IMG/VR virus record: IMGVR_UViG_2541047857_000009
Strand: one strand, 5' to 3'
DNA: 64,000 nucleotides
Origin: a virus
Taxonomy: Duplodnaviria; Heunggongvirae; Uroviricota; Caudoviricetes
Shown: positions 1-64,000 of the stretch, piece by piece
How the letters are laid out: each line of letters starts with the position of its first letter
Position numbering within the stretch: the first letter of the stretch is position 1
Program-made: the position numbers and the translations under genes
Notes under the pieces: model-generated
The model's input: only the letters and a program-made list of their open reading frames with translations
Database searches by the model: none
Told to the model about the DNA's origin: nothing

Positions 1-216
1 TTATTGGTTATCCGCTTTAGAAGCATTGACCTGATCTTCCCATGATGCGATCTCAGATTCCCGCCAGCGCTTAGGGTTGCCGGGAATCGTTGGTTTAGGG
101 AAGGGGCAGGTGAAGCTCGAAGGCATGCGCGCCGGTGTACTCCAAAAGTACAGCGTACTCCGGGAAATTTTGTATCGAGCCAGGATGTCACTGGTAAACA
201 AGATGCCGTCATTCAT
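1..216 (-). CDS. AlpA/excisionase-like small DNA-binding protein
   Basis: 71-aa ORF; FPKP...NPKRWRESEIASW resembles AlpA/Xis family. Confidence 0.5.
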   Translation of the reverse strand: MNDGILFTSDILARYKISRSTLYFWSTPARMPSSFTCPFPKPTIPGNPKRWRESEIASWEDQVNASKADNQ

Positions 217-325
217 TATTCTTTACTCCAGGCAAAAAAATGCCCTCGCAATGGAGGGCAAATGGGGGATAACGTGGCAGTGCATTCGCACCCAATAGCC
301 AGCTCATAACTGGCTATCAGTTACG

Positions 326-550
326 TCATGATGTTGGTGGTTTCGGTAGAGGTATCCAGTGCGTTACATTAATCGGATACCATTCGATGCCGTAGTTTTG
401 CTCATACACCTGAGCGTACCAGCCGTCGCCTTTGGGATGGCATTCGCAGTACTGACCAATATGCAATTCAACGCCAAATTCTGGGCGTGGCCAGATATAG
501 ACAAAGTCATCGTCCTCCGGTAATCGCTCACTACAAGGCACCCATTCCAT
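326..550 (-). CDS. DUF551-like phage protein
   Basis: 74-aa ORF, W..P.SERLPEDDD N-terminus typical of DUF551 prophage proteins. Confidence 0.45.
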   Translation of the reverse strand: MEWVPCSERLPEDDDFVYIWPRPEFGVELHIGQYCECHPKGDGWYAQVYEQNYGIEWYPINVTHWIPLPKPPTS

Positions 551-559
551 AATATCTCC

Positions 560-799
560 TCATGCCGCCCGCATAGCGCGGAGGCGTTTTAAGTGTTCTG
601 CTGTTTCGATTTCTTCGGCGATCCGCTCAGCCTGTGCTTTGGTAAGCGGCTCGAATTCATGCTGAAAGCGGCCCATGCTGGCGATACAGGTGCGACCGTT
701 TCTGATGTAGTGGATGACTTCGTTGGTAGCGCGGAGGATTTTGCAGGGCGCCCCGTGGGGATCTGCGTACCAGGTATTAGGCTGGATTATCCTGAACAT
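560..799 (-). CDS. hypothetical protein
   Basis: ORF; internal Met chosen to limit overlap with upstream gene. Confidence 0.35.
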   Translation of the reverse strand: MFRIIQPNTWYADPHGAPCKILRATNEVIHYIRNGRTCIASMGRFQHEFEPLTKAQAERIAEEIETAEHLKRLRAMRAA

Positions 800-1448
800 T
801 GGGCACCACCTTAAATTCGATAACCCAAACCCATGGGTTAGCTTCCCAGTTGTCGGCACCGTAGATGCTCATCCAAAGGTCACGGAAGTTAATGCGATAT
901 TCCCATCCGGGAAGAACCCCGCCGGAAGGCGGCGTAATGCCTTCTGACTTTGCATCGTCCTCACTCAGATCTCTAAGTCGCTCAACACGCACGCCGGTAA
1001 TCTCCAGAGTTAGACGACTGGCCCAGCGCGGCATGTGAATCGAAGGCGTCCAGCGTATTTCATCAGCCGGCGGCACATTCTCGTAATGAGTTGGAAGGTG
1101 CTCAGGATAATCCGCGCGATAAAGTTTCAGGTCCGGCGCGCCAGCACCAGCTTCAGCCCACGTTTCGCGCACCCAGATGCGATCGCCGACGGCACCGAAC
1201 GGGCAGGTGTAGCCTTCATTCTCATCTGCAACGCCAAACACATCTTTCTTTGCAGGCTGCAGGTATCCGTTTTTATCGACCACGCCAGGCGTGTACCAGT
1301 GTGCGTTTAAATCCAGATCGTAACCGTTATGCGTTGGGTGGAAGCCATCAGACGGCTGAATTTTCATGATGCGCCGCGTCTGCGTCTTCCGGCCGTCGAG
1401 GATGGCGCGCACCATCTCGCCGTTAAAAATCATTCCGCGCTCTTTCAC
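777..1448 (-). CDS. ASCH-like domain phage protein
   Basis: N-terminus MIFNGEMVRAILDGRKTQTRR matches the G-[RK]-KT-x-T-x-R hallmark of ASCH/PUA-like domains. Confidence 0.45.
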   Translation of the reverse strand: MKERGMIFNGEMVRAILDGRKTQTRRIMKIQPSDGFHPTHNGYDLDLNAHWYTPGVVDKNGYLQPAKKDVFGVADENEGYTCPFGAVGDRIWVRETWAEAGAGAPDLKLYRADYPEHLPTHYENVPPADEIRWTPSIHMPRWASRLTLEITGVRVERLRDLSEDDAKSEGITPPSGGVLPGWEYRINFRDLWMSIYGADNWEANPWVWVIEFKVVPNVQDNPA

Positions 1449-1672
1449 TGGATTCCCCTCTGCTTATTCTTCAGCTCGATGACGGATTGGCAATCCGCGC
1501 ACGTCTGGCAACCGGGAACGGCAGAGCGCCGCGGCTCGGGAATTGGTTCGTCGCATTCTTCACAACGCTCAGCTGATACGGCGTTACGGTTGAGGCGGTG
1601 AGCGGAAAGGGCAGCGTTACGCTGAAGCTCTTCAATCTCTGCTGCGGTGTCTATGATGTCGGCCATGGTCAA
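1445..1672 (-). CDS. TraR/DksA-family C4 zinc-finger protein
   Basis: 75 aa with CEECDEPIP...CQTCADCQ four-Cys motif. Confidence 0.6.
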   Translation of the reverse strand: MTMADIIDTAAEIEELQRNAALSAHRLNRNAVSAERCEECDEPIPEPRRSAVPGCQTCADCQSVIELKNKQRGIQ

Positions 1673-1757
1673 TGCTCCCGGAACTGTCGGTTAATTCGGT
1701 TGAAGGTGAACGCCAGCAATAAAAAAGGCCGACTAAGCGACCTAGTGATTAGTGCCT

Positions 1758-1949
1758 TCATGCTGCACCGCCTTCATTCTTCTCGGCTTCGACCGCCATC
1801 TGCTCAAGCCGTCGCGATAGCTCGGCGGCCAGTTTCTGGAATTCTTCTTCGGTCGCCACCGGGATCGGCACAAAGCGAATCCCTATGTGCGCCAGGTGGT
1901 TGGCGATTTCGAGGCTTTTCCTCAAATCAACTGGTGAGGCTCTGTTCAT
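1758..1949 (-). CDS. hypothetical phage protein
   Basis: 63-aa ORF in operon, ATGA-coupled to neighbour. Confidence 0.35.
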   Translation of the reverse strand: MNRASPVDLRKSLEIANHLAHIGIRFVPIPVATEEEFQKLAAELSRRLEQMAVEAEKNEGGAA

Positions 1950-2242
1950 GCGGCGCGATCCTCTTCCTGGAAGATAATTTCCATTTCAAGCTTCTCGGCC
2001 AACGCATTCTCCGCTCGGGCACCAGCGGAGTGCTCCCAGCCTTCAAGCATGTAGATAGCATCAGCACAGCGAAGCATAGACAGGCAGATGTCCATGTACT
2101 CGGCCTGGGTTAATCCATCTGGTAGACGGGCGGGATTCAGAACAATATGGCCTTTCGACCAGAGATGAAAATGCGCATGGTTAAAAGCGGCGCGGTTAAA
2201 ATTAGGTAGGCCGCTCATGGGCCCGGCAATATAAACTTTCAC
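1946..2242 (-). CDS. DUF4406 / nucleoside 2-deoxyribosyltransferase-like protein
   Basis: MKVYIAGPMSG N-terminus and LEGWEHSAGA motif typical of DUF4406. Confidence 0.55.
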   Translation of the reverse strand: MKVYIAGPMSGLPNFNRAAFNHAHFHLWSKGHIVLNPARLPDGLTQAEYMDICLSMLRCADAIYMLEGWEHSAGARAENALAEKLEMEIIFQEEDRAA

Positions 2243-2457
2243 GATTCCACTCCGAAGCGGCGATTAAGCCGCCCTGTGTATACGACGAACTCCAGGAGGC
2301 TAACTCCCATAGCTTCAATTTTCTTATGATGCTTGTTGATGATGGGAGGCACCGTTTCGTTCCAGTTAGGCTTTGGCTTCTTGCGCATGGCCTGCTGGAT
2401 TTCTTCGGTGCAGCGGCGGCAGGCGGAGCGGATGGCGTTGTCAGTTTCTGGCGTCAT
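2239..2457 (-). CDS. hypothetical protein (CxxC-containing)
   Basis: ORF with start overlapping methyltransferase stop (ATGA). Confidence 0.3.
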   Translation of the reverse strand: MTPETDNAIRSACRRCTEEIQQAMRKKPKPNWNETVPPIINKHHKKIEAMGVSLLEFVVYTGRLNRRFGVES

Positions 2458-3005
2458 GCAGCCTCCCGGCGGGCGAGAAGTTTCGCCCCGAAAGCCATCA
2501 GCTCGTCCCGGTCCACAGTTGCGAAGTGGCAATGCGTTCGGGGGTATGGCCGCCAAATAATCAGGATGGATCCTTTGCTATTTCCCGATACCGGCTTACC
2601 GGTGACCGGGTTAATAAATGCCAGCCGCCCGGCGGTGATGAAGCGAACATCGCTGGCGGTCTGGATTGCCTCCTTGAACCAGCCAACCGAAGTGTCAGCT
2701 GGGACAAGCATGACCGTGCCGATCTGATTGGCGCTCTCGGCGGCGGCCTTCTTAACAAACGGTGTAATGTCGCTGTATGGCGGGTTCAGCCAGACGTAGC
2801 CGGGAATGTTCAGGTAATCAGCCCAGGGCGTTTCCAGCGTGTTCTGCTCGGCGGTGATGAACTTGCGGCAAAGGGCGTTATGCGGGGCCGCGGCGGCATC
2901 CAGTTGGAAGCAGAACTCAGCATCAAGGGAGGCGAAGAGGGCGGGTGGAGTGCGCCATAGGTCACGCTGATCCGCTGGGGTGTTGCTGCCGGTGTAATCA
3001 GTCAT
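2454..3005 (-). CDS. phage DNA N6-adenine methyltransferase
   Basis: 183 aa with NPPY catalytic motif (LNPPYS) characteristic of N6-adenine MTases. Confidence 0.7.
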   Translation of the reverse strand: MTDYTGSNTPADQRDLWRTPPALFASLDAEFCFQLDAAAAPHNALCRKFITAEQNTLETPWADYLNIPGYVWLNPPYSDITPFVKKAAAESANQIGTVMLVPADTSVGWFKEAIQTASDVRFITAGRLAFINPVTGKPVSGNSKGSILIIWRPYPRTHCHFATVDRDELMAFGAKLLARREAA

Positions 3006-3154
3006 GCCGCCTCCTGCCTTTCCCGATATTCCTCAGCGAGCCGCTGCGCCTTTAATGGATTGCTTACCACTTCACCCCATGGCATTAGCCAGCCGTTACC
3101 AATGAAGGGAAGGCACACAGTGCCAACCCTGATGTCGTCGTGAGCGTGAGTCAT
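3002..3154 (-). CDS. small hypothetical protein (50 aa)
   Basis: ATGA-coupled at both ends within the operon; not in ORF track (<60 aa). Confidence 0.3.
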   Translation of the reverse strand: MTHAHDDIRVGTVCLPFIGNGWLMPWGEVVSNPLKAQRLAEEYRERQEAA

Positions 3155-3585
3155 AGGATGGACTCCATTTCGTCGATGTAGAGGCCCTGAGCAATCAGGC
3201 GACTACGGCGGGCGGCACGTTCAATGCACTCCTGCCGTCTACCTTCCTGCGATTGTTCAATGGCGCGCCGGGTGAACAGCCGCGATTTACCCTGTGGCGT
3301 AATGACCTTTGGCTTCGTGACCAGGTCGAAAGTCCGGTCGCAGATTCCGTCCTCGTTGATCCATTTCTCAGACTCAACTATCTGCGCTATCTGTCCGGTG
3401 CCGCGGGTGATGCCGTTGGCGACCCGGTTAAACTCAATGAGCGTTACGCCAAACTTCTCAGCGATTTCACTACCGGTTACCGGGCGGCCGCGCGTCTGAA
3501 TCATCCAGATAACGCGCTCACGGAGACCGGAGAATTGCCCGGTTCGCCCGGGCCGACGGTAGAAGGGTGTGCGTTTCATTTCCAC
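3151..3585 (-). CDS. hypothetical protein, possible winged-helix DNA-binding
   Basis: 144-aa ORF in early-left operon. Confidence 0.4.
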
Positions 3586-4256
3586 TGCTCCCCGAACGTG
3601 AAGCCGATCTCCGCCAGCGCCTCGTCCATCTTCTCGATGAACTCCGGCACCATTTCTTTGAAATCGGTCATGTACTGTGGATCCCGCTCAACGACGACGT
3701 GGTGAATACCTTCGCGCTTCATGCGCGGGTCGTAGTTGGCAAAGAACCAGGCGTCTTTTCCGGTAACCCACATGCTGTACTGCACCTGGGCCATGTACGC
3801 AGACTTGATGGCTTCGAAACCGCCAAGGCGGAACTTCATGAAGTCGCGAGAGGTGAAAGGGCATTTAAGCTCAAGGCCGAACCCGTTACTGCACAGGCCG
3901 TCAGGGGAGCACGCGGTGCGCATGCTCTCGTCACGGAACAGGATCGGCGACTCCGTGACTTTCACGTCGGTGGTGAACTCGAAGAGGGTACGAGCGTCTT
4001 CCTCGTACTGCTTACCCCAGGCCAGCGCCTTAGCGTTAACCTCTGGCGCTACGCCTGTGCATACCTCGGCGAGCAGCGTGTGGAAGTAGGACATTTTCAT
4101 ATCTGTCCACTTCTTCCCCGATCTTGGCTTGGATATGACGTTGTGTACTTCTGAGGCAGTAATGACACCGAGGCGCAGCCGGTGCCACGCCTCATCGCCC
4201 TGTTGGATAGTGGTTACGTCAATGCCGGTCCGAGCTAGGATAATTTTCGGTGTCAT
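3576..4256 (-). CDS. exo: lambda exonuclease (Red-alpha) homolog
   Basis: 226 aa, near-colinear with lambda Exo as I recall it (MTP.IIL.RTGIDV...[31 protein letters not shown]). Confidence 0.85.
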
Positions 4257-4459
4257 AGTTTTACCCTGTATACGTTCTGCTTATTTGAACGGGTGCCATC
4301 GTGAAACCATATTGCGCACCTGGTGACTTCTATCCATTTACGCCGCTCAAGCTCGGCGATGAACCATGAAACGCGAGACCTTGAAATGCCTAAAATCTTT
4401 GCCATGTCGCGAATGCTGTGCTTTCCGCTTCGCAACAGTGAAAGCAGGGAGGGTGTCAT
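4253..4459 (-). CDS. small HTH protein
   Basis: 68-aa ORF between bet-like and exo; [24 protein letters not shown]-like. Confidence 0.4.
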
Positions 4460-5316
4460 GCTGCCGCCTTAGCTTTTTTCTGAAGGAAGTTGAACCCTTT
4501 CTGTGCCTCTTCTTCAGTGAGGTCGGACGCCTCAAGAATTGGCCGTTTGAAGATGTCGCTGCACACTGGGAGGAAGTCTTCCTCCCAGTCTTTATTCAGC
4601 GATGTTAAGAGATCGGTGATCGCCTGAAGCGTTTCTTCGCTTGCTGCTGGTGGAAGTGCTTCTGTGGTGCTGCGCGGCGTGACGTCACGGATATCAACGT
4701 CCAGTGATTTGCCTTCCATTTCTTCGGCGGTAGGCTGCTGTCCAATCTCAGGCCATGCCTTACGCAACGCCTGAGCTTCCGCGCATTTCGCCAGCTGTCC
4801 GTATGGGCGCTTTTTCCACATCGCATTCGGCGCCGTTGTTTCGCGGCCGCCGGTGGCATAGTTTTCAATCCAGTATTCTTTGGCGCTGAACTCGACGATC
4901 TCGCCGCTGGGCATGCGCTTGAAAACGGTGTATTTGCACCACTGAGGGAAGGTCACCTCGACACCAGTAAGCGTCTGAGTTACATCGGGCCCGAACTCAG
5001 GCTCCCGTGCCCCGGCATAATCGCCAGAGCGGTCTGCCTGAATGCGGTAAAGCCCGATTCCTGGCATGACCACGTCGCGCCAGTCACCTTTACCTGTTTT
5101 CGAGTCTTTGACGTACATCGGAACGAGGTGGACAGGTTTGAGCAACGGATCCAGCTGGCGGGCGCGGCAGTAGTCAAGCGCCATCATTACCGATTCGTCT
5201 TTGGCGCCAGGGTAGATGCTGTTCTTCAGTGCACTCCAGGTGGAGACGTCGACGCCTATCTCCTGAAGCGACTTCGCTGTGATTGTTAATTCGTTTGCCA
5301 TCGTTAATCCCCTCAA
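4456..5316 (-). CDS. Red-beta/Bet-family single-strand annealing protein
   Basis: C-terminal 60 aa closely resemble lambda Bet C-terminus (ETLQAI..LL..L.K.W..D.LP.CS.IF.R); sits upstream of exo. Confidence 0.7.
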   Translation of the reverse strand: MRGLTMANELTITAKSLQEIGVDVSTWSALKNSIYPGAKDESVMMALDYCRARQLDPLLKPVHLVPMYVKDSKTGKGDWRDVVMPGIGLYRIQADRSGDYAGAREPEFGPDVTQTLTGVEVTFPQWCKYTVFKRMPSGEIVEFSAKEYWIENYATGGRETTAPNAMWKKRPYGQLAKCAEAQALRKAWPEIGQQPTAEEMEGKSLDVDIRDVTPRSTTEALPPAASEETLQAITDLLTSLNKDWEEDFLPVCSDIFKRPILEASDLTEEEAQKGFNFLQKKAKAAA

Positions 5317-5319
5317 AAA

Positions 5320-5604
5320 TTAAAACGGGCAGCCGGTACGGTGTTCCCAGTCGTATTCCGCCTGGGCGTAAGCAACTACCGAAATGAAATCGTTGTAGGC
5401 CTCGCCAGCTTTATCGCTGCGAAGCCCTTCGTATGGGCTGGAGTCTATCGGGATCGTGAAGTGGAAGAGGCCGGACGGCTCTTTAGGCATCATGTCGATG
5501 ATTTTCTGCGCCCGGTCGTCGATCCACTTCTCTTTCTCGTCGGTGATCTGCTGCTCAGCCCAGCGCCGATCTTCGATGCGGTCGTAAGTGAGGTATGCGT
5601 TCAT
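5320..5604 (-). CDS. hypothetical protein
   Basis: 94-aa ORF. Confidence 0.4.
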   Translation of the reverse strand: MNAYLTYDRIEDRRWAEQQITDEKEKWIDDRAQKIIDMMPKEPSGLFHFTIPIDSSPYEGLRSDKAGEAYNDFISVVAYAQAEYDWEHRTGCPF

Positions 5605-5611
5605 GGTTGCC

Positions 5612-6583
5612 TCAGTAATGAATTTTCGCGCAGGGGATCAGGTCATCTTTCAGAGCGGTAAGCACTTCGATAGCCTGCTCGCGGGTTAAGCTGGTTTGGC
5701 TGGTGAGCGCGTTAACGATGTTGGTGCCGACCGTCTTGCGGTGCTTAACGTCAGCTTCACGCTTTGCCTGCTCATCGGCGAGGCGCTTCTCTTCGGCCAG
5801 GCGGGCATCTTCGGCCTGTTTGGCCTTCAGGCGCTCGGCTTCAACCGCCGCGGCTTTTTCGCGTTCCGCCCGGGCTTCCGCTTCCTGCTTCTCGCGAGCT
5901 GCACGCTGTTCCGCTTCGACGCGCTGGCGCTCCGCCAGTTCAGCGCGGGCTTTCTCTTCGGCTTCACGGCGCGCTGCGGCTTCAATCTCCGCTTTGTGCT
6001 TCGCTTCGGCATCGCGGCGGGCTTGTTCTGCTGCTTCCTGTTTCAGCCGCTCATCACGTTCACGCTGAGCCTGTTCCGCCAGACGGCGCTGCTCTTCGCG
6101 GTCACGGTCAAAATCCTTGTTCATCAGTAGAGCCATTTCGTGGTCCGCTTCGAACTTGGCAGCCAGCTCCTGATCGAACCTGATGTTCATCTCCAGCGCT
6201 TCGGCGTGCATCGCGTTCATGGCTTCTTCAGCCTTAATGCGTTCCTGCTCGGCTTCCCATTCGGTGAGTGGGCGGCGGGTCGCATCGCGCAGCTCGTCGC
6301 AGGCATCAACGAATCGCTTAATTTCGGCCTCAGCCGGACGCACAGCCTCTTTCAGGCGCTTCAGGTACTCACGGCCCGGCTTTTCGATTGCCGTCTTGCT
6401 GCGGGACACCTGCGCTGCCAGAGAGGCAACACGGTCACGGCCTTTCTTCGTGGACAGGTCCGGCACTTCGTTTACAGCCTGGCGGATTTGCTCAAGGTAC
6501 GCGTCAAGGCCGCCCGCTACGTAAAGCACTGGGGCCTGTTCCGGCTTGATTTCGATGACAGTTAAGTCCGTTACTTCGCTCAT
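5612..6583 (-). CDS. hypothetical charged coiled-coil protein
   Basis: 323 aa; central about 150 aa of E/R/A/K/Q-rich repeats. Confidence 0.45.
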   Translation of the reverse strand: MSEVTDLTVIEIKPEQAPVLYVAGGLDAYLEQIRQAVNEVPDLSTKKGRDRVASLAAQVSRSKTAIEKPGREYLKRLKEAVRPAEAEIKRFVDACDELRDATRRPLTEWEAEQERIKAEEAMNAMHAEALEMNIRFDQELAAKFEADHEMALLMNKDFDRDREEQRRLAEQAQRERDERLKQEAAEQARRDAEAKHKAEIEAAARREAEEKARAELAERQRVEAEQRAAREKQEAEARAEREKAAAVEAERLKAKQAEDARLAEEKRLADEQAKREADVKHRKTVGTNIVNALTSQTSLTREQAIEVLTALKDDLIPCAKIHY

Positions 6584-6652
6584 GGTTTCTCCTGAAATTT
6601 GGATGTGCAGATCCCGCCCGCAGAAGCCAGGCCGATCGGTTTAATAGGATGG

Positions 6653-6862
6653 TTAGTGCTGGATAGGGTTGCCGTGACCGTCCAGAAGGACGTCAATCAC
6701 GCAGTCACTGAGGCGGATAATTTCTGCATCGGTGTGCAGGTACACCCATTTGCGCTCCTGAATGACTGCTGAGACGCGATAGGTTCGGCCTTCATGCATT
6801 GCCATCATTCCGGGCGTGACGCACTGGCGAATGAGCGGGGTGGTACCGTAGTGGTGCATCAT
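6653..6862 (-). CDS. hypothetical protein
   Basis: 69-aa ORF, ATGA-coupled. Confidence 0.35.
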   Translation of the reverse strand: MMHHYGTTPLIRQCVTPGMMAMHEGRTYRVSAVIQERKWVYLHTDAEIIRLSDCVIDVLLDGHGNPIQH

Positions 6863-7017
6863 ACCTTCACCTCAACCTGTTCCAGGAGGCCAGCCATATG
6901 CATCTGCCAGCGGTTAAGCGTCAGCTTTTCACGCGGTGCCGATACGGACGTCAGCTGCCACTCGTTATCGTTGAGCTTTTTGTCGGTGTACTGCTTGCCG
7001 TTGTGGGTGACTGTCAT
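6859..7017 (-). CDS. small hypothetical protein (52 aa)
   Basis: GGGAGG RBS, ATGA overlaps on both sides. Confidence 0.3.
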   Translation of the reverse strand: MTVTHNGKQYTDKKLNDNEWQLTSVSAPREKLTLNRWQMHMAGLLEQVEVKV

Positions 7018-7523
7018 GATGCCTCCCGAGCTTTGGCGTTTGCCGCATTGATGGCGTCAATGTTCATCAGGCAGTAGATAGCGCATTCAGCGTCGTAATC
7101 ACTCAACCCGCCGCTTGCCAGCTTATTAAGTGCGGTGCCAGTTAAACCGATCTTGAAGCAGATAGAGCCGTGTTTAGGGCCATATCCATAGCGATGGTCT
7201 TCACGCTGATCGCTCCATTGGGCGTAGTTTTTTGTGCCAAAATAACGCTCGCTCAGACGGTTGAACCCCGACGCAATGTCGTTAATCGCGTCTTCAACAC
7301 ACCCGCGCCGTTCCGTGCTTTGTTTCGGGTCTCCGAAGTTAATGATCGTCATGCCATGCCGAACCATCTCAACCGTTAGGCCTTTATTGGCATAGTTGAT
7401 ACCTTCAGCCACGGCAATCAACTCCTTGCCGATGCGTGAGGTGTCATCAACAAACTTCGCCTTCAACTGAGCCAGCTCGGCTTCAATTGCCATTTTCTTC
7501 TTGGTCAATTCGATAAGAGTCAT
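7014..7523 (-). CDS. hypothetical early protein
   Basis: 169-aa ORF, no family recognised. Confidence 0.45.
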   Translation of the reverse strand: MTLIELTKKKMAIEAELAQLKAKFVDDTSRIGKELIAVAEGINYANKGLTVEMVRHGMTIINFGDPKQSTERRGCVEDAINDIASGFNRLSERYFGTKNYAQWSDQREDHRYGYGPKHGSICFKIGLTGTALNKLASGGLSDYDAECAIYCLMNIDAINAANAKAREAS

Positions 7524-7656
7524 AATTGTCTCCGCGCTTAAGGCCGCGCCGCCGAACGGTTAATACAAGACTTCAACGCATTTATTCAGTGTTTCAATGG
7601 GCGGTGGATGGCCGCCGGTTGTCATAACTTGAGCCACTCGTAAATGACCCCAGGTA

Positions 7657-7682
7657 TGAAAAAAGCCGCTGGTTAGGCGGCT
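7657..7682 (-). terminator. rho-independent terminator downstream of first early-left gene (tL1-like)
   Basis: AGCCGC/GCGGCT stem with T-tract on minus strand. Confidence 0.5.
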
Positions 7683-7897
7683 CTGTTAATCCATTCTCGT
7701 GCGTTGCGTCGGCACATCCATGCCAGCTTTACCCAAAGGTCATGAAACCCATCACCACGCACTGATGCTCGACATTTTTTGCGGTACTGCCTGTAATCTT
7801 CACTGCACTCGGCAGCATATTTATCAGTTGTGCTTTGCATGCTCTTACCCTCTGTCGTTACCCGCTGATGCGGGAGAAATTCTTTATCTATCAGCTG

Positions 7898-8110
7898 CTA
7901 CAACTCATCACGAATCTGTGAGAGTGTGCTGATCGCCTGGTAATGACCGCGACGCTGCTCTTCTGTTTTGAACGCGCGCATATCGTCTTTTATCGATGCG
8001 ATTGCCTTATTCAGAACTTCCACTTGCGCTTCTTTAATCGCCTGTTTGCGTGGCTTCTGACGCTTCTTAGGAAGGTCTCTTAAACACGCCGGAATGTATG
8101 TCTGAGTCAT
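7898..8110 (-). CDS. small basic protein at the N-antiterminator position
   Basis: 70 aa, KKRQKPRK basic N-terminus; first gene leftward of OL; no nut sites found. Confidence 0.35.
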   Translation of the reverse strand: MTQTYIPACLRDLPKKRQKPRKQAIKEAQVEVLNKAIASIKDDMRAFKTEEQRRGHYQAISTLSQIRDEL

Positions 8111-8325
8111 AAAAAATCCTCTTGTGATTCAGCACAGCCCACTCAGCTTCGAATGGACTGGAATAAATCTTTTTTTCGCTTTGCCATAATTGCCGCTCTC
8201 CCTGAGCCCGCCTATGGTCCGACGCATGGTTTACTGTCGCGCCGTTCGACTGACCGAATCTCCACTTCGCCGCTGGCTAACTTCGCTCAGCTGTCGATGT
8301 TTCGTTTCGATGGGCTAACAATAGC

Positions 8326-8380
8326 TAAAGCGATTATTTCAGTCAATCGCCAAAACGATATTTATCATCGATAAAGTGAT
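8326..8380. promoter_or_regulatory. OL-like operator region
   Basis: GCGATT-N9-AATCGC and CGAT-N7-ATCG palindromes sharing the ATCGC half-site with OR. Confidence 0.4.
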
Positions 8381-8483
8381 AATTCATTGAATGTTAAAGC
8401 GATATTTTTTTTAAATGAAGTGGAAAAAAGTGATGTTGAAGGCGGTTTGATGGGAGCGAATTGGAGGTAGTAGATGGAGGTAT

Positions 8484-8506
8484 AAAAAAACCGGCTTTCG
8501 CCGGTT
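8484..8506 (-). terminator. rho-independent terminator ending the cI-lipoprotein operon
   Basis: CCGGC-tttc-GCCGG hairpin plus T7 on minus strand, 6 nt after lipoprotein stop. Confidence 0.65.
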
Positions 8507-8512
8507 GGTTAA

Positions 8513-8989
8513 TCAGTTGCAGTTAACTTTCCTGCCTACGAAGATCAAGTCTCCGTACTCGTCATTGGTATTCTTAAACCTAAGAACCTGTCCATTACGG
8601 ATAAAGGCCCAGTAGAGTTGCTTACCTGTGTATCCGCCATAAGAATTTTTTGCGTTCACGAAAACACACGTTGAGTAACCGTAAACAAAGTTCCTGTTCT
8701 CAACCATAACCTCTTTGCGGAGTGGAGAGAAGTCGCTGAATTTCGCGGAATCAGGATCCTTTAAGGCATCCTTGATTGTTTCCTGAACCAGCTCTTTATA
8801 GTTCTTTGGCTTTTCACCGACATCGGCTGTTTCAAGATTGATATTTCTAACCTTCTCGGCAAACTCGGCATCATGTTTTTTAGCCTCAGCCATCTTCTGA
8901 TCGTAATCAGAAGCAATACGGGCATAAGGTGGTTGCGCACACGCGCTGAGCAATGCAGAGGCGATAACTACAGCTGCTAATTTTTTCAT
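8513..8989 (-). CDS. lipoprotein (moron co-transcribed with cI)
   Basis: 158 aa; signal peptide with lipobox LLSAC; lower GC than flanks. Confidence 0.6.
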   Translation of the reverse strand: MKKLAAVVIASALLSACAQPPYARIASDYDQKMAEAKKHDAEFAEKVRNINLETADVGEKPKNYKELVQETIKDALKDPDSAKFSDFSPLRKEVMVENRNFVYGYSTCVFVNAKNSYGGYTGKQLYWAFIRNGQVLRFKNTNDEYGDLIFVGRKVNCN

Positions 8990-9024
8990 CTTCCCATCCC
9001 AGAGTAATTACTGTGTAAATTTTG

Positions 9025-9723
9025 TTATGCGAATCTTTTATAATCGACTGACTGTCTCAGCAGTACTTTAGCCATGACGTAGAACGCGTCCTCATCTTCA
9101 GGCTCGACGTACCATTTTTCGTAAATCGGGTTATCGGATATTACTGCCAGCCTGTCTCGCTGCATCTGCAGGCGCTTAACGTGCAGTGTCTTCCCAAATA
9201 CAAAGACGTATACACCGTCACCATCAAAGTGCGTAACACCGGTATCAACGAAGATCTGATCACCTGGTGAAATAGTGCCGTCCATGCTGTCACCATTAAC
9301 TGTGATCACTTTGACATGCGCAGCTGGACGATTGCCGAACAAGGCTCGCGCCTGCTCAGTCGTGTATTCAATGGCTCGGATAGTTTCAATGAAATCGCTG
9401 GTGACAATGCTGCCCGGCCCAGCGCTGGCTTTAACGTCGAGTACATCCACGCGGTAAATCCCATTCAGTGACGGCTTAACCTGGTATAGCGCAGACGGTT
9501 CTCTTGCGCTACTTGAAGCCATTTCCCCTTCACCAGTAGACAGCCACTCCGGCCGCACACCCAGAACAGAGGCAATCTCAACAGTTTTACGGGAGCCGTT
9601 CGCTTCCTTGAGTAGCTTATTGACGCTGGACTGAGCCATGCCGACATCTTTGGCTAACCGGCCCTGTGTATATCCAGCATATTTCATTGCCTGCGCCAGG
9701 CGCTCCGAGAATCCCATATTCAC
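9025..9723 (-). CDS. cI-like repressor (HTH + S24 LexA-like peptidase)
   Basis: N-terminal HTH; C-terminal VNGDSM serine and HVKRLQ lysine of Ser-Lys dyad. Confidence 0.8.
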   Translation of the reverse strand: MNMGFSERLAQAMKYAGYTQGRLAKDVGMAQSSVNKLLKEANGSRKTVEIASVLGVRPEWLSTGEGEMASSSAREPSALYQVKPSLNGIYRVDVLDVKASAGPGSIVTSDFIETIRAIEYTTEQARALFGNRPAAHVKVITVNGDSMDGTISPGDQIFVDTGVTHFDGDGVYVFVFGKTLHVKRLQMQRDRLAVISDNPIYEKWYVEPEDEDAFYVMAKVLLRQSVDYKRFA

Positions 9724-9748
9724 CTCTGTTAATGACTCCTTTAACTCT

Positions 9749-9790
9749 ATCGCTCAAGCGATTATTTAGCAAAAAATCGCCTATGCGATT
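9749..9790. promoter_or_regulatory. OR-like operators between cI and cro
   Basis: Perfect palindromes ATCGCTCAAGCGAT and AATCGC-CTAT-GCGATT. Confidence 0.5.
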
Positions 9791-9844
9791 GACATTCGCT
9801 AAAGTGATAACCATAATCGCTTTAAACTGATAGCTGAGGTGATT

Positions 9845-10096
9845 ATGAAGACCCCAACAGTAGAGAAGAACTCCGCAGTAGAGAAAGCGATTGCCATCGC
9901 TGGCAGCCAGAAAGAACTGGCAAAACGTTGCGGTAAAGCCCAGTCCACTATCTGCGACTGGCTTAACGGAAAGAAACGCATCTCCCCAGTTCACGTTCCT
10001 GAGCTGGTGAAAGCGGTTGGTGGTGAAATCCAGGCTCATGAATTCCGCCCGGACCTGCCTTCCATCTTTCCACACCCTGACAACCATGCCGCTTAA
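9845..10096 (+). CDS. Cro-like HTH regulator
   Basis: Divergent from cI; GSQKELAKRCGKAQSTICDWLNG HTH; GAGG RBS. Confidence 0.65.
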   Translation: MKTPTVEKNSAVEKAIAIAGSQKELAKRCGKAQSTICDWLNGKKRISPVHVPELVKAVGGEIQAHEFRPDLPSIFPHPDNHAA

Positions 10097-10125
10097 CGGC
10101 GGCCCTAACCACGAAAGGGAAAGCA

Positions 10126-10692
10126 ATGCATTCACTTGCGTATCAACAGAGTACCGGACTTGAACAACGTCCGTTGATTTCGATTTATCAAAGTGTTCCG
10201 CGTAATAACCGTAAGCTAACTCGAATACGGGAGGCAGTTAAGGCCTGGCAAAAAGCTACGCCGGGCCAGTCTCAGGTTCACATTTCTCAGCTGGTTGCGA
10301 AAGAGTGGCTGGCGCGCGGCGGGAAGGGGTTGTTACTGGCAGGTTCTGAACACAACACGAAGCAGAACTTCTTCCGGATGATTAACGATCCGGGCCCGAA
10401 GAACGACAAGGGGTTGATGCTACTGATCCCCGTCATTATCGACGTGATGGCGCGGGATAACGAGAAAGTGGCGAGAGAGTTCGGTCTGGTCGCAAAGACT
10501 GAGGCCGAACTGATAGCCGAGGCCATGAAAGAGTGCACTGAAGCGCATCAGGCGAAGTTACTTGGTCAGCCGATACAACGCCTTGAGAAAGAGGTGAGAG
10601 AAGCTGCTGAAGCACTTCTGCGCTTTCTGCCCACTGAATCAATCGCCGCGGTGGTGACAAGTCTGGCCGCTATGGCGCCGGGAGTTATGTGA
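10126..10692 (+). CDS. hypothetical regulator at the cII position
   Basis: 188-aa ORF immediately after cro. Confidence 0.35.
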   Translation: MHSLAYQQSTGLEQRPLISIYQSVPRNNRKLTRIREAVKAWQKATPGQSQVHISQLVAKEWLARGGKGLLLAGSEHNTKQNFFRMINDPGPKNDKGLMLLIPVIIDVMARDNEKVAREFGLVAKTEAELIAEAMKECTEAHQAKLLGQPIQRLEKEVREAAEALLRFLPTESIAAVVTSLAAMAPGVM

Positions 10693-10928
10693 TGGGAAGT
10701 ATCAAAAACGGCGAAAGCCAGTCTGCTCGAACAGAACTGGCCTTCAGATGCAAATCGTGTGCACTCATTGCAGGAGGAATAATGGCAAAAAATCCACGCT
10801 ATTACCATACCGCTGTACATAAAAACATAACCCGCGACCGCTTCATCCGCTCGGTTAACCCGATTGTGGCAGAGAAGATGCGCGCCATCCTGGAAGAACT
10901 GAAACGTAAGGAGAGTGGCCGTGGGTAA
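10689..10928 (+). CDS. hypothetical protein
   Basis: 79-aa ORF. Confidence 0.3.
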   Translation: MMGSIKNGESQSARTELAFRCKSCALIAGGIMAKNPRYYHTAVHKNITRDRFIRSVNPIVAEKMRAILEELKRKESGRG

Positions 10929-11820
10929 CGTATCCAATTTAGCCGAAGCCAGAGAGGCCAGAAGGCTCCAGAAACCGCGCACGAATGACGGTAAGGGGTT
11001 TGCCTTGCTGCACCGTAAAATTATGGATGTGCCGTTCTACAAGGACGCTGAGGCGGCTCATTTATGGGTTCACCTGCTCCTGCGCGCTAATCATGAACAG
11101 ACACTGGTATCGACTGATGTCGGCGATGTGATCTGCGAGCGCGGAGAGTTCATTACCGGGCGAAACACGCTGGCAATGGAAACGGGTTTGACCGCTGATC
11201 GCGTTAAATCACTGCTCCGTAAATTCCAGAACCTGGGCATGATCACCACCAAATCGAACAACCGTTTTACTGTTCTAAAAGTGGTCAAATATGACGAATA
11301 TCAGTCAAATTTTTGTCCAGCCGATGTCCAGCCAGTGTCCAGCGCAAACGCAGCTATATCAATGCCTGCGGAGGCGGAGTGTCCAGCCGATGTCCAGCCA
11401 GTGTCCACAGATAACAATATATTAAATAACTTACTACCTAACGGTAGTAAGTATGTCGCAAATGACCAGAAACCCGCTGAAGAGAAAAAGTCCCGTTTGT
11501 CATGCGATGAAGTATGGCAATGCCTGAAAGACGAACTGCCTGAAGCCCGGGGATGGAGATGCCTCACTGATGAGCGACGCAATCTGATCCGCACCTTCTG
11601 GGGTAAGGCTAACAAAATTGCCCGCAACCTGGACGGCAAGCCGATGGATATGGACGGTTTCAGAAGCTATCTGCGCTACATCGCTCAGAACTGCCGCTGG
11701 ATGCTTGAAGACCGACCAGACCAGAAATCCGGGAAGACCTGGCGCCGCATGAAATTCGATAAGTTCCTGACCGAAAAGCTCTACATCGAAGTGCGCGAAG
11801 GGGATCGTGATGACCGCTGA
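10915..11820 (+). CDS. replication initiator (lambda O-like) containing the origin
   Basis: AAGGAG RBS then GTG; iterons plus AT-rich inverted repeat inside the gene, as in lambda O. Confidence 0.6.
   Translation: MAVGNVSNLAEAREARRLQKPRTNDGKGFALLHRKIMDVPFYKDAEAAHLWVHLLLRANHEQTLVSTDVGDVICERGEFITGRNTLAMETGLTADRVKSLLRKFQNLGMITTKSNNRFTVLKVVKYDEYQSNFCPADVQPVSSANAAISMPAEAECPADVQPVSTDNNILNNLLPNGSKYVANDQKPAEEKKSRLSCDEVWQCLKDELPEARGWRCLTDERRNLIRTFWGKANKIARNLDGKPMDMDGFRSYLRYIAQNCRWMLEDRPDQKSGKTWRRMKFDKFLTEKLYIEVREGDRDDR
11314..11451. repeat. origin-like iterons (six 11-bp TGTCCAGCC repeats in two triplets) plus AT-rich inverted repeat
   Basis: Repeats at 11314, 11325, 11336, 11380, 11391, 11402; ACTTACTACC/GGTAGTAAGT inverted repeat 11428-11451. 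Confidence 0.65.
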
Positions 11821-13243
11821 TTTCATGGCTGTACCACAAAACCTCGAAGCAGAGCAGAGCGTTATCGGTGGCCTGCTGCTGGATGATGACAACAGCGAGC
11901 GAGTCCAGAAGGTTCTGGCGATGCTCAAGCCTGAATCGTTCTACAGCCGACCTCACCAGCTGATCTTTGCCGAGATGCGCCAGATGTTCCGCGACAACAA
12001 GCCAGTCGATGGTCTGACATTGTTCGACGCGCTCGAAGGCAAAGGGCTCGCGGAGCAGGTAGGTGGCTTTGCTTACCTGGCGGAGATCGCCAAGAACACT
12101 CCCAGCGCTGCAAACATCGTGGCATACGCTGCGTCAGTCCGGGAAGCCGCAATGGAGCGCTACGGTATCAGCCGCCTGACCGAAGCTACTGAGCTGCTGT
12201 ATTCCCGCAATGGCATGAGCGCCACGCAGAAGTACGAGGCCATTCAGGGTATTTTCACCCAGCTCGCAGACCATTCAAAAACCGGTAGTCGCCGTGGGTT
12301 GCGGTCGTTCGGCGAGGTTATGGATGACTGGGTAGCAGATCTGGAGAAACGCTTTGACCCTTCAGGCGAACAGCGCGGCATGAGCACCGGCATCCCGTCA
12401 CTCGACCGGCTGCTGGCGCCGAAAGGTCTGGTTAAAGGCTCTCTGTTCGTGATTGGCGCAAGGCCAAAGATGGGCAAGACAACCCTGTACGGTCAGATGG
12501 CGATCAACTGCGCGGTTCGTGAGAAAAAGCCAGCGCTGATGTTCAGCCTCGAAATGCCGGGCGACCAGATCCTCGAAAAACTGGTTGGTCAGAGGTCTGG
12601 AGTTAACCCGAGCATTTTTTACATGCCAGCCACGGATGACGCCGATGACCAGTACCAGGGCGATTACGACGGCGACTTTAAGAAGGCGATCGCCACCGCC
12701 GGGCGATTGAGTGAAATCGACATGCTGTACATCGACGATACTCCTGGCCTGTCACTGGCGCACATCGTTAGCGAAAGCCGCCGAATCAAGCGCGAGAAGG
12801 GCTGCGTAGGAATGATTCTGGTTGACTACCTGACTCTAATGACCGCCGAAAAAGCCGACCGTAATGACCTGGCCTACGGGATGATCACCAAAGGTCTGAA
12901 GAATCTCGCCAAAGAGCTTGGCTGCGTCGTCGTGCTGCTGACCCAGCTCAACCGCGAACTGGAGAAGCGAGTGAATAAACGCCCGTTGCCGAGCGATTCC
13001 CGCGACACAGGGCAGATTGAGCAGGACTGCGACTACTGGGTTGGTATCCACCGGGAAGGTGCTTTCGATGACAGCGTGCCGCCGGGAGAAACCGAGTTAA
13101 TCCTGAGACTCAACCGCCACGGCAGCACCGGAACGGTTTATTGCAATCAGATCAACGGGGCAATTTACGACACAGACCAGCAGGCCGCCGCCGCAGAACG
13201 CCGCGGGCGCGAGCAGCAGCCGAAAAAGAAAGGGGGCTTCTGA
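11807..13243 (+). CDS. DnaB-like replicative helicase
   Basis: 478 aa; Walker A GARPKMGKTT and DnaB-family C-terminal domain. Confidence 0.8.
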   Translation: MMTADFMAVPQNLEAEQSVIGGLLLDDDNSERVQKVLAMLKPESFYSRPHQLIFAEMRQMFRDNKPVDGLTLFDALEGKGLAEQVGGFAYLAEIAKNTPSAANIVAYAASVREAAMERYGISRLTEATELLYSRNGMSATQKYEAIQGIFTQLADHSKTGSRRGLRSFGEVMDDWVADLEKRFDPSGEQRGMSTGIPSLDRLLAPKGLVKGSLFVIGARPKMGKTTLYGQMAINCAVREKKPALMFSLEMPGDQILEKLVGQRSGVNPSIFYMPATDDADDQYQGDYDGDFKKAIATAGRLSEIDMLYIDDTPGLSLAHIVSESRRIKREKGCVGMILVDYLTLMTAEKADRNDLAYGMITKGLKNLAKELGCVVVLLTQLNRELEKRVNKRPLPSDSRDTGQIEQDCDYWVGIHREGAFDDSVPPGETELILRLNRHGSTGTVYCNQINGAIYDTDQQAAAAERRGREQQPKKKGGF

Positions 13244-13542
13244 TGAAAGGCAAACAGGCAATTCTTCGTTATCTCGAAACGCACCGGACCTTCACTGCGA
13301 AGGATGTGGCCACAGAGTGTGGCATGACCATCAACTGCATCACGAAGAACGCTATCGATCTGGAGCGGGCCCGGAAGATTGTGCGCGTGAGCAAGGTCTG
13401 GCGAACGGTGACTTATCGCCAGGCGACGCCGGAAGAGCAGGACGGCACCGCGCGCAGCTGCACCAACGGAATATTTCAGGGGTGCCGGAACAGTCCTGCG
13501 ATGAAGCGAGTATTGATGGTTTGGGGGAGGGAAGGGGTATGA
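13243..13542 (+). CDS. hypothetical protein
   Basis: ORF, internal ATG start abutting helicase stop. Confidence 0.4.
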   Translation: MKGKQAILRYLETHRTFTAKDVATECGMTINCITKNAIDLERARKIVRVSKVWRTVTYRQATPEEQDGTARSCTNGIFQGCRNSPAMKRVLMVWGREGV

Positions 13543-13736
13543 AAATCGAAGATATCAAAAACGTTGCGGTGTTCTTCAATTTTAACGGTAAAACGGTGGC
13601 TTTGCGCATGGATCCTGAGCAGAAGCGAATCGTCGCATTAATGGCGCTTAACACGGCTGATGCCCGGGCAGAACTGATTGAGGTGCCGCACATGACTTTA
13701 CCAGCAGACCCAGCCATGCAGGAGGCCGCCCAATGA
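13539..13736 (+). CDS. hypothetical protein
   Basis: 65-aa ORF with GGGG-containing RBS. Confidence 0.35.
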   Translation: MKIEDIKNVAVFFNFNGKTVALRMDPEQKRIVALMALNTADARAELIEVPHMTLPADPAMQEAAQ

Positions 13737-14338
13737 GCAACATCAACAAACAGGAGCTGCGTGAAGCGGCGGAGAGAGCAGAATCCGATAGTTGGGGTTA
13801 TGATCGCGATGAATTCAATGAGGCTCTAACCCCGTCCACCGTGCTGGCACTGCTAGATGAGTTGGAAGCCAAAGATTCCATGATAGCAGCACAACAACAT
13901 GAGATCCGTACGTTACTGAATGCGCTTGAGGGCAGACCATGCCCTAAATGCAACGACACAGGCATGGCTGATAGTGGCGGTACGCAACCCTGGGGCGAGC
14001 CAATAAGCGTTCCATGTGATTGCGCCGCCCCGCCATCGCCGGTAGCTGTGCCTGAAGGATACAGGTTGCAGCCAATTTCTGAATATGACGCAATGTGCGC
14101 CGCCATGCTTCAGGGTGCCGAAAACGCCGAGTCGCGCTGCACCATCAAGACCGCGCCAGCACTGGATTCTTTGACAAAAAATGCCGAGTCGCGCTGCGGC
14201 AACTCTCCGGTGATTCAGGATGGTTGGGTGCTGGTGCCAGAAGAACCCACCCATGAAATGCTTGAGGCTGGTGATGAACAATTCGGAACTTACGATGTGT
14301 ATCGCCGGATGATAGCAGCATCACCGCAGCAGAAGTGA
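13733..14338 (+). CDS. Ead/Ea22-like protein
   Basis: 201 aa; N-terminal coiled coil; internal NAESRC repeat. Confidence 0.4.
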   Translation: MSNINKQELREAAERAESDSWGYDRDEFNEALTPSTVLALLDELEAKDSMIAAQQHEIRTLLNALEGRPCPKCNDTGMADSGGTQPWGEPISVPCDCAAPPSPVAVPEGYRLQPISEYDAMCAAMLQGAENAESRCTIKTAPALDSLTKNAESRCGNSPVIQDGWVLVPEEPTHEMLEAGDEQFGTYDVYRRMIAASPQQK

Positions 14339-14371
14339 TCTATAATCCCCTCAAATAACCGAGGGGGTTTT

Positions 14372-14554
14372 ATGTCTAACGAAGAAATGACTCCAGCAGA
14401 AAAATATAAAGCTTCAATGAAAAGACATAAAAAGTTCTGGAGTAAATCACAAATTGCAAATGCGAAACGGTTTGATGCTGGAGAGGTTGAATCTGTTGAT
14501 GGTTTTAGATCTCCTTATGAGACCAGAAAGAAGAGAGGGAGGACTGCTGACTAA
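14372..14554 (+). CDS. hypothetical protein
   Basis: 60-aa ORF in AT-richer nin-region segment. Confidence 0.3.
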
Positions 14555-14808
14555 TGTCTGACTGGAACATTGCAGCAAAGCCGCAGGAAGAACGCGACAA
14601 GGTTAATGTTGACCTGGCAGCCTCCGGCGTGGCCTACAAAGAGCGCCTGAATATGCCGGTTATCGCCGAGCAGGTAGCTCGTGAGCAACCAGAGCATCTA
14701 CGAGAGTATTTCATGGATCGCGTGCGGCACTATCGCGAGCAGAGCGTTGCATTGCCTAAGGCATCTGATCCTCGCTACATTGAAATGACTGAGCAAAATG
14801 CAAAATAA
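14554..14808 (+). CDS. hypothetical protein
   Basis: 84-aa ORF. Confidence 0.35.
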
Positions 14809-14824
14809 ATTTTAGGAGATTCAA

Positions 14825-15085
14825 ATGGAAAATAGCATGAGCATCACAACGATTCTTGAAAGAGAAAGGGAGCTTGATGATCTTGTTAAGGTGTGCCTCG
14901 ATGAGCTTGAGGTGATTGACATCCATGGACAGGTTTACTCAATTCCTCTTTCCCACCTAACGAACGCAGAGCAGGTGGTACATTGGGTCTGGAAGATTGC
15001 TGAGAGAGGTGATTTCGCCATGGATGTTGTTCGTAAATTTACTGAAGTTGCGTCCCATCATGTGGGGTTTGACGCTAAAAAATAA
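14825..15085 (+). CDS. hypothetical protein
   Basis: 86-aa ORF with AGGAG RBS. Confidence 0.35.
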   Translation: MENSMSITTILERERELDDLVKVCLDELEVIDIHGQVYSIPLSHLTNAEQVVHWVWKIAERGDFAMDVVRKFTEVASHHVGFDAKK

Positions 15086-15155
15086 ATCGCCAAGGACCGA
15101 TTTAATAGCTATACACATGTTTTACATTCCGCTCGCATCTTAACCAAATCTTTCT

Positions 15156-15164
15156 TGGTATAAT
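15156..15164 (+). promoter_or_regulatory. extended -10 promoter (TGgTATAAT) for the zinc-ribbon moron
   Basis: Perfect TATAAT with TG at -15/-14, 40 nt upstream of ATG 15204. Confidence 0.45.
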
Positions 15165-15203
15165 GATTTTTTACAGGCGAATGACGTGTGAGGTCCGGGA
15201 TTT

Positions 15204-15401
15204 ATGACTTGTGAAGTATGTAACAAACAACCCCTTGGACGAAGGGACCCGCCTCTTCCATGCATGGTCTTGCAAGGCGATAAATCCGTTAACTTCAGCC
15301 ATCACGGACGCGAAGCAAACGAGCGTTATTACAAATGCTCGGAATGCGGTCATGAGTGGATGAGAGAGACAGGAAATTGCGGCGAAGGCTGGATTCCTTA
15401 A
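15204..15401 (+). CDS. small zinc-ribbon protein
   Basis: 65 aa with CEVC...CSEC Cys pairs; own promoter. Confidence 0.4.
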   Translation: MTCEVCNKQPLGRRDPPLPCMVLQGDKSVNFSHHGREANERYYKCSECGHEWMRETGNCGEGWIP

Positions 15402-15604
15402 CTATATATTGTCGCTATTCGCAAATTGATTTTCTCAAATCATCCCGCCATAATTAAGTCGCAGTCGGCCTGAACACCCGATTGTGACTTCTGCGCATTT
15501 AAGGGGACTTAAATGCGACCACAATCTGAAATCCTCACCTTGTCACAGATGCAGAAATGCACCTGCGATTTTCTGCATTCTGCGGTTTCCGTTAAGGAGG
15601 CCGT

Positions 15605-16060
15605 ATGACTCTTCCAGTAGACGGCATCAAGCTCCATCGCGGCAACTTCGCAGCCATCGGTCAGCAGATTCAGCCCTTGCTTGATGCCGGGCAATGCTTT
15701 CGCCTTCAGGTTAAGCCGTGGCGCGAGAAGCGCAGCCTGTCGCAGAACGCTCTCAGCCACATGTGGTACACGGAAATCAGCGAATGCCTCATCACCCGCG
15801 GCAAGACCTTCGCTACGCCTGAATGGGTCAAAGACGCGATGAAGCACACCTATCTCGGCTACGAAAGCAAGGACAGGGTAGACGTCGTGTCCGGAGAGGT
15901 AACCACGGTCCAATCCCTCCGCCATACGTCAGAGCTGGAAACCGGCGAGATGTACATCTTCCTGTGCAAAGTCGAAGCCTGGGCGATGAATATTGGATGC
16001 CACCTGACCATTCCGCAGAGCTGCGAGTACCAGCAGCTGCGCGATAAGCAGGAGGCCTGA
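15605..16060 (+). CDS. ybcN: YbcN-like (NinB-position) protein
   Basis: RSLSQNALSHMWYTEIS and C-terminal CEYQQLRDKQEA match DLP12 YbcN as recalled. Confidence 0.55.
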   Translation: MTLPVDGIKLHRGNFAAIGQQIQPLLDAGQCFRLQVKPWREKRSLSQNALSHMWYTEISECLITRGKTFATPEWVKDAMKHTYLGYESKDRVDVVSGEVTTVQSLRHTSELETGEMYIFLCKVEAWAMNIGCHLTIPQSCEYQQLRDKQEA

Positions 16061-16230
16061 TGTCTACTCCACTTTCCCGCGTCATCACCAACGAAATCTT
16101 CCGCGTTCCGGCGCGCCGCAAGCGTAAGCCAGCGGTTAAGCCGTCCGACATCCCGACTTTCAAGGACTACACCGCCCGCCTGGTCGATCAGAAATGGCTG
16201 CGTCTCGCGGCGAGGAGAGCGCATGGCTAA
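16060..16230 (+). CDS. ninE: NinE-like protein
   Basis: 56 aa; RRKRKP...SD..TF.DY.A.L.D.KWLR pattern as in lambda NinE; ATGA overlap. Confidence 0.45.
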   Translation: MSTPLSRVITNEIFRVPARRKRKPAVKPSDIPTFKDYTARLVDQKWLRLAARRAHG

Positions 16231-16513
16231 TTTATGCAAAGCCGCACGCGGCCGCGAATGTCAGGTGCGGATCCCCGGCGTCTGTAATGGAAATCCTGAA
16301 ACAACTGTACTGGCGCATATTCGGCTTGCTGGTCTGTGTGGTACGGGAATCAAGCCGCCTGACCTGATCGCCACAATCGCATGCAGCAGCTGCCACGACG
16401 AGATTGATCGACGCACCCGTCTGGTCGATGCGGAATATGCAAAGGAGTGCGCGCTGGAGGGCATGGCCCGCACGCAGGTTATCTGGCTGAAAGAGGGGCT
16501 CGTGAAATCATGA
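16223..16513 (+). CDS. ybcO: DUF1364 / YbcO-like protein
   Basis: [24 protein letters not shown]...CSSCHD close to DLP12 YbcO as recalled. Confidence 0.55.
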
Positions 16514-16872
16514 ACCAATACCGTATCTCATTGCCATGGCCGCCGAGCAACAACCGCTACTACCGGCATAACCGCGGGCGCACGCATATCAGCGTAGAAG
16601 GGCAGGCGTACCGCGACAGTGTCGCCAGAATCATCAAAGACTCAATGCTGGATATCGGCCTGTCCACGCCGGTGAAAATTCGCATCGAGTGCCACATGCC
16701 GGATCGCCGCCGCCGTGACCTGGACAACCTGCAAAAGGCAGCGTTCGACGCGCTGACTAAATCAGGGTTCTGGCTCGATGACCAGCAGGTTGATTACTAC
16801 AGCGTGAAGAGAATGCCTGTCGTCAAAGGCGGAAAGCTTGAACTGACAATCACTGAACTGGAGGCAGCATGA
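16510..16872 (+). CDS. rusA: RusA Holliday-junction resolvase
   Basis: 120 aa with RRRDLDN catalytic motif. Confidence 0.75.
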
Positions 16873-17009
16873 AGCCAGAAGCGCTCGAGATAATCCGCAC
16901 TCGTTGGCAGCGACTCCGTATTTACCGCCGCCCTGGATCCGTGCTGGTTGACTACCGAATCCTTCGAAACTTCGTCCGCATTTATCATCAAGCAGGAGCC
17001 ACACAATGA
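16869..17009 (+). CDS. YlcG-like small protein
   Basis: 46-aa ORF, ATGA-coupled to rusA. Confidence 0.3.
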
Positions 17010-17695
17010 ACAGTCAGCAACTGGAATACGTACGTCAGCAGCTCATTGTGGCGACCGCCGATCTGAGCGGGGCGACGAAAGGCCAACTGGTAGCTTTCGC
17101 CGAGAACGCGCAATTCACCGCTACAGCGCGTAGCCGGGGCCGGAAGAAAGTTTATGATGTGCAGAAAAAGCGCATGGTTAACCCTGATAGTCCGCCGATG
17201 AGCGGCAGCCAGTCCCGCGCCAAGGGATCGTCAATCGCTCTGGTGTGCCCGGTAGAGTTCATGACAGCATCATGGCGCCGCGCTGTCTTGTCTCTTGACG
17301 ACCATCAGAAAGCGTGGCTGCTGTGGAACTACAGTGAGAACATCCGCTTCGAGTACCAGGTGGCGATCACCCATTGGGCGTGGTCAGAATTCCGGGAGCA
17401 ACTTGGCGCGAAGAAGGTGGCTGGCAAGACGATGGAGCGCCTGAAGAAGCTTATATGGCTGGCGGCGCAGGACGTTAAAGCGGAGCTGGCGGGGCGCGAG
17501 ACGTACGAATATCAGGCGCTGGCGGAACTAGCGGGTGTTGCAAAATCAACCTGGACAGAGACGTATCTGCCTCACTGGCTGGCAATGCGTAACAGCTTTA
17601 AGCGACTCGATAGCGGTGCGCTTATCTCAGTAACGCGATCACGTTCACAACAAAAGGCGACAAATTTGGATGTAAGTCTTGCAAAACCGAACTGA
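17006..17695 (+). CDS. putative late antiterminator (Q position)
   Basis: 229-aa ORF between nin genes and lysis cassette, followed by terminator-like hairpin; family not verified. Confidence 0.4.
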   Translation: MNSQQLEYVRQQLIVATADLSGATKGQLVAFAENAQFTATARSRGRKKVYDVQKKRMVNPDSPPMSGSQSRAKGSSIALVCPVEFMTASWRRAVLSLDDHQKAWLLWNYSENIRFEYQVAITHWAWSEFREQLGAKKVAGKTMERLKKLIWLAAQDVKAELAGRETYEYQALAELAGVAKSTWTETYLPHWLAMRNSFKRLDSGALISVTRSRSQQKATNLDVSLAKPN

Positions 17696-17761
17696 AACGC
17701 ATATATTTCATGTAAATATGATATCGTCGCCATAGCTTTGATTGTCGACTGAATATAAAAA

Positions 17762-17790
17762 CCTCGCCACCGTGCGGGGTTTTGTCGTTT
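17762..17790 (+). terminator. tR'-like terminator downstream of Q-like gene
   Basis: CCTCGC/GCGGGG stem (one G.U) plus T-rich tract. Confidence 0.4.
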
Positions 17791-17801
17791 CTGGAGCCAA
17801 C

Positions 17802-18128
17802 ATGTCCGAGAAAATCACAGAGCAATTGGTCTTTCGCCCTGCCAGTGAAAAACTGACAAAGGATCTGGATGGTGAGTGGGTGATTCTGCTCAATCCATGC
17901 GATGGCTGGCATATTGCCCATGTGGTGGCGCTGGAAGAGGATGGCGAGGTCTACCATGTCGGAGCATATCAATTTGCAGGCGGCGAGTTCGAGCCGCACG
18001 AATTTTATGTTGCCTGGGCTTTGCTTCCAGACTCAATAAAACTGTCTGATCGCTTTGAAGATCAGAGGATGAGTCAAGAAATTAGAGACGCTCGCTGGCG
18101 TGAATGGACAGCCAGCATCAATAAGTGA
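17802..18128 (+). CDS. hypothetical late moron protein
   Basis: 108 aa with GGAG RBS; sits between Q and lysis genes. Confidence 0.4.
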   Translation: MSEKITEQLVFRPASEKLTKDLDGEWVILLNPCDGWHIAHVVALEEDGEVYHVGAYQFAGGEFEPHEFYVAWALLPDSIKLSDRFEDQRMSQEIRDARWREWTASINK

Positions 18129-18143
18129 TTTCAAACCAAATTC

Positions 18144-18218
18144 GCCGGTCTAGTTCAGTGGCAGAACGGCAGCCTTGTAAGCTGCGCGTCAGAGGTTCGA
18201 TTCCTTTGCCCGGCACCA
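18144..18218 (+). tRNA. tRNA-Thr (anticodon UGU)
   Basis: Cloverleaf read by hand: acceptor 6/7 pairs, D-arm GTTC/GAAC, anticodon stem GCAGC/GCTGC with loop CTTGTAA, T-loop TTCGATT, CCA encoded. Confidence 0.7.
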
Positions 18219-18275
18219 GAACCCACTGCCTGGGACCCTTCGGCCATAGAGCCGGCATTGCCTTACCCTCACATT

Positions 18276-18298
18276 GCCAGCCTGTCGCTGGCTTTTTT
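18276..18298 (+). terminator. rho-independent terminator after tRNA
   Basis: GCCAGC-ctgtc-GCTGGC plus T6. Confidence 0.7.
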
Positions 18299-18382
18299 AT
18301 TTTCAGGCTCCGGGAACCATCATCGACACGCCTACTTGTTAAATCGTCCCGAGGGCCTGAACCAACTACACACGGAATAAAT

Positions 18383-18784
18383 ATGTCTGAGACCTTCACT
18401 ATCGTAGGCGTTGGTCTTACATCGTCATCAGTCGGTGTAACCTTTGCCACGCTGTTTCCGGAGGCGACTCCAGCAGTGATGCTCGGATCACTCGCCGGAA
18501 CTGCGCTATACGTTCTGACCTCAGATCCCCATCAACTCTGGAAGCAGGCTATCTTTGCGCTGATATCGTTTATCAGTGGCGTGTTCTTCTCCGTACCCAT
18601 GGCGAAAATCATGGCCGGAATCATCAACACGCCGTTAAGCCTGATGAAGCCACCAGCCAGCATTGAGGTATCGCCAGCTGTCGGTGCAATTGTCACTGCT
18701 TCCATTTCCGTGGCAGTCCTGCTGCGTATTCTCCGCAAATCCAAAAGCGGGAAGATGCCGGGGCTGGGGGAGGAAGATAAATGA
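18383..18784 (+). CDS. holin-like membrane protein
   Basis: 133 aa with hydrophobic segments, first gene of lysis cassette. Confidence 0.5.
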   Translation: MSETFTIVGVGLTSSSVGVTFATLFPEATPAVMLGSLAGTALYVLTSDPHQLWKQAIFALISFISGVFFSVPMAKIMAGIINTPLSLMKPPASIEVSPAVGAIVTASISVAVLLRILRKSKSGKMPGLGEEDK

Positions 18785-19056
18785 CATGGCAGCTTCTTCT
18801 GATGGATGCAAACGCCATAGTTTGCCTGTTAATCATGGTCAGGCTGATGTTTTTCCGGAAAGAGGGAAAGCGTCATCGCCTGAGTGTCGCGGTGCTGGCC
18901 TACCTGGTCATACTTGCCGCCGGATTCAACGCCTTCAACATTCTGCTCGGCCACTACGTTCAGGTTAACCTTGGCGACCTGCTGCTGAACTCCGTCATAT
19001 GCATGGCGGTGTGGCTGGCGCGTGGGAACCTGGCGAAGGTCGTTATAACGGAGTAG
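18781..19056 (+). CDS. holin/antiholin-like membrane protein
   Basis: 91 aa, two to three TM segments, overlaps neighbours. Confidence 0.45.
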   Translation: MTWQLLLMDANAIVCLLIMVRLMFFRKEGKRHRLSVAVLAYLVILAAGFNAFNILLGHYVQVNLGDLLLNSVICMAVWLARGNLAKVVITE

Positions 19057-19059
19057 TCC

Positions 19060-19500
19060 ATGCAAACCAGCGAAAAGGGCATTGCCCTAATCAAAGAATT
19101 CGAAGGCTGTAGACTCACTGCTTACCAGGACAGCGTGGGCGTATGGACGATCGGCTATGGCTGGACTCAACCTGTGGATGGAAAACCAATCCGCGCCGGG
19201 ATGACTATCAAGCAGGAAACAGCAGAACGTCTGCTGAAGACCGGGCTGGTCAGCTATGAAAACGACGTGTCCCGCCTGGTTAAAGTCGGCTTGACTCAGG
19301 GGCAATTCGACGCCCTGGTGTCGTTCACGTATAACCTCGGCGCTCGGTCATTGTCGACATCGACACTCCTGCGAAAACTCAATGCCGGTGATTACGCTGG
19401 TGCTGCTGATGAGTTCCCGCGCTGGAACAAAGCAGGTGGCAAAGTCCTGAACGGGCTAACCCGTCGGCGTGAGGCGGAGCGCGCTCTGTTTCTGTCGTGA
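19060..19500 (+). CDS. endolysin (GH24 lysozyme)
   Basis: IKEFEGCRLTAYQD...WTIGYG catalytic region of T4/P22-type lysozymes. Confidence 0.8.
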   Translation: MQTSEKGIALIKEFEGCRLTAYQDSVGVWTIGYGWTQPVDGKPIRAGMTIKQETAERLLKTGLVSYENDVSRLVKVGLTQGQFDALVSFTYNLGARSLSTSTLLRKLNAGDYAGAADEFPRWNKAGGKVLNGLTRRREAERALFLS

Positions 19501-19883
19501 TTAGCGCACTGGTTAAGCGTTACTGGCTGCAACTGATTGTGGTGGCGGTAATCGGCGTGCTGGCGTTCTTCGTGAACCACTACCGCGACAACGCCATTAC
19601 CTACAAAGACCAGCGCGACAAGGCGACGGTCAGGGCAGATACATCGGAGGCGATCACCAGCAACGTGATCACCACGATGAACCTCATCCGTGACATTTCA
19701 CAGGCTACCCAGAATGCAAAGAACGAACTGGCCCATAAAGGCGAAACGCGCATTGTCTACATCAGGCAGGCGCTTGAAGGCGATCCGTGCGCTAACCAGC
19801 TTGTTCCTTCTGCCGCTGCTGACAGCCTGCGGGAATACGCAGACAGTTTACGTTCCGGCCCCGGTGGTTCCGATAAGCGCTGA
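19497..19883 (+). CDS. Rz-like i-spanin
   Basis: N-terminal TM helix then coiled-coil periplasmic domain. Confidence 0.55.
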   Translation: MISALVKRYWLQLIVVAVIGVLAFFVNHYRDNAITYKDQRDKATVRADTSEAITSNVITTMNLIRDISQATQNAKNELAHKGETRIVYIRQALEGDPCANQLVPSAAADSLREYADSLRSGPGGSDKR

Positions 19884-20034
19884 CCTGACAGCTGACACGC
19901 CGATCCCCGGAATTACGGTTCCGTTCACGTGGCAGGCAAGTCTGGAGTTAAACGCTCAGCTCTACACGGCGCTGGGGCAGTGCAATCTGGATAAGGCTGC
20001 GATCAGGAAAATTGAAGAAGCGAGAAAAAAATAA
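19714..20034 (+). CDS. Rz1-like o-spanin lipoprotein (start uncertain)
   Basis: +1 frame overlapping Rz; lipobox LLTAC then Pro-rich segment; TTG start at 19774 also possible. Confidence 0.45.
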   Translation: MQRTNWPIKAKRALSTSGRRLKAIRALTSLFLLPLLTACGNTQTVYVPAPVVPISADLTADTPIPGITVPFTWQASLELNAQLYTALGQCNLDKAAIRKIEEARKK

Positions 20035-20127
20035 ATTGAATTCGAGAAATGAAAGTAGTAAAAGTCAGTCATGCTGTGAGCAGACCAGCTGAAGAGAAAT
20101 CACCAAGTATCAAAAACAAAATTCTGA

Positions 20128-20153
20128 GCCTCGGCAATCGCCGGGGCTTTTTT
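20128..20153 (+). terminator. rho-independent terminator after lysis cassette
   Basis: GCCTCGGC-aatc-GCCGGGGC plus T6. Confidence 0.6.
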
Positions 20154-20306
20154 GTATCCGCATTTCACCGCGCACCGCAGCGCATTCAACCCACGTCGAA
20201 CCATACCCTTTGAAATGAGCCTTTGAGGAAGTCAGTTAGTGCTGGCGAGCCTCGACGGGCTGATTTCCTATGCGGCAAAGGTTCATCTCAAAGAAAGGTA
20301 CACGCT

Positions 20307-20852
20307 ATGACATATCCAACTGTGATCGTGAATGGTGTCTCTGTCCGAGTGGACGAGAAGGGGCGCTATAGCCTGAATGATCTTCATGCCGCCGCTGTCC
20401 TGAAAGGTGAGGCTACTGAGTCACAAAAGCCGGGCAAGTTTATTCGTAGTGCATCAGTAAAGCGTTTCGTTCAGGCGCTGGCAGGCAAAGGACAAAAATG
20501 TCCTTTGGAAGATAACCAGGCACTTAGAGTAATTCGCGGTGGTGACGAGCCCGGCGTATGGGCTGCAGAGCTACTCGCTATTAGATATGCCGCCTGGATT
20601 AAGCCGGAGTTTGAAATCCGCGTTTATGAAACCTTCCGCGAGGCTGTGCTCAACGGTCTTAGCAATATGAACCGACTCAACCGACTTGACCTGCTGATCG
20701 CCAATGAGACCAAAGAGGTCAGCGCATGTGCCCGGGCAATGAATAAGTGGGGCGTCGGTGGTCGCAAGAAGCTTCTCAATTGCGCTCGTGAGCGGATCGT
20801 CAGCCAGATGGACCCTGACATGGTCACGCTTATGGAAGCGAAAGCAGGGTAG
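20307..20852 (+). CDS. KilA-N domain protein
   Basis: N-terminal VRVDEKGRYSLNDLHAAA...KPGKFIRS pattern typical of KilA-N. Confidence 0.5.
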   Translation: MTYPTVIVNGVSVRVDEKGRYSLNDLHAAAVLKGEATESQKPGKFIRSASVKRFVQALAGKGQKCPLEDNQALRVIRGGDEPGVWAAELLAIRYAAWIKPEFEIRVYETFREAVLNGLSNMNRLNRLDLLIANETKEVSACARAMNKWGVGGRKKLLNCARERIVSQMDPDMVTLMEAKAG

Positions 20853-21081
20853 CCAACGCAGAATTGCGTCGGCAAATAGCGGCATTACAGAAGCTCTTCA
20901 CTGAGGGGCTTCGATAATGACAAGCAGAGGTAAATTATGATTGGCACCCTAACCTATAAAATGACACTTCGCCCATACATGAAGCCCTTGCTGTTTGTCG
21001 CGGCAATGACTAACTGGCACTGGTTAACCGATATCTGCTTCAAGAAAGAGATTGTCGCAGAAGGCGCGAAGGTGGAGCTAA

Positions 21082-21300
21082 ATGGCTGACATCTACCAAA
21101 TCACGCTAACCACCCAAACAGGCGAAACCTTCACGGGCAAGATGTCACGACGTCAGCCTGAGCTGGTTAACGGCTTTGTGCCGCTGGCGACCGAAACGGG
21201 GCAGTGGCTGTACTTCGCTCCTGCTGATGTAAAGCGTGTGGAGTTCACGCCAGTACCTGAAGAGCAGACCGAACAGCCAGAAGAACAAACAACGGAGTAA
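21082..21300 (+). CDS. hypothetical protein
   Basis: 72-aa ORF. Confidence 0.35.
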   Translation: MADIYQITLTTQTGETFTGKMSRRQPELVNGFVPLATETGQWLYFAPADVKRVEFTPVPEEQTEQPEEQTTE

Positions 21301-21303
21301 CTC

Positions 21304-21936
21304 ATGGCAAGCGACGAAGAGAAAAGGCCACTGCCGAGTTCAGCATTCGTCGAAGAGTTCGCGCCATACACAAGACTGATTCCAGCTGATGGCGTGTGGC
21401 AGTGGGTACAAGCGAACATCATTGCCGAATCAGGCCACCTGCATAACCCCGACCATATTCATCTGGCAGATGCTGATATCGGCTTCCTTTGGGCTGCTAA
21501 TGCTTTCTCAAAGAAAGGGCGCACTGTTCTCGGGCAGGCCGAAGAAGTTATGTTTCGCGCTGGCGGGTGGCAAAAAGCCCGCATGGAGCAGCAGATGTAT
21601 GAATGGTTCGGGCATAAGCCGGATTACATCATTACCCTTGCTGGCGACTTCTGCCTTAAGTGCTCTGATCTGGAATTCTGCGCCCTGATTGAACATGAGC
21701 TTTACCACATCGCCCAAGAGGTTGATGAGTTCAGCGCTCCCAAGTTCTACAGAGACAGTGGTTTGCCAAAACTTTGCATGCGTGGTCATGACGTCGAAGA
21801 GTTTATCGGCGTGGTTCGCAGATACGGCGCAAGCTCTGATGTGCAGGAATTGGTAGACGCTGCAAACAACCCCGCCGAAGTGGCGAAAATTAACATAGCC
21901 AGAGCATGCGGAACGTGCATGCTGAAGCTGGCTTAA
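21304..21936 (+). CDS. HExxH-motif protein (putative zinc metallopeptidase-like)
   Basis: 210 aa containing IEHELYHI. Confidence 0.4.
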   Translation: MASDEEKRPLPSSAFVEEFAPYTRLIPADGVWQWVQANIIAESGHLHNPDHIHLADADIGFLWAANAFSKKGRTVLGQAEEVMFRAGGWQKARMEQQMYEWFGHKPDYIITLAGDFCLKCSDLEFCALIEHELYHIAQEVDEFSAPKFYRDSGLPKLCMRGHDVEEFIGVVRRYGASSDVQELVDAANNPAEVAKINIARACGTCMLKLA

Positions 21937-21966
21937 ATTTGTAATGCTTTGGAAGGATGGTGATTC

Positions 21967-22422
21967 ATGGCTGCACTAAAACCAGAGGTGAAAGCCGCCA
22001 TCGTTCAAATGCTTGCGTGCTATGACACCCTGTCGATTGTGGTCGACTCCGTCCAAAAAGATTACGGGATAAAAGTCACCCCGCAGCAAGTCGAATCGCA
22101 CGACCCGACTAAGGCCAGCGGGAAAGGGCTGGCGCAGAAATGGGTAGAACTATTCAACGAAACCCGCAAGCGCTTCCAGACAGAAATCAGCGACATCCCG
22201 ATCGCTAACAAAGCCTATCGTCTGCGCGCGCTCGACCGGATGATGACCAACGCCGAGAAGATGCGAAACATGGCTCTTGCCGCATCGCTAATGGAGCAGG
22301 CGGCGAAAGAGGTTGGCGATGCGTACAGCAACAAACAGAAGGTCGAGCACACCAGTCCGGACGGAAGCATGACGCCGAAGCCGACCATTATCCAGTTACT
22401 ACCCGTTGAGCCTAAAGCATGA
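21967..22422 (+). CDS. putative terminase small subunit
   Basis: 151-aa ORF immediately upstream of and overlapping large terminase. Confidence 0.45.
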   Translation: MAALKPEVKAAIVQMLACYDTLSIVVDSVQKDYGIKVTPQQVESHDPTKASGKGLAQKWVELFNETRKRFQTEISDIPIANKAYRLRALDRMMTNAEKMRNMALAASLMEQAAKEVGDAYSNKQKVEHTSPDGSMTPKPTIIQLLPVEPKA

Positions 22423-23666
22423 GTGAAGCCGTTCAACTGCCGATCCCAGCGAAGCTTGCACCGCTGTTCACTGCTGTGAATAAGCGCTACCGGTGCTCGC
22501 ACGGAGGACGTGGTAGCGCCAAGACGAGAACATTCGCCTTGATGACTGCCGTAAAGGCGTATCAGGCGATGATGAACGGTGAAAGCGGTGTGGTGCTCTG
22601 CGCTCGCGAATTTATGAACTCGCTGGAAGAGTCGAGTATGCAGGAGGTGAAACAGGCGATCCTGTCTGTTCCGTGGCTGGCTTCCAACTTTGATATCGGC
22701 GAGAAGTACATCCGCACCATCGACAAGAGCGTTAACTACGTGTTCTGCGGTCTGCGGCATAACCTCGACAGCATCAAGTCGAAAGCGCGCATCCTGCTGT
22801 GCTGGGTTGATGAAGCGGAATCAGTCAGCGAAATTGCCTGGCAGAAGCTGAGCCCGACCGTTCGTGAAGAGGGGTCAGAGATTTGGGTGACGTGGAACCC
22901 GGAGCGAGACGGTAGCGCCACGGATAAGCGTTTCCGCAAAGAGGCAGGCGACGACTGCATCACCGTTGAAATGAACTATACGGATAACCCGTGGTTCCCT
23001 GATGTGCTGGAAGGCGAGCGACAGAACGATCAGCGCCGCCTCGACCCGGCAACATACGCATGGGTGTGGGAAGGGGCTTATCTCGAAAACTCCGATAAGC
23101 AGGTACTGGCCGGGAAATACCGGATTGCTGAGTTCTCGGACCAACTATGGAAAGAGGCCGAACGTCTGTTCTTCGGTGCTGACTTCGGTTTCGCCAAAGA
23201 CCCTAACACGTTGGTGCGTTCGTTCATCCTGCATAACCGGCTGTACATCGAATACGAGGCATACGGTCAGCAAACTGAGCTCGACCACATGCCAAAGCTG
23301 TACGACACGATTCCAGGTGCGCGTGACTGGCCCATTAAAGCCGACTCCGCTCGACCCGAGACGATCAGCTATCTAAAGCGGCAGGGCTTCAACATCTCAG
23401 CCGCTGAGAAATGGCAAGGAAGCGTTGAGGACGGGATCGCACACCTTCGCGGATTCGACGAAATCATTATCCATCCGCGCTGCAAGAATGTGGCGCGAGA
23501 GGCCCGCATGTGGTCGTACAAAACAGACCGCATTACTGGCGAGGTGCTGCCGAAACTGGCCGACGGCTATGAACACTGCTGGGACGGTATCCGCTACAGC
23601 CTAGACGGGCACATTAAGCGTAAAGGCCAGATGGCCGGGATGATGATCCCAAAACGGCTGCGATAA
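22419..23666 (+). CDS. terminase large subunit
   Basis: 415 aa; ATPase Walker A-like GGRGSAKT, conserved LCAREFMNSLEES and C-terminal nuclease region. Confidence 0.8.
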   Translation: MSEAVQLPIPAKLAPLFTAVNKRYRCSHGGRGSAKTRTFALMTAVKAYQAMMNGESGVVLCAREFMNSLEESSMQEVKQAILSVPWLASNFDIGEKYIRTIDKSVNYVFCGLRHNLDSIKSKARILLCWVDEAESVSEIAWQKLSPTVREEGSEIWVTWNPERDGSATDKRFRKEAGDDCITVEMNYTDNPWFPDVLEGERQNDQRRLDPATYAWVWEGAYLENSDKQVLAGKYRIAEFSDQLWKEAERLFFGADFGFAKDPNTLVRSFILHNRLYIEYEAYGQQTELDHMPKLYDTIPGARDWPIKADSARPETISYLKRQGFNISAAEKWQGSVEDGIAHLRGFDEIIIHPRCKNVAREARMWSYKTDRITGEVLPKLADGYEHCWDGIRYSLDGHIKRKGQMAGMMIPKRLR

Positions 23667-23725
23667 TTTGTACGAATACCAAGCGAAGTCATAATTAAAC
23701 TCCCGCCATATGATTCGGAGGTTTT

Positions 23726-23959
23726 ATGCATAGCTTTGAGCACTTGGTTGCAGAAATAAGAGAAGAGTTAAGGCTTAGAGGGCTTGAGCATTCATCGCTA
23801 ATTTTTACTAAGCTTGCTCAGCAATACGCCCCTTACTATCAATCATTCGAACCTGAAAGAAAAGAGGCGTTACTGCTAAAGCTTAAGGCGCTTGAGAGAA
23901 GCGTGGGGCTACAGAAACCATTTGATTGGGAATCAGCCCTCTCAACGAAAAAAGAATAG
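23726..23959 (+). CDS. hypothetical protein (AT-rich insert)
   Basis: 77-aa low-GC ORF between terminase and portal. Confidence 0.35.
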   Translation: MHSFEHLVAEIREELRLRGLEHSSLIFTKLAQQYAPYYQSFEPERKEALLLKLKALERSVGLQKPFDWESALSTKKE

Positions 23960-24009
23960 GTCGCTCAGGCGGCCTTTTTTATTGCCATAAATCCACCACC
24001 GGACAATCC

Positions 24010-25359
24010 ATGAATGACAAATTAACTCTCGCCGTCAACCATGCGTTGAACGATGCGCGGATGGCTCGCGCCCGTATGGGGCTGATGGCGCCTACAATGG
24101 GGCTGGACAACAAGCGCCACTCTGCATGGTGCGAGTATGGATTCCCTGAGCAGGTAACCTACGAAAACCTTTATGCCCTGTACCGACGCGGTGGTATTGC
24201 CCACGGCGCAGTAGAGAAACTGGTGGGCAAGTGCTGGCAGACTAACCCGGAAATCATCGAGGGTGATCAGGCAGACAAAAAGCGCAAAGAAACCGCCTGG
24301 GAGAAAAAGGCCAAACAGGTATTCACCAACCGATTCTGGCGCTCATTCTCTGAGGCCGATCGCCGTCGTCTGGTGGGCCGTTATGCTGGCATCCTTCTGC
24401 ACGTCCGCGATGAAAAAGACTGGAACCTTCCGGTAACCAAAGGGCGAGGTCTTCAGAAAATATCGGTGGCGTGGGCAGGATCGCTTACGGTGAGCGAGTG
24501 GGACACTGGCCTGAACTCGAAGACGTACGGCCAGCCTCAGATGTGGCAGTACGCCGAACGCTTGCCGAATGGTTCAAGTCGCCGCGTCAATATCCACCCC
24601 GATCGCGTTTTCATCCTTGGTGATTACTCAGACGATGCTATTGGCTTCCTTGAGCCAGCTTATAACGCCTTTGTAAGCCTGGAGAAGGTAGAGGGTGGAT
24701 CCGGCGAGTCATTCCTGAAGAACGCCGCGCGCCAGCTTAATGTCAACTTTGAGAAGGAAATCGACTTCAACAATCTTGCGTCACTTTATGGCGTGAGCAT
24801 TGACGAGTTGCAGGATAAGTTTAACGAAGTTGCCGGGGAAATGAACCGTGGCAACGATGTTTTGATGACAACCCAAGGGGCCACGGTCACACCGCTGGTG
24901 ACTGCTGTAGCTGATCCTTCAGCGACCTATAACGTCAACCTGCAAACGGCTGCCGCCGGTGTTGATATCCCGACGCGCATTCTGGTTGGTAATCAGCAGG
25001 CCGAGCGCTCCAGCACCGAAGACCAGAAATACTTTAATGCTCGTTGTCAGTCGCGACGCGTAGACCTCTCTTTCGAAATAGAGGACTTCTGCGACAAGCT
25101 TATCGATCTACAAATCGTAGACTCAGTCAGTCAGAAGGCTGTTATCTGGGATGACCTTAACGAACAGACCGGTACTGAGAAGCTCACTAACGCCAAGACC
25201 ATGGGCGAAATTAACCAGACCATGCAGGGCAGCGGCGAAGAGCCAGCGTTCAGCCGTGAAGAGATTCGTACAGCTGCGGGTTATGACAATGACGACGAAG
25301 AGCCGTTAGGAGAAGAGGATGGCGACGAACAAGACGAAGCCACCAATTCTACCGCGTAA
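24010..25359 (+). CDS. portal protein
   Basis: 449-aa ORF after terminase; acidic C-terminus. Confidence 0.65.
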   Translation: MNDKLTLAVNHALNDARMARARMGLMAPTMGLDNKRHSAWCEYGFPEQVTYENLYALYRRGGIAHGAVEKLVGKCWQTNPEIIEGDQADKKRKETAWEKKAKQVFTNRFWRSFSEADRRRLVGRYAGILLHVRDEKDWNLPVTKGRGLQKISVAWAGSLTVSEWDTGLNSKTYGQPQMWQYAERLPNGSSRRVNIHPDRVFILGDYSDDAIGFLEPAYNAFVSLEKVEGGSGESFLKNAARQLNVNFEKEIDFNNLASLYGVSIDELQDKFNEVAGEMNRGNDVLMTTQGATVTPLVTAVADPSATYNVNLQTAAAGVDIPTRILVGNQQAERSSTEDQKYFNARCQSRRVDLSFEIEDFCDKLIDLQIVDSVSQKAVIWDDLNEQTGTEKLTNAKTMGEINQTMQGSGEEPAFSREEIRTAAGYDNDDEEPLGEEDGDEQDEATNSTA

Positions 25360-26245
25360 CTATCAGGATCCTACCGGAGCCGATGCGCTGGAACGACGGA
25401 CAATGAAAGACTTCGCCAGGCGGATGAAAAAGATTGGCAAGGCGTACAAATCAGCACTCGACAAAATACCTTCCTCCCTCGCAGTAAACGCCAGATACGA
25501 ATACCAGTTAAACCCAACGCTACTCTCCATCATCCTGAACGATGCCAGTTACCTGGTGGATCAGGTGCTGCTTGAAGGTGGCGATTATGACCTGTGGTTT
25601 TACGAGTACATCGATCTGGCTTCGGAGAAGGGGACCGGGCAGTCATTCTACAACCTCAGCCAGCAGTCGCCGGTGTACGCCGCCGGTCGTGAGTCGCTGG
25701 CCTCCATCCTCGCAAGCGACCCTTACCAGCAACGCATGGCGCTGGTGCATGCCCGTGTGTTTGAGGAAATGAAGGGGCTGACGGCTGACGTTAAGCGCGA
25801 CATGGCGCGCGTGCTGACTGATGGTGTGGGGCGCGGTCTCAATCCGCTGGACATTGCCCGCAACCTCACAGAACAGACCGGCATCGAGAAGCGCCGGGCG
25901 AACCGGATAGCGCGCACTGAAGTGACTACCGCGCTGCGCCGGGCCAAGTGGGATGAAGACCAGGAGGCGAATGACCTCTTCGGCCTGAAAACTCTGCTGG
26001 TTCACATCTCGGCTCTGTCGCCGACAACGCGACATACCCACGCAGTGCGCCATGCCCACCTCTACACCAACGAAGAGGTGCGTGACTGGTACAGCAAAGA
26101 TGGCAACTCCATCAACTGCAAATGCAGCCAGCAGTCGGTGCTGGTGGATGCGGACGGCAAGCCGGAATACCCGGACACCATCACGAAACTCAAACAGGAA
26201 TATAAATCGATGCAGGCGAGCGGTTACGCCTGGGCGGAGAAATAA
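25319..26245 (+). CDS. head morphogenesis / minor head protein
   Basis: 308-aa ORF overlapping portal end. Confidence 0.5.
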   Translation: MATNKTKPPILPRNYQDPTGADALERRTMKDFARRMKKIGKAYKSALDKIPSSLAVNARYEYQLNPTLLSIILNDASYLVDQVLLEGGDYDLWFYEYIDLASEKGTGQSFYNLSQQSPVYAAGRESLASILASDPYQQRMALVHARVFEEMKGLTADVKRDMARVLTDGVGRGLNPLDIARNLTEQTGIEKRRANRIARTEVTTALRRAKWDEDQEANDLFGLKTLLVHISALSPTTRHTHAVRHAHLYTNEEVRDWYSKDGNSINCKCSQQSVLVDADGKPEYPDTITKLKQEYKSMQASGYAWAEK

Positions 26246-26248
26246 CTC

Positions 26249-27571
26249 ATGAAATTCCAGGTAAACCACGAAGCACAGCGTCCAATCCAGGCACCGAAAC
26301 ATGGTGAGCATATTCAGGTCAACATCACCACAAAGGTGAACAGCCAGTCTATCCGGCGCGAAACATACAACGGGCGTGAGCACCTGGTGCTGCCGAGCTA
26401 CACACTTCCAGCTAACGTCGTCATGAATGGCGGCTTGTACACGCAAGAGCAAATCGACGCCCACTATAAGGGGCTGGAAGGTACCCTGGCGCCGCTGGGT
26501 CACCCTCAGGTTAACGGTCAGTTCGTGTCTGCTTTCTCTCCTGAGGGGATTAACGCAGGCCATATCGGCGCGTGGAACCGCAACGTTAAGAAGTCCGGTA
26601 ATCGTATCTACCTCGAAAAGTGGGTTGATGTGGCCCGTGCCAGCGAGTCGGAAGGTGGCAGGGAACTGCTTGAGCGTGTCGCTGCCATTGAGCGCGGTGA
26701 AAACGTTCCGCCGATTCACACCAGCGTCGCTGCTTTCCTCGACCAGCTTGAACCAAACGAACAGCAACGGGCCACTGGCGCTGAGTGGGTTGCGAAGATT
26801 TACAGCATGGATCACGACGCGATCCTGCTGCACGAAGTCGGAGCCGCCACCCCTGAGCAGGGCGTTGGCCTGATGGTAAACGCCGATCTGGCGCAGCCGC
26901 TTAAAGCGAACTCCGGCGCGCTGGTGGGTGAATCCTACCGGGAGCGCGAACAGCGTCTTGATCGCGCAGCCAAAGCGAAGTTTGCGGCGGGCGCGGATGA
27001 ATATGCCTGGGTTGCTGACTTCACTGATTCGCAGGTAGTTATCGTGCGAAATGGCGGCGATGCGCAGGTTTACGGCTATTCCGCTGATGGCGGGAAGATC
27101 GCTATCGACGATACCGGCACCGCAGTAGCGCGCCAGGAGTCGTGGGTGGCAGTCGTCGCTAACAAATTCAAAGCTCTATTCACACCGCAGGAACAGCCTG
27201 CACCAAACCACAAAACGGAGGGCGACATGCCTTTAACCAAAGAAGAACTGGAACAAATCGGCAGCATGATCGGCCAGGCTGTTGCGACCAATACTGAAGC
27301 GGCTATTAAGCCTCTCGCGGAAAAGGTTGATGCGCTGCAGGCCAATCAGAAGCAACTCGCGGAAACCCTGACCGCGAACTCCCGTGCCGAAGAGAAAGCA
27401 AAGCGCGAAGCGGTTGCGAAGGCCCATGGCGATATCGTCGCGAACGCTCTGTCAGGCGAAGCTCTGGACGCGATGTTCAAGTCGCTGGGCGAAGCTGCGC
27501 CGCTGGGCACCAACAATGCTCAGCAGCACAAAGAAACCGGCGCACCAGCCGCAGACGAACACTTCAAGTAA
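26249..27571 (+). CDS. capsid scaffolding-like protein
   Basis: 440 aa, coiled-coil C-terminal half, precedes capsid gene. Confidence 0.45.
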   Translation: MKFQVNHEAQRPIQAPKHGEHIQVNITTKVNSQSIRRETYNGREHLVLPSYTLPANVVMNGGLYTQEQIDAHYKGLEGTLAPLGHPQVNGQFVSAFSPEGINAGHIGAWNRNVKKSGNRIYLEKWVDVARASESEGGRELLERVAAIERGENVPPIHTSVAAFLDQLEPNEQQRATGAEWVAKIYSMDHDAILLHEVGAATPEQGVGLMVNADLAQPLKANSGALVGESYREREQRLDRAAKAKFAAGADEYAWVADFTDSQVVIVRNGGDAQVYGYSADGGKIAIDDTGTAVARQESWVAVVANKFKALFTPQEQPAPNHKTEGDMPLTKEELEQIGSMIGQAVATNTEAAIKPLAEKVDALQANQKQLAETLTANSRAEEKAKREAVAKAHGDIVANALSGEALDAMFKSLGEAAPLGTNNAQQHKETGAPAADEHFK

Positions 27572-27583
27572 GGAGCCGGAATA

Positions 27584-28033
27584 ATGCCACGTTATCGTCG
27601 CGTTAATATCGACGGTCAGTCTCTGTACAAGACCGAAACCCGCACTACGGCCGCCGCGCTGCTTCCCGGTACTGCGGCAACTATCAACTCATCCGATAAA
27701 TTCGCTCAGGCCACCGCGCTAACCGGTCGCCTGTACATCATCGATGTTGGTTACCACCAGGGCCTGACCATCACTGAATCAATCCCTGCCGGTGATTCTG
27801 CTGTCGGCAACTACGTCGAAGAAGGTCGTGAGCTGGCGCTGCGCTGCCTGCCTGGTGCGTATAAGAAAGACAGTCCGATCAAGCTGGGTACTGCCGGTCA
27901 GTTTACCCTGGCAACCGATGATACTGATTCAGTGATCGGCTACAGCCAGGATGAATACACCATCGCGGCCAGCACCACTGACTTCATTCGCGTGCGTATG
28001 CGCGTTGGCACTGTCGCCGCAGCTGGCGCGTAA
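27584..28033 (+). CDS. head decoration-like protein
   Basis: 149-aa ORF between scaffold and major capsid. Confidence 0.35.
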   Translation: MPRYRRVNIDGQSLYKTETRTTAAALLPGTAATINSSDKFAQATALTGRLYIIDVGYHQGLTITESIPAGDSAVGNYVEEGRELALRCLPGAYKKDSPIKLGTAGQFTLATDDTDSVIGYSQDEYTIAASTTDFIRVRMRVGTVAAAGA

Positions 28034-28050
28034 CAAAAGGACAAACACAT

Positions 28051-29127
28051 ATGTACTTCTCTAAAGAGACGCTGGCGACTAACTCCCGCCTCGGCGGGCA
28101 CTGGAGCGAACTGTGGGCAAACCGCAACATGTGGAACCTTCAGAACGATTCCATCATCGCGGCTAACCGCGCAATCATGACGCCTGACATGCTGGCATGT
28201 AACGCCGTTGGCGGTTTCTCCCGTGACTTCTGGGCTGAGATTGACAATCAGGTGCTGCAACTGCGCGATCAGGAAGTTGGCATGGAAATCGTGAACGACC
28301 TGATCGGCGTTCAGACCGTGCTGCCGGTCGGTAAAACCGCCAAGCTGTATAACGTCGTTGGCGACATCGCTGACGACGTGTCAGTAAGCATCGATGGTCA
28401 GGCGCCGTTCTCCTTCGATCACACCGACTACGCGAGCGACGGTGACCCGATTCCGGTGTTCACTGCTGGTTACGGTGTTAACTGGCGTCATGCTGCTGGT
28501 CTGAACTCTGTTGGCATTGACTTGGTGCTGGACTCGCAGATGGCGAAGATGCGCAAGTTCAACCAGAAGCGCGTTAACTACTACCTGAACGGCGATTCAA
28601 AAATTCAGGTTCAGTCCTACCCGGCGCAGGGCATCAAGAACCACCGCAACACCAAGAAGATTAACCTCGGTTCTGGTGCTGGTGGTGCGAACATCGACCT
28701 GACAACCGCTGACATGACCGCGATCTTTGCATTCTTCGGTAAAGGCGCATTCGGCACCACCGCACGCACGAACAAAGTCGCCGCCTACGATGTGATGTGG
28801 GTTTCCCCGGAAATCTGGGCAAACCTGGCGCAGCCGTACGTGGTGAATGGCGTCGTAAGCGGCACTGTGTTGCAGGCTGTTCTGCCTTTCGCGCCGGTGA
28901 AAGAAATCCGCATGAGCTTCGCACTGAGTGGTAACGAGTTTATCGCGTACGTTCGTCGTCGTGACGTGATCTCCCCACTGGTTGGTATGGCTGTCGGCGT
29001 TGTTCCGCTGCCGCGCCCACTGCCTAACGTTAACTACAACTTCCAGATTATGTCTGCTGAAGGTCTGCAAATAACCGCAGACGATCAGGGCCTGTCTGGC
29101 GTTGTCTACGGCGCTAACCTGGCGTAA
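28051..29127 (+). CDS. major capsid protein
   Basis: 358-aa ORF with strong RBS in canonical position. Confidence 0.6.
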   Translation: MYFSKETLATNSRLGGHWSELWANRNMWNLQNDSIIAANRAIMTPDMLACNAVGGFSRDFWAEIDNQVLQLRDQEVGMEIVNDLIGVQTVLPVGKTAKLYNVVGDIADDVSVSIDGQAPFSFDHTDYASDGDPIPVFTAGYGVNWRHAAGLNSVGIDLVLDSQMAKMRKFNQKRVNYYLNGDSKIQVQSYPAQGIKNHRNTKKINLGSGAGGANIDLTTADMTAIFAFFGKGAFGTTARTNKVAAYDVMWVSPEIWANLAQPYVVNGVVSGTVLQAVLPFAPVKEIRMSFALSGNEFIAYVRRRDVISPLVGMAVGVVPLPRPLPNVNYNFQIMSAEGLQITADDQGLSGVVYGANLA

Positions 29128-29136
29128 GGAAACAGC

Positions 29137-29430
29137 ATGGCTAAATACGAAGTTGTGCGCCCATGGTTCGGCGTGAAGATTGGCGACGTGGTGGAGTTGA
29201 AAGAGCTTCACCCGGCGCTGAAGTCTAACGTCCGGCTGATGAAAGGCGAGGCTGGTGGCGAGCTGAAACCTGCAACACCTGATGCCGGTACCGGTGAGAA
29301 ATCACGCAAAGAGGCTATCCAGGCTCGTTTGACTGAGCTGGGCATCGAGTTCAAAGGCAATCTGGGCGAAGAAAAGCTCAGTGAGCTGTTGCCTGACGGT
29401 GAGCTCGAAAAGCTTTTCCCTGCTGAATAA
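29137..29430 (+). CDS. hypothetical head-associated protein
   Basis: 97-aa ORF. Confidence 0.35.
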   Translation: MAKYEVVRPWFGVKIGDVVELKELHPALKSNVRLMKGEAGGELKPATPDAGTGEKSRKEAIQARLTELGIEFKGNLGEEKLSELLPDGELEKLFPAE

Positions 29431-29492
29431 CAGCCGCCGCTAAGGCGGTTTTTTTATGCCCCGCTCCGGCGGGGTATTTCACGGAGTCGATA

Positions 29493-29894
29493 ATGGTAAC
29501 TCTCGAACAGGCGAAGGAGTATCTGGAGAGCCAGGGAATTACCATTCCCGATTTTGTTCTTCAGGCTCTCGTCGACCAGGCCAACAGCATTCAGGAGTGT
29601 CTCGATGCGCATTATCCGGCATCGACCTCGCTGTTGATTCAGCTCTATCTGCTGGCGCTTATGGGGCTCGGGCAGGGGGACAAATACATCTCCAGCCAGA
29701 CGGCTCCAAGCGGGGCGTCCCGCTCTTTCCGGTACCAGTCGTTCACCGACCGCTGGAAAGCATCAGTGAACCTGTTGCGGGGGCTGGATAAGTACGGTTG
29801 TGCAACCTCCCTTATTCCTGCCGACCCTACCGCCACCCCGGCATTCGCTGGTATCTGGATCGGTAAGGGCGGCTGCATGTGCGGGGATAAGTGA
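29493..29894 (+). CDS. head-tail connector-like protein
   Basis: 133-aa ORF. Confidence 0.4.
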   Translation: MVTLEQAKEYLESQGITIPDFVLQALVDQANSIQECLDAHYPASTSLLIQLYLLALMGLGQGDKYISSQTAPSGASRSFRYQSFTDRWKASVNLLRGLDKYGCATSLIPADPTATPAFAGIWIGKGGCMCGDK

Positions 29895-30067
29895 TGACGT
29901 ATAAATCAGTGACGGAAGGCAAGCCGAAGCCGCTCACTCGCGTATGGGTTGAAACCGACACCCGGCGGGAGACTACCGCCTACGTGAAATCGGACGGCGA
30001 GTGGCATATAAACTGCCCGCGCATACGGGCTACTGGCGCGAAGGTGTTGAGGTGGAAAGATGGCTGA
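29894..30067 (+). CDS. small hypothetical protein (57 aa)
   Basis: ATGA-coupled to neighbours. Confidence 0.25.
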   Translation: MTYKSVTEGKPKPLTRVWVETDTRRETTAYVKSDGEWHINCPRIRATGAKVLRWKDG

Positions 30068-30293
30068 ACGATACGATGCGCATGCCTTTAAGTGCGAAGA
30101 CAACTGGTCGCTGTTCATCTGGATGAACGACTCCGGAGTTAAGTTTATTGGCCGCCATGCTGAAACTTACGAGAAAGCCAAAGCTGACTTTCTGGAGCAG
30201 GCTGATGCTAAGCGCCTCGCCAGTCAATCAGGCTCGATGCGGCCTCTTGATGATTTCAGAATCGTTGAGAAGGTGGAGGTATTCACTCTATGA
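30060..30293 (+). CDS. hypothetical protein
   Basis: 77-aa ORF. Confidence 0.35.
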   Translation: MAERYDAHAFKCEDNWSLFIWMNDSGVKFIGRHAETYEKAKADFLEQADAKRLASQSGSMRPLDDFRIVEKVEVFTL

Positions 30294-30640
30294 GCAGCGT
30301 GGCCAACTGGTCTTACACCGCCACGGCGACAATCTGGCGAAAGCTGGAAGGCAATGACGAATACGGCGATCCGCTGGGTTATGCCGAACCTGAGCAAATC
30401 CTCTGTGATTACGAGGGCGGGCTCAGCAAGAAGTTAGCCAGCCTGGGCGCTGAAATCGTCGTGAAAAATACCGTCTGGACGGAGTTCGCGCTGGCGGCCG
30501 CGGGGGATTACCTGCTGATTGGTGTATCGACTGAAGAAGACCCGGTTGTGGCCGGTGCCGACGAGGTGAGGCAAGTTATTCGCTATGCCGACACGTTCGA
30601 GCGCCTGGCGGATGATTACGCCATCCTGACGGGAGTGTAG
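30290..30640 (+). CDS. head-tail adaptor-like protein
   Basis: 116-aa ORF overlapping neighbours. Confidence 0.4.
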   Translation: MSSVANWSYTATATIWRKLEGNDEYGDPLGYAEPEQILCDYEGGLSKKLASLGAEIVVKNTVWTEFALAAAGDYLLIGVSTEEDPVVAGADEVRQVIRYADTFERLADDYAILTGV

Positions 30641-30642
30641 CC

Positions 30643-31107
30643 ATGGGCATAAAAGTGAAGGGCATCAGCCAGGCGAAGAAGCACCTGAACGATGTCATCA
30701 ACGACGTTAAGGGCCGTAAGGTAATTCGCGCGTTGCAGTCAGCGATGATGCTTATCGGTACCCGGGCGGCATATTACACCCCGATCGACACCTCTACCTT
30801 GGTTAACAGCCAGTTCCGTGAAATCGACGCTGGCGGGGTGCTCATCACCGGGCGCATCGGTTACTCAGCCAACTATGCCGCGTACGTGCACGAGGCGTCA
30901 GGCAAGCTGAAAGGCCAGCCGCGCGCGCATTTTGGTGTGACCAGTAACCGGTCTGAGTTCGGCCCGCAGAAACCGAAAGAATTCGGTGGCGGGACAGGAA
31001 AGGGCAACTACTGGGATCCGCATGGTGAGCCGCAATTCCTGACCAAAGGCGCAAATGACGAGCGCGATAACGTTGACGCGGTGATGCGCAAGGAGCTTTC
31101 GCTATGA
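30643..31107 (+). CDS. tail completion/neck protein
   Basis: 154-aa ORF. Confidence 0.4.
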   Translation: MGIKVKGISQAKKHLNDVINDVKGRKVIRALQSAMMLIGTRAAYYTPIDTSTLVNSQFREIDAGGVLITGRIGYSANYAAYVHEASGKLKGQPRAHFGVTSNRSEFGPQKPKEFGGGTGKGNYWDPHGEPQFLTKGANDERDNVDAVMRKELSL

Positions 31108-31487
31108 CACCCATGATGCACGAGCGGGTGCGCAACATGTTCGGCGACGCCGGGCTAACGACCGGCTTCACGGTGCAGCAGTTGATGTACGACGACCCGG
31201 GCGACCAGTCGAAGGCGATCATGGTGTTCAGGCCAAACGGTGGTTCGAATATCCGCACTGATCTTGGCTCTGAGTACCACGTCTTGGTCGACGTTGTCGG
31301 CGCGAAAGATAAGCGCAGAGACGCGCTCAATGCAGTGCAGCGTATCGTCGATTATGTCCAGGCTAACCCAATGGCTGACGAATGCGTCGGCTACATCCAG
31401 AACATGGGCGCAATTCCCGCGCCGGTGCTCACAGAAGAAGGGCGAATAGTCTTCCGACTCCAGTTCGCCTGCACTTACGGCGAATAG
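31104..31487 (+). CDS. tail component protein
   Basis: 127-aa ORF followed by hairpin. Confidence 0.4.
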   Translation: MTPMMHERVRNMFGDAGLTTGFTVQQLMYDDPGDQSKAIMVFRPNGGSNIRTDLGSEYHVLVDVVGAKDKRRDALNAVQRIVDYVQANPMADECVGYIQNMGAIPAPVLTEEGRIVFRLQFACTYGE

Positions 31488-31549
31488 CCATCCCAACCAA
31501 ATAACCCGCTCCGGCGGGTTTTCTTTTATACGTCAAAGAGGAGTTTCAC

Positions 31550-32293
31550 ATGGCTAATTGCCAGAACTCGAACGAGCGCCTGTTCGGCGGTGCGGTCGTG
31601 CTGGAAGTCGCCGATGGCTGCCCTGACGTCAAGCCACTTGAATCTGAGTGGATGGCGCTGGCGGCTGGTACGTCGAAGGGCTTCGACTTCAACCCGAACT
31701 CGGTTACCTCTGATGCAGATGACGGCGGCGGCTATGTCGAGACCATCATCACCAACAGTGACTTCACCCTGAGCTTTGAAGGCGAAGTGCGCAAGAAGGA
31801 CAAGCTGGATCAGTACGGTGTCGGTAAGTTCATCAAGTATTTTGCTGATGAACTGAAGGCCAAGCGCCAGCCCGGTATCTGGGTGCGCATGGACTACGGC
31901 CCGGTCGAATTCATCGGCTACATGAATATCACGGCGCTGAGCTCTGACGGTGGCACGAACGATATCGTCACGTTCTCCACTGAGTTCAAAGTCGGCGACG
32001 CTAGCACCATCGAAGTGAACGAAATCACTGCGGTAGCGGTGACTGGCGTGACGGTAACACCGGCAACCAGCACTGGCGCGGCGGGTGGTACCAGCACCTT
32101 CACGGTGAATATCGCACCAACCGGCGCAACAAACACAGGCTTCACCGTTGCATCAACTGATCCAGCCAAAGCCACTGCCACAGCATCCGGTACCACCGTC
32201 ACGGTGAACCGCGTCGCCACCGGCAGCGCGCAGATCATCATCAATACCGAAGACGGCAACTTTGTGGCCGTGCATACGGTTACCGTTACCTAA
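31550..32293 (+). CDS. major tail protein with C-terminal Ig-like domain
   Basis: 247 aa; C-terminal T/V/A-rich Big_2-like segment. Confidence 0.55.
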   Translation: MANCQNSNERLFGGAVVLEVADGCPDVKPLESEWMALAAGTSKGFDFNPNSVTSDADDGGGYVETIITNSDFTLSFEGEVRKKDKLDQYGVGKFIKYFADELKAKRQPGIWVRMDYGPVEFIGYMNITALSSDGGTNDIVTFSTEFKVGDASTIEVNEITAVAVTGVTVTPATSTGAAGGTSTFTVNIAPTGATNTGFTVASTDPAKATATASGTTVTVNRVATGSAQIIINTEDGNFVAVHTVTVT

Positions 32294-32350
32294 CGGACAT
32301 TCCAAAGGGCGGCGTGCTGCCCTTGATAATGACCGTTTACTGGAAGGCAT

Positions 32351-33019
32351 ATGACCGCTTTAACCGATATTGGCGAACTCTCTATCAGCGACAGCCGCGC
32401 AGGCGGTAAAGACTACCTGCTCAGGCCCTCATTCGAGGCTATGACGAGGATCGGCGCTCCAGAGGAGATTGTGCAGGCGTATGCCACCATCCACGGCAAA
32501 GACGTCGCACAGCTGGTTGAGGTGTGCGCTGGCATGCTGGGGCGCTTTCCTGAATGGCTATCACCTTCATTCAACCGTGCAGCCGAGAAGCTGTTATCGA
32601 CGTGCATGCTTGTGCTACAGGCGTGCTGTGAGGACGACCTGACGCCAATGATCGGCGAATGGAAAGGATGGCGGCATTGTGTCGTCTACCGCCCGGGCCA
32701 GATGCCTAAGAACGACATTATCGTACTGGCGCAGCACCTCATGCAGCACGGCATCGTCGGAAAGGCAAAGGTTCGCCAGTTGCAGCGCCACGAGACTGGC
32801 GAGCGCACTACGGAGTTCAAAGCCTTCGACTACATCAGCGCAGCACGTAGTCACTTTGGAATGAACCGCGCCGAAGCCTCTCAGTTAACGATGACCGAAT
32901 TTCAGATGCTGCTGGCGGCGAAATACCCCGATCAGAAAGGTTTCACTCGCGATGAGTATGACAGCATCGCCGACGAATACCTGGCTAAACAGGCTGCACG
33001 TAGAAAGAAAGCCCAATAA
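32351..33019 (+). CDS. tail assembly chaperone-like protein
   Basis: 222-aa ORF between major tail and tape measure. Confidence 0.4.
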   Translation: MTALTDIGELSISDSRAGGKDYLLRPSFEAMTRIGAPEEIVQAYATIHGKDVAQLVEVCAGMLGRFPEWLSPSFNRAAEKLLSTCMLVLQACCEDDLTPMIGEWKGWRHCVVYRPGQMPKNDIIVLAQHLMQHGIVGKAKVRQLQRHETGERTTEFKAFDYISAARSHFGMNRAEASQLTMTEFQMLLAAKYPDQKGFTRDEYDSIADEYLAKQAARRKKAQ

Positions 33020-33032
33020 ATTGGGCTCTATT

Positions 33033-33245
33033 TTAGAAAACCAACGTCAAATGCTCTCTACCAATCCGGGCTAAATCACTGACGTTCATTGGTACTCGGC
33101 CCCTAACGTCGATTTTAATGTGACCACCGGCATTAGCTACGGTTCTTATTAAGTCAGAAATATTCATTGGAATTGCACAATCGGCAGTAATTTCTATATG
33201 AACTCCAGTTCTGGCTATATCACTAATATTCATTGGTAACGGCAT
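33033..33245 (-). CDS. antisense small protein with three PMN[IV]SD repeats
   Basis: 70-aa minus-strand ORF; repeat codons differ synonymously (AGTGAT vs TCTGAC for Ser-Asp); GGAGG RBS. Confidence 0.35.
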   Translation of the reverse strand: MPLPMNISDIARTGVHIEITADCAIPMNISDLIRTVANAGGHIKIDVRGRVPMNVSDLARIGREHLTLVF

Positions 33246-33359
33246 AAATCCTCCATTGTTTTAAAAACAGCAATCATTTCAGCACGTTCATTACTTTTCT
33301 ATTGTGATGAGCCTTAAGATTCAGCGAAATACCATCGTCAGTACTATTTGGAGAATGAC

Positions 33360-36290
33360 ATGGCTGGTGAGAAGAACGCCGGTAGCATCGTTTATGAAAT
33401 CAGCGCTGACGTTGAGCCGCTGCTGCAGGGCGGGAAGCAGGCCATTGATGCTCTGGATAAATTGGATGCGGCAGCTCAGCAGTCCGGCAAGGGAATGGAT
33501 AACCTCGATCAAAGCACGTCTCAAACCGGATCCGCGTTTACTGAACTGGCTGGTTATGCCAACTCGATGGATAACCAACTGCGCAAGCTTAACACCAATG
33601 TGAGCGGGATCGCCCGCGCAATGGAAGAGGCCCGCAGCGGGACCGGTGGCGCCAACAGTGAGTTCAATCGCGCTGAATCCATCATCGAGGCGCTGGGTAA
33701 CCAACTCGCTGTGCTGGACGAAGCACAGGAGAATGGCGCTCGCAGTGCTGCCGTTCTGGCTGCCCAGTTGCGCGCCGGGTCAAAAGCGACCGATGAAGAG
33801 AAGCAGAAGATCGGCGAATTGACCGGCCGACTGTATGACATGAAAACAGGCGTGGAAACCGGAGCGAAAGGAACTGGAGCCTGGAAAAACAGCATGCAAC
33901 AGGCTGGGTACCAGGTTCAGGACTTTATCATTCAGGTTCAGGGCGGCCAGTCCGCGCTGGTAGCGTTTGCACAGCAGGGCTCTCAACTTGCCGGTGCATT
34001 CGGGCCGGGTGGTGCGGTAATTGGTTCTGTTATCGCACTGAGTTCTGTCCTGGCCGGTGTGCTCATCACTTCTCTGAATGGCGGCAAGAACGCCATGGAT
34101 GCGCTGAAAGACGCAGCCGAGGCGATGGACAAGGTCATTACCATTTCCCAAAATGGCGTGGCCGCTCTGTCTGATAAATACGCATTGCTCGCGAAAACGA
34201 ATACCGAAGTAGCAACGCTGATGCGTAACCAGGCACTGCTGGAATACAACGAGGCTATCAACAAGATACCGAAGGCGATTAGCGATGCTTCGAGCTCGTT
34301 ACTTTCCTTCGGCGATAAGGCACTTTCTGCATTTTCCGGTGGTTATGCGTCAGTCGATGGCTTTAACGATCGTCTGGCTACTCTTGAAATCACCACGGAT
34401 AACTATTCCGAGGCGATGAAGCAGGCATACGGTGCCGGGCAGGCATTCCAGGCGACCGCAAACAGCATTGGCAACACCGTCGGAGCCGTTGCCGACAAGT
34501 TCGGGATATCAGAGCAGAAAGCCTTCGAGTTCAGCAAGCAACTTTCCGATATTGCCAAAAACCCAACACCGGAAGCCCTGCAGCGACTTGCTACTGAACT
34601 GCAGAACACTCAGAGCTCAACCGAGAAAGGGCAGACTGCGCTCACGGCATTTGTTGGGAAACTGGTTGAGTTATCACGTGAAGCCGTCATTGCTAAAGGT
34701 AATGTTGCTGCTCTGAAGCAGGAAACGGATAACCTTACCGCCGGGCAGAAGAACCTTATCAAGCAGTCAGAGCGTAACCTTGCGCTGTCAAAACTGCAGG
34801 GTGAGGCTCGCGCCCGACTTCAGGCGCAATATGCCGCTGAAGATGCGGGGTTTGCAAAAGATGATCCGCACGCCAAACAAATGGAAAATGACGCTGCCGC
34901 TACGTACAAAAATACGCAGGCGCAGAAGACACTTCAGTCCGAGCAGAAGAAAGGTGCTTCCCAGGCTGATTCTATTGCTCAGAAACTGGCGAACCTGAAA
35001 CAGCAATCAGAGCTCGCTGCCGACTCAACAAGCAAGCTGAGCCGGGAACAAGCGATCCTGAATGCTCAGCAGTCACTTGGTAAAGGCGCAACGAAGGAGC
35101 AGATCGCGCTGGCTGGGCAGTACGCCGCAACAAAATGGGACACTGCTAACGCCATTAAAGCGCAAGCGGCAGCTGAGAAGCTTCTCCCTGAGGCGCGTGA
35201 GAATGCCAGTTACAAGCAGGATGTAGAGGATCTGAACACCGCTCTGGCTGCGAAGAAAATCAGTCAGGAGCAGTTCAATCAGACTTCCGAGCGACTGGAG
35301 GCAACTCACCAGGCAAACCTCGCCAAAATCCGCGCCCAGCAGGCTGTGACGCCACAGCAGGATGCAGTCGGTGGAGTTGACCCTGTTCAGCAACTTGCTA
35401 ACGAGAACGCTCGCAAGCTAGCGCTCATTCAGGCATTCGAACAGCAGGGGCTTATCACTCACCAGAATGCGCTCATGCTGCGCGCTACAGCTGACAAGGA
35501 GTATGAGCAGGCTCGCATCGCTGCCCAATGGGAGATCTTCCGCAATCAGAGCGCAGGTAATGAAGCACTGGCGGCGTCCTTCGATGCACTGGCCGGTAAT
35601 GCGTCCAACGCCTTAACCGGCATCATTACCGGGAGCATGTCAGCGTCTGATGCCCTGCGCTCGATCGGGAATACCGTACTGAACAGCCTCATCAACACCT
35701 TCGTTCAGATGGGCGTTGAGTGGGTGAAGTCAGCCATCATGGGGCAGACGGCCACCACTGCTGCAGTTGCAGCATCGACCACTGCTCAGGCGGCAGGCAT
35801 TGCCACTACCACGGCGACGTCTACCGCGGCGGCGGCGGCTACGACAGCGGCCTGGACTCCGGCAGCCATTATGTCATCCATCGCCTCATTCGGTGGTGCG
35901 GTGGCGATCGGCATCGGAGCTATGGCTGGCATCCTGGCGCTGTCTGGCAAGCGAAAGAACGGCGGGCCCGTTTCGGCTGGCGGAATGTACCAGGTCGGCG
36001 AAGGCGGGATGCCTGAGATTTACCAGGCCAGCACCGGAAAGCAGTACATGATACCGGGCGACAACGGTCGAGTGATCAGCAATAAGGACATGGCTTCAGG
36101 AGGTGGTGGCGGGGTGGTAATCAACATCCAGAACTACACGTCATCCTCGGTCGATGCGCAAGCTGGCACGGATGCCAATGGGGGCGTGACCGTCGATGTC
36201 ATCGTCGCTGACCTGAATAATGGCGGGCCGATTAGCAGCGGTATAACCAGCAACTTCAATGTCAAACGCAAGCCAAGGGGGCAGGGCTGA
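33360..36290 (+). CDS. tail tape measure protein
   Basis: 976 aa, alpha-helical/coiled-coil rich with Ala/Gly C-terminal segment. Confidence 0.8.
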   Translation: MAGEKNAGSIVYEISADVEPLLQGGKQAIDALDKLDAAAQQSGKGMDNLDQSTSQTGSAFTELAGYANSMDNQLRKLNTNVSGIARAMEEARSGTGGANSEFNRAESIIEALGNQLAVLDEAQENGARSAAVLAAQLRAGSKATDEEKQKIGELTGRLYDMKTGVETGAKGTGAWKNSMQQAGYQVQDFIIQVQGGQSALVAFAQQGSQLAGAFGPGGAVIGSVIALSSVLAGVLITSLNGGKNAMDALKDAAEAMDKVITISQNGVAALSDKYALLAKTNTEVATLMRNQALLEYNEAINKIPKAISDASSSLLSFGDKALSAFSGGYASVDGFNDRLATLEITTDNYSEAMKQAYGAGQAFQATANSIGNTVGAVADKFGISEQKAFEFSKQLSDIAKNPTPEALQRLATELQNTQSSTEKGQTALTAFVGKLVELSREAVIAKGNVAALKQETDNLTAGQKNLIKQSERNLALSKLQGEARARLQAQYAAEDAGFAKDDPHAKQMENDAAATYKNTQAQKTLQSEQKKGASQADSIAQKLANLKQQSELAADSTSKLSREQAILNAQQSLGKGATKEQIALAGQYAATKWDTANAIKAQAAAEKLLPEARENASYKQDVEDLNTALAAKKISQEQFNQTSERLEATHQANLAKIRAQQAVTPQQDAVGGVDPVQQLANENARKLALIQAFEQQGLITHQNALMLRATADKEYEQARIAAQWEIFRNQSAGNEALAASFDALAGNASNALTGIITGSMSASDALRSIGNTVLNSLINTFVQMGVEWVKSAIMGQTATTAAVAASTTAQAAGIATTTATSTAAAAATTAAWTPAAIMSSIASFGGAVAIGIGAMAGILALSGKRKNGGPVSAGGMYQVGEGGMPEIYQASTGKQYMIPGDNGRVISNKDMASGGGGGVVINIQNYTSSSVDAQAGTDANGGVTVDVIVADLNNGGPISSGITSNFNVKRKPRGQG

Positions 36291-36787
36291 TGCCAATTAT
36301 AGACTATCCCGACTGGCTGCCGCTGGCGCAGAAGGCCAGCAAAAACATGACTCTCGATACCGGGTTCCAGGCCGATCAGCCAGCGGTCGGCCCGGCCATC
36401 TTCGAGAATCAAACCGACGACCTGAAAGTGACCTGGTCGCTGACGTGGATATTCACCCTGGCGCAGGAGCGCGCTTTCCAGCAGTGGCTGCGCAGCCCGA
36501 ACTATCTCAACCGGGGCCTGAACTGGTTCCGGATGAATATCAACCTGGGCGGCAGTGGCCTCCAGCTGCAGGAGCTTCATTTCACGCAGATGCCGGTGCA
36601 AACCAGTATCGACGGCGGGGTGGTGACCTGGACGGGAACCGTTATTGCGAACCACCTCTACAATGCCGACGACGAATTTGACGACATCATTGTTGAACTG
36701 CCGCCGCCGTGGGATTCCTGGCTGGATATCGTTGTCACTGGCTATCCGGACGGACGCGATCCTGAATCACTACCGAGGGTGCCGTAA
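36290..36787 (+). CDS. minor tail protein (M-like)
   Basis: 165-aa ORF after tape measure. Confidence 0.5.
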   Translation: MPIIDYPDWLPLAQKASKNMTLDTGFQADQPAVGPAIFENQTDDLKVTWSLTWIFTLAQERAFQQWLRSPNYLNRGLNWFRMNINLGGSGLQLQELHFTQMPVQTSIDGGVVTWTGTVIANHLYNADDEFDDIIVELPPPWDSWLDIVVTGYPDGRDPESLPRVP

Positions 36788-37257
36788 TGCCGAGCTTCAG
36801 GGAGTATAAGCAGCAGCGGCCGACGCGCGGGCTGTACGACACCATCACGTTCTACCATCCATCCTTTGGCTACGTCCGCCTGGTCGACAAGCAGTTCTTT
36901 CCGAAGACGCTCGGCGGCCAGACGTATATGCCAGCGCGCTTTGAAATCGAAGAGAGCCAGCAGAGCGGCACGCCGGTGATCGACGCGACGGTGAAGTTAG
37001 GGCGGCTTTCGTCGGACATCAAAGCGCTGATGAAGCAGTGGAAGGGCGCGGCCCGGCTGACGGCCATCACGGCCACAAGGCAGATCTTCGATAGCGGGGA
37101 CGTGTCTGTGCCGATTAAGTCCTGGCAGTTATACGTCAAGACAGTGGACATCGATGCTGACTCCGCGTCGGTCACTCTGTCCGTCACCAACCCGCTGAAC
37201 AACAACATCGGAAGGCTCTATGACCCAACGGAATATACCGGCCTGCAGTACCTCTGA
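36787..37257 (+). CDS. minor tail protein (L-like)
   Basis: 156-aa ORF. Confidence 0.5.
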   Translation: MPSFREYKQQRPTRGLYDTITFYHPSFGYVRLVDKQFFPKTLGGQTYMPARFEIEESQQSGTPVIDATVKLGRLSSDIKALMKQWKGAARLTAITATRQIFDSGDVSVPIKSWQLYVKTVDIDADSASVTLSVTNPLNNNIGRLYDPTEYTGLQYL

Positions 37258-37636
37258 TTTTGCTCGGAAGGTGATCGGCGTGCCGTGGGCTAACCGGGCC
37301 TGCTCGTTCGATAGGGTCGACTGCTGGGGCTTGTGCGTGCTGTATTACCGGCACGTTCTCGGCATTGAACTGCACCAGACGCCGGACTACGAAGCCGGTG
37401 AGGACTTCTTCACCTGCTATCAAAGTGATGTCGTTTTCTGGCACCCGGTGGATAAGCCGGTCGAGGGCGGGATATTCGTCGGGTACCGCGGCGCGCAACC
37501 GGCGCATGTTGGCCTGGTACTGAACCGGCAGGCGCTGCACTCGCGCGGCGAGAACGGAAGCGTACGCATGGACTCGTTGCTGGTCATTCAGCGGGCATTC
37601 ACCAAAGTGGAGTTTTTCGAATATGGCGCTGGTTGA
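37220..37636 (+). CDS. tail protein with NlpC/P60-like peptidase motif (K-like)
   Basis: 138 aa with DCWG cysteine motif. Confidence 0.5.
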   Translation: MTQRNIPACSTSDFARKVIGVPWANRACSFDRVDCWGLCVLYYRHVLGIELHQTPDYEAGEDFFTCYQSDVVFWHPVDKPVEGGIFVGYRGAQPAHVGLVLNRQALHSRGENGSVRMDSLLVIQRAFTKVEFFEYGAG

Positions 37637-40100
37637 GATATCGAATTTTCCAGGAACGCCTAAGCTGCGTTGCAGGGTGCCAAACGGCACCCTTTTTTAT
37701 GACTGGCTGGCGGCCAATGATGGTAACTTTCACCGCGATCTGCTGATCGTCCGCAACGGCGTAAAGTTGGGCGAAGATGATGAGCTGGCGTTTGAGCTAT
37801 GCGAACTGGACACCGTCCAGATATTCGACCAGCCGAAGGGCATCATTGGCGACATTCTCAGCCCGATCTTCAAAGTTGTCGGCGCGGTATTCTCTTTCCT
37901 TGCGCCAAAGCCGGCGATCGCCAATACAGGCGGCAACACGATTGACTCGCCAAACAATAGCCTGACCGGCCAGACGAATACGGCGCGCGTCTACAAAGCA
38001 AAACCGGACATCTACGGACAAATCCGTTCGTTCCCGGACCTGATTCAGGAGTCGCTTTTCGAATACGTGCGCCAGAGCGACACGGATGGCGGCCTGAAGT
38101 ACGTTACTGAGTGGATGTGCATCGGGATCGGCAAATATGATTACGAGTCTGTGCGTTATTCAGAGTCCAGCCTAGGAAGTATGGCCGGTGCAGAGTTCCA
38201 GTTTTACCAGCCGGGTGAAGTGATCCCTACCATCAACGAAGGCTACGGGTTCGACGACGTGGATGGCCAGGAAGTGCCCGGGCAAAACGAATCGGATAAT
38301 TTCCCGATCGAGACTGCTACGGCTACTACGGTTGTGAGCGGAACTTACTCCGGCGGGCAGATTGCGGTAAAAATTATCAAGCAGGCTGAGTTTGATTACT
38401 TCATGGGCCTGGTCCTGCCGCACGCCGTTACTTTTACGATTAACGTCACCTACAGCACGCCAACCGGCAACGTAACGCAGGATGTCGATTTCTCCGGCAC
38501 GCTGATATCGGCTGTCGAAACAAACGACGGCGCGGTGGTTAACCCGGTCCGGTGGTACACATTCACGATGAGGGATCTAATTGGCCCTCCTGACGTGCCG
38601 GCAACGGCGACTATTAACACGACGAAGTTCATCCTTAACGATAACGAAGCGCTAGTGGTAGGCCCGTTCTTCTCGCCGGTCGAATCTGCCCAGTTATGGC
38701 TGCACACTCAGGTGCAGCTGGGCGGCAAAAAGTCCGCTGACTGGAAGGTCACGATCTGGAAAATTGACGATTACTACAACCAGGTGCCGGGTACTCAGCA
38801 GACGTTCACGTATCATCAGGGGACGCCGCACAAATCATCGAGCGAAGTATTTTACCGTACCGATAAGCTGACGCCGACCGGCGGTTTCGGCAAGTACGCT
38901 ATTAACTTCCAGCGCACAGATAACTCGAGTGATGCCTCTATCCTGAAGGTTGAGGAGATCCACTCGGTCAACGTCAGAACCAACGTCGTGCATCCAACCG
39001 ATACGCTGGTGCGCGTGAAGGTAAGGGCGACGGAGAACGCCCTGGGCAGCCGTGACCGCAAGTACAACGCACTGGTGACGCGTCAGACCATCAGTTACAA
39101 CCTGACGACGCAATCGGTGGATTACACCCTGCGGGCCTCGCGCTCGTTCGCTGATGCAGTGGCGCATACCTGGCTGATTATGGGCGAGCAGCCGGTAAGT
39201 AGCATTGACCTGTACGGGCTGTACTCGATTGCCGAAAGTCTGCCGGATGAGCGCCTGGGTTACTTCGACTACACGTTTGACGACGAGAACGATTCGTTGG
39301 GCGACAGGGTGCAGGCTATCTGCAATGCGGCCTCTGTCATTGCGTACTGGGACGATGGCGTGCTGACGTTTACTCGCGATCAGAAGGTTGAGTACCCGGC
39401 GGCCGTATTCAACCGGGCCAACATGAAGACGGACGAGTACAAAATGACGTACGAGGCCACTCTTCCTGGCGGTTACGACGGCGTGCAGGTGTCCTATGTT
39501 CACCCGACCACGAACAACAAGACGTACATCAACTATCGCGTGCTGAACGGCGCCATTGTCGAACAGGAAGCGCAGAACCCGAACAAGCTCGAGATTGTCG
39601 GCTTCCGTAACGAGTATCAGGCGCGTGAGCGCGCGCTGCGAGAAACCAAACGCCTGATTTACTCACGCGTGAATATGAACGCAAAAGTGTTCGAGGACGG
39701 CATTATCCAGGTCGGTAGCGTCATTCAGATGCCCGACATCTACGACAGCAACCAGCAACAGGGTTACATCACCGGGCGCGCCGGTAATAACTTTGATACC
39801 AGCGAGCCGATCACGTTTACCGGTTCGATGTATGTGCTGGTGACAGACAGCCTGGGTAACCCGACGCTGCGCTATCCAGCGGCGGCGCGTGGCGACACGA
39901 AGTACGGATTCACCGCGGCTATCCCAAACATTCAGCTCAATATCTGGAACGGAGACACTGTGCAGCTCCCGTCGCGCTATCTCATTGCGACAGAGGAGGA
40001 ACTGGACAGCCAGCTATGGACGGTCAACAGCATCAAACCGAACACAGATAACACGGTATCTCTGACAGTCGCGGAATACAGCGACGCCATCTACGAATAA
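37623..40100 (+). CDS. tail tip / host-specificity protein (J-like)
   Basis: 825-aa ORF in distal-tail position. Confidence 0.6.
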   Translation: MALVEISNFPGTPKLRCRVPNGTLFYDWLAANDGNFHRDLLIVRNGVKLGEDDELAFELCELDTVQIFDQPKGIIGDILSPIFKVVGAVFSFLAPKPAIANTGGNTIDSPNNSLTGQTNTARVYKAKPDIYGQIRSFPDLIQESLFEYVRQSDTDGGLKYVTEWMCIGIGKYDYESVRYSESSLGSMAGAEFQFYQPGEVIPTINEGYGFDDVDGQEVPGQNESDNFPIETATATTVVSGTYSGGQIAVKIIKQAEFDYFMGLVLPHAVTFTINVTYSTPTGNVTQDVDFSGTLISAVETNDGAVVNPVRWYTFTMRDLIGPPDVPATATINTTKFILNDNEALVVGPFFSPVESAQLWLHTQVQLGGKKSADWKVTIWKIDDYYNQVPGTQQTFTYHQGTPHKSSSEVFYRTDKLTPTGGFGKYAINFQRTDNSSDASILKVEEIHSVNVRTNVVHPTDTLVRVKVRATENALGSRDRKYNALVTRQTISYNLTTQSVDYTLRASRSFADAVAHTWLIMGEQPVSSIDLYGLYSIAESLPDERLGYFDYTFDDENDSLGDRVQAICNAASVIAYWDDGVLTFTRDQKVEYPAAVFNRANMKTDEYKMTYEATLPGGYDGVQVSYVHPTTNNKTYINYRVLNGAIVEQEAQNPNKLEIVGFRNEYQARERALRETKRLIYSRVNMNAKVFEDGIIQVGSVIQMPDIYDSNQQQGYITGRAGNNFDTSEPITFTGSMYVLVTDSLGNPTLRYPAAARGDTKYGFTAAIPNIQLNIWNGDTVQLPSRYLIATEEELDSQLWTVNSIKPNTDNTVSLTVAEYSDAIYE

Positions 40101-40122
40101 GAACCGTCCCCGACAAACCTAA

Positions 40123-40147
40123 CCCGGCCATCGCGCCGGGTTTTTTT
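40123..40147 (+). terminator. rho-independent terminator between tail-tip gene and tail fibre gene
   Basis: CCCGGC-catcgc-GCCGGG plus T7. Confidence 0.65.
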
Positions 40148-40158
40148 ATGGAATAAAT

Positions 40159-42741
40159 ATGGCCACTACACCTACTAATCTGCCAGTACCTAGCGAATCC
40201 CCGCGCGACCTGAAATTTAACGCAGGGAAAATTGATGAGTTCGTGACTTCATTCGCTCTTAGTTATATTGACCGCTTTGGAGATGAACACTACACGATTG
40301 AAGGATTAAGATGGCTTGCACAGCGGGCTATAGCTGAATTTGGATGGATACCTATCGGGACATTTCAGAGCGGCGCTGTTATAACTCTACCAAATCAAAT
40401 ATTAAAAGATGAAAATGATGGAGAATACTATAGATGGGATGGGCCGCTTCCTAAAATCGTTTCTCCTAATTCAACACCTGATAGTGCCGGGGGAATAGGT
40501 AAAGGCAAATGGATAGGTGTAGGCGATGCCAGCTTACGTAGTGCTATTACTGAGACAACGAAAAAATACACTACATTTACAGACGCCATCAATTCTACTA
40601 TTGATCTAGTTATCGGGTGCGTTATTACTGGTGGAAGAGTTTCCATCAATGACGGAGGTGGCGGCATATACGTCAGGAACGGAACTGGCACGGCAGGAGA
40701 TACAGATGGAGGAAGTTACTTTGTTACCCCTGATGGGTCAAGGTTTGACTTAGTATCACCTGCAAATATTTCAACTTTTGGCGGCGTTCCTGGGCATGAC
40801 TACCGTGCTGCTCTTGACGGTATAAAATCGTATGTTTCAACAAGAGATAAGGTAATTAGAATTAATTCTAAAACTATTGTTAGTATGGTATTTACACCAG
40901 AGATTCCTGCTGGATACTGGAATGGATTCATACTTGACGTAGATGATAGCGTGACAATTAATACCGCAAGCGATGAAGCTGTCAAATCACCATTGGTAAA
41001 ACTTGTCAGACCTGTAAAATTCTTTTTTACTGGTAATAGCACCAGTTATTTATTACGTTCAAGTGTTGGAATTACAAAAGGTGAATATACACCACTTGTT
41101 CCAGGTACATTACCAACTCCGCCGATCATAAAAAATGCAAACTACACAGATAATAAAACGTTATTTTGTGATATTCAGGATAAAGAAACTCCGGTCTTGA
41201 CGGTTTTTACCTCTGGATGGTCTTTTCTGTCAGGTGTATGGCCTATGGGTGTTGTTGCGGATACACCTGCAGCGTCACTGGCTGGGGATGCAGTATCAAT
41301 TCCAGCCCCTACAGGGAATCTTGTTTTTGCTGCATACAGCAGAGTGAAGCCGTGCTCTGAATATTTCTTGTCGATGTATGAGGGTGACAACACCGGTGGT
41401 CTGCCATGCGTTGTGGTTGAAGCTGAAAGTATGCGTTGGATCTATTACGAGGATCATTTTGGACATGGTAATTTAATTGAGGGAACAATTGGCGGAGCAT
41501 ACTCTACAAAAAGCATTGCATATGCTGGATCTGATACTCATGCTTCACAATGGCTAAAAAACAGTATTGCATCCGTTCGTGTTGATACGCTTAAGTCATT
41601 CACTATCCTGGTTAACGGGATAGAGCGAGTTACAATTCGTCAAACCGGGAGAATCATTGGTCGTGTAGGATTTGGATCACTTGGCGATGGCGGTAAGTAT
41701 ATGTCTGTCTTCTATCCATACATTATCGAAAATCGACAATACCGCTCTGCAAAACCGATAAATATCGCTGTTGTAGGCGATTCAATCACTGATGCCTCTA
41801 TGGGAAATGGATGGGTACAGTTCGCGCAACAAGCACTAGAAGGAACTCACGGCATTCGCGTTGGACGTATGCAGACAATTGCAATAAATGGGTATGCATC
41901 AGGAGATATCGCTAATATATTTAATGTCACATCGTTGGATGATATCGATGTAGTGCTTTTCCAAATCGGAGTGAATGATATTCAAAGGCAATCCGGACGA
42001 GAGGCATTACGAAATAACGTTAAGCAGATGATGCTGACTGCAAATAACCTTGGGATTCCCTGCATTGTATCTTTGCCTACACAGTTCTATACCAGAGATC
42101 AGAGTGTTACGTTAACCGGGGTTGCTGGTTATGGACAGCCTTCGGCAAATTACGAGCTTGGGGCGCTTTACAGGGCGATACTTGCCAGCACAGTAGCTGT
42201 TCGTAATACAGAGGTTAATCAGCCGCTTAATGCCCTGAATACTGGTTCTCTTGACGATCTCGGACCAATCGTAGCCGAATATCTCCTGACAAATCAGGAC
42301 CCTGTTGTTATGGACAACATTCACCCGACCACATACGGAAGAATTCTTCTCGGCTTGTCAAATGCCAGAGCTATTGCATCACATATGTTCGGTAGACGTA
42401 ATGATCCTATAATTAACCACTGGATGCCAGGTGCGTGGGGGGCAAATAACTGGTCAGTAACTTCACTGGTTCGTGCTGCTGTAACATCATATCCCGATGG
42501 TAAAATTGCATTAACTGGCACTATCGCTAACATCGGAACAGGTATAACCGCCGACGGTACGACAGTATGCAACCTTCCGTTGAGCATCTCGCCAGTTAGG
42601 AAAATGGCATTTTCTGTTACAAAACTTGATGCAAGTGGCCTCCCTATTGGACAGGGTAATATTGTTATTGATACAAATGGAACTGTTAAAATATACGGAT
42701 TTCAAACGGGGAATGTGTCACTAGACGGGGTGTTATATTGA
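40159..42741 (+). CDS. tail fibre/tailspike with C-terminal SGNH (GDSL) esterase domain
   Basis: 860 aa; SGNH blocks IAVVGDSITD, QIGVNDI and DNIHPT; low GC. Confidence 0.65.
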   Translation: MATTPTNLPVPSESPRDLKFNAGKIDEFVTSFALSYIDRFGDEHYTIEGLRWLAQRAIAEFGWIPIGTFQSGAVITLPNQILKDENDGEYYRWDGPLPKIVSPNSTPDSAGGIGKGKWIGVGDASLRSAITETTKKYTTFTDAINSTIDLVIGCVITGGRVSINDGGGGIYVRNGTGTAGDTDGGSYFVTPDGSRFDLVSPANISTFGGVPGHDYRAALDGIKSYVSTRDKVIRINSKTIVSMVFTPEIPAGYWNGFILDVDDSVTINTASDEAVKSPLVKLVRPVKFFFTGNSTSYLLRSSVGITKGEYTPLVPGTLPTPPIIKNANYTDNKTLFCDIQDKETPVLTVFTSGWSFLSGVWPMGVVADTPAASLAGDAVSIPAPTGNLVFAAYSRVKPCSEYFLSMYEGDNTGGLPCVVVEAESMRWIYYEDHFGHGNLIEGTIGGAYSTKSIAYAGSDTHASQWLKNSIASVRVDTLKSFTILVNGIERVTIRQTGRIIGRVGFGSLGDGGKYMSVFYPYIIENRQYRSAKPINIAVVGDSITDASMGNGWVQFAQQALEGTHGIRVGRMQTIAINGYASGDIANIFNVTSLDDIDVVLFQIGVNDIQRQSGREALRNNVKQMMLTANNLGIPCIVSLPTQFYTRDQSVTLTGVAGYGQPSANYELGALYRAILASTVAVRNTEVNQPLNALNTGSLDDLGPIVAEYLLTNQDPVVMDNIHPTTYGRILLGLSNARAIASHMFGRRNDPIINHWMPGAWGANNWSVTSLVRAAVTSYPDGKIALTGTIANIGTGITADGTTVCNLPLSISPVRKMAFSVTKLDASGLPIGQGNIVIDTNGTVKIYGFQTGNVSLDGVLY

Positions 42742-42777
42742 AGGTAAGGGGTGATAAAACACCCCTATTTTATTGCA

Positions 42778-43863
42778 CTAAATAAAACGCCTTGTAAATT
42801 TTGCTATTTTTTTCTCAATCAACGAGTGAACTAAGCACCCTGTAATAATGCTAAATAACACATAAAAAGCAAGGTACATAAATACACTGGTATGCAGATG
42901 TAGTTCCAGTCGCTCCCACCAGTGCGCAAGCAATGATGTAAATAAGCCATGTATGAGGTATATGCAGTACGAAGCATTACCTAAGTAAACTAATATATTC
43001 GGAGTCTTTACTTTACCCTCAAGGCTAATTGTTGCCCATACGATGTAAAAAGAAAACGCTCCCCATATAAGAGGTCTGTGCCATAAGTTCCCTACATACG
43101 TAGTTATTAAATATTTTTCAAGGATATAAAATAAAGGCAACGAACAAATCAATATAGCAGTAGCAAGTTTGGCGTTAAGAAATATTTTTGATATGTACAG
43201 TCTGTACATAAACATACCCAAAGCAAACTCAATCATTACTGGCTGAGAGATTACCTCAATTGGAGGGAAATACGCTTTAATAAAATTTGCGGCATGCTCG
43301 TTTTTAACTAAAATGTTACAAACGATAACTATTGTCACAAATGAAATTTCTATTTTCTCTATTTTTGAAACGCCAATTGCAATAAAAATAGCGAAGATAG
43401 CATAAAAGAAAAATTCAAACTGAAGAGTCCACCCAACACCTAGTATTGGTCCCTTATCCCAATGGGTGAACGTTATGCTCCTAAAAAAATACACTAAATC
43501 TATTTTATCAGATGGAAACCAAAAAAGTAACGGTCTTGCTGGGGAGGTGATTTGGTATGAAACCAAATAAGAGACATAAACAGCACATGCCGTAAGGATA
43601 ATATATAAAGGAAGTATCCTAACCAATCTTCTTAAAAAGAACTTTGCCGCTGAAATATTAAATGGCCCATCAGCTTTTTTACCTCCATAAGCAATAAAAG
43701 GCATTATAAACCCACTAATTATAAAAAATATATCAACACCTATACCACCAAGGCCTGACATCCTTATTCCATACATTACAATCTCAGAATGTGCAATGAC
43801 GACAATCAATGCGGCAAAGAAGCGCAATACCTGTATGTTATAAATTGTTTGTTTGTTATCCAT
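42778..43863 (-). CDS. acyltransferase family 3 (OafA/OatA-like) integral membrane protein
   Basis: 361 aa, about 10 TM helices, N-terminal LRFFAALIVVIAHS motif; AT-rich; convergent with tail fibre. Confidence 0.7.
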   Translation of the reverse strand: MDNKQTIYNIQVLRFFAALIVVIAHSEIVMYGIRMSGLGGIGVDIFFIISGFIMPFIAYGGKKADGPFNISAAKFFLRRLVRILPLYIILTACAVYVSYLVSYQITSPARPLLFWFPSDKIDLVYFFRSITFTHWDKGPILGVGWTLQFEFFFYAIFAIFIAIGVSKIEKIEISFVTIVIVCNILVKNEHAANFIKAYFPPIEVISQPVMIEFALGMFMYRLYISKIFLNAKLATAILICSLPLFYILEKYLITTYVGNLWHRPLIWGAFSFYIVWATISLEGKVKTPNILVYLGNASYCIYLIHGLFTSLLAHWWERLELHLHTSVFMYLAFYVLFSIITGCLVHSLIEKKIAKFTRRFI

Positions 43864-44177
43864 TTTTTAATAATTGGTAATTACGTGCTTAAGGTTCCAA
43901 AAGATTCCAGTTATTCACTGGGGCTGTAAGATTTTAACATCAATGCTTGATGGTTGACACACTGAATGCAGTTTAATATTTAATAACAACAAAATAATAA
44001 CCAACTGTAATTAGCATGCTATAAATAACGTTGAAGATTACATCTCATGCTTCTATATCGCAGTAAAGTCAACATAGATTAACTTCTGCTTTTCCATCCA
44101 CAACTTTATCTCAAGCTACAACAACAAGTTGCATGCTAACTATTTCACGGTACTTGATGTGCGCTCTGTAAGAGTAG

Positions 44178-44197
44178 TACTGTATGTATAAACAGTA
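44178..44197. promoter_or_regulatory. LexA (SOS) box upstream of umuD'
   Basis: TACTGTATGTATAAACAGTA fits CTGT-N8-ACAG. Confidence 0.8.
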
Positions 44198-44215
44198 TTT
44201 ATGGGAGTGCAAATC

Positions 44216-44587
44216 ATGGAGTCCCAATTCCCCGCAGCAGATTATGCAGTAGAGCGTATCTCACTGGACGGCAGGATCATTACAAGCCCAGCGTCGACAT
44301 ATTTGATGCTGGCAGCAGAGACTATCTGGCGCGCAGGCATTATGAAAGATGCAATGCTTGTCGTGGACAGCGCTGTACATCCCATTGATGGTTCTATTAT
44401 CGTATGCCAGTTCAACGGTGAACTTCGTCTTAAGCGCTTGAGGTTAGCTCCTGCTCGATGCCTTGAAGATCTTAACTATCCAGACCGGCATCAGATGCTG
44501 ACGTCTGAAACTCTCATTATGGGAGTTGTGACATATATCATCAACGATGCCCGTAGTGGTGAGTTTGACGACAGCCCGGTGATCTGA
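44216..44587 (+). CDS. umuD: UmuD'-like protein lacking N-terminal cleavage segment and catalytic Ser
   Basis: Aligns with UmuD from about residue 26; GDSM replaced by ETIW; Lys retained (LKRLRL); GGGAG RBS. Confidence 0.65.
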
Positions 44588-45855
44588 TGTTTGCCCTGGT
44601 TGATGTAAATTCATTTTATGCGAGTTGTGAGACGGTATTCAGGCCTGACCTGAAAGGAAAACCGGTTGTTGTGCTGTCGAATAACGATGGCTGCGTGATT
44701 GCGCGCTCTGCTGAAGCGAAACTGCTCGGCGTCAAAATGGGTGACCCGTACTTCAAACAGAAAGACCTGTTCACGCGGTGCGGAGTTGTCTGCTTCAGCA
44801 GCAATTACGAGCTCTATGCGGACATGTCCAACCGGGTGATGACAACGCTCGAAGAGATGTCGCCGCGCTGCGAAATATACTCAATAGACGAGGCTTTCTG
44901 TGACCTTACCGGGGTTCGTAATTGCAGAGTTCTGGAAGACTTTGGACAGGAACTAAAGGACGCTGTATACCGTAACACGCGGCTTGCTGTCGGCGTTGGG
45001 ATAGGGCAGACAAAGACACTGGCGAAACTGGCAAATCATGCTGCAAAACGATGGCAGCACAAGACAGGTGGAGTTGTTGACCTGTCTAACGTCGAGCGTC
45101 AGCGCAAACTGATGGCAGCACTTCCTGTTGATGAGACATGGGGAGTGGGCCGGCGCATTACCAAAAAGCTCGAGGCTATGGGGATCAAGACGGTTCTCGA
45201 CCTGGCTGATACTGACATACGATTTATTCGTAAACATTTTAATGTGGTTTTGGAAAGGACTGTGCGTGAGCTGCGAGGAGAGCAGTGTCTAGAACTGGAA
45301 GAGTTTGCACCCGTAAAACAAGAGATTGTATGTAGCCGCTCATTCGGCGAACGAGTCACTGAATACGATGCAATGCGGCAGGCTATCTGTAGCTACGCGT
45401 CGCGAGCAGCGGAGAAGTTGCGTGGAGAGCATCAGTATTGCCGGTTTATCTCTGCGTTCGTCAAAACGTCACCATTCGCGCTTAATGAGCCATATTACGG
45501 TAACAGCGCATCGGTGAAGTTGCTGACACCGACGCAAGATAGCCGGGACATCATTGCGGCGGCCACTAAGTGCCTTGATGCTATATGGAAAGATGGTCAC
45601 CGATACCAGAAAGCGGGCGTGATGCTCGGAGACTTCTTCAGTCAGGGCGTCGCACAACTTAACCTGTTTGATGACAATGCACCTCGCGTCGGAAGTGAGA
45701 AGCTGATGGAAGTTCTGGATCAACTCAACACTAAAGGCGGGAGAGGTACGCTGTATTTTGCAGGGCAGGGCATCCAGCAGCAGTGGGCGATGAAACGAGA
45801 AATGCTTTCGCCGCGGTACACAACAAGATTTTCCGATCTGCTGCGCGTTAAGTAA
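44587..45855 (+). CDS. umuC: UmuC, Y-family translesion DNA polymerase subunit
   Basis: 422 aa; [15 protein letters not shown]...SIDEAF Y-family signature; ATGA-coupled to umuD'. Confidence 0.85.
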
Positions 45856-46519
45856 CGAGTTCAATCAACTCCGGCCCCTGATTTTTCACATTACCAACGG
45901 AGCGCGTCACGGCGTGCCAGATAAACTTGTCGGCGGAAACCGCTCCGTCGGCTGCTATCTCTTCCGCTTCTTTCCCGCCTATATCCTGGCGCATCCACTC
46001 ACGGGCCGCTTCAGGTGACAGAACAAGCGGCCGTCTGTCGTGAATGTCGACCAGTCCTTTATCAGCTGCAGATGTCACTATCAGAAAGCCCTCAGCGTCA
46101 TCACCGCGCTCAAATGGCGTGCTGCCTATAGCTGCCATAAAGATTGGCTGACCGTCGGCACGGTGAATGAAGTAGGGCTGTTTCTTGTCGCCTTCCTTTT
46201 TCCATTCGAACCAGCCATCAGCAAAGCAGATCGCCCGGCCATGTTGCCAGAGAGGTTTGAACATTCGGCTGGTGGCTGCGGTTTCGACGCGTGAGTTAAT
46301 CAGCGGCGGTTTATCCCACCACCCGGGAGCGTATCCCCAGAACACTGGATCGAGATGCAGCTGCTCGTCGCGTTCGCTCAGCAGCAGAACTTTGGTGCCT
46401 GGCGCAACGTTGTAGCGTCCAATCGGCTCCGGGTCGTACGCGATGTCGCGATCGGCTTCATCCGCCAGGTAAGCCAGGTATTCTTCACGCGTTTGAGCTT
46501 GTGCAAAACGTCCACACAT
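45848..46519 (-). CDS. SOS response-associated peptidase (SRAP/YedK family)
   Basis: 223 aa starting MCGR with catalytic Cys2; 3' end overlaps umuC by 8 bp. Confidence 0.75.
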
Positions 46520-46681
46520 AGGAACCTCCAGCCAGATGTCAGACTGAAAGTATAGGGTAGGGAGAAAAAACTGGTGCGCACCGAAACTCTATGATTTTGA
46601 AACAGGGGCATGATGATGGAAGTCATCGAGGCGGTAAAGCGGGGTTTTGCGAAACTGGAAGGAGCTACGCAAAACGCAGCT

Positions 46682-46726
46682 GAAAAAAAAGCACGCTTCG
46701 TACAAAGTGTACATTAAAGCGTGCTT
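46682..46726 (-). terminator. terminator downstream of yciB
   Basis: 10-bp stem AAGCACGCTT/AAGCGTGCTT with nested GTACA..TGTAC loop, T-tract on minus strand. Confidence 0.6.
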
Positions 46727-46793
46727 TTAATCATAATTTCATGTCAATATCATAACTAACTAATTGAAATTGATGTGTTTTAAGTGTTATTTA

Positions 46794-47330
46794 TTACTTC
46801 TCTTCCTGCGGCATGTGGCGGTAGATATAGATACCGCTTAACAATGTGAAGATTAAGGTAAGGGCGGTCAGGCCAAAGACTTTAAAGTTGACCCAAATAT
46901 TTTGCGGCAGCCAGAATGCGATGTAGATGTTTGCCAGACCGCAAAGGATAAAGAAAACAGCCCAGGCCAGATTCAGCTTCGACCATACCGATTGCGGCAG
47001 GGTGAGTTCTTTACCCAGCATCCGCTGAATTAGCGGCTTTTTCATCACCCATTGGCTGACTAACAGGGCACCCGCAAACAGGGCATAAATGACAGTAACC
47101 TTCCATTTAATAAACTCATCATTGTGGAAGAACAGCGTCAAGCCACCGAAGACGACCACCAGAACAAAAGTGATCAGGGCCATCTTCTCAACCTTACGAA
47201 AGCGAACCCAGCTATATATAAGCACAATCGCCGTGGCGACGATGAGCGCCGCAGTAGCCGCATAGATGTCATAAATCTTGTAAAACGCGAAAAAGACAAC
47301 CAGCGGTAAAAAATCAAGAAACTGCTTCAT
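46794..47330 (-). CDS. yciB: YciB intracellular septation protein
   Basis: 178 aa, near-identical to E. coli YciB as recalled. Confidence 0.85.
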
Positions 47331-47359
47331 TTTACGATTCCGTAATCAAATGCTTAAGG

Positions 47360-48103
47360 TTATTGGCGAATCAACATATACAGGCGGAACAGATAGATGA
47401 GCAATACGGCTGAAATCAGGTTGCTCAAGGTGTTCGCCAGTACGGCACCAATTTCCGGGGTTAATGCGGCAAAAGAAGAGGCAAAAAGCAGCAACAGTGT
47501 TTTTGCCAGCAACCAGCTCAGTACTGCGGGTGCCACCAGACGCATATTCGCCCATGTCAGCCGCATACTGCTACGCATCGAGGCAAAAACGCCCATTTTG
47601 TCCTGTACCAGCATCACCGGTGCCAGAGCCAGTAAAATGGCCATGATAATTCCCGGAACGACCACCAGCATGATGCCAATCTGTACTAAAAGGGTAGTCA
47701 GAAAAATCAGAATAAATAACTTTGGTAATATCGGCGCACTGGCACCAATAGCTCGCAGCGCACTGACTCTCTGACCCGCAGACACCAGCTGGATAATTAA
47801 TATTACGCCCCCGGCGAGAATGGCGTTACCGATTAATCCTGAAAAAGTGGACGCCGCTGAAGCCTGCAGCAAAATTTGTTGCTGTTCCGGTGACATATTC
47901 TGAACCAGGTCGAACAACCCACTACTGCCGCTAACGGGTACGCCGTCATTGAGCTGCGCAAGCTGTGCATCACTGGGTGAGAAAACATGCCCTAACACCA
48001 CTGTGATAAACGCACATAGCAACGATACCAACAGAATGGTCATAAATTGATTACGGAAAAAATTTCCGGTGTCACGGTATACGGACTGCGCCGTGATAGA
48101 CAT
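47360..48103 (-). CDS. yciC: YciC (UPF0259) inner membrane protein
   Basis: 247-aa polytopic membrane protein in conserved position. Confidence 0.8.
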
Positions 48104-48458
48104 GCACTCTCCTTGAGTTTTATGCAGGTGTTAATTAGCGGGCAATTGTACCCTGGTTAAGCCCCGGGTGGCAGCATCAGGTCTTGTATGGAAAAGCATA
48201 TCTTTGTAAAGCGGAGGTAATTGCTGGCCTTCAGGCGTGGGCAAACCGCTGAAAGTGGCGAGCGAGTTAATATTTGCGTAGCGAAATATATAAAAATTGA
48301 TTTAAATCACATTAACCAGGATTTTCAATGCAACTTCTAAATTAATCCAGATCAATAAAGGGTGAATTACCATATGTAATGTGATCTGTGTAGGATCATT
48401 TGTTACCCCAATGTGGGTATATTCGTCACGTTTTTATAACCATAACGACGGAGCGGAT

Positions 48459-49097
48459 ATGAAAAAGTTAACAGTGGCGGCTTTGGCAGTAGCAACTCTT
48501 CTCTCTGGCAGTGCCTTTGCACATGAAGCCGGCGAATTTTTTATGCGTGCAGGTTCTGCAACCGTACGTCCAACAGAAGGTGCTGGTGGTACGTTAGGAA
48601 GTTTGGGTGGATTCAGCGTGACCAATAACACTCAACTGGGCCTGACGTTTACTTATATGGCGACCGACAACATTGGTGTGGAATTACTGGCAGCAACGCC
48701 GTTCCGCCATAAAATCGGCACCCGGGCGACCGGCGATATTGCAACCGTTCATCATCTGCCGCCAACACTGATGGCGCAGTGGTATTTTGGTGATGCCAGC
48801 AGCAAATTCCGTCCTTACGTTGGTGCAGGTATTAACTACACCACCTTCTTTGATAATGGATTTAACGATCATGGCAAAGAGGCGGGGCTTTCCGATCTCA
48901 GTCTGAAAGACTCTTGGGGAGCTGCCGGGCAGGTGGGGGTTGATTATCTGATTAACCGTGACTGGTTGGTTAACATGTCAGTGTGGTACATGGATATCGA
49001 TACCACGGCTAAGTACAAATCTGGTGTTACTACCGTAAAAGACTCGGTACGACTGGATCCGTGGGTGTTTATGTTCTCCGCAGGATATCGTTTTTAA
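48459..49097 (+). CDS. ompW: outer membrane protein W
   Basis: Signal peptide MKKLTVAALAVATLLSGSAFA, beta-barrel body, C-terminal GYRF. Confidence 0.85.
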   Translation: MKKLTVAALAVATLLSGSAFAHEAGEFFMRAGSATVRPTEGAGGTLGSLGGFSVTNNTQLGLTFTYMATDNIGVELLAATPFRHKIGTRATGDIATVHHLPPTLMAQWYFGDASSKFRPYVGAGINYTTFFDNGFNDHGKEAGLSDLSLKDSWGAAGQVGVDYLINRDWLVNMSVWYMDIDTTAKYKSGVTTVKDSVRLDPWVFMFSAGYRF

Positions 49098-49101
49098 TTT
49101 T

Positions 49102-49136
49102 CTCTGCAAAACCTCTGCAAAACCCCTCTGCAAAAC
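49102..49136. repeat. three direct 11-bp repeats CTCTGCAAAAC
   Basis: Copies at 49102, 49113, 49126 between ompW stop and int stop. Confidence 0.6.
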
Positions 49137-49162
49137 TGGTCATCAAATGACCAGTTTTTTCC
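49133..49162 (+). terminator. ompW terminator hairpin overlapping int stop codon (candidate attL core)
   Basis: Palindrome AAACTGGTCAT-CAA-ATGACCAGTTT plus T-tract; int stop codon lies inside it. Confidence 0.6.
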
Positions 49163-50273
49163 ATTCCTTACCGCGTGCGTCGTTGTAAATATCGGTCATT
49201 TTTTGATTCGAATGGCCCAGCAAAATTTTGGTATCAACCCCCTGCTCTCTGAACAATCGCTCTGATAAAGATCTCTGCTCATGGAAAGAGGGTGGGGTGC
49301 CATTAGCACGCCAGTTGTAATCCACAGAATCCCGGGCTTTTTTAAATGCAACGGTTAATGTTGCTGGCTTAACCATCCCGCCGCGCTTAGCTGTCCCTTT
49401 CGCGTGATGGTGGTGCAATAGCCACGGACTAAGAACGCAATCGCGGCAGGATGACACCACATCATCTAGGGTGAGATTTAATTTATCGCAACGCAGAGCC
49501 AGAGGGATGGCAATCCGGGTTCCTGTTTTTTGCTGTTCGACATGAAGATAACCATCCCGGATATCCGAAAATTGCATTTTGCAAATATCTGAAAGGCGCT
49601 GGCCTGTCATCAGTGCCAGCAGCATACCGCGCTGTAAAAAGTAACCATCCTTTTCCGCTGCGTTATAAATCATCATCCACTCATCAAAAGTCAGTCGCTG
49701 TCTTGATATCCGCACCTGCGGTTTTTTTGCCGATTCTGCAGGGTTAAAGCCTGGCGGGACATCGCCCGTTTGCTGAGCTTCCCGGAAAACATCGATCAGT
49801 ACTTTCCTGAAAATTTGTCCCATTCTGTTATGTCCTCTGGCCTTGTACTCTTCCAGTACTGATACCACATCTTTTACGGTTATGGCATCTAACGGTCTGG
49901 TGCCAAAACGTTCATCAAATACCCTGAGAGGGGCCGCTTTCTGTTTCAGCGTGTTGAGTTTGATCTCGCCGTTTTCATATCTTTCCTGTTGAATTTTTCT
50001 GTAATTATTCAGAAAAATGGTAACGGTTGATGAACCGCCGGTGTCACTAATAATTTTCTCCTGCAGACTGAGCATTTGTTCCATTTGCTGCCGGGCAAGA
50101 CGGCTGTTCGCTTCTGCTGCAATAGTTTCTGCCAGTTTCTGGTCAATACTGCCGAGACCGTGATTTTTGCCTGTTATGGGATGCCTGTAACGCCAGTAAA
50201 CTTTGTTATTTCTTTTGTCAAAATACGGAGATAATCCCGGAACATCGGTTTTATATTTTCGCGGGCGCGCCAT
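49143..50273 (-). CDS. int: tyrosine integrase
   Basis: 376 aa; C-terminal catalytic region with LLGHSNQKMTDIY tyrosine motif. Confidence 0.8.
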   Translation of the reverse strand: MARPRKYKTDVPGLSPYFDKRNNKVYWRYRHPITGKNHGLGSIDQKLAETIAAEANSRLARQQMEQMLSLQEKIISDTGGSSTVTIFLNNYRKIQQERYENGEIKLNTLKQKAAPLRVFDERFGTRPLDAITVKDVVSVLEEYKARGHNRMGQIFRKVLIDVFREAQQTGDVPPGFNPAESAKKPQVRISRQRLTFDEWMMIYNAAEKDGYFLQRGMLLALMTGQRLSDICKMQFSDIRDGYLHVEQQKTGTRIAIPLALRCDKLNLTLDDVVSSCRDCVLSPWLLHHHHAKGTAKRGGMVKPATLTVAFKKARDSVDYNWRANGTPPSFHEQRSLSERLFREQGVDTKILLGHSNQKMTDIYNDARGKEWKKLVI

Positions 50274-50499
50274 CTTCCAGTATCCTCTTCAAAGCAGGGT
50301 GATCTGTGGCGATCACCTCCGGCTTGTTTACCATTCCGACAAAGCGAGCTTGCGGATCCACTCGCCAGCGTCTTCCAACTTTTTTGGGGAGAGGAAATAT
50401 CATTCCGGCTTTAGCGTATTTACTTAACGTACTCGGGGTAGGGACCGGTTCACTGAATTCCTCCTTTGCCCACTCAGTGAGCAGAATAAGTCTTGCCAT
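50251..50499 (-). CDS. xis: excisionase-like protein
   Basis: 82-aa ORF overlapping int start, upstream in same operon. Confidence 0.5.
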   Translation of the reverse strand: MARLILLTEWAKEEFSEPVPTPSTLSKYAKAGMIFPLPKKVGRRWRVDPQARFVGMVNKPEVIATDHPALKRILEDGAPAKI

Positions 50500-50563
50500 G
50501 AGCGTCGTTCGCTAATCATGGTCGCCGCCACTATAGCTGGTGGGCAACGACCGGGGTTGAACA

Positions 50564-53035
50564 TTAAAAATCAGCCTGATTTGGGATCAGTTTTTGCCAG
50601 ATAGCTGAAACGTATTTTGCCTGGTAACGGGCGTCATCAAGTGCATTATGGCGCTCACCTTCGAATGGAATAGCCGTTCTGGCATCGAAGTCTATGGCTT
50701 TCCCCAGCTCAACGATTGTGCGTACATCGCGATCGTTGTAGTAACGCCACGGGCAGGGGATCCCCTGCCGTTCGTATGAACGGCGCAAAATCGTGTTGTC
50801 GAAGTTGGCTCCATTTCCCCAAACCTGAACAAAAAATTCACCGGAGTTTTCGTCGATAAATTCCCGCAATTGTAACAGTGCATCATCTAACGGGATTTCA
50901 TCGGTCATAATGGCAGATTGCGCTTCGCGTGATTGCTTAAGCCACCATTTAATGGTGTCCCGATCAATGACTCCGCCAGCAGTTTCCAGATCGATAGTCT
51001 TACTAAATTCCGGTCCCATATCTCCGGTTTGCGGATCGAAAAATATTGCACCTATTGAGATGATCGGGGCATCAGGATTTTTTCCCATGGTTTCAAGGTC
51101 GATCATTAGATGGTCACACGTCCTGCTGGTGGATGTGATTTCGTGATGACCGTTCACCTTAATTGGGTGATCTGCCGTCTCGCCAGTTTCATTATCGCTA
51201 TTGTGATGCTGATTGCCGCCAGTGTTCTCCTTGTGTGGATGTTCAGCGCCTTCCATTTCCTCCGGATCATCTTCCTGAACTTCAACCTGATACTCTTCAT
51301 CGAATGTTTCTTGGTATGTTGCGTCGCCCATCACCGCGCCACAATCAGGACAGTTGCCGCCGCCGGTCTGACCGCAGGCGGTGCAGGCTTTTTCCACTTC
51401 CTGGTGCGCCACTGGTTCAGGCTGTTTCGTTTCTGGCTCGTTTTGTAACGCATTTGGACTGTTTTGTTCCGCTTTTTGGTAGTTCCGTTCCGATTCATGC
51501 TGGTTCTGGCTCACAGAATCGCGGGTCTGGATCCCCTTAATCCATTTCGGATCATTCGGGTCACTAATCCCTTCAACAAATTCACCACGTGATGCAGCAA
51601 GCAACTTATCGGCGTCAGGCTGGCTGATATTGGCTGCCTGCATAATTTTGTTTACTTCGTCAGCGGTAACTTTTATCGGCTCTGGTTGTTCTGAATCTTC
51701 AGCGGTATCTACATTTTGCGGTAAGCCCGTGTATGTGCCATTTTTTCGGGCAAAATATTCTTCTTTTGTGATTTCAGTGGCGCCAGCAGCCAGTGCCTTA
51801 TCCAGACCAGAAAGTTTGTTTGCGCGACCGTATTTTTCTCCGTCCTTATCTGCGAAGAGGAAATAGAACGGCCCCTCACGCTCTACAGATGGTTCAGCTT
51901 CCGGCGCGGTTTCATTTTTTGGGATATCAGATACCTCAGTTTCCACTGCATCAGTTTGTGTTTCTGATGACTGGAGAACATCAACAGTGCCCAGGTCTGT
52001 TTCTTCATTCTCAAACACGCCCTTTGTCGTCAGGTATTCGCAGATATATTTGTTCAGTGCTACGGGATCTTTGTGAATGTCGATCGGACGCTCACGGACA
52101 AGGCCAAAAATAGTTTGGCGGTCGTAGCGAAGGGCATCAGGCTGTTTGCGCATTGATGCCGAGATACGCTTCCAGTCTTCGCGGTCGTTGTCGATAACTT
52201 CTTTTTTTGCCCAGCGATGGATGCTGCCGTCAATGTTTCCGGCATCCACATCACCAGGCCAGAGAGCGTAGGCCAGTTCGTCATCCAGTGTTTTCCATGT
52301 CTGCTTGTATTCGCGATGAATGGCAGCAATGACCGGGCTGATTTTTCCTGTTGAATTTTCAGTGTACTGTTGATTGGCTCTGGCGCGGGCGAGATCAACA
52401 ACAGACGTGTATTTTCCGGTTTCCTTGCGTTCACCTTCGCGACGTTTTTTCCAGATGCGCATCTCTGCCTGAATTTCGGGCCATTTAGCACCAGGAATAC
52501 ATTTATGCTTAACCCACCCAATGGCGTGCAACTTAAGCTCCGGATACATGGCGTTAACTTCTGGCATTTTCATCAACGCTTCAACGATATGTCCGTCGAA
52601 TGTTGCCATGTCTTCCTGCAACAATTCCTGTGCGCTAATAACCATATCAACGGTGATGTTTTCACATGTGTCGAACTTAACCATGACAGCGTTCTGTACT
52701 TCAGGGGCCAGCTTGTCAAAAGTGACGTTCATCGGATCGGATTCAGTCTCGACCGGAACAAAGGAAGCAGACGCCTCATCCCAGCGGTTTTCCTGCATAT
52801 ATTCAGCATCCCAGGAATCGAGGGCAGGGCGGGGTATACCGGGTTTATCCTCGCAAACAAGAAATTTATAAGCGCAGTCCTGAGCAGCCGGATAATGTTC
52901 CAGGAATTGCCAGTGAAATTTTGCGCGGGCGCGACGTTCATCACCGGCTTCAATGGCAGTGGCTACAGCGACGGCACCTTCTTCCTTTATTGCCTGTTCG
53001 TCCGGAATGGCGGCGCAAATAAAGACTTTACTCAT
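50564..53035 (-). CDS. large exonuclease with C-terminal DEDDh (DnaQ-like) 3'-5' domain
   Basis: 823 aa; MIDLETMG, VWGNGANFD and HNALDDARYQ motifs; internal CTACG..CPDCG zinc-ribbon-like pair. Confidence 0.6.
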   Translation of the reverse strand: MSKVFICAAIPDEQAIKEEGAVAVATAIEAGDERRARAKFHWQFLEHYPAAQDCAYKFLVCEDKPGIPRPALDSWDAEYMQENRWDEASASFVPVETESDPMNVTFDKLAPEVQNAVMVKFDTCENITVDMVISAQELLQEDMATFDGHIVEALMKMPEVNAMYPELKLHAIGWVKHKCIPGAKWPEIQAEMRIWKKRREGERKETGKYTSVVDLARARANQQYTENSTGKISPVIAAIHREYKQTWKTLDDELAYALWPGDVDAGNIDGSIHRWAKKEVIDNDREDWKRISASMRKQPDALRYDRQTIFGLVRERPIDIHKDPVALNKYICEYLTTKGVFENEETDLGTVDVLQSSETQTDAVETEVSDIPKNETAPEAEPSVEREGPFYFLFADKDGEKYGRANKLSGLDKALAAGATEITKEEYFARKNGTYTGLPQNVDTAEDSEQPEPIKVTADEVNKIMQAANISQPDADKLLAASRGEFVEGISDPNDPKWIKGIQTRDSVSQNQHESERNYQKAEQNSPNALQNEPETKQPEPVAHQEVEKACTACGQTGGGNCPDCGAVMGDATYQETFDEEYQVEVQEDDPEEMEGAEHPHKENTGGNQHHNSDNETGETADHPIKVNGHHEITSTSRTCDHLMIDLETMGKNPDAPIISIGAIFFDPQTGDMGPEFSKTIDLETAGGVIDRDTIKWWLKQSREAQSAIMTDEIPLDDALLQLREFIDENSGEFFVQVWGNGANFDNTILRRSYERQGIPCPWRYYNDRDVRTIVELGKAIDFDARTAIPFEGERHNALDDARYQAKYVSAIWQKLIPNQADF

Positions 53036-53127
53036 TTTGTTTTACCTCATTACAGATTTAAGGGTGAACAAATCCCTGCCATTGCTGGCATATAAGAATG
53101 AAATCGGATGTTTATTACGGAACTGTT

Positions 53128-53319
53128 TTAAAGACCTGCCGGGATTTCGTTATTATCCTGGTGAATAACTTTATCGACCGGGTAACAGTTACCGGGAATT
53201 TTCTGTTCGGTTGCTGCAGTCACACACTCCTGCATTGTCCTGTGAACACTGACTGCAGTATCAACTGGCTCTCCGGAAACAAGAAAAACTGTCAGAACAA
53301 GTGCAAATGCTGTATTCAT
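53128..53319 (-). CDS. ydfD: YdfD-like small secreted/membrane protein
   Basis: 63 aa from internal Met; signal-like N-terminus; ATGA-coupled to dicB. Confidence 0.45.
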   Translation of the reverse strand: MNTAFALVLTVFLVSGEPVDTAVSVHRTMQECVTAATEQKIPGNCYPVDKVIHQDNNEIPAGL

Positions 53320-53504
53320 TGCCAGCATCCTTTTTGTATCGGACGTAAACGGGCCAACATTGAAAGAATGCATATTTTATTTAATAGCTCCCGTTCGTGT
53401 TTTCTCTTGTTAATGGCATCTTCAGTAAATACAGGGTTACTGATAGTGACACCAATTTCAAAACAACCTTCAGACGTATTAACGTTTGGTAATAACGTTT
53501 CCAT
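53316..53504 (-). CDS. dicB: DicB cell-division inhibitor
   Basis: 62 aa; METLLPNVNTSEGCFEIGVTISNPVFTEDAINKRK near-identical to K-12 DicB as recalled; GAGGA RBS. Confidence 0.7.
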   Translation of the reverse strand: METLLPNVNTSEGCFEIGVTISNPVFTEDAINKRKHERELLNKICILSMLARLRPIQKGCWQ

Positions 53505-53673
53505 TATCGCGTCCTCAACAATGAATTTTGTGATGCGGTGCCTGGTGCTTCCAGGTGACGTTAACCAGTTAACAATTAACGCCGGATACAGAGAATCCAC
53601 CCATAACACTGTTTTTGGTTTTAACTGTTCCGCGTGCGCTTAGCCGCATTCACCGCATCACAAAATTCACTTT

Positions 53674-53731
53674 AAAAAGGGCGGCAGAGCAGTCACGGAG
53701 TAAAACTGATACCGCCAAACGTCACCAGAAA
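53674..53731 (-). ncRNA. dicF: DicF small RNA
   Basis: Minus strand reads UUUCUGGUGACGUUUGGCGGUAUCAG...CUGCCGCCCUUUUU, matching DicF as recalled. Confidence 0.55.
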
Positions 53732-54069
53732 ATTGATAACAGAGGGCGTTGCAGCGGGGTTGTCACTTAAGCGTATGGTCAACCTGACAACCCGGTGTCC
53801 TCAACGGTGGAAGGAATAACCCCGCCATACTTACCGCCGCGCCATTTCGCGGATTGCCACAACCGGAAGCGCACGGTCGACGAAAATTTAACGACAGGCT
53901 ATCTATGAACCAGCTACCTCGCCGTGCGCTTTCGCGTTATGGTCTGACTTTTCAGGGAAATATCCTTTCAGTAAACTGTCAGTGCCGGATGCTCACCCGT
54001 GTCCGGCGCACGCACTCCACCTCACCCGTGGAGAACTCCTTAATTACCAACCTTAGCTTCGTTGGTTAG

Positions 54070-54291
54070 CTATTCACGCGGGTATGTAATCATTCTGGCA
54101 ATGCTTAATGCCGCTGCTTTTTCCAGATTGGTGATATCCTGCTCCAGAGCGGACAGATTTTCAGCCTGCTTAGCCCTGGCTTCATTGGCCCATTTCAAAT
54201 CCTGCGCTGCATTAATTTTCTGGCGCATCCACTCATAAAGTTCATCATTGGTATAGTCTGGCGCGATGATGACGGGTTCTCGTTTCTGCAT
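54070..54291 (-). CDS. ydfC: YdfC-like protein
   Basis: 73-aa ORF in ydfC position. Confidence 0.45.
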   Translation of the reverse strand: MQKREPVIIAPDYTNDELYEWMRQKINAAQDLKWANEARAKQAENLSALEQDITNLEKAAALSIARMITYPRE

Positions 54292-54320
54292 ACTGATTCC
54301 TCGCGGTGCTGCTTCGCTTA

Positions 54321-54449
54321 TCAGCCGTTAGATTTTGCCGAGCTGGAAAGCGCCTGTTTAAACTCACTGAAGCTGAGAGCTTCTTCGCCTTCGGCAAGGC
54401 CTTCGAAGTATTCTTCGTAAGCCTTTTCCATGATTGTGTCGAAATCCAT
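54321..54449 (-). CDS. ydfB: YdfB-like small protein
   Basis: 42-aa ORF (MDFDTIMEKAYEEYFEGLAEGEE...) found by manual translation. Confidence 0.4.
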   Translation of the reverse strand: MDFDTIMEKAYEEYFEGLAEGEEALSFSEFKQALSSSAKSNG

Positions 54450-54450
54450 A

Positions 54451-54609
54451 TCACTCACCTGAGTTTCTTTCCAGCCAGCGACGGGCACCATTTTCGGTTT
54501 TAAACGTTTTGCTTTTGGTATACGTCATCGCGGTGAACGTACCGTCCTGGTTGGGGAACACGCCACATACCAGAGATTCGCTGTTGCCAAGATCGATAGT
54601 ATCCATGCT
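54451..54609 (-). CDS. ydfA: YdfA-like small protein
   Basis: 51 aa from internal Met (MDTIDLGNSESLVCGVFPNQDG...). Confidence 0.45.
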   Translation of the reverse strand, partial: SMDTIDLGNSESLVCGVFPNQDGTFTAMTYTKSKTFKTENGARRWLERNSGE

Positions 54610-54898
54610 GACCTCATTTCCCCTTAACGCCGGGGTAGCGGAACAAAAACCTGCTGCATAGTTATTAAAGTTGAACCCTGCCGTCATGTTCTTACGCCTC
54701 GGGCTGGCTACTTAACCCCTGACCACTGCCTGGTAACTAGAAGTATTGCCCTGCATTCTGTGGGGTGGGGAGAGGGAATGAATTAAGTTTAGAAAAATGA
54801 ACTTTTCAGGTCAATGTTTTTTTATCAAAACATTTTAAGCAGGCAGCTGTTAAGCCATCACCACGATGGCATACAGTTAATCAAATAGATGAGGTCGG

Positions 54899-55537
54899 TT
54901 AAATATTTTGTTGAATTTTAAAGCATACGCCCAATATGCAAGATAGATCATCCAGCATAATTGAAGGGTAGCGAGGATTCGTGGGGACTAAAAGAATATC
55001 CGGCCCTTCTATCTCCAGTTTACGAATGACAGGTGTTGTGGTCCCTTTGGGTAAGGCAAGGACAATATTTCCTGGTTGTACGGTTCGATCGGGATCAACA
55101 AAAACTGTTGAACCATTTGGGATGGAAACTCCCCCACCAGATGTTGACATACTGTCACTCTCTAGAACAACTGCAAAGGTATTGGCCGGGATTTCTCCGA
55201 CAAGCTGCACACAAGAGGTTATTGAGGAATTTTTCATATAATCACTCCAGCTTGCTGCCTGCTGAAGTGATAGTAGCGGAACCGTTTTTATCGGCGGTAA
55301 AGATAGATCAAGCGAATCACCTGTATTTAACTCTCCTCCATTAAGAAGCCAATTTTCGTTTACTTTCAATATTTTTGCCAGTGAACTTATGTAACGCGAG
55401 GACGGCGCTCCTCCACCGTTCATCCATTGACTTACGGAGCCTTTTGATGCGCCAGTGGCATTGACAAGGTCTTTGCCTTTCAGGTTTAGCGCATGCATAC
55501 GTTGGGTTATGCGTTCAGATATTGTTTGCTTGTTCAT
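54899..55537 (-). CDS. cI-like repressor (HTH + S24 peptidase)
   Basis: 212 aa; N-terminal HTH; C-terminal peptidase domain with ESDSM serine motif. Confidence 0.75.
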   Translation of the reverse strand: MNKQTISERITQRMHALNLKGKDLVNATGASKGSVSQWMNGGGAPSSRYISSLAKILKVNENWLLNGGELNTGDSLDLSLPPIKTVPLLSLQQAASWSDYMKNSSITSCVQLVGEIPANTFAVVLESDSMSTSGGGVSIPNGSTVFVDPDRTVQPGNIVLALPKGTTTPVIRKLEIEGPDILLVPTNPRYPSIMLDDLSCILGVCFKIQQNI

Positions 55538-55628
55538 GTTTTGATTTTAAAACACAGATGGTTTTGTTTCTTGACTTTCTTTGGTTTTGATTATTAAACT
55601 TTTGGCGTTCAGTTTTATGGAGCGACTC

Positions 55629-55871
55629 ATGAAAAAATCAGAAGTATTAGGCTATTTTGGCGGAGTTGTTAAAACAGCCGCAGCTCTAGGAACGTCAAAA
55701 ACCACAGTCAGCATGTGGGGGGAAGAGGTTCCGTGGAAATGGGCGTTGCTAATTCAGGCAGTCACTGCCGGGGCGCTCAAATATGAGTTACACATACCGA
55801 CGGTTGTCATTCCCGGTTCTGATCATAATCCGCCTTCTAACCAAGGGGGGATTCATGAAAATCAAGCATGA
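55629..55871 (+). CDS. Cro/YdaS-like HTH regulator
   Basis: 80 aa divergent from cI; GGAG RBS; HTH GTSKTTVSMW. Confidence 0.55.
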   Translation: MKKSEVLGYFGGVVKTAAALGTSKTTVSMWGEEVPWKWALLIQAVTAGALKYELHIPTVVIPGSDHNPPSNQGGIHENQA

Positions 55872-56280
55872 ACACATCCGCATGGCGATGAATGCCTGGG
55901 CGCGTCCTGATGGCGAAAAAGTTCCGGCAGCTGGAATAACCCAGGCTTATTTTGAGTTGGGTATGACGTTTCCTGAACTGTACGACGACAGCCATCCGGA
56001 AGCCCTGGCTCGCAATACCCAGAAAATTTTCCGCTGGATAGAGAAAGACACCCCTGATGCAGTTGAAAAAATTCAGGCGTTGTTACCAGCGATCGAAAAG
56101 GCAATGCCACCTTTGCTGGTGGCCAGAATGCGCAGCCACAGTTCAGCTTATTTTCGGGAGCTGGTGGAGACGCGGGAGCGACTGGTGAGAGACGCTGATG
56201 ATTTTGTCGCAGTGGCAATCGCCGGTTTCAATCAGATGAACCGTGGTGGCCCGGCAGGAAATGCTGTGGCAGTACATTGA
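55855..56280 (+). CDS. ydaT: YdaT-like protein
   Basis: 141 aa starting MKIKHEHI as in Rac YdaT as recalled. Confidence 0.5.
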   Translation: MKIKHEHIRMAMNAWARPDGEKVPAAGITQAYFELGMTFPELYDDSHPEALARNTQKIFRWIEKDTPDAVEKIQALLPAIEKAMPPLLVARMRSHSSAYFRELVETRERLVRDADDFVAVAIAGFNQMNRGGPAGNAVAVH

Positions 56281-56351
56281 CTGACAATAGCCATATCGAA
56301 TCGCTTCCGGCAACTCGTGAGTAAAAAGATTCGGTATCAGAAGAGGTGAGT

Positions 56352-57422
56352 ATGGCTAACGCCTGGCTCAGATTATGGCATGACATGCCAAATGACCCTA
56401 AGTGGCGAACAATTGCCAGGGTGTCAGGGCAGCCAATTGCAACAGTGATGGCAGTGTATATCCACCTCCTGGTGAGCGCGTCACGAAATGTCACGCGAGG
56501 TCACATTGATGTCACGACAGAAGATTTGGCAAGTGCGCTCGACGTGACAGAAGAGGTAATTGATTCAATTTTGCAGACGATGCAGGGGCGGGTACTTGAT
56601 GGTGATTTAATCACTGGATGGGAAAAACGCCAGGTGCTTAAAGAGGACAACGGCAATATTTCGCAAACCGCAAAATCTCCTGCAGAGCGCAAGAGGGCGC
56701 AGCGAGAGAGGGAAAGAAAGCGGGAACAAAATGGCGATTGTCACGGCGCGTCACGAAATGTCACGCACATGTCACGACGAGTCACGACAGATAAAGATAC
56801 AGATAAAGATACAGATCAAGAAGATCAAAACACTATGGTCCATGGCGTAAAAAACGCCACGAACCAGGCAGGGGATGTTCAGACCGTCAATCTTGGTCAG
56901 CCAGCAGGCACGACACCGGAAGCCGATTCAGCGTATGCGCTGAAAGCCGATTCGGGCGCTGTGCAGCAGGTGATGACCGCAAGGCCGGAGCAATCACACC
57001 AACTGCAGCAGCCCGAAGCCGATTCCGCCATTCAGCGGGAAGCCGATCGGGTAGTCCCGGAAAACACCGGGCAGTCTGTGGGACGAGTGGATTATCCGGA
57101 TGTGTTCGAACAGGTCTGGCGGGAGTACCCGTTGCGTGCTGGGGCAAACCCGAAGAAATCCGCTTTCAGTGCCTGGAAGGCCAGATTACGCGAGGGGGTG
57201 CCACCAGAGGCCATGCTGGATGGCGTGAGGCGTTACGCAAGATACTTGGCGGCTACCGGGAAAACGGGAACGGAATTTGTTCAGCGAGCGACGACGTTTT
57301 TTGGACCGGACCGGAATTTTGAGAACCCCTGGTTGCTCCCGGTAAGCGGCACGAACAACCAGCGTTGTGTGAATCATATTTCTGAACCGGATAACGAAAT
57401 TCCGCCGGGCTTCAGGGGGTAA
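56352..57422 (+). CDS. YdaU-like replication protein (DUF1376) containing iterons
   Basis: N-terminus MANAWLRLWHDMPNDPKWRTIARVSG; GTCACG iterons inside gene. Confidence 0.55.
   Translation: MANAWLRLWHDMPNDPKWRTIARVSGQPIATVMAVYIHLLVSASRNVTRGHIDVTTEDLASALDVTEEVIDSILQTMQGRVLDGDLITGWEKRQVLKEDNGNISQTAKSPAERKRAQRERERKREQNGDCHGASRNVTHMSRRVTTDKDTDKDTDQEDQNTMVHGVKNATNQAGDVQTVNLGQPAGTTPEADSAYALKADSGAVQQVMTARPEQSHQLQQPEADSAIQREADRVVPENTGQSVGRVDYPDVFEQVWREYPLRAGANPKKSAFSAWKARLREGVPPEAMLDGVRRYARYLAATGKTGTEFVQRATTFFGPDRNFENPWLLPVSGTNNQRCVNHISEPDNEIPPGFRG
56480..56793. repeat. origin-like iterons: two clusters of GTCACG repeats at 10-11 bp spacing
   Basis: GTCAC at 56480, 56490, 56500, 56511 and 56748, 56758, 56768, 56779, 56789; followed by GATAAAGATACA x2. 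Confidence 0.55.
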
Positions 57423-57462
57423 GTGTTAATTTCTGGTCATGAGGTAATTTTCAGGAGGGCTT

Positions 57463-57885
57463 GTGGCAAAAGTTTTTACACAAGAAGAGCGGGAAAAAAT
57501 TAAAGGACAGGTTGTTGAACTCGTACGCCAGAGTGGGCGTGAGACGTTACGGCAACTGGAAGTCAAGACAGGTGCGACAAGATATCTGATGAGCGTTCTC
57601 GCAAGAGAGCTGGTTGCCAGCGGCGATGTATGCAACTCTGGTTACGGGTTATTCCCGTCTGAACAGGCGCGTAAGGACTGGCAAAATGCCAGTAAAAAGC
57701 TCTCAAGGGCAAAGCTGAAGAAACCATCTGCGGTTGATCCGGACCTTATCTGGTCATTACCTGACGGAGAAATACGTCGCTACGACAGGCGTCAGAACAT
57801 AATCTGTCGCGAGTGCCGGAAGAGTGAAGTTATGCAGCGCATATTGTCGTTTTATCAGGGTGATGTTCGGTATTTATTGAAGTGA
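57463..57885 (+). CDS. hypothetical protein
   Basis: 140-aa ORF, GTG start, CRECRK motif. Confidence 0.4.
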   Translation: MAKVFTQEEREKIKGQVVELVRQSGRETLRQLEVKTGATRYLMSVLARELVASGDVCNSGYGLFPSEQARKDWQNASKKLSRAKLKKPSAVDPDLIWSLPDGEIRRYDRRQNIICRECRKSEVMQRILSFYQGDVRYLLK

Positions 57886-58034
57886 CGAGATTAAAGTGCA
57901 TTAGTTCAGATGCAAATTGACATTTTGTGGCACAGGGTAGAGCTAGCGTGGTTGTCCGCTTTGTGCCAATAGCGGACATTGCTGGCTCATGGTATGTTAG
58001 TTTAAGGAGGCAGGTTATGCCCTGTATTTCGCTG

Positions 58035-58043
58035 TGGTATAAT
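58035..58043 (+). promoter_or_regulatory. extended -10 promoter (TGgTATAAT) for the AT-rich cassette
   Basis: Perfect TATAAT with upstream TG, then AGGGAG RBS and GTG 58077. Confidence 0.45.
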
Positions 58044-58076
58044 AGTTGCGCAATTGATACAAGGGAGCGTTACATC

Positions 58077-59039
58077 GTGAAAATTGTTTTCGAGGTTAAT
58101 GGAAAGAAAGTTCCACTAAAATCTTTAAAATACATAAGCAAAAAAGATCAACTCGAAGTAATGAAAAACTGGTTCTTTGAAAACTTTGAAGATCCGGCAA
58201 ATGCTTGTCCGTATGAAAGTAGAGAAGGTGGCTATGCTTACATATATGGCGGGCCGTATGATGCGAGCGAAGAACTACAATCCATCTTCGGTCAATATGT
58301 TAAATCTGAGTATATTGAGGAATTAGTAGATGAATTACAAACACAATGTTTTGACTGGTCTGGAAACTCAAATAATATAGATGATTGGTACGATGATGAT
58401 ATCTACGACGCTGTAACGTCTTCCGGTAATCCGTATTTAAAATTCATTGATAATATCGATAAAATAAAAAAACTTGCAAAAGATAAAACTGAACAACAGC
58501 AAAAAAACCACTTGCTTAGTTTGCTCTACACGAATGTTATTACAGCTTTGGAAACGCTTTATGTTGAGCTATTCATTAATTCTATAGAGAAAGATGATGT
58601 CTACATAGCCAATTGTATAGAAAAAGGTAAGACTGAATTTAAAGTAAGCAAAGATATTGCTGCGTTGCCTTTCAAGGGTGAACCCATCGAGAAAATTAGG
58701 GGAGAGCTAATCAGGTCAATCAAGGAACACTTGATCAGTGCAAGCTGGCATAGCACTAAAAAGGTAATCGACCGCTATGAAGCTACATTCGATATAAAAG
58801 TACAAAAAGACTGTCCGATAGAAGCTATTGAATTGGCAACCCTCAATCGAAATCACTTAGTGCATCGTGGTGGAAAGGATAAAGAAGGGAACCTCGTAGT
58901 GATTACAGACCAGGATCTTGAAACGCTGATTGAAAATGCATCGAACCTGGCAATTATGCTCTACAACAGTTTAAATGTAGCAACGAATAAAACCACCATT
59001 TTGCAACCAGATGACAAACCGTTCATTCATGAATTTTAA
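58077..59039 (+). CDS. cassette gene A: protein with C-terminal HEPN-like Rx4H motif
   Basis: 320 aa from GTG 58077 (alt ATG 58017); GC drops here; C-terminal LNRNHLVHRGG fits HEPN R-N-x3-H. Confidence 0.5.
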   Translation: MKIVFEVNGKKVPLKSLKYISKKDQLEVMKNWFFENFEDPANACPYESREGGYAYIYGGPYDASEELQSIFGQYVKSEYIEELVDELQTQCFDWSGNSNNIDDWYDDDIYDAVTSSGNPYLKFIDNIDKIKKLAKDKTEQQQKNHLLSLLYTNVITALETLYVELFINSIEKDDVYIANCIEKGKTEFKVSKDIAALPFKGEPIEKIRGELIRSIKEHLISASWHSTKKVIDRYEATFDIKVQKDCPIEAIELATLNRNHLVHRGGKDKEGNLVVITDQDLETLIENASNLAIMLYNSLNVATNKTTILQPDDKPFIHEF

Positions 59040-59054
59040 TAGCGCAGGTCATAC

Positions 59055-60056
59055 ATGGATATTCGCACACGAAAGACAAAATTTTTAGAGTCGTTAGATT
59101 CAACTGAAGTGATACGCAAAGCAGTAAGTCTCGCTATAGATTGCATTATTGATAATCATAATAGTAATGAAGATACCCCCTTAGTTATTACCAGCTATGA
59201 TGATCTCTGTAGAATCCAGGTGCTAAATTATGTACAGGAGTTTTGCGAAGCTGCATTCCCTGATATGGATGAATATTACTTTAGTCCTAACATACTTCGC
59301 ATCAACGGCAAGACTAGTGAAGAAGCTTGTATTAACTTAATTAAACTCTTAAGAAGTACAAAAGGCATGCTATTCTGGTCCGATGCCCCATCGTGGTTCG
59401 CTAGCCTCCCCGACGGATTATTCCATGTTGTTAACATTGATCAAAAAATCGTTACTCGCGGCCTTAATAAGAAAAACTCTAAGCCGACAATAATCAATAA
59501 AGATTACAGTGTAGATACACTACTATCAGAGCTATTTTTGAATGGCGCACACATGGAGCAACCCAACGTACACAACGTTTCTGAGGGAAACATGAAGTTC
59601 TATGATGAATGCCATGCTGGATTAATCAGACCAATACCCGCTCCAATAGGCGCGTCATACGATGAAGAGATCACAATTAATTCTCCAGATTGGCAAAAGC
59701 TCGCGTGTGTAGCTTTACGCCGCTATCAGTCGAAGGAATGTCATGACGGAATGCAATGGGATACAACCGATCATGGTTGGACTGATGTAATCGCGTATCC
59801 ATTCGTCGAAGAAATACAATCAATGGATAATAGTGGTTATCGACAATGTTTAGTTGGGCTGGTCACAATAAACAATTCAAATGCAAATTCTCCGTACCTA
59901 TCTACCGTTTGGATACATCCATTTTATCGCAGGAGAGGGTTATTAAGTAAGTTATGGCCAAAATTACAAGAGTTATATGGAAGTAACTTCGAAATTGAGC
60001 GACCTAATGAAAATATGAAAGCATTTCTGAAAAGTGCGAAACACGCAGATTACTAA
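59055..60056 (+). CDS. cassette gene B: protein with C-terminal GNAT-like acyltransferase fold
   Basis: 333 aa, 15 nt after gene A; C-terminus CLVGLVTIN...WIHPFYRRRGLLSKLW resembles GNAT motif A region. Confidence 0.45.
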   Translation: MDIRTRKTKFLESLDSTEVIRKAVSLAIDCIIDNHNSNEDTPLVITSYDDLCRIQVLNYVQEFCEAAFPDMDEYYFSPNILRINGKTSEEACINLIKLLRSTKGMLFWSDAPSWFASLPDGLFHVVNIDQKIVTRGLNKKNSKPTIINKDYSVDTLLSELFLNGAHMEQPNVHNVSEGNMKFYDECHAGLIRPIPAPIGASYDEEITINSPDWQKLACVALRRYQSKECHDGMQWDTTDHGWTDVIAYPFVEEIQSMDNSGYRQCLVGLVTINNSNANSPYLSTVWIHPFYRRRGLLSKLWPKLQELYGSNFEIERPNENMKAFLKSAKHADY

Positions 60057-60372
60057 TTTATGAATCAGTCTGTGGAGTTAGGGTTGGTGTCAACAAGTAG
60101 GGTAAGAGCCTCAACGTGATGCTATGCCGACCTGCTCCCTGAGAATTCACACAGAAGGCTGCTAGCAATGTCTGCAGATCGCTCAAAGCGGACTAGAAGG
60201 TTAGCTTGCGTCGGACTTGGCGTATTTAAAGAAGTGCTGGTGGTGACTGGTTGTTGTGTTCCATTTCTACAGAACAAAATCACAGAAACTATACCCAATA
60301 GTTATATTGAATCAATGATGAGACAGCCTCATATTTATCAGAACTGGTGTACGTCCAATACAGGAGGTTGTC

Positions 60373-60462
60373 GTGCTGGTTCTCAAATGTGCGCTAGCTA
60401 TTGCGGCTGTAATGGCAATTTATTGTCTTGCTGTTGTTCTTATGGATCGCCTTTCTGATTGA
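60373..60462 (+). CDS. candidate small hydrophobic peptide (29 aa)
   Basis: AGGAGG RBS 5 nt before GTG; MLVLKCALAIAAVMAIYCLAVVLMDRLSD; not in ORF track. Confidence 0.25.
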   Translation: MLVLKCALAIAAVMAIYCLAVVLMDRLSD

Positions 60463-60673
60463 TTTTATATTGGCGAGGTGACGGGAGTTAAGTAGAATTG
60501 CTGCGGGTGCTTGAGGCTATCTGCCTCAGGCATGAACACCAAAGGCAGATAGAGAAAAGCCCCAGTTAATATTACGCGTCCTGCAAGACGCTTAACATTA
60601 ATCTGAGGCTCAATCTATGAACGGCAAATCTAGGTTAGCCTCTTACGTGCCGAAAGGCAAGGAGAAGCAGGCT

Positions 60674-60829
60674 ATGAAGCAGCAAAAGGCGATGTTAATC
60701 GCCCTGATCGTCATCTGTTTAACCGTCATAGTGACGGCACTGGTAACGAGGAAAGACCTCTGCGAGGTACGAATCCGAACCGGCCAGACGGAGGTCGCTG
60801 TCTTCACAGTTTACGAACCTGAGGAGTAA
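60674..60829 (+). CDS. hok: Hok/Gef-family type I toxin (in-frame Mok extension from 60617)
   Basis: MKQQKAMLIALIVICLTVIVTALVTRKDLCEVRIRTGQTEVAVF close to HokC/Gef as recalled; 70-aa in-frame upstream ORF as for mokC. Confidence 0.75.
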   Translation: MKQQKAMLIALIVICLTVIVTALVTRKDLCEVRIRTGQTEVAVFTVYEPEE

Positions 60830-60898
60830 GAGACCCGGCGAGGGAGAAATCCCTCGCCACCTCTGATGTGTCAGGCATCCTCAACGCACCCGCACGTA

Positions 60899-60925
60899 AC
60901 CCGCTTCGGCGGGTTTTGTTTTTTC
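60899..60925 (+). terminator. rho-independent terminator after hok
   Basis: CCCGC-ttcg-GCGGG plus T-rich tract. Confidence 0.65.
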
Positions 60926-60996
60926 CTGGCATTCTGGTTTACAATTCGCACGCCAGCCTGAACAACTGGCACCTGCTGCGCCAGCAGAGACAACCG

Positions 60997-61275
60997 ATGG
61001 CGCACGATACCAAATTACACAATTCTGATGATTCTGCCGTCTTTGCCAGCAGGCACGGGCGGCGTTCCCGCACTTTCAAATCTGACTGGTTCCAGCATCC
61101 CCCATGCACTGAAGAACAGGCCGAGTGGCTAATTCAGTGCTACCGCAGACACGGATACGAGATTAAGAAAGCCCTCAGCCTCGATTATCGTCACTGGATA
61201 ATCTCCGTCAGGCTTCCTTACTCCGAACGATCACCGCGTCCGTCCCGCACATTCCAGCAACGCATCTGGAGGTAA
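60997..61275 (+). CDS. hypothetical protein (Rem-position)
   Basis: 92 aa from internal Met downstream of hok terminator. Confidence 0.35.
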   Translation: MAHDTKLHNSDDSAVFASRHGRRSRTFKSDWFQHPPCTEEQAEWLIQCYRRHGYEIKKALSLDYRHWIISVRLPYSERSPRPSRTFQQRIWR

Positions 61276-61276
61276 C

Positions 61277-62323
61277 GTGCGAGTATTACTTCGACCTGTT
61301 CTGGTACCGGAACTCGGGCTGGTGATCGTTAAGCCGGGCCGTGAATCCATGCCGGTATTCCACAATACCCGGGTACTGGTGGAGCCGGAACCGAAAAGCA
61401 TGCGTAATCTGCCGTCCGGGGTTGTTCCTGCCGTTCGCCAGCCGCTAGTGGAAGACAAAACATTGCTGCCGTTTTTCAGTAACGCACGGGTGATTCGTGC
61501 TGCTGGTGGTGCTGGTGCATTGTCTGACTGGCTGTTGCGCCATATTAAATCCTGCCAGTGGCCACACGGCGATTATCATCACAGCGAAACCGTCATTCAC
61601 CGTTATGGTACCGGCGCAATGGTGTTGTGCTGGCACTGCGACAACCAGCTGCGTGACCAGACATCCGAATCACTCGAGCAACTTGCTCATCAAAACCTGT
61701 CAGCATGGATGATTGACGTCATACTCCATGCAATGAATGGCTCGCAGGAACGGGAATTATCGCTGGCTGAATTATCCTGGTGGGCGGTCCGCAATCAGGT
61801 GGCGGACGCGCTACCGGAAGCGGTATTACGTCGTTCGCTGGGGTTGCGTGCGGAAAAAATCCGCTCAATGTACCGTGAAAGCGACATCGTACCGGGAGAG
61901 CAGACCGCCACCAGCATACTGAAGCAGCGCACAAAAAATCTTGCGCCGCTGCCTCACGCCCACCAGCAAAACCCGCCACAGGAAGAGACGGTGGTCAGCA
62001 TTGCCGTTGATCCTGAGTCTCCGGAATCTTTCATGAAACGACCTAAACGTCGCCGCTGGGTTAACGAGAAATACACACGCTGGGTGAAGACACAGCCGTG
62101 TGCGTGTTGTGGTAAGCCAGCCGACGATCCCCATCACCTGATTGGTCATGGTCAGGGCGGAATGGGGACAAAATCTCACGATATTTTCACGCTACCGCTG
62201 TGTCGGGAGCATCACAACGAGCTTCATGCGGATCCTCTGGCGTTCGAAGAAAAGCATGGTTCTCAGGTTGATTTAATTTTTCGTTTTCTTGATCACGCCT
62301 TTGCAACTGGCGTGCTTGGGTAA
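61277..62323 (+). CDS. YdfU-like protein (DUF968) with C-terminal HNH/zinc-finger-like motif
   Basis: 348 aa; C-terminal CACCGK...HHLIGHG...CREHHNELH; GGAGG RBS. Confidence 0.55.
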   Translation: MRVLLRPVLVPELGLVIVKPGRESMPVFHNTRVLVEPEPKSMRNLPSGVVPAVRQPLVEDKTLLPFFSNARVIRAAGGAGALSDWLLRHIKSCQWPHGDYHHSETVIHRYGTGAMVLCWHCDNQLRDQTSESLEQLAHQNLSAWMIDVILHAMNGSQERELSLAELSWWAVRNQVADALPEAVLRRSLGLRAEKIRSMYRESDIVPGEQTATSILKQRTKNLAPLPHAHQQNPPQEETVVSIAVDPESPESFMKRPKRRRWVNEKYTRWVKTQPCACCGKPADDPHHLIGHGQGGMGTKSHDIFTLPLCREHHNELHADPLAFEEKHGSQVDLIFRFLDHAFATGVLG

Positions 62324-62335
62324 AAGAGGTGACTG

Positions 62336-62710
62336 ATGCTCATAGATTTGGTTTTACCTTACCCGCCGACGGTGAACACTTACTGGCGACGCCGTGGCAG
62401 CACATATTTTATCTCGGAGGAGGGAAAGCGTTATCGCCGGGCTGTGGCGCTTATTGTTCGCCAGCAGCGGCTGAAATTAAGCCTGTCCGGAAGGCTGGCG
62501 ATAAAGGTGATTGCAGAGCCACCGGATAAGCGTCGTCGCGACCTGGACAATATCCTGAAAGCACCGCTGGATGCGCTGACGCATGCGGGAGTGTTAATGG
62601 ACGATGAGCAGTTTGATGAAATCAATATCGTTCGTGGTCAGCCAGTATCTGGTGGACGTATGGGGGTGAAGATTTACCCCATAATGCATGAAGAGCAGGT
62701 CAAAAAATGA
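62336..62710 (+). CDS. rusA: RusA Holliday-junction resolvase
   Basis: 124 aa with RRRDLDN motif. Confidence 0.75.
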   Translation: MLIDLVLPYPPTVNTYWRRRGSTYFISEEGKRYRRAVALIVRQQRLKLSLSGRLAIKVIAEPPDKRRRDLDNILKAPLDALTHAGVLMDDEQFDEINIVRGQPVSGGRMGVKIYPIMHEEQVKK

Positions 62711-63528
62711 AACTGGAAGATTTACCGAAATACTACTCCCCAAAATCCCCTGGCCTGACCGATGCATCGGCCTCAACGTCAAAAGATGCGCTGAGTATCA
62801 CTGATGTGATGGCCGCGCAGGGCATGACACAGAATCGGGCTGAGATGGGGTTTTCTGCGTTCCTGGGGAAAATGGGCATCAGTATGAATGACAGGGCGCG
62901 GGCAACAGAATTACTGGCAGATTATGCACTCAGTCGGTGCGATCGTGTGGCGGCGTTGAGAAAACTTCCGGCAGAAATAAAACCGGTAGTGATGCGCATT
63001 ATGGCTTCGTATGCGTTTGAAGATTATGCCCGTAGCGCGGCGAGCAAAAAACAGTGCCCTTGCTGTCACGGAAAAAAATTTATTGAAAGCGAGGTTTTTA
63101 CAAACAAGATCCAGTATCCGGATGGTAAGCCACCAGTGTGGGCAAAGTGCACAAAAGGCGTGTATCCGTCTTACTGGGAAGAATGGAAAAAAGTCAGGGA
63201 GGTGGTAAAAGTTGCCTGTCCGGAGTGTGGCGGAAAGGGTGAGGTTTCCACCGCCTGTAAGGATTGCCGTGGGCGTGGTGTCGCCATTCATCGTGAAGAG
63301 TCGGTAAAACGTGGTATGCCTGTTATCAGAGATTGCCAGCGTTGTGGTGGTCGTGGCTGTGAAAGGCTGCCATCAACGGAGGCATTTAATGCCATATGCA
63401 AAGTGACGAGTGCTATCACGCTTGATACGTGGAAAAAATCAGTGAAACGCTTTTACGATACGTTGGTGGTTCGGTTTGACATTGAAGAGGCATGGGCGGA
63501 GCGGCAGTTAAAGAGGGTAACGCGATAG
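62707..63528 (+). CDS. Q-like late antiterminator
   Basis: 273 aa with multiple CxxC zinc-binding pairs; followed by short terminated leader. Confidence 0.55.
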   Translation: MKLEDLPKYYSPKSPGLTDASASTSKDALSITDVMAAQGMTQNRAEMGFSAFLGKMGISMNDRARATELLADYALSRCDRVAALRKLPAEIKPVVMRIMASYAFEDYARSAASKKQCPCCHGKKFIESEVFTNKIQYPDGKPPVWAKCTKGVYPSYWEEWKKVREVVKVACPECGGKGEVSTACKDCRGRGVAIHREESVKRGMPVIRDCQRCGGRGCERLPSTEAFNAICKVTSAITLDTWKKSVKRFYDTLVVRFDIEEAWAERQLKRVTR

Positions 63529-63609
63529 TGTTGTTGATTTTTCCCGAATCTGTGGTAAATTTGCTCTAACGATGGGCGTTTTATGCCTGACGTTAGAAGA
63601 TTTTTTACA

Positions 63610-63632
63610 CCCCGCCGCCTGGCGGGTTTTTT
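63610..63632 (+). terminator. tR'-like terminator downstream of Q
   Basis: CCCGCC-gcct-GGCGGG plus T6, about 100 nt after Q stop. Confidence 0.55.
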
Positions 63633-63752
63633 ATGACTGAAATCGCGTCAGTACAGTAAACGCGCTGGTGGCGGTGAATACCTGTCTTTCAGCTTGCTGG
63701 CTTTTTCGACAAGAGTTATTGGTGTGTCACGTTAACCGGAAAAGGAAAAGAC

Positions 63753-63950
63753 ATGCTAAAACAGCAGGATATGACAGAAACCGCCAGAGTGGTGTTTAAT
63801 GAATTAAGCGTTACCGACCCGGCGACAGTCGGGGAGATAGCGCAGAATACTTACCTTTCACGCGAACGCTGCCAGTTAATACTGACTCAGCTGGTTATGG
63901 CGGGTCTGGCAGACTATCAGTTCGGTTGTTACAGACGCCTTCCGCAGTGA
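63753..63950 (+). CDS. hypothetical protein
   Basis: 65-aa ORF with GGAAAAG RBS-like region. Confidence 0.35.
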   Translation: MLKQQDMTETARVVFNELSVTDPATVGEIAQNTYLSRERCQLILTQLVMAGLADYQFGCYRRLPQ

Positions 63951-64000
63951 AGGCTTTTTTATTTGTGGTAAATGGGCGGCTGGTGGGTGTTAGGGGCACC

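What the first reader, a model, noticed from the sequence alone, without database searches (positions are those of the whole stretch)
49102..49162. Prophage 2 junction: three 11-bp direct repeats plus a palindromic ompW terminator that contains the integrase stop codon
CTCTGCAAAAC occurs three times directly after the ompW stop, then a 25-bp palindrome doubles as the ompW terminator and as the 3' end of int. This suggests the phage integrates into, and reconstitutes, the ompW terminator. The direct repeats may be integrase arm or accessory-factor sites.
Basis: seen in the sequence. Interest (0 to 1): 0.4.

Follow-up and report, generated by a model that had tools for sequence, protein, structure and literature searches.

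The report
Phage-side arm of ompW prophage junction
The three repeats and the hairpin are real, but they are phage DNA: they are the integrase-proximal arm of the attachment site of the already described E. coli prophage PPompW, which inserts about 120 bases upstream, inside the ompW coding sequence, and brings its own replacement gene end and terminator. This is an ordinary, phage-21-like arrangement.

Summary
CTCTGCAAAAC occurs three times (49102-49136). A perfect hairpin plus T6 (49132-49160) follows, and the stop codon of a lambda-family integrase (49143-50273, minus strand) lies inside it.

- Prophage-free strains (K-12, CFT073) have neither the repeats nor this hairpin. Their ompW terminator is an unrelated sequence.
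- Their ompW already diverges from the window at 49007.
- The duplicated att is the published 121-bp PPompW att (48979-49099). Its second copy sits next to yciE about 47 kb away in ATCC 11775.
- Two secondary-site insertions place the crossover at CAGTG (48979-48983).

So the phage integrates inside ompW. It supplies the last ~38 codons, the stop codon, the repeats and the terminator.

The repeats are most likely P' arm-type integrase-binding sites.
- A fourth copy lies about 127 bp into the other arm, followed by an IHF consensus.
- Integrases 65-69% identical, from other genera, keep three copies with the same spacing.
- The phage 21 genome record annotates the homologous triple repeat (YYTTCCCCAAAA) as attP subsites.

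This is a new member of a known kind and of low interest. One side lead: the phage-borne ompW end swaps a hypervariable segment, probably OmpW's last surface loop.

The parts
48459..49097 (+). Hybrid ompW coding sequence. The 5' part is chromosomal and the last ~38 codons (from about 48985) are phage-borne.
   Evidence: ORF and Pfam OmpW match, E 1.6e-80. The protein is identical to K-12 OmpW (PDB 2MHL/2F1T) except for the patch NYKLGGAQQH -> KYKSGVTTVK. The DNA diverges from K-12 and CFT073 from 49007 onwards.
48979..49099 (+). The 121-bp imperfectly duplicated att of prophage PPompW (attL copy).
   Evidence: It maps onto the repeat_region 'duplication due to insertion of PPompW' at 91-211 of LC567822.1. 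The 121-bp attL/R was confirmed by attP sequencing in Nakamura et al. 2021 (PMC8112680). The second copy lies next to yciE in ATCC 11775, HH97 and PPompW_132418.
48979..48985 (.). Inferred crossover (overlap) region, CAGTGTG, at the left edge of the att.
   Evidence: This is where attP/attB homology begins. Secondary-site insertions in E. albertii rlmC (L015) and in an apparent fimbrial-usher gene, by my reading of the translated flank (L065), switch from host to phage sequence at CCAGT / CGGTC. In the B2 host ATCC 11775, attL carries the phage-type bases and attR the native CFT073-type bases at 48983 and 48998. The exact 7 bp are inferred.
49007..49052 (+). Hypervariable segment of the phage-borne ompW end, between the last two barrel strands of OmpW.
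   Evidence: Alleles are 43-70% identical here, against 85-100% in the flanking segments. The protein alleles are listed. The extracellular position is inferred from outer-membrane barrel topology and was not tested.
49102..49112 (+). Repeat 1, CTCTGCAAAAC: putative P' arm-type integrase-binding site.
   Evidence: conserved in relatives
49113..49123 (+). Repeat 2, CTCTGCAAAAC: putative P' arm-type integrase-binding site.
   Evidence: conserved in relatives
49126..49136 (+). Repeat 3, CTCTGCAAAAC: putative P' arm-type site. Its AAAAC also forms the A-tract and first stem base of the hairpin, and hence the U-tract of the int-sense terminator.
49132..49160 (.). Phage-borne bidirectional hairpin terminator: stem 49136-49143 / 49147-49154, loop CAA, A4 before and T6 after.
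   Evidence: -17 kcal/mol, z -5.4. About -14.4 and -14.9 kcal/mol in the two senses. Absent from empty sites. Kept in the Kluyvera and Raoultella relatives with a changed loop. Keeps pairing only in the int sense in L019.
49143..50273 (-). Lambda-family tyrosine integrase with an arm-binding N-terminal domain. Its stop codon (49143-49145) lies in the hairpin.
   Evidence: Pfam PF09003 (E 7e-22) and PF00589 (E 1.3e-16). Aligns with lambda Int structures 1Z1G/5J0N over residues 14-375, E ~1e-55, with the catalytic R, K, H, R, H, Y positions aligned and identical.
50251..50499 (-). Excisionase, overlapping the start of int.
   Evidence: Pfam PF07825, E 1.3e-7. Annotated as excisionase in RefSeq and as xisE in LC567822.1.

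Best explanation
Positions 49102-49162 are the integrase-proximal (P') arm of the attachment site of the lambdoid prophage PPompW, seen here as attL.

Shown:
- The phage attP runs, in window orientation: A/T-rich P arm, crossover at CAGTGTG, about 114 bp that mimic the 3' end of ompW, the three repeats, the hairpin, then the int stop codon.
- Integration happens inside ompW (window 48979-48985).
- The lysogen therefore expresses a hybrid ompW whose last ~38 codons, stop codon and terminator come from the phage.
- The native 3' end and native terminator are left as a pseudogene next to yciE at attR.

Inferred by homology with lambda and phage 21:
- The three 11-bp repeats, spaced 11 and 13 bp (about one helical turn), are arm-type sites bound by the N-terminal domain of the integrase.
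- Together with a single copy about 127 bp into the P arm and an adjacent IHF site, they would let integrase bridge arm and core DNA in the recombination complex.

Inferred from sequence:
- The hairpin is an intrinsic terminator. It ends int transcription and, read the other way with its T6 run, ends the hybrid ompW transcript.
For: Phage origin
- The repeats and the hairpin are absent from empty sites, whose downstream sequence is unrelated.
- They are contiguous with the P arm in intact attP contigs L028, L094, L100 and L067.
- 1729 of 5426 complete E. coli genomes carry this junction.

Junction inside ompW
- A 126-nt ompW remnant lies beside yciE in ATCC 11775 and HH97.
- The 121-bp att is published and annotated.
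- Secondary-site junctions fall at CCAGT / CGGTC.

Arm-site reading
- The integrase has the lambda arm-binding domain and aligns full-length with lambda Int.
- A fourth copy, (T/C)(T/C)CTGCAAAAC, sits at -131..-123 in the P arm in the same orientation. It is conserved in two P-arm lineages that differ around it.
- An IHF consensus, AATCAATCAGTTA, follows it at -104.
- Integrases 65-69% identical in Kluyvera, Raoultella and an unnamed Enterobacteriaceae genome keep three YYC(T/A)GCAAAAC copies with identical spacing, while the first two bases vary. One of these lies next to a gene that is not ompW.
- Relatives at 45-51% identity (phage 1H12, Klebsiella phage ST13-OXA48phi12.4, Providencia phage PSTCR8lys) have three copies of TTCCCCAAAAY in the same place.
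- The phage 21 record annotates that triple repeat as 'attP ... 3 subsites P1P2P3; consensus YYTTCCCCAAAA'. It lies between an icd 3' mimic with its terminator and the int stop codon, and the P arm holds one copy plus an IHF consensus.
- In lambda, P'1-P'3 likewise abut the int stop codon. I located those sites from memory on the sequence read.

Terminator reading
- The fold statistics.
- The stem is conserved with a changed loop in the Raoultella relative L018; the Kluyvera relative L017 keeps the whole hairpin unchanged.
- In L019 pairing is kept through G-U pairs only in the int sense (-10.7 against -0.8 kcal/mol).
Against: - There are no binding or recombination data for this integrase. 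The arm-site assignment rests on comparison only.
- The repeats lie +120 to +155 bp from the inferred crossover, farther than lambda's P' sites (about +55 to +85). This is comparable with phage 21, where the gene mimic is also interposed.
- Only one P-arm copy was found, whereas lambda has two.
- Two relatives (L016, L020) with similar N-terminal domains lack the repeats next to int. There a 306-aa gene lies directly beyond int, so the att may simply be farther away.
- Half of the hairpin also encodes the integrase C-terminus (L-V-I-stop), so part of its conservation could be a coding constraint.
- The consensus terminator scan did not flag the hairpin.
- The far end could not be checked in the window's own genome, because it lies beyond position 64000. 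ATCC 11775, which is 100% identical over 48950-49350, was used instead.
Confidence: 0.8

Rival explanations
1. One reading: the hairpin is the native ompW terminator, the phage integrates into it and rebuilds it, and the crossover core lies in or beside the palindrome.
For: The hairpin sits immediately downstream of ompW and looks like a canonical terminator. The integrase gene ends inside it.
Against: Empty sites in K-12 and CFT073 have a different terminator and share no sequence with the window beyond TAATT at 49099. Divergence from the native gene begins at 49007. The duplicated att is 48979-49099. The hairpin is contiguous with phage DNA in intact attP contigs and travels with the phage into the rlmC and usher-gene sites.
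Confidence: 0.02
2. The repeats are neutral products of replication slippage in a non-coding spacer and have no function.
For: Copy number varies: strain 61_150228 has four copies. Short tandem repeats do arise by slippage.
Against: Three copies with the same 11/13-bp spacing persist across genera at 65-69% integrase identity, while the first two bases of each unit drift. A separate copy occurs at a conserved position in the other arm. A homologous triple repeat is annotated as attP subsites in phage 21.
Confidence: 0.05
3. The repeats are protein-binding sites, but for excisionase or a host factor (IHF or Fis) rather than for the integrase N-terminal domain.
For: Lambda Xis also binds tandem direct repeats. 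An excisionase gene is present. No binding data exist for this system.
Against: In lambda the Xis sites lie in the P arm next to the core, not beside int (established knowledge). The motif occurs on both arms, which is the hallmark of arm-type Int sites. It does not match the IHF consensus, whereas a separate good IHF match exists at -104. The motif changes as the integrase diverges: CTGCAAAAC at 62-100% N-domain identity, CCCCAAAAY in Providencia phage PSTCR8lys at 46% N-domain identity, and a third motif (by my recollection AGTCACTAT) in lambda at 38%. The same CCCCAAAAY triple repeat also occurs in phages 1H12, 21 and Klebsiella ST13-OXA48phi12.4. The N-domain was compared only for PSTCR8lys; 1H12 and the Klebsiella phage are 45-51% identical to the window integrase over the whole protein.
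Confidence: 0.08
4. The repeats plus the terminator act at the RNA level, as a phage-supplied ompW 3' UTR. Examples would be an Hfq-binding A-rich module or a 3'-UTR-derived small RNA.
For: In a lysogen the ompW transcript would carry three CAAAAC units followed by a hairpin and a U6 tail. That resembles the 3' module of Hfq-dependent RNAs (a general resemblance from my own knowledge).
Against: No Rfam family matches. The same repeats occur in the P arm and in relatives that are not next to ompW (L019; phage 21 family), where no such transcript would be made. In L019 the hairpin does not fold in this sense.
Confidence: 0.04

Closest known systems
PPompW prophages of E. coli (Nakamura et al. 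2021, PLoS Pathog, PMC8112680; GenBank LC567818-LC567841)
   Same: It is the same element. The integrase is 99.7-100% identical, the DNA is 99.4% identical over 48990-49500, and it carries the same 121-bp att within ompW, confirmed there by sequencing excised attP circles.
   Different: That paper and the GenBank records define only the 121-bp duplication. The term 'arm-type' does not occur in the paper. The three repeats and the hairpin just outside the duplication are not annotated.
Phage 21 (and e14) attP at icd
   Same: A lambda-family integrase targets an internal site of a host gene. The attP carries a replacement 3' end of that gene. Three tandem direct repeats lie next to the int stop codon, annotated as attP subsites P1P2P3 with consensus YYTTCCCCAAAA. 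The P arm has one copy at about -130, followed by an IHF consensus (also phage 1H12). The general principle is stated in PMC10111431. From memory, Wang et al. 1997 (J Bacteriol 179:5705, PMID 9294425) described 'repeated dodecamers' as arm recognition sites; that paper could not be opened.
   Different: - The target is ompW rather than icd.
- The integrase of phage 1H12, used here as the phage-21-type representative, is only ~51% identical.
- The motif is CTGCAAAAC rather than CCCCAAAAC.
- The order is mimic, repeats, terminator/int stop, whereas phage 21 has mimic, terminator, repeats, int stop.
- The phage 21 record describes its icd mimic as 99% identical in protein, whereas the ompW mimic rewrites a 12-residue patch.
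Bacteriophage lambda attP, P' arm (H', P'1, P'2, P'3)
   Same: The integrase is homologous over its full length, with an arm-binding domain. Three tandem arm-type sites about one helical turn apart lie between the core and the int stop, with P'3 overlapping the int stop codon (site positions located from memory on the sequence read). The xis-int gene order is the same. The orientation relative to int is the same, and lambda P'2 (CAGTCAAAAT) shares the CAAAA element.
   Different: Lambda integrates between genes with a 15-bp identity and carries no gene mimic. Its P' sites are at about +55 to +85 rather than +120 to +155. Lambda's int terminator (tI/sib) lies beyond attP and is separated from int in the prophage (established knowledge), whereas here the hairpin stays attached to int in both states.

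Membership tests
Lambda-family (heterobivalent) tyrosine integrase | N-terminal arm-type DNA-binding domain | tested here: met
   Pfam PF09003 Arm-DNA-bind_1, residues 2-71, E 7.1e-22, 77.7 bits against a cut-off of 22.
Lambda-family (heterobivalent) tyrosine integrase | Catalytic domain with the R-K-H-R-H-Y active-site residues | tested here: met
   PF00589, E 1.3e-16. In the alignment with lambda Int (5J0N/1Z1G) the motifs GQR, KTG, FHExRSL and LLGH...Y are aligned and identical. The residue numbering (R212, K235, H308, R311, H333, Y342) is from memory.
Lambda-family (heterobivalent) tyrosine integrase | Adjacent excisionase gene upstream of, and overlapping, int | tested here: met
   ORF 50251-50499 (minus strand) overlaps the int start. 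Pfam PF07825 Exc, E 1.3e-7.
Arm-type integrase-binding sites of a complex attP | The same short motif is repeated on both arms of attP, outside the core | tested here: met
   CTGCAAAAC lies at -131..-123 (P arm) and at +122, +133 and +146 (P' arm), all in one orientation, in intact attP contigs. It is conserved in diverged P arms.
Arm-type integrase-binding sites of a complex attP | The motif and its arrangement are conserved among related integrases, and the motif changes as the integrase diverges | tested here: met
   Three copies with 11/13-bp spacing at 65-69% integrase identity. The motif changes to TTCCCCAAAAY at 45-51% identity. N-domain identities were compared. The sample is small, about eight lineages.
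Arm-type integrase-binding sites of a complex attP | Physical binding by the integrase N-terminal domain, and a requirement for recombination | not testable with these tools
   This needs gel-shift or footprinting experiments and attP mutagenesis.
Arm-type integrase-binding sites of a complex attP | IHF (bending) site between arm site and core | tested here: inconclusive
   P arm: a perfect WATCAANNNNTTR match at -104 in one lineage and one mismatch in the other. P' arm: no match found between the crossover and the repeats.
Gene-end-replacing integration (phage 21 / icd type) | attP carries a copy of the target gene's 3' end, so the gene stays intact in the lysogen while the native end is displaced to the other junction | tested here: met
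   Intact hybrid ompW ORF. Native 126-nt remnant beside yciE. The mimic is contiguous with the P arm in attP contigs.
Intrinsic (Rho-independent) terminator | G+C-containing stem-loop followed directly by a U-run | tested here: met
   An 8-bp core stem (12 bp with A-U pairs) plus U6 in the ompW sense, and U4 in the int sense. -17 kcal/mol, z -5.4. It was not listed by the consensus scan.
Intrinsic (Rho-independent) terminator | Transcripts actually end there | not testable with these tools
   This needs 3'-end mapping (Term-seq or 3' RACE) in a lysogen.

The most novel reading that the evidence does not exclude
The ompW 3' end carried by the phage may be more than a neutral patch. It rewrites a 12-17-residue segment, probably the last surface loop of OmpW: native NYKLGGAQQHDS becomes KYKSGVTTVKDS here, and other PPompW phages carry KYKSDGRKLAKGSYSDN or SYKSNGTPVKDA. 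These alleles are 43-70% identical in DNA, inside flanks that are 85-100% identical. OmpW is the receptor for colicin S4 and for some phages (PMC2649078 and PMC10132071, titles and abstracts seen). The swap could therefore be a form of lysogenic conversion that changes the receptor surface in about a third of sequenced E. coli (1729 of 5426 genomes).
Probability: 0.3. Interest if true: 0.55.

Novelty: new member of a known kind. Interest (0 to 1): 0.2.

Why it matters
It matters little for basic biology. The result places a very common E. coli prophage junction (about a third of complete genomes) within the well-understood lambda / phage 21 scheme. It also corrects where the crossover lies.

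It has some practical use.
- It gives the likely arm-site motif (YYCTGCAAAAC) and the full extent of attP, about -135 to +160 around 48982, for an integrase that could serve as an orthogonal recombination tool.
- It warns annotators that ompW in PPompW lysogens is a host/phage hybrid with a phage-specified loop and terminator.

The loop swap is the only part that could lead somewhere new.

Tried and rejected
- **Far end in the window.** The att sequences occur only once in the window, so the prophage runs past position 64000.
- **Strain 20A24.** This is the closest match to the window's upstream island, and I looked there for attR. It has no ompW prophage. I used ATCC 11775 (attL 100% identical), HH97 and PPompW_132418 instead.
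- **First crossover mapping.** From two differences between attL and attR in ATCC 11775, I first placed the crossover in GATACCAC (48999-49006). CFT073 showed that those attR bases are the native B2 alleles. That reverses the inference and points to the left edge, which the two secondary-site junctions then confirmed. Import of the prophage with flanking DNA by homologous recombination could also produce the base pattern, so I rest the mapping on the secondary sites.
- **HH97.** Its two 121-bp copies are identical and K-12-like, so it gives no information on the crossover.
- **Rfam** search of 48300-49400 found nothing.
- **Literature** searches for the motif and for arm-type sites of icd phages found nothing relevant. 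Wang et al. 1997 could not be opened.
- **Relatives L016 and L020** have a 306-aa gene directly after int and no repeats within 1.2 kb, so they give no information.
- **IMG/VR loci.** Most are cut exactly at the int stop codon and were unusable.
- **Terminator scan.** The consensus scan missed the hairpin, which I attribute to its stem-extension rule.

Full report
**1. Observation**

The sequence reads TAA (ompW stop, 49095-49097), then TTTT, CTCTGCAAAAC (49102-12), CTCTGCAAAAC (49113-23), CC, CTCTGCAAAAC (49126-36), TGGTCAT-CAA-ATGACCAG, and TTTTTT.
- Tandem Repeats Finder reports three copies of period 11, score 52, or period 13, score 54.
- The only other copy in the 64-kb window is a lone one at 41745, which is at chance level.
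- The hairpin (stem 49136-43 / 49147-54, extendable to 49132-58 through A-T pairs, T6 at 49155-60) folds at -17 kcal/mol, z = -5.4.
- A 376-aa ORF on the minus strand (49143-50273) ends with TGA at 49145-49143, inside the hairpin.

The consensus terminator scan did not list the hairpin. I attribute this to its counting the first four T as stem.

**2. What the neighbours are**

- The minus-strand ORF is a full-length homologue of lambda integrase. Pfam finds the arm-DNA-binding domain PF09003 (E 7e-22) and the catalytic domain PF00589.
- It aligns with lambda Int structures over residues 14-375 (E ~1e-55), with the catalytic motifs identical.
- An excisionase (PF07825) overlaps its start.
- Upstream lie yciB, yciC and ompW.

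**3. Comparison with empty sites**

Of 5426 complete E. coli genomes, 1729 carry this ompW-integrase junction. In the prophage-free genomes listed, the match covers only the first 150 query bases (to just past the ompW stop) at about 86% identity.
- Alignment with K-12 and CFT073 shows near identity up to 49006.
- A 46-nt block of heavy divergence follows (49007-49052).
- Near identity resumes through the stop codon to TAATT (49099).
- Beyond that there is no similarity.
- The native downstream sequence has its own hairpin, GACCCCGTAATATACGGGGTC, and contains no CTGCAAAAC.

The repeats and the hairpin are therefore not chromosomal.

**4. The far end**

The att sequences occur only once in the window, so the far end lies beyond position 64000. 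ATCC 11775 is 100% identical over 48950-49350.
- There the prophage ends about 47 kb away with an annotated 126-nt 'OmpW family ... missing N-terminus' pseudogene beside yciE.
- That copy carries the native-type variable block and the native terminator. HH97 and PPompW_132418 show the same.
- The duplicated segment corresponds to window 48979-49099. This is exactly the 121-bp repeat_region annotated in LC567822.1.
- It is also the 121-bp attL/R that Nakamura et al. 2021 verified by sequencing excised attP circles (PMC8112680).

The element is therefore the published PPompW prophage.

**5. Where the crossover is**

- Contigs L028, L094, L100 and L067 hold an uninterrupted attP. Its order is: A/T-rich P arm...CTACCAGTGTGGTACATGG..., the ompW-like segment with the window's variable block, the three repeats, the hairpin, int.
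- Homology between attP and ompW starts at CAGT (48979).
- An integrase 100% identical to the window's, with an identical P' arm and ompW mimic, is also found inserted in rlmC of E. albertii. There host sequence changes to phage sequence at CTG|CCAGT|GTGG, and the empty rlmC reads CTGCCAGTTAAAC.
- It is also found in what I read from the translated flank as a fimbrial-usher gene, with the switch at GACGGTC|TGGTAC (L065).
- In the B2 host ATCC 11775, attL has phage-type bases and attR has native B2 bases at 48983 and 48998.

All of this places strand exchange at about 48979-48985, at the left edge of the 121 bp. This is about 120-155 bp upstream of the repeats, and it lies inside the ompW reading frame. 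The remaining ~114 bp are a phage-borne replacement for the ompW 3' end. PMC10111431 describes the same principle for icd and tRNA targets.

**6. The repeats**

- *Both arms.* In intact attP the 9-mer CTGCAAAAC occurs at -131..-123 in the P arm and at +122, +133 and +146 in the P' arm, all in the same orientation.
- *P-arm conservation.* The P-arm copy is conserved (TTCTGCAAAAC / TCCTGCAAAAC) in two P-arm lineages that differ at many neighbouring positions. An IHF consensus follows it at -104 (AATCAATCAGTTA; one mismatch in the other lineage).
- *Other genera.* Integrases 65-69% identical in Kluyvera (L017), Raoultella (L018) and an unnamed Enterobacteriaceae genome (L019, next to a gene that is not ompW) keep three YYC(T/A)GCAAAAC units with the same 11/13 spacing directly before the int stop.
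- *More distant relatives.* At 45-51% identity, phage 1H12, Klebsiella phage ST13-OXA48phi12.4 and Providencia phage PSTCR8lys have three TTCCCCAAAAY units in the same place.
- *Phage 21.* The genome record OL657228.1 annotates this triple repeat as 'integration site attP consists of 3 subsites P1P2P3; consensus YYTTCCCCAAAA'. It lies between an icd 3' pseudogene with its terminator and the integrase stop. The phage 21 P arm has one copy at about -130, followed by AATCAAACGGTTG.
- *Lambda.* The three P' arm sites likewise abut the int stop codon. I placed those sites from memory on the sequence read.

The motif shifts with divergence of the N-terminal domain.
- CTGCAAAAC at 62-100% N-domain identity.
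- CCCCAAAAY in PSTCR8lys, the only phage of that group whose N-domain was compared, at 46%.
- In lambda (38%) the motif, by my recollection, is AGTCACTAT.

I conclude, by homology and not by experiment, that the repeats are the P' arm-type integrase sites. Copy number can vary: strain 61_150228 has four.

**7. The hairpin**

- It is phage DNA (section 3).
- It is unchanged in the Kluyvera relative (L017) and has a changed loop (CAA to TAT) but the same stem in the Raoultella relative (L018).
- In L019 it keeps pairing only in the int sense, through G-U pairs (-10.7 against -0.8 kcal/mol). It is absent in PSTCR8lys.
- Its 5' half in the int sense encodes L-V-I-stop, so coding constraint explains part of the conservation.

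The most likely reading is an int 3' terminator whose U-run is the AAAAC of repeat 3. In ompW-targeting phages it is a perfect palindrome followed by T6, so it would also terminate the hybrid ompW transcript. Transcript ends were not testable here.

**8.

The prophage junction and the arm-site idea are supported. 'Integrates into and reconstitutes the ompW terminator' is not supported. The native terminator is a different sequence, displaced to attR, and the crossover is inside the gene.

**9. Novelty**

The prophage, its target and its 121-bp att are published. The attP layout is that of phage 21 and lambda. What I did not find described is the CTGCAAAAC motif, the placement of the crossover at the left edge, and the shared terminator. 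This is a new member of a known kind, and the interest is low.

**10. Side lead**

The phage-borne ompW end changes OmpW only in the patch between the last two barrel strands. This is probably the last extracellular loop, inferred from barrel topology. That patch exists in at least three phage alleles, 43-70% identical in DNA, inside flanks that are 85-100% identical. OmpW is a colicin S4 and phage receptor. Whether the swap has a phenotype is untested.

Noticed in passing
window 49007-49052; L009 and L010 (same region): The phage-borne ompW 3' end differs from the native gene almost only in a 46-nt block between the last two barrel strands. At least three phage alleles exist (KYKSGVTTVKDS, KYKSDGRKLAKGSYSDN, SYKSNGTPVKDA, against native NYKLGGAQQHDS). 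They are 43-70% identical in DNA, while the flanks are 85-100% identical. This may be a receptor-loop swap on lysogeny.
   Followed up: partly
L007 (E. coli 61_150228), about 1350-1405: This strain has four copies of CTCTGCAAAAC (three tandem, CC, then one) instead of three, with an identical integrase protein. The arm-repeat copy number is therefore polymorphic.
   Followed up: no
L015 2400-2600 (E. albertii NBRC 107761); L065 (IMG/VR contig 643886067_000001): An integrase 100% identical to the window's, with an identical P' arm and ompW 3' mimic, sits at secondary sites. One is inside rlmC in E. albertii and the other is inside what looks like a fimbrial-usher gene. The junctions fall at CCAGT / CGGTC. 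These insertions should truncate the target genes, because the mimic fits only ompW.
   Followed up: partly
window 49056-49078: The 23-mer GATCCGTGGGTGTTTATGTTCTC (DPWVFMFS) is identical at the nucleotide level in the E. coli native copies and in the window-type, TW11681, Kluyvera and Raoultella junction copies. The ECE218 allele has one change (GACCCG), and the Kluyvera and Raoultella copies may themselves be phage-borne. Neighbouring codons show synonymous changes. It could be a codon constraint or an extra recombination or accessory site. This remains unexplained.
   Followed up: no
L008 / L011 (E. coli HH97): In this lysogen both 121-bp att copies are identical and K-12-like. This phage therefore carries (or has acquired, for example by homologous exchange between the two copies) the native ompW allele.
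   Followed up: no
window 1-46600: The region upstream of yciB looks like another prophage or island. It ends with a Y-family DNA polymerase, an S24 peptidase and an SOS-response-associated peptidase gene (44587-46519), where yciA is expected. Only 4 of 5426 E. coli genomes match 44500-47000 over at least 80% of its length. The best is strain 20A24, which lacks the ompW prophage.
   Followed up: partly
L016 2390-3310; L020 (same position): In Kluyvera georgiana and Enterobacter bugandensis relatives, a 306-aa ORF of unknown function lies convergent with, and directly after, the integrase gene, where the arm repeats would be expected. It may be a cargo gene inserted between int and att.
   Followed up: no
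L017 about 2300-2325: The Kluyvera MAG integrase has an in-frame stop seven codons before its normal end (…SRGK*WKKLVI). This is either a pseudogene or a sequencing error.
   Followed up: no
L001 1649-1700 (K-12 ompW-yciE spacer): The native hairpin downstream of ompW has its T-run only on the yciE-sense strand (GTTTTTGTG). In the ompW sense it is followed by AATAAGG. The native ompW therefore lacks a canonical U-tail, which the phage-supplied terminator provides.
   Followed up: no

Follow-up and report, generated by a model that had tools for sequence, protein, structure and literature searches.

The stretch running from 54606 down to 53128 on the minus strand is an intact prophage dicBF operon with the order ydfA-ydfB-ydfC-dicF-dicB-ydfD. 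We read it with high confidence as an early-left operon of a lambdoid prophage next to ompW, which a CI-type repressor would keep silent and which would deliver DicF, DicB and YdfD once repression is lost. All positions refer to the window, the whole 64,000 nt stretch of DNA that was analysed. The genes around the operon are those of a lambdoid early region in a prophage that lies beside ompW, with dicBF at the early-left position. The six elements lie on the minus strand in the order given and were recovered far above chance, and the reading-frame listing of the minus strand from 55400 to 52400 contains five small genes in a row. The parts are as follows:

54451 to 54606, minus strand: ydfA, 51 aa (Pfam PF07151 DUF1391, E=8.8e-28; 49/51 residues, 96%, identical to K-12 YdfA)
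54321 to 54449, minus strand: ydfB, 42 aa (PHROG 2061, E=1.3e-27; 42/42 residues, 100%, identical to K-12 YdfB)
54070 to 54291, minus strand: ydfC, 73 aa (PHROG 1744, E=4e-39; 71/73 residues, 97%, identical to K-12 YdfC)
53731 to 54069, minus strand: spacer between ydfC and dicF
53679 to 53730, minus strand: dicF sRNA gene with intrinsic terminator hairpin (Rfam RF00039)
53316 to 53504, minus strand: dicB, cell division inhibition protein, 62 aa (Pfam PF05358 DicB, E=1.7e-37)
53128 to 53319, minus strand: ydfD, 63 aa (Pfam PF07358 DUF1482, E=3.6e-24; 58/63 residues, 92%, identical to K-12 YdfD)

A complete ydfABC-dicF-dicB-ydfD operon had been proposed in the initial annotation, together with a YdfA of 51 aa, a YdfB of 42 aa and a YdfC-sized reading frame; all of this is borne out by the matches in Rfam, Pfam and NCBIfam and by the comparison with K-12 and with strains UTI89 and S88. 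Its coordinates hold to within 3 nt, the end at 54609 having to give way to 54606 since this is the position of the ydfA ATG. Direct observations are what each part is, how the operon is built, the unchanged ftsZ target site and the arrangement of the repressor and the operator-like palindromes. The ydfB ATG lies 1 nt past the ydfA stop codon, and the dicB stop codon overlaps the ydfD ATG (ATGA). The family matches of DicF, DicB, YdfA and YdfD exceed curated cutoffs, and PHROGs families take in all five operon proteins. NCBIfam holds no model matching YdfA, YdfB, YdfC or YdfD, and the identity of these four is based on Pfam, PHROGs and the direct comparison with K-12, in which the ydfC product is one C-terminal residue longer than K-12 YdfC. 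The RefSeq annotation of UTI89 and S88 gives ydfA, ydfB, ydfC, dicB and ydfD the same names, and the RefSeq proteins of the operon in UTI89, S88, APEC O1 and ATCC 11775 are WP_000379589, WP_000344964, WP_001171970, WP_000449192 and WP_001090203. Two longer reading frames were rejected: an in-frame 78-aa extension of ydfA (from 54687), because similarity to K-12 starts just ~35 nt before the 51-aa start, and a GTG-started 97-aa extension of dicB (from 53609), because the profile begins and ends with the 62-aa form.

Exactly one DicF match was found in an Rfam scan of the whole window; it reached 76.7 bits against a gathering score of 48 (E=3.6e-15), covered the full model (1–52 of 52) and is identical at 53/53 nt to the annotated K-12 dicF (b1574). 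The terminator that had been assigned to this RNA on the minus strand is present as well, as the 3′ stem-loop in the Rfam structure line is followed by a T run (TTTTT, 53678–53674) and folding of 53760–53480 reproduced the hairpin. The gene sits between ydfC and dicB, separated from them by spacers of 340 nt (341 nt in K-12) and 175 nt (the same in K-12), and the interval from the ydfC stop to the dicB start is 97.9% identical to K-12. In K-12, RNase III and RNase E cut within the spacer between ydfC and dicF and thereby set DicF free, and the two enzymes yield DicF forms of 190 nt and 53 nt from the polycistronic dicBp RNA (PMC10448788). By analogy, such processing probably applies to this copy as well.

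The 3′ part of K-12 DicF represses ftsZ, and the RNA also targets xylR, pykA and manX in an Hfq-dependent manner (PMC5069750; PMC6832061); its pairing with ftsZ was proven by compensatory mutations (PMC5069750). The ftsZ leader of UTI89 is the same as that of K-12 over 141 nt. Because both DicF and the UTI89 ftsZ leader are identical to their K-12 counterparts, the pairing proven in K-12 applies unchanged. The calculated duplex between DicF and the ftsZ leader (−38.5 kcal/mol) is not distinctive alone, with 30 of 500 shuffled DicF sequences pairing as well, and we therefore rely on both partners having the same sequence as in K-12. The dicF copies of O157:H7 belong to the same sRNA family, likewise lie in lambdoid prophages and are present more than once in a genome; work on O157:H7 connected the sRNAs with control of a virulence regulator at low oxygen (PMC6832061), a kind of target that the lineage of the present copy is not known to have.

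The assignment of the 62-aa protein to DicB is firm, with 127.4 bits against a cutoff of 27 in Pfam (PF05358) and 132.7 bits against a cutoff of 100 in NCBIfam (NF049927), both over residues 1–62 of 62. The earlier description of a match to K-12 DicB almost residue for residue was too strong, since 55/62 residues (89%) are identical. The differences are K2E, Q36H, V47L, L55P, M56I, P57Q and A61W, four of the seven falling within the last eight residues, so that the C-terminal tail is the variable part. This allele, which ends in PIQKGCWQ, is common: it is the second most frequent among the 120 IMG/VR matches listed (20 loci, compared with 27 for the K-12 allele). K-12 DicB binds MinC, and the complex reaches the division ring via ZipA and depolymerises FtsZ (PMC6832061). 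For the last gene of the operon, the prediction of a YdfD-sized protein stands (63 aa, DUF1482), but its description as secreted finds no backing in the literature, where K-12 YdfD figures as a lysis protein with IspG as its binding partner, its effect being offset by DicB (PMC8835842). Direct support for division inhibition, at the level of the region, comes from a flow-sorting overexpression screen for filamentation in which the UTI89 interval 1,392,009–1,395,131 was among the strongest hits (PMC6206680); this interval includes exactly the present sequence, dicF as well as dicB.

The operon shares gene order and spacing with the K-12 Qin dicBF operon (ydfABC-dicF-dicB-ydfDE), and the DNA identity amounts to 96.9% over the block that opens ~35 nt ahead of ydfA and closes with the ydfD stop codon, beyond which near-identity continues. 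In K-12, the order is dicA, ydfA, ydfB, ydfC, dicF, dicB, ydfD, a disrupted ydfE, IS2 and intQ. Here, by contrast, exonuclease, excisionase and integrase genes follow downstream that are intact and not disrupted by IS2, the exonuclease occupying the place of the IS2-interrupted pseudogene ydfE. The integration site differs too, as the prophage lies next to ompW whereas Qin ends beside ynfP and rspB. The difference that matters for regulation is upstream of about 54641, where the DNA is unrelated to K-12 and both the promoter/operator region and the repressor are different. The features flanking the operon on its two sides are as follows:

55632 to 55871, plus strand: Cro-type regulator, divergent from the repressor gene (Pfam P22_Cro, E=1e-15)
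55537 to 55554: second copy of the operator-like palindrome, in the cI/cro gap and overlapping the cI start codon
54899 to 55537, minus strand: lambda-CI-type repressor, 212 aa, with HTH and S24 peptidase domains (Pfam Peptidase_S24, E=2e-13, and HTH_3)
54815 to 54832: operator-like palindrome TGTTTT-N6-AAAACA, abutting the −35 element of the candidate leftward promoter
54814 to 54786, minus strand: candidate early-left promoter TTGACC-17 nt-TAAACT, from a consensus scan, pointing to ydfA
50564 to 53035, minus strand: intact exonuclease, 823 aa, directly downstream of ydfD (PHROG 2082 over its full length; Pfam Rv2179c-like exonuclease domain, E=1.6e-67)
about 50499 to 50251: excisionase, placed with S88 as guide
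about 50273 to 49143: integrase, placed with S88 as guide

Past the integrase, again with S88 as guide, the chromosomal genes ompW, yciC and yciB are reached. On the other side, the order is repressor, Cro, a YdaT-family protein, replication-region genes, hokD (accompanied by sok RNA in the Rfam scan), RusA and a Q-type antiterminator.

The operon is already known, widespread and annotated; its identification was correct, and the case is an ordinary one. Work on dicBF, including its RNA and proteins, goes back to the late 1980s. A block of 1621 nt is 100% identical in UTI89, S88, APEC O1, IHE3034, NU14, the type strain ATCC 11775 and others. In UTI89, S88, APEC O1 and ATCC 11775 it belongs to the same prophage at the same site, the operon being without any difference, and 17.2 kb of the surrounding prophage are 100% identical in S88 and others. 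Matches are present in 4766 of 5426 complete E. coli genomes, at a median of two and a maximum of ten places per genome. Isolated temperate phages, among them Tritos, mEp460_ev081 and PhiR42_1, have the module too, as do PPompW records, which stand for prophages integrated at ompW. Scanning IMG/VR for the pattern of the DicF core yielded at least 120 loci, and arrangements were counted in the 88 listed loci with enough flanking DNA. Among these matches, the full set of five genes is seen most often (40/88), and forms without ydfB and/or ydfC make up most of the remainder.

The 212-aa repressor stands where K-12 has DicA. Whereas DicA is a 135-aa protein without a cleavage domain (PMC10448788), the repressor found here combines an HTH with an S24 domain. 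Against the DicA model it scored 41.5 bits, with a cutoff of 101, and its likeness is confined to the N-terminal HTH, so that neither the model score nor the alignment identified Qin-type DicA/dicBp control upstream of the operon. The protein aligns instead with lambda CI over residues 13–204 and has both catalytic residues, Ser (ESDSM) and Lys (IRKL). Where lambda CI is cut between Ala and Gly, however, it reads Ala-Ala, which makes RecA-stimulated cleavage uncertain. The divergently oriented Cro-type gene carries the annotation of a Cro/CI family regulator in UTI89 and S88 and is preceded by a rightward candidate promoter, TTGACT-18 nt-TAAACT, from the same kind of consensus scan. The leftward candidate matches the consensus at 9 of 12 positions. 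Since the sigma-70 consensus scan gave five promoter-like sites where 4.3 were expected, no enrichment over shuffled sequence, the leftward promoter call is based on its position and on the flanking palindrome. This palindrome occurs exactly twice in the 64-kb window, with 0.04 occurrences expected, and a 20-nt element in two copies that are 75% alike overlaps the −10 hexamers of both candidate promoters.

Among the IMG/VR matches listed, all nine loci with this repressor allele have both palindromes, their distances to ydfA unchanged, and none of 78 loci with other immunity regions has any; this linkage mirrors the inheritance of one DNA block and is not independent evidence of binding. In some of the nine loci DicB is a very distinct allele, or ydfB and ydfC are missing, from which it follows, within the matches listed, that the immunity block and the dicB block recombine near ydfA. 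The palindrome pair is arranged as OL and OR would be in a CI-type immunity region, and the repressor presumably binds it. The CI-type repressor, the divergent Cro and the two-site palindrome are the reasons why the operon is best read as a repressed early-left operon, and its position behind such a repressor with matching operator-like palindromes leads to the prediction that it is silent in the lysogen.

In lambda, the early-left operon lies downstream of the repressor gene and runs leftward to genes for recombination, excision and integration, and its product Kil blocks FtsZ ring formation. The dicBF operon studied here resembles it in position and outcome. The genes, on the other hand, are unrelated, with MinC/ZipA and an antisense RNA taking the part of Kil, and unlike in lambda there is no N-type antiterminator gene between the candidate promoter and ydfA. 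For K-12, the dicBp promoter was described as resembling lambda PL (PMC10448788).

The working of the operon can be outlined as follows, with the work on K-12 as the source for how the RNA is processed, for what each protein does and for the repression ascribed to the present repressor. In the lysogen, the CI-type repressor would bind the two palindromes, one beside the leftward promoter and one between cI and cro, and keep the operon off. When repression is lost, a single polycistronic RNA would start approximately 170 nt before ydfA. DicF, together with Hfq, would then pair with the ribosome binding site of ftsZ and also with the xylR, pykA and manX mRNAs and block their translation, while transcripts reading through the terminator would allow DicB and YdfD to be made. 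DicB would bind MinC, and ZipA would bring the pair to the division ring, which would collapse and leave the cells filamentous. If it acts as in K-12, DicB would further inhibit ManYZ and block the entry of lambda-like phage DNA, and YdfD would act as a lysis protein whose effect is countered by DicB.

The last of these DicB activities leads to an alternative view, in which the operon serves mainly as an anti-phage defence, with DicB, aided by the repression of manX by DicF, shutting ManYZ and excluding lambda-like phages. The initial annotation had likewise counted the operon as a defence-relevant module. Protection by K-12 DicB has indeed been reported: it blocks ManYZ-dependent sugar uptake and the entry of lambda-type phage DNA and needs MinC for this, dicBF induction protects K-12 against lambda and other ManYZ-dependent phages, mainly through DicB and MinC, and DicF represses the manXYZ mRNA (PMC6832061). 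Yet this protection required artificial induction, expression was toxic, and the natural inducing conditions were unknown to the authors of that study (PMC6832061); later work describes antirepressor-mediated derepression of dicBF and spontaneous derepression in a subpopulation. The operon considered here is, moreover, predicted to be repressed in the lysogen, and its DicB allele differs from the tested K-12 allele at 7 of 62 residues. YdfA, YdfB, YdfC, DicB and YdfD had no match to any PADLOC-DB 2.0 model at E up to 0.01, in a library that dates from 2023 and is not aimed at superinfection-exclusion proteins. The position of the operon also fits that of early-left host-takeover genes, to which lambda kil belongs by the lambda gene order. 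We consider a mainly defensive role rather unlikely, and it is plausible that phage exclusion is a side effect of an early-left host-takeover module rather than the work of an established defence module of the lysogen.

Less probable still is that the operon acts as a damage-inducible filamentation factor of extraintestinal E. coli, the repressor cleaving itself during the SOS response and DicF and DicB adding to the effect of SulA during infection. Such a DNA-damage switch would be possible because a repressor with a self-cleavage domain replaces the uncleavable DicA; its S24 domain has the Ser-Lys dyad, while K-12 DicA lacks one, the locus is held by UTI89, S88, APEC O1 and other ST95-type strains, and the UTI89 region causes filamentation on overexpression (PMC6206680). 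The combination of dicBF with a CI-type repressor might then provide uropathogenic, meningitis-associated and avian strains with a second SOS-linked division block and transient phage exclusion, and the PIQKGCWQ allele could in addition differ from that of K-12 in strength or partner choice, but we regard this as a speculative and improbable extension. The Ala-Ala at the cleavage site of the repressor speaks against it, and an infection phenotype was not reported in those parts of the literature on DicF in extraintestinal strains that were available to us.

Inactivity is often assumed for cryptic prophage genes. That the operon is a silent, decaying remnant without current activity is nevertheless highly improbable: although the homologous K-12 prophage Qin is defective and the S88 copy of the present prophage has, outside the window, a frameshifted lysozyme gene and other partial late-region genes, the five reading frames are intact and of full length, DicF does not differ from the active RNA of K-12, exonuclease, excisionase and integrase have stayed intact downstream in contrast to K-12, overexpression of the identical UTI89 region led to filamentation (PMC6206680), and the five-gene form prevails among the IMG/VR matches listed.

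With the operon read as a repressed early-left operon, the significance of the locus beyond its correct annotation is small, and what is added is the CI-type regulatory context, along with two annotation gaps. Control by a CI-type instead of a DicA-type repressor bears on the timing at which the toxic products appear. The gaps concern UTI89 and S88, whose RefSeq feature tables are without dicF and in which just the C-terminal 112 aa of the upstream repressor are annotated, so that this repressor appears to be under-annotated.

A separate observation concerns the dicF-dicB spacer, which was predicted to form a 21-bp long-range stem within 53520 to 53671 on the minus strand. The arms, at 53671–53651 and 53540–53520, enclose most of the spacer, and the stem ends 4 nt ahead of the dicB Shine-Dalgarno sequence. 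Discussion of such a stem was not found in the sections of the literature that were accessible to us. The fold of 53760–53480 that contains it has a minimum free energy z-score of −4.7. In the search for base-pair covariation, almost all changes in the stem among 52 distinct spacer variants were G-C to G-U, with one U-A, and this pattern therefore reflects conservation compatible with the stem and not covariation. The arms persist throughout these variants, including those in which the central part of the spacer has been exchanged and those with a DicB of just 58–72% identity, and the predicted stem could serve as a processing or translational-control element.

The module centred on dicF is a mosaic among the IMG/VR matches listed (L004-L123, loci from the DicF-core pattern scan), in which dicF and the dicF-dicB spacer are the near-invariant parts, ydfB and ydfC are frequently absent, and the immunity region upstream of the module is freely swapped. 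DicB itself occurs among these matches in at least four alleles, with identities to the DicB of the window of 100, 89, about 72 and about 58%. The spacer is bracketed by the following feature:

53651-53671 with 53520-53540, minus strand: predicted long-range RNA stem of 21 bp

The predicted stem ends 4 nt upstream of the dicB ribosome binding site and is kept in 52 distinct variants among the IMG/VR matches listed, with changes mostly from G-C to G-U.

The dicF sequence at 53679-53730 (minus strand) shows no difference from the gene annotated in K-12; neither UTI89 nor S88 has a dicF feature in its RefSeq table. At the repressor locus upstream of the operon (54899-55537, minus strand), the sole RefSeq annotation in both strains is a 'LexA family protein' of 112 aa, which corresponds to 55237-54899 in the window. 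An ATG at 55537 starts an open frame of 212 aa, whose N-terminal portion, absent from the RefSeq version, is an HTH domain alignable to lambda CI. The shorter entry looks like an under-annotation of the 212-aa frame. The longer protein has Ala-Ala at the position of the lambda Ala-Gly cleavage site.

The right part of the window (46798-64000) is 100% identical to S88, MS7163, ExPEC XM, the type strain (JCM 20135) and others. Left of yciB (36000-49099), the top complete-genome match is strain 20A24 (99.5%), and this part carries genes for phage tail, esterase, acyltransferase and Y-family polymerase. These different best matches and phage genes indicate that two prophages flank a short ompW-yciC-yciB segment, a rare combination reaching at least 80% coverage in only two complete genomes.

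Three further RNA genes or matches were located in the window:

60505-60679, plus strand: sok antitoxin RNA match (113.3 bits), adjoining hokD
17711-17783, plus strand: isrJ-type sRNA match (64.9 bits)
18144-18215, plus strand: tRNA gene, ~360 nt after the isrJ-type match

In the dicBF-bearing prophage, hokD/sok represents a type I toxin-antitoxin pair, as is also present in K-12 Qin. The isrJ-type match near the tRNA gene possibly marks the edge of an island or prophage; both lie distant from the dicBF operon.

Follow-up and report, generated by a model that had tools for sequence, protein, structure and literature searches.

The AT-rich two-gene block upstream of hok/sok in the window (the whole 64,000-nucleotide stretch of viral DNA that was analysed) is, on balance, best explained as one mobile cassette in which gene A encodes an autonomous RNase of the abortive-infection type and gene B is accessory cargo. 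We consider this reading somewhat better than even.

Location and setting of the cassette

The two genes and the adjoining stabilisation locus are arranged as follows.

58077..59039, + strand: gene A, 320 aa, HEPN/RES-NTD1 domain followed by a C-terminal HEPN domain
59040..59054, + strand: A–B spacer TAGCGCAGGTCATAC, 15 nt, with a weak Shine-Dalgarno-like AGGT
59055..60056, + strand: gene B, 333 aa (WP_000354966), N-terminal alpha/beta domain and C-terminal GNAT-like domain
60505..60829, + strand: neighbouring hok/sok locus, outside the cassette (mok 60617–60829; hokD 60674–60829, RefSeq hokD)

The GC content of A is 0.361 and that of B 0.391, compared with 0.496 in the left flank and 0.516 in the right flank. 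Together with the 15-nt gap and the conservation of the operon, this is in agreement with the preliminary description of the locus as an AT-rich two-gene operon. The hok/sok locus is intact, and the Rfam sok model RF01794 matches 60505–60679 at 113 bits. In the Qin prophage of K-12 the gene order is relB-relE-hokD, as the preliminary description states, and A-B lies where relBE lies there; position is all that the two pairs share. The flanks had also been called Qin-like, which holds on the hok side, where similarity begins at 60660, but not on the left, where the replication genes and DUF977 have no counterpart in Qin. The slot is thus defined by a DUF977 replication-module gene and hok/sok, in a lambdoid prophage integrated beside ompW. 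The host is of the phylogroup-B2 type of E. coli, and the cassette region is 100% identical in S88, APEC O1, IHE3034 and UTI89. Carriers account for 209 of 5426 complete E. coli genomes (∼4%), a patchy distribution borne by mobile genetic elements. A Cys-rich ORF of 96 aa at 60168–60458 was rejected as a third gene because inter-phage substitutions in it fall mainly at codon positions 1 and 2 (four of five close comparisons) and RefSeq has no annotation there.

Architecture of the A protein

Within and upstream of gene A, the following elements were distinguished.

58004..58019, + strand: AAGGAGG Shine-Dalgarno and in-frame ATG 58017, alternative start or leader of gene A (340-aa form), read from the sequence
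58035..58043, + strand: extended −10 promoter-like element TGGTATAAT, read from the sequence, of putative function
58077..58376, + strand: HEPN/RES-NTD1 (PF18870), A residues about 1–100, the most conserved part (WFxxNFEDP...YGGPYDA)
58494..59000, + strand: HEPN helical bundle, A residues about 140–308
58848..58865, + strand: Rx4H catalytic motif R258-N-H-L-V-H263, within the C-terminal LNRNHLVHRGG

Homology across its family points to the HEPN/RES-NTD1 plus HEPN (MAE_18760 / RiboL-PSP-HEPN) architecture for A. PF18870 matches A with an E-value of 1.9e-4 and 22.2 bits, under the gathering score of 27.4, and matches 56 of the 59 members of the A family (E up to 0.01). P45, G58, G59 and P60 of this domain are invariant, and in a further set of loci (L028–L083) it is joined to other C-terminal regions. 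The C-terminal part of A has the four-helix up-and-down bundle fold of the HEPN superfamily. PF18735, the C-terminal HEPN family, does not match A itself, and 29 of the 59 aligned homologues match it (best E 7e-11). R258, H263 and R264 are invariant across the 59 homologues, so the earlier reading of LNRNHLVHRGG as a HEPN Rx4H motif stands. The C-terminal HEPN domain with its intact motif is a predicted metal-independent RNase. No match to a RES domain was found in A, whose C terminus is HEPN. The gene is under purifying selection (omega 0.12–0.20).

Gene A is annotated in RefSeq (WP_014639476) from GTG 58077, inside an enclosing ORF of 370 aa (57927–59039). The start at 58017 given in the preliminary description corresponds to the upstream in-frame ATG with its Shine-Dalgarno sequence, and the resulting 340-aa form is used by PHROG 17908, cluster P0001 and some gene callers. 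The annotated start is the GTG, with which A homologues that start at ATG (e.g. L007) line up, and VKIVF is the start of A at all four paired loci. The extended −10 element assigned to A is present, but it was absent from the list of a simple consensus promoter scan because it has no −35 hexamer. It is kept in the A-deleted derivative L090, in which 57954–58049 is joined to B; a second A-deleted derivative, L091, keeps only 57956–58010.

Architecture of the B protein

Two regions of B bear on its fold.

59592..60053, + strand: GNAT-like domain, B residues about 180–333 (Foldseek and homology)
59928..59945, + strand: motif-A-like R292-R-R-G-L-L, with R292 invariant

Structural comparison presents B as a GNAT fold with an N-terminal extension of 180 aa. 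Foldseek matched it with probability 1.0 to MYST/Esa1, AAC (aminoglycoside acetyltransferase) and RibT, and with probability 0.97–0.99 to HAT1 (E-values across GNAT structures of 2e-4 to 3e-3). PF00583 is matched by 17 of 43 B-family members and reaches 19.9 bits on B itself, against a gathering score of 20.7. These results support the GNAT-like C-terminus noted earlier. When compared with the GNAT motif A, Q/R-x-x-G-x-G/A, the Arg and Gly are kept in B and the final G/A is replaced. B is also under purifying selection (omega 0.16–0.33).

Boundary palindromes and sister cargos

The edges of homology coincide with two palindromic sites.

57954..57977, no strand: left boundary palindrome (L site), GTCCGCT-TTGTGCCAAT-AGCGGAC, placed by homology edges and recurrence at other cargos
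60170..60193, no strand: right boundary palindrome (R site), degenerate copy GTCTGCA-GATCGCTCAA-AGCGGAC, placed by homology edges and the R-type consensus

Sequence comparison defines 57954–60193 as one mobile, palindrome-bounded cargo cassette, the boundary being a point added by the present analysis. On the left, homology to the Erwinia and IMG/VR cassettes begins at 57953–57956, and homology to phages with other cargos stops at 57980/57981. On the right, the cassette common to non-phage contexts stops at 60193–60198, and homology to other-cargo phages restarts at 60167/60179. The consensus boundary site is 24 bp long (GTCCGCT-N10-AGCGGAC), with L approximately the reverse complement of R. 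The R site is an arm of a 46-nt inverted repeat (57941–57986 / 60161–60206). Taken alone, this repeat does not exceed chance expectation (ungapped score 16 versus 13.7 ± 2.2 in 100 shuffles), and its interpretation as transposon terminal inverted repeats was rejected, with neither a target-site duplication nor a transposase found. It was re-read as paired palindromic sites because the weight comes from position and recurrence: the L site is found again where further cargos begin on the left, and L and R sites enclose additional cargos, mostly of defence-like character, at P2 Z/fun, in lambdoid slots and next to a P4-type integrase. In P2 itself, fun(Z) lies between the same L and R palindromes, and beside the P4-type integrase tandem arrays occur in which two L-cargo-R units are separated by 18 nt. 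None of 14 loci within the P2 G/FI flanks held the A-B cassette. An integron gene cassette, with attC sites of the R''-L''...L'-R' type, a GTTRRRY core and a nearby intI, does not describe the locus, because each cassette end has a single, simple 7+10+7 palindrome with GTCCGCT arms. The S88 annotation of the surrounding stretch includes no integron integrase, the prophage's integrase and excisionase next to ompW being the only such genes.

In other E. coli prophages the same slot holds FRG, DUF5677, Sll1717 ATPase, KilA-N and other cargos. The cargos found within the same palindromes are AT-rich, and five of ten tested match PADLOC models (TIR, PDC-S06 (AAA_13), PDC-M68A (HNH), PDC-S33 (RelA/SpoT) and a trypsin-like domain). 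This company suggests an anti-phage role for A-B by association, which is not proof. The arrangement resembles the P2/P4 hotspots and the PeSL cassettes of T4-type phages, in which AT-rich defence or orphan cargos are swapped at fixed positions of the phage genome. Short conserved promoter/stem-loop motifs flank each PeSL cassette in T4-type phages (PMC2839356, PMC4122927); PeSLs are promoter-terminator composites unrelated in sequence to L/R, whereas L/R sites are also found in lambdoid slots and tandem arrays. For the P2/P4 hotspots, the mechanism of exchange was left open and palindromes were not mentioned (Rousset et al. 2022, PMC9122126). We tentatively propose, while regarding it as doubtful, that the L/R palindromes are the crossover or recognition sites of cassette exchange by a putative recombinase, which would shuttle AT-rich defence cargos, including A-B, among three or more types of site (P2 Z/fun, the lambdoid DUF977-hok slot and islands beside P4-type integrase), and would also stack them in integron-like arrays. 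If true, L/R-site exchange would supply the mechanism left open by that study.

Comparison with known systems

In searches of PADLOC-DB v2 (E up to 1), A matched no family with an E-value below 0.009 and B matched none at all. NCBIfam and PDB sequence searches returned no match for either protein, PHROGs gave only two families of unknown function, the Pfam matches included no nucleotidyltransferase, RelE or RelB family, and no literature was found on the RefSeq accessions of A and B. The statement in the preliminary description that the pair cannot be assigned is consistent with the PADLOC result, but it does not extend to the domain architecture of A, which is recognisable from the PF18870 and PF18735 matches in its family.

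HEPN-bearing defence systems listed in a review are PD-T4-2, PD-T4-5, PD-T7-3 and ApeA (PMC10952713). The combination of NTD1 and HEPN was predicted to be Abi-like, yet had not turned up among established Abi systems (Anantharaman et al. 2013, PMC3710099). A shares architecture and motif with this MAE_18760 / RiboL-PSP-HEPN plus HEPN/RES-NTD1 group (PF18735 + PF18870) and differs from it in the GNAT partner: for some MAE_18760 HEPN genes, a ParA/Soj ATPase is the partner that recurs, and the word GNAT is absent from that paper, which mentions no such partner (PMC3710099). A close parallel in organisation is aRES (NTD1 + RES), a validated standalone defence protein whose RES domain converts NAD+ to ADPR-1''-phosphate, with growth arrest upon infection (bioRxiv 10.64898/2026.01.28.702374). 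Both have the PF18870 N-terminal domain in a single two-domain polypeptide and belong to mostly non-operonic families carried by mobile elements or defence islands; the effector of A is a HEPN domain (predicted RNase) and not RES. With regard to standing alone, the A family is mostly solo, and the copy in the window has a conserved downstream GNAT gene.

ApeA and DARNA (PD-T7-3) are, like A, single-protein HEPN Rx4H nucleases fused to a sensing domain, and abortive infection through tRNA anticodon-loop cleavage has been described (DARNA preprint). In DARNA the HEPN domain is N-terminal and an ssDNA sensor C-terminal, so both domain order and partner domains are unlike those of A. DARNA and PD-T4-2 were rejected as the identity of A because domain order differs and no HMM match was found. 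B resembles the toxins of GNAT/RHH modules (TacT, AtaT, KacT, ItaT) as a GNAT fold on a mobile element, but at 333 aa it is twice the toxin length (∼170 aa) and orphan B copies are tolerated. No RHH/DUF1778 antitoxin gene lies next to B, and the S88 annotation shows no small partner ORF.

Proposed function and relation of A to B

Both a two-gene operon and a promoter of its own appear to lie within the cassette. The HEPN/RES-NTD1 domain of A would be a regulatory or sensing module that leaves the protein inactive in the lysogen. Infection by another phage would switch A on, and the activated nuclease would arrest translation by cleaving tRNA, rRNA or mRNA, resulting in abortive infection. The logic may be like that of aRES, in which the same N-terminal domain governs a RES effector and the protein works alone. 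B, a predicted acyltransferase whose catalytic domain is a member of a family of small phage-borne GNATs, accompanies A and diverges together with it in one clade. It would be accessory cargo, with either an independent activity of its own or a modulating effect on the range of A.

The A-B pair was found in E. coli, Erwinia, an Aeromonas ICE and a metagenomic contig. Identities to E. coli in the other three lineages are 93/86/78% for A and 89/79/74% for B; divergence is congruent, the dS values of the two genes are matched over the four lineages, and the 15-nt spacer length and its pattern TAGnGCAGGTnATAn are kept in all four. Co-divergence and the fixed spacer argue for some functional coupling. 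Beyond this clade the picture is different. B is present at one of 23 assessable species-level A loci and missing from the other 22, and A relatives of 71–77% identity occur without it in four settings. A 75%-identical homologue stands alone in the tin/old position of a P2-like prophage (gene-A replication protein, ApeA-like gene, A homologue, Ogr, portal), and further solo copies are found in a resolvase/AlpA islet of E. coli and beside sucD in Aeromonas. Across 80 loci of A-family/NTD1 genes, the full-length HEPN form has no recurrent neighbour. All distant B relatives examined are likewise solo, in housekeeping or ICE contexts. The refutation test named in the preliminary description, a lack of co-occurrence of the two genes elsewhere, thus has a mixed outcome: the pair persists in a narrow clade, and the idea of a necessary two-gene system is not supported. 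Across the loci compared, A does not require B for viability.

It is rather unlikely that the genes are two unrelated morons hitch-hiking as one block, with A a defence RNase and B acetylating a small molecule or, as counter-defence, a host or rival-phage protein. There is precedent for the latter in AcrVA5, a GNAT anti-CRISPR. The GNAT domain of B is homologous to free-standing phage proteins of 150–170 aa (E 1e-37 to 1e-21), one of which is placed between the replication and terminase genes of a phage genome; both families occur alone, and cassettes with these boundary sites can contain multiple unrelated genes. However, the kept spacer and matched dS speak against independence, the A–B interval shows no evident promoter-like element, and nothing points to a substrate of B.

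An obligate two-component defence or toxin-antitoxin system of type VII is also unlikely. B would gate A by acetylation, or its N-terminal domain would bind A, and infection would stop B or reverse the mark, freeing A. MntA, for comparison, AMPylates HepT. In addition to the tight, co-diverging operon, this explanation draws on losses of one gene: A was lost or truncated with B retained at least three independent times (L090/L091, L099, L092), and four E. coli genomes have only a partial A, while B is complete in 209 of 209 carriers. Such losses are what one would predict with a costly A and a harmless B, and a toxin-antitoxin pair would leave the same pattern. A Marinomonas B homologue also adjoins a different HEPN-family gene (weak Abi_2 match). 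Against these points stand the many A loci lacking B and the solo distant B relatives. In E. coli SF-173, moreover, IS1 lies within B at about residue 187, ahead of the GNAT domain, and A is identical and intact; this rules out a need for the GNAT domain but not for the N-terminal domain, because B could still be synthesised up to residue ∼187. Compared with HEPN-MNT (HepT/MntA), the neighbour of A is GNAT-like and not a nucleotidyltransferase, A is a 320-aa protein with an extra domain that survives without its partner, and the gene order, nuclease before partner, is opposite to that of MNT-HEPN (PMC3710099).

A role outside defence, with A acting as a prophage nuclease in RNA processing or regulation, or as an addiction module that stabilises the prophage in place of relBE, and B as a metabolic acetyltransferase, is improbable: the relBE position, the adjoining hok/sok and the absence of a matching defence model fit it, but the conflict-type architecture (NTD1 joined to HEPN, to RES and to further C-terminal regions), the close A homologue beside an ApeA-like gene in the P2 tin/old hotspot, the defence-like sister cargos and the patchy, mobile distribution do not.

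Implications

If protective against phages, A would be the first aRES counterpart with a HEPN effector to have been tested. HEPN/RES-NTD1 would then be a portable switch for chemically different effectors (RNA cleavage and NAD+ breakdown), whose trigger could be approached through both at once. Whether acetylation tunes or licenses a HEPN nuclease could be tested cleanly with the conserved GNAT partner, and the palindrome-bounded cassettes provide a concrete, testable handle on cargo exchange at phage defence hotspots. The cassette is carried by the extraintestinal pathogens S88, UTI89, APEC O1 and IHE3034, and a protective A would matter for phage therapy against carriers.

Organization of the cassette and its flanks

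The cassette (window positions 57954–60193) comprises genes A and B, which encode an HEPN-type and a GNAT-like protein, and a left-type (L site) and a right-type (R site) boundary palindrome.

Features of the cassette and its right flank
57954–57977: L site, loop consensus of type YTGTGCCANN
58004–58076, + strand: region with an in-frame ATG (58017) preceded by AAGGAGG, which would yield a 340-aa A
58077–59039, + strand: gene A, 320 aa from GTG (start according to RefSeq)
59055–60056, + strand: gene B, 333 aa, starting 15 nt past the end of A
60170–60193: degenerate R site, loop consensus of type YYTCGCTCAN
60505–60679: sok (Rfam match, 113 bits)
60674–60829: hokD

The two adjacent, AT-rich reading frames with a 15-nt gap noted in the preliminary description were observed here, with GC contents of 0.36 (A) and 0.39 (B) versus 0.50 and 0.52 for the flanks. 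The lambdoid prophage beside ompW of E. coli S88 is identical to the window across the cassette stretch, which is also 100% identical in APEC O1, IHE3034 and ATCC 11775. Homologues of A back the position of the GTG start. The in-frame ATG with its strong Shine-Dalgarno sequence lies 60 nt upstream of this GTG, overlaps the TGGTATAAT element, and corresponds either to a leader or to an alternative start giving 340 aa.

A full hok/sok locus follows the cassette. The gene order of the K-12 Qin prophage is relB-relE-hokD, in line with the preliminary description, whose assignment of both flanks as Qin-like holds for the right flank only, because homology between the window and Qin begins only at 60660. 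Just downstream of hokD, positions 60838–60919 show a sub-threshold match to isrK, an Hfq-binding sRNA (Rfam; E 0.003, 27.8 bits where the gathering score is 50). The unannotated sequence that separates sok from the R site (60168–60458), which is 95–98% conserved among the closer phages, contains a 96-aa Cys-rich reading frame that is probably not coding, because substitutions between phages fall mainly in codon positions 1 and 2 of that frame in four of five close comparisons.

Gene A combines HEPN/RES-NTD1 with a C-terminal HEPN motif

Residues 26–92 of A gave a sub-threshold Pfam match to HEPN/RES-NTD1 (PF18870). A search of 5.8 billion proteins yielded 122 relatives. Alignment of 59 of these showed R258, H263 and R264 within RNHLVHRGG to be invariant, which bears out the C-terminal Rx4H-type HEPN motif proposed earlier; the N-terminal core WFxxNFEDP...YGGPYDA is invariant too. 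When the 59 members were scanned singly, PF18870 was found in 56 and PF18735 (RiboL-PSP-HEPN) in 29. The architecture seen in the A family corresponds to the fusion of HEPN/RES-NTD1 to a MAE_18760-family HEPN catalogued by Anantharaman et al. 2013, who called it Abi-like and noted that known Abi systems had not yet included it (PMC3710099). In aRES, a stand-alone protein whose trigger was not reported, HEPN/RES-NTD1 is fused to RES; the protein protects E. coli by depleting NAD+, with arrest of growth (bioRxiv 10.64898/2026.01.28.702374). The N-terminal domain family is thus common to A and aRES, whereas the effector is a predicted HEPN RNase in A and RES in aRES. A is a new effector variant on an already known architecture and not categorically new.

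HEPN/RES-NTD1 is also joined to other C-terminal regions, some apparently membrane-spanning as judged by eye, and is found C-terminal to an ImmA-like or HEPN-like region as well. Because it is fused in varied orders to varied partner regions, the domain appears to behave like a portable regulatory module. In Hyphomonadaceae (seven loci, L059–L064 and L078), HEPN/RES-NTD1 proteins with a hydrophobic C-terminal region are encoded immediately after conserved genes of 477 aa and 522 aa. The product of the latter, which ends ...KQPFKFYI, may be PIWI-like, and the gene group could be a short-Argonaute-type operon.

Gene B ends in a GNAT-like domain

The Pfam match of B to GNAT (residues 264–311) was borderline. 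The structure model (pLDDT 90, pTM 0.82) matched MYST/Esa1, aminoglycoside acetyltransferases and RibT at a probability of 1.0 and HAT1 at 0.97–0.99, with modest E-values (2e-4 to 3e-3). Together with PF00583 in 17 of 43 B relatives, these matches support the GNAT fold suggested for the C-terminus. The motif-A position reads R292-R-R-G-L-L, with R292 invariant. Searching 1.84 billion representatives with a profile showed the full-length family to be small (about a dozen clusters) and residues ∼180–330 to be homologous to free-standing proteins of 150–170 aa (E 1e-37 to 1e-21). The N-terminal 180 residues have no recognisable relative. One free-standing relative is located between the replication and terminase genes of a phage genome.

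Linkage of A and B

Four settings contain the A–B pair: E. coli, Erwinia sp. ErVv1, a metagenomic contig, and a mobile element of Aeromonas caviae, probably an ICE, which carries a relaxase gene and in which the pair adjoins SIR2 and cREC genes. All four share the 15-nt spacer (TAGnGCAGGTnATAn) and a GTG start for A. The two proteins diverge congruently from their E. coli counterparts (93/86/78% identity for A, 89/79/74% for B), and dS of A and B is alike within each comparison (omega 0.12–0.20 for A, 0.16–0.33 for B). These features argue for linkage of A and B. The survey of A loci argues against an obligate link: a full-length A relative is present at 24 species-representative loci, of which one was cut by a contig end, and B is beside A in only 1 of the 23 assessable ones. 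The co-occurrence raised in the preliminary description therefore held in four settings and failed at 22 of 23 A loci. A and B are each present in 209 of 5426 complete E. coli genomes, and since all but one are at least 99% identical, the E. coli copies amount to a single recent clone and carry no independent weight.

Neighbour clustering gave no recurrent partner of A-family genes, and solo relatives of both proteins exist, which also speaks against obligate linkage. Solo A relatives (71–77% identity) reside in an E. coli resolvase/AlpA islet, in Aeromonas beside sucD, and in a P2-like Yersinia prophage. In the latter, the order is P2 replication gene A, an ApeA-like gene (ApeA_NTD1 + HEPN_Apea), the A homologue, Ogr and portal, so that the homologue occupies the P2 tin/old position. 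Solo B relatives (39–62% identity) are present in Serratia (conjugative element), Shewanella, Neptunicella and Marinomonas. The Marinomonas epiphytica homologue (L095, 4038–4679; 51% identity) lies next to a divergently oriented gene with a weak match to Abi_2, an HEPN family other than that of A.

Natural variants separate the two genes. Deletions removed most of A from L090 (58050–58977 gone; left boundary site, TGGTATAAT element and B kept) and from L091 (58011–58997 gone; left boundary site and B kept), and in L099 A is reduced to its final 196 nt, with B retained. The L090 cassette lies downstream of a gene (1736–5329) for a 1197-aa protein with the P-loop-like motif GLSGVGKTR and is followed by IS fragments, a tyrosine-recombinase-like remnant and further L/R cassettes. 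In L092 (IMG/VR, 5644–6606), a deletion that took A and the start of B produced a 320-aa chimeric reading frame (protein P0148) with an N-terminal part from a DnaC-like replication protein and B residues 133–333. In E. coli SF-173 (L096, NZ_CP012631, 2501–4279), IS1A is inserted in B at about residue 187 and A is identical and intact, a case that serves as a natural test for a dependence of A on B.

The most likely reading, which we favor with modest confidence, is that A would be a predicted HEPN RNase that is autonomous, triggered by infection and of the aRES type, with B as an accessory GNAT cargo; we infer the RNase activity and the trigger of A and the substrate of B. That A and B are two unrelated morons, as the solo relatives would permit and the shared spacer and congruent divergence disfavor, is unlikely. 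A type VII-like pair, with A controlled by B, would fit the conserved arrangement in four settings, with the 22 A loci that lack B against it, and is likewise unlikely. A non-defence role for the cassette is very improbable.

Boundary palindromes

A repeat search revealed an imperfect inverted repeat of 46 nt that coincides exactly with the cassette edges (57941–57986 and 60161–60206), which alone was not above chance. The cassette common to non-phage contexts extends from 57953–57956 to 60193–60198, and phages with other cargo match the window as far as 57980/81 and once more from 60167/79 onward. At either edge, the segment common to both is a 24-bp palindrome, GTCCGCT-N10-AGCGGAC, and conservation on the cargo side ends at its edge. 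The R loop resembles the reverse complement of the L loop.

An exact L-site pattern scan of IMG/VR matched at least 120 stretches, of which 80 loci were read. In these, the next site downstream of L, where found, was 466–5779 nt away and most often of the R type. The palindrome-bearing loci include the window, L002, L003, L090, L099, L112–L191 and phage P2 (AF063097, 15335–15358). Tandem arrays (L-cargo-R, 18 nt, L-cargo-R) are present in L112, L120, L155, L170 and L174, and also in L090 and L099, the last adjoining a P4-type integrase. Among the matches listed, about one-third of 80 L sites are in the lambdoid DUF977-hok slot. This slot holds other cargos in other phages and prophages: a regulator and an acetyltransferase in phage Evi; in phage Tritos, a gene recorded as hypothetical that is an FRG-domain gene according to a matching E. 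coli prophage annotation; and DUF5677, a Sll1717-type ATPase, QueH and KilA-N in other E. coli prophages. In K-12 Qin, one R-type palindrome (TTCCGCTTCTTGCTCTTAGCGGAC) lies between flxA and ydfW (L103 8973–8996; NC_000913 1646972–1646995), which suggests that the flxA-ydfV-relBE block entered via the same kind of site, the hok-side site having since been lost.

Another third or so of the 80 L sites are in P2-like phages, at the Z/fun locus, which separates the tail-fibre genes H/G from sheath gene FI. In P2 itself, fun(Z) is bracketed: an L site lies 60 nt past gene G, and a degenerate R site precedes the pF promoter. Site-specific recombination at variable loci of P2 reportedly features in the title of Nilsson et al. 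2004, and an earlier description of the sites for P2 is possible. Variable loci of P2-like phages have been described as anti-phage-system hotspots next to cos; the exchange mechanism was left open, with no such sites mentioned (Rousset et al. 2022, PMC9122126). The nearest documented concept is the PeSL cassettes of T4-type phages (PMC2839356, PMC4122927).

Many palindrome-bounded cargos are AT-rich (GC 0.33–0.40 in most) and largely defence-like. PADLOC models matched 5 of 10 tested cargo proteins: a TIR protein, PDC-S06 (AAA_13; E 9e-72), PDC-M68A (HNH-like), PDC-S33 (RelA/SpoT-like; E 5e-119) and a trypsin-like domain. The boundary sites are a more unusual lead than the gene pair that they enclose.

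Follow-up and report, generated by a model that had tools for sequence, protein, structure and literature searches.

The type I toxins of enterobacteria, such as Hok/Gef, Ibs, ShoB, TisB, ZorO, DinQ, and Ldr, as well as TimP from Salmonella, are short peptides that consist of a single hydrophobic helix and a polar end, and they are often encoded in prophages or islands. The Escherichia coli inner-membrane regulators AcrZ, MgtS, MgrB, CydX, and KdpF (25 to 50 residues) have a single transmembrane (TM) helix as well but are non-toxic; these small proteins are produced from short mRNAs of their own and exert their effect by attaching to larger proteins of the membrane. YohP-like peptides are also small inner-membrane proteins of E. 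coli, with no role assigned to them. Finally, lambdoid morons, such as bor and lom of phage lambda, and hokW-sokW of Sp5 (PMC8621323) are accessory genes that have promoters of their own, are expressed in the lysogen, and are located between the backbone modules. The small ORF (sORF) described here is found directly beside a hok locus and, similarly to the morons, occupies a variable slot of a prophage, with the replication module on one side and the nin/Q module on the other.

The window (the entire stretch of 64,000 nucleotides that was analyzed) represents a Qin/mEp460-like lambdoid prophage, in which the sORF is located to the right of a two-gene cassette (57927-59039 and 59055-60056) and to the left of the mok/hok ORF (Table 1). 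The stretch that holds its Shine-Dalgarno sequence (SD), GTG start, and coding region reads ACAGGAGGTTGTCGTGCTGGTT, and its product is the 29-aa peptide MLVLKCALAIAAVMAIYCLAVVLMDRLSD. The earlier note on this DNA had described an AGGAGG 5 nt before a GTG that opens a 29-codon frame, a single predicted TM helix, and a location between the cassette and mok/hok; the sequence and the ORF list bear out the first of these and the ORF coordinates the last, and the hydropathy of the peptide (GRAVY 1.81; 2.70 in the best 19-residue window) fits one TM helix. The start coordinate given in that note, 60361, is one base ahead of AGGAGG. The only Lys residue of the peptide is near the N terminus, and the C terminus forms an acidic DRLSD tail. 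The sORF is likely to be an authentic prophage gene for a microprotein, expressed at a low level, with a promoter and a ribosome-binding site of its own, encoding a single-span inner-membrane peptide in the N-in/C-out orientation. When the 560-nt intergenic region 60057-60616 was shuffled with preservation of dinucleotides and both strands were considered, an AGGAGG followed 4 to 9 nt on by a start codon and a frame of at least 29 codons appeared in 1.2% of 5000 shuffles; with the GGAG core alone, this fraction rose to 15%.

Table 1. Sequence features at and around the sORF (coordinates are those of the window)
Feature	Coordinates	Strand	Basis or conservation
Left part of the ∼290-nt block	60179-60306	+	Lineage A only; not conserved in lineages B-E
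Predicted sORF -35 element, TTGAAT	60307-60312	+	TTG invariant in lineages A-E, flanks diverged
Predicted sORF -10 element, CATATT	60330-60335	+	Invariant in all lineages
5'-UTR motif, GTGTACGTC	60348-60356	+	Largely conserved in lineages A-E
SD, AGGAGG	60362-60367	+	Sequence reading
SD-to-start spacer, TTGTC (5 nt)	60368-60372	+	Sequence reading
sORF: GTG start (60373-60375), 29 sense codons, TGA (60460-60462)	60373-60462	+	ORF list
hok promoter: -35 TTGGCG (60470-60475), 17-nt spacer, -10 TAGAAT (60493-60498)	60470-60498	+	Promoter scan
hok mRNA leader (tac/ucb/mok region)	60505-60679	+	Rfam RF01794
MokW-like 70-codon ORF; last 51 codons (ATG 60674) are HokD	60617-60829	+	ORF list
Intrinsic hok terminator	60898-60925	+	Terminator scan; first strong site downstream of the sORF

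The segment 60170-60480 (311 bases) had matches of 87-100% identity in 2514 of the 5426 complete E. coli genomes, and at least 80% of its length was carried by 1685 of them (about a third). Among the 40 E. coli matches listed, none had an annotated feature at this place. The carriers include the type strain ATCC 11775 (100% identical) and BL21/REL606, and the block was also found in four temperate phage isolates, namely Tritos, Evi, mEp460_ev081, and HannyBb; to our knowledge, there is no copy of the sORF in K-12. A back-translated pattern run against the species representatives of GTDB detected the sORF in Escherichia ruysiae, in Shigella flexneri, and on three MAG contigs only, these three all with near-identical E. 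coli-type sequence. An exhaustive HMMER search of 1.84 billion representative proteins with the 34-aa window translation revealed no distant homologue or longer ancestral protein, its matches being either E. coli variants that are nearly identical or artefacts of gene calling, and the 40-aa read-through variant used as a query retrieved only one close relative. No relatives beyond the prophages of Escherichia and Shigella were found in these searches; rare frameshift or stop-loss variants of the sORF are present in the protein collection.

In identical or near-identical E. coli loci, genes for a YdaT-like protein, a replication protein, and a DUF977 protein are followed by variable cargo, to the right of which are hokD, rem and/or a gene for a hypothetical protein, and the genes for DUF968, RusA, and the antiterminator Q. 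The cargo of the window is the two-gene cassette, which stands out by its low GC content (0.31-0.44 vs ∼0.55 in the backbone). Homology to the loci with other cargo starts at ∼60179; the shared block (60179-60469) is ∼290 nt long. This block trails unrelated genes in other prophages, including those for a hypothetical protein and an integrase, higBA, DUF977, and others, and it was detected in 1685 genomes, vs 241 genomes for the cassette-side flank, which argues against the earlier suggestion that the sORF is a third component of the cassette. By these comparisons, the sORF is at the right-hand edge of a cargo-insertion hot spot. The part of the block to the left of the predicted promoter varies widely within lineage A (pi 0.072, with 43% of the sites segregating and 22 columns gapped); it appears to be unconstrained and is probably a spacer.

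At the hok locus, the leader model RF01794 matches at full length on the hok-sense strand (113.3 bits, E = 5.8e-26) and runs into the hok start codon, the promoter is correctly placed for the mRNA 5' end at ∼60505 indicated by this model, and HokD is recognized by the Pfam HOK_GEF domain (E = 6.4e-22) and labeled hokD by PGAP in identical loci. The sORF had also been proposed to be part of the hok leader, but this proposal is contradicted by the coordinates: its stop is 7 nt upstream of the hok -35 element, and the leader model starts still farther downstream. In addition, many hok loci lack the sORF, and one lineage has the sORF without hok. Among 120 loci from IMG/VR that were collected through the hok promoter, ∼74 have an intact ORF, and since it is missing from many hok loci, hok does not need the sORF. 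The reciprocal scan, anchored on the sORF, returned 131 loci with hok directly downstream in 115 of them (the figure of 115 of 126 given below likewise refers to ORF-anchored loci). A 116th such locus (L111) also contains hok, with a point change in the motif that was used for matching, and 10 loci, including that of S. flexneri, have the ORF intact but lack hok; their nin region is a different one, containing a yeaR-like gene and ninB. As judged from these loci, the sORF and hok are usually linked yet separable.

On the plus strand between the sORF start and the hok terminator, the only other site, a hairpin with 3 G-C pairs within the ORF (60397-60416), is weak, and the terminator scan found no terminator-like site between 60462 and 60898, so read-through from the sORF into hok is likely. 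In contrast to the classical morons with a flanking terminator of their own, the sORF has none before that of hok, and its promoter is a predicted one. The case for this promoter comes from the comparison of at least five lineages of the upstream region (A-E), which are mutually only about half identical. Across all of them, the T.TTG of the -35 element, the 17-nt spacing, CATATT, a GTGTACGTC-like motif, GGAG, the 5-nt spacer, and the GTG are kept, and the frame behind the GTG stays open and hydrophobic. The -35 element appears in the five lineages as TTGAAT, TTGAAG, or TTGCTG; the 17-nt promoter spacer is kept in length and diverged in sequence; the lone alignable length change of the region is located 3' of the -10 element; and the CA at the expected transcription start site is retained. 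The same pattern is seen at the ribosome-binding site, where the GGAG core is invariant among the lineage representatives, 11 of the 13 positions around the SD vary, and the 5-nt spacer is constant in length and variable in sequence. None of the SD positions segregates among 61 lineage-A haplotypes with hok, and AGGGGG replaces AGGAGG in 6 of 131 loci, all in the hok-less group. Such a footprint is what a functional promoter and ribosome-binding site would be expected to leave. As for the own promoter that characterizes morons, the TTGAAT-17-CATATT footprint is found in five lineages, yet it matches the consensus at only 8 of 12 positions, too few for the consensus scan to list it.

The family of the sORF has already been captured in a catalogue of bacterial microproteins. 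Table S4 (sheet Escherichia) of "The Cryptic Bacterial Microproteome" by Fesenko et al. (PMC11188072) lists the BL21(DE3) copy (NC_012971.2, 1591437-1591524, minus strand) with the sequence VLVLKCTLAIVAVMAIYCLVIVLMDHLSD as part of cluster Escherichia_98807, which has 389 members, dN of 0.074, dS of 0.161, dN/dS of 0.46, and Kd of 0.098 and is assigned to the class Entero67K, defined in that work as clusters under purifying selection. This sequence is the exact lineage-B variant, from which the window peptide differs at 5 of 29 residues. Translation initiation of the BL21 copy was recorded in the retapamulin data of the same table (TIScounts 13, TISfraction 1, RPFcounts 38, RPFfraction 0.897), which supplies the translation signal that the earlier note had called for. 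The signal is weak (13 reads vs hundreds to thousands for known small proteins), and the authors themselves caution that low TIS signals could reflect weak or spurious translation (PMC11188072). In BL21, the locus is found between a DUF977 gene and hokD, and the DUF977 gene is joined to it at a point 25 nt before the GTG. This fusion has removed the promoter of the ORF, and the Ribo-RET signal is therefore uninformative on that promoter; the window locus, unlike the catalogued copy, retains it.

RefSeq/PGAP never annotates the ORF in the loci examined, whereas several GenBank submitters recorded it as "membrane protein" or "hypothetical protein" (in REL606, ACT39199.1, "conserved hypothetical protein"). 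A literature search with the peptide string and with hokD/small-ORF terms found no dedicated study of the peptide, and the hokW-sokW paper (PMC8621323) contains no discussion of an upstream ORF. The existence of the gene is therefore already on record through the sporadic GenBank annotation and the Entero67K table; the entry in the latter is a table row, without context, promoter, relation to hok or to a cassette, or function. What is added here is the promoter and SD footprint over five lineages, the precise placement of the ORF relative to the hok promoter, its position outside both the cassette and the hok transcript, and the cargo hot spot that erodes it.

The earlier note had further raised the possibility of an independent toxin. 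The first half of this suggestion holds, as the sORF is an independent small membrane-peptide gene, separable from the cassette and from hok. The second half, in which the peptide would be the toxin of a new type I pair held in check by an antisense or divergent sRNA and/or by an mRNA fold hiding the ribosome-binding site, is unlikely. The small size of the product (29 aa), its hydrophobic helix and polar tail, the GTG start, and the prophage setting beside another type I system are all typical of such toxins. However, there is no sequence similarity to known type I toxins: the peptide had no match in Pfam (none at E <= 1), NCBIfam, or PHROGs, and a relic of Hok/Gef (PF01848) was rejected, as there was neither a HOK_GEF match nor a BLASTP alignment to the HokD of the window at E <= 100. 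An RNA antitoxin was not detectable either. Computational scans of the locus, which could miss an unusual RNA, revealed no conserved minus-strand promoter, no minus-strand terminator, no inverted repeat hinting at a divergent complementary sRNA, and no Rfam match for the sORF block; the sole minus-strand candidate directed into the ORF, a -10 element at 60462-60467, has T/C at its key second position (half of the haplotypes).

With respect to the mRNA fold, the block is no more stable than its shuffles (z = -0.35), and its alifold consensus is weak. Two helices could nevertheless occlude the translation-initiation region. The first, between the SD (60360-60367) and codons 19-21, is 95% paired over 43 sequences with one compensatory pair; its score was reached by 6 of 500 shuffles, and a slide by +3 scores similarly. 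The second, between the 5'-UTR motif GTGTACGTC and codons 5-8, is 92% paired without covariation. Both helices are unproven candidates that could limit translation, so that the SD, in contrast to those of the type I toxins, is not demonstrably sequestered. A leader peptide or attenuator was also considered and rejected, as neither a significant terminator/antiterminator structure nor a codon run is present and selection constrains the peptide sequence itself. A lethal toxin appears less likely because the ribosome-binding site is strong and apparently unprotected, no antisense partner is detectable, and the peptide is translated in growing BL21, with no obvious harm.

That the amino acid sequence is under constraint follows from several lines of evidence, each of them modest. 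The frame from GTG to TGA is free of indels in 105 of 105 hok-anchored loci that retain the block (26 haplotypes) and in 74 of 74 loci of the smaller, hok-promoter-anchored sample. Variable events are distributed over codon positions 1, 2, and 3 as 8, 7, and 16 (binomial p = 0.027), and 14 synonymous events vs 17 non-synonymous ones compare with an expected synonymous fraction of 0.31 (p = 0.063). Pairwise pN/pS is 0.35 in the ORF frame vs 0.79 in each other plus-strand frame, although the antisense frame that shares the third positions, while interrupted by stops, has a similar score. Within lineage A, pi at the three codon positions is 0.028, 0.016, and 0.084, compared to 0.04-0.085 in the noncoding flanks, and the amino acid replacements are conservative and for the most part infrequent (A to V/T, V to I, M to T/I/V, C to Y/F, D to N/E, and R to H). 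The most divergent copy, that of L189 in lineage E, is ∼78% identical in the ORF beside a nearly identical hok; its product, MLVLVLKGALAIAAVAVIYCLVIVLMDRIFE, differs by an in-frame 6-nt (two-codon) insertion, with six synonymous changes, and retains the hydrophobic helix and the acidic tail. The high identity of the copies (at least ∼78% for all of them) keeps the coding statistics modest; taken jointly, these comparisons indicate purifying selection on the peptide, with omega of ∼0.35-0.5. Conservation of the frame in related loci with a synonymous bias, the absence of which the earlier note had named as grounds for abandoning the peptide, was thus observed. The synonymous sites of the ORF are also much better conserved between lineages than the upstream region, and part of the ORF conservation may come from recombination together with hok or from constraint at the DNA level. 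Other frames at the locus were rejected: the overlapping 96-codon plus-strand frame (60168-60458) has pN/pS of 0.79 and lacks conservation of its upstream part in lineages B-E, and the minus-strand ORFs annotated in phage HannyBb resemble gene-caller noise, with stops or new stops in their frames.

These results also bear on whether the sORF could be a chance frame in conserved noncoding DNA that hitch-hikes with the hok regulatory region and shows background "pervasive" translation. The isolated conservation of the -35 and -10 elements, GGAG, and GTG in an otherwise diverged upstream region would then be unexplained, as would the third-position bias (pi at position 3 equals that of the flanks and is three to five times lower at positions 1 and 2), the in-frame insertion in the L189 ORF beside a nearly identical hok, and the 1.2% expectation from the shuffles. 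Consequently, a chance origin is considered quite improbable, despite the narrow distribution of an apparently young family confined to Escherichia and Shigella, the modest significance levels, the conservation of the synonymous sites between lineages, the low TIS count, the neglect by PGAP, and the fact that the last 7 codons are the left end of the hok module, common to ORF-less loci.

Two further explanations assign the sORF to hok. The peptide could be a functional partner of Hok, i.e., a membrane modulator (antidote, enhancer, or gate), or a second co-transcribed toxin without an antisense RNA, and a very low probability is attached to this option: the presence of hok downstream in 115 of 126 loci, the fixed spacing, and the likely read-through are in its favor, and they are weakened by the fact that many hok loci lack the ORF and that it is intact in a lineage devoid of hok. 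If this option were true, many prophage hok loci would be two-peptide modules, and the regulation of a type I toxin at the protein level would constitute a new principle. Similarly improbable is a cis-acting upstream unit for hok (through promoter occlusion or a 5'-extended hok mRNA) with a functionless peptide. In its favor, every lineage has the stop at the same distance of exactly 7 nt from the hok -35, the ORF and hok are not separated by a terminator, hok adjoins in 115 of 126 ORF-anchored loci, and eroded loci keep a very short frame to the same TGA (MDHLSD after GGAG, and MNLIVVIVLMVRLSD). Against it, purifying selection on the amino acids and a helix-preserving in-frame indel would be unexpected if only translation mattered, the ORF is intact in the hok-less lineage within a different nin region, most hok loci of this type lack it, and no alternative terminator/antiterminator structures are found.

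On the preferred reading, that of a weakly expressed microprotein gene, the sORF would be an accessory gene of the Qin/mEp460-like lambdoid prophages of Escherichia and Shigella and would form an expression unit complete in itself. Transcription would start near 60340-60343 from a modest sigma-70 promoter, giving a leader of ∼30 nt that carries AGGAGG, and the transcript would be expected to run on through hok to its terminator; in the lytic phase, the sORF would in addition be covered by transcription of the early-right operon. According to the positive-inside rule, K5 should be cytoplasmic and the acidic tail outside. By analogy with the small inner-membrane regulators, the peptide is most likely tolerated at a low level and binds and modulates a larger membrane protein, or it oligomerizes, as would be usual for small membrane proteins of bacteria; its Ala-rich face, ALAIAAV, would suit helix packing. 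The AcrZ-type regulators, however, are chromosomal core genes with known partners, whereas the sORF is prophage-borne. On the present evidence, it is an ordinary example among the many uncharacterised small hydrophobic proteins, and one that is already catalogued. Should the peptide act at the membrane, be it as a modulator of a host transporter, in support or restraint of Hok, or in the exclusion of other phages, it would represent a very common unrecognised contribution of prophages to the physiology of E. coli.

The slot upstream of the prophage hok can be described as a cargo hot spot with a small conserved gene as its right boundary, and such a boundary helps to delimit defense and toxin-antitoxin cassettes such as that of the window. 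The junctions in the hok-anchored loci suggest that insertions and deletions in this slot erode the sORF from its 5' side. In 45 of the 120 loci, queH abuts the hok module at ∼60438, and a few others have left junctions at ∼60421 or ∼60430, and one locus has a tandem copy of hok. In O157:H7, a degenerate remnant of the sORF is still recognizable.

The slot that extends from the DUF977/replication module to hok is a cargo hot spot, whose content differs among prophages: an HEPN-like/GNAT-like pair, queH, higBA, an alpha/beta hydrolase, a partial integrase, a methyltransferase, or large hypothetical proteins. The small hydrophobic-peptide ORF is often cut from its 5' side by insertions at this site, with nested breakpoints at window positions ~60421, ~60430, and ~60438. 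In two related loci, L127 and L097, most of this ORF is gone, and what remains is a very short frame that ends at the same TGA codon (window 60460-60462). One such remnant frame, MDHLSD, is preceded by GAAGGAG 5' of its start and is found in queH-type loci; a second one, MNLIVVIVLMVRLSD, also ends at the small-ORF TGA. The presence of such frames in the eroded loci may be a coincidence or may hint that termination just 5' of the hok -35 element matters.

Features of the small ORF-hok region and of related loci
Feature	Location	Remarks
Two-gene, low-GC cargo cassette	window 57927-60056	
Cargo hot spot	window ~60057-60440	also homologous positions in related loci L001, L003-L005, L126, L127, L139, L189, and L190
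5'-UTR motif GTGTACGTC	window 60348-60356	largely kept in 5/5 diverged upstream lineages
"mok" frame	window 60617-60829	in-frame with hok; 70-codon MokW-like, N-terminally extended Hok
Tandem hok unit of L002	corresponds to window ~60469-60834	
DUF977 fusion	L190 3486-3545	reverse strand

The cassette present in the window has a GC fraction of 0.31 to 0.44, versus ~0.55 for the backbone. Its first gene matches PHROG 17908 and, below threshold, the HEPN/RES N-terminal-domain family PF18870 (E = 2e-4); the second matches PHROG 16994 and, also below threshold, the GNAT family PF00583 (E = 9e-4). These genes could form a defence or toxin-antitoxin-like pair.

The GTGTACGTC motif can be paired with codons 5 to 8 of the small ORF, making a possible helix, for which no covariation was detected. 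In the E. coli BL21(DE3) copy (L190, NC_012971.2), the fusion of a shortened DUF977 gene at a point 25 nt 5' of the small-ORF GTG removes the small ORF's own promoter; the DUF977 and small-ORF reading frames share ~40 nt.

At window 60505-60679, the hok-sense strand is matched at 113 bits by the Rfam family RF01794, which bears the name "sok antitoxin"; the match takes in the complete leader of the hok mRNA as far as the hok ATG, and the reverse strand of the same interval scores only 19.9 bits. Here, RF01794 marks the hok leader and not the Sok RNA itself. In plasmid R1, mok is a separate frame that overlaps hok, whereas the frame designated "mok" in the window is the same as that of hok. Downstream, a weak isrK-like Rfam match (window 60838-60919; 27.8 bits versus the gathering score of 50) overlaps the 3' end of the hok transcript and its terminator. 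In the L002 locus of E. coli FY26, otherwise identical, hokD is present as a tandem pair with a distance of 373 nt between the copies (positions 4618-5146), and the same tandem junction, in which the hok 3' end (...GAGAC) is joined to the hok promoter sequence ATTGGCGAGG, is found in one IMG/VR locus.
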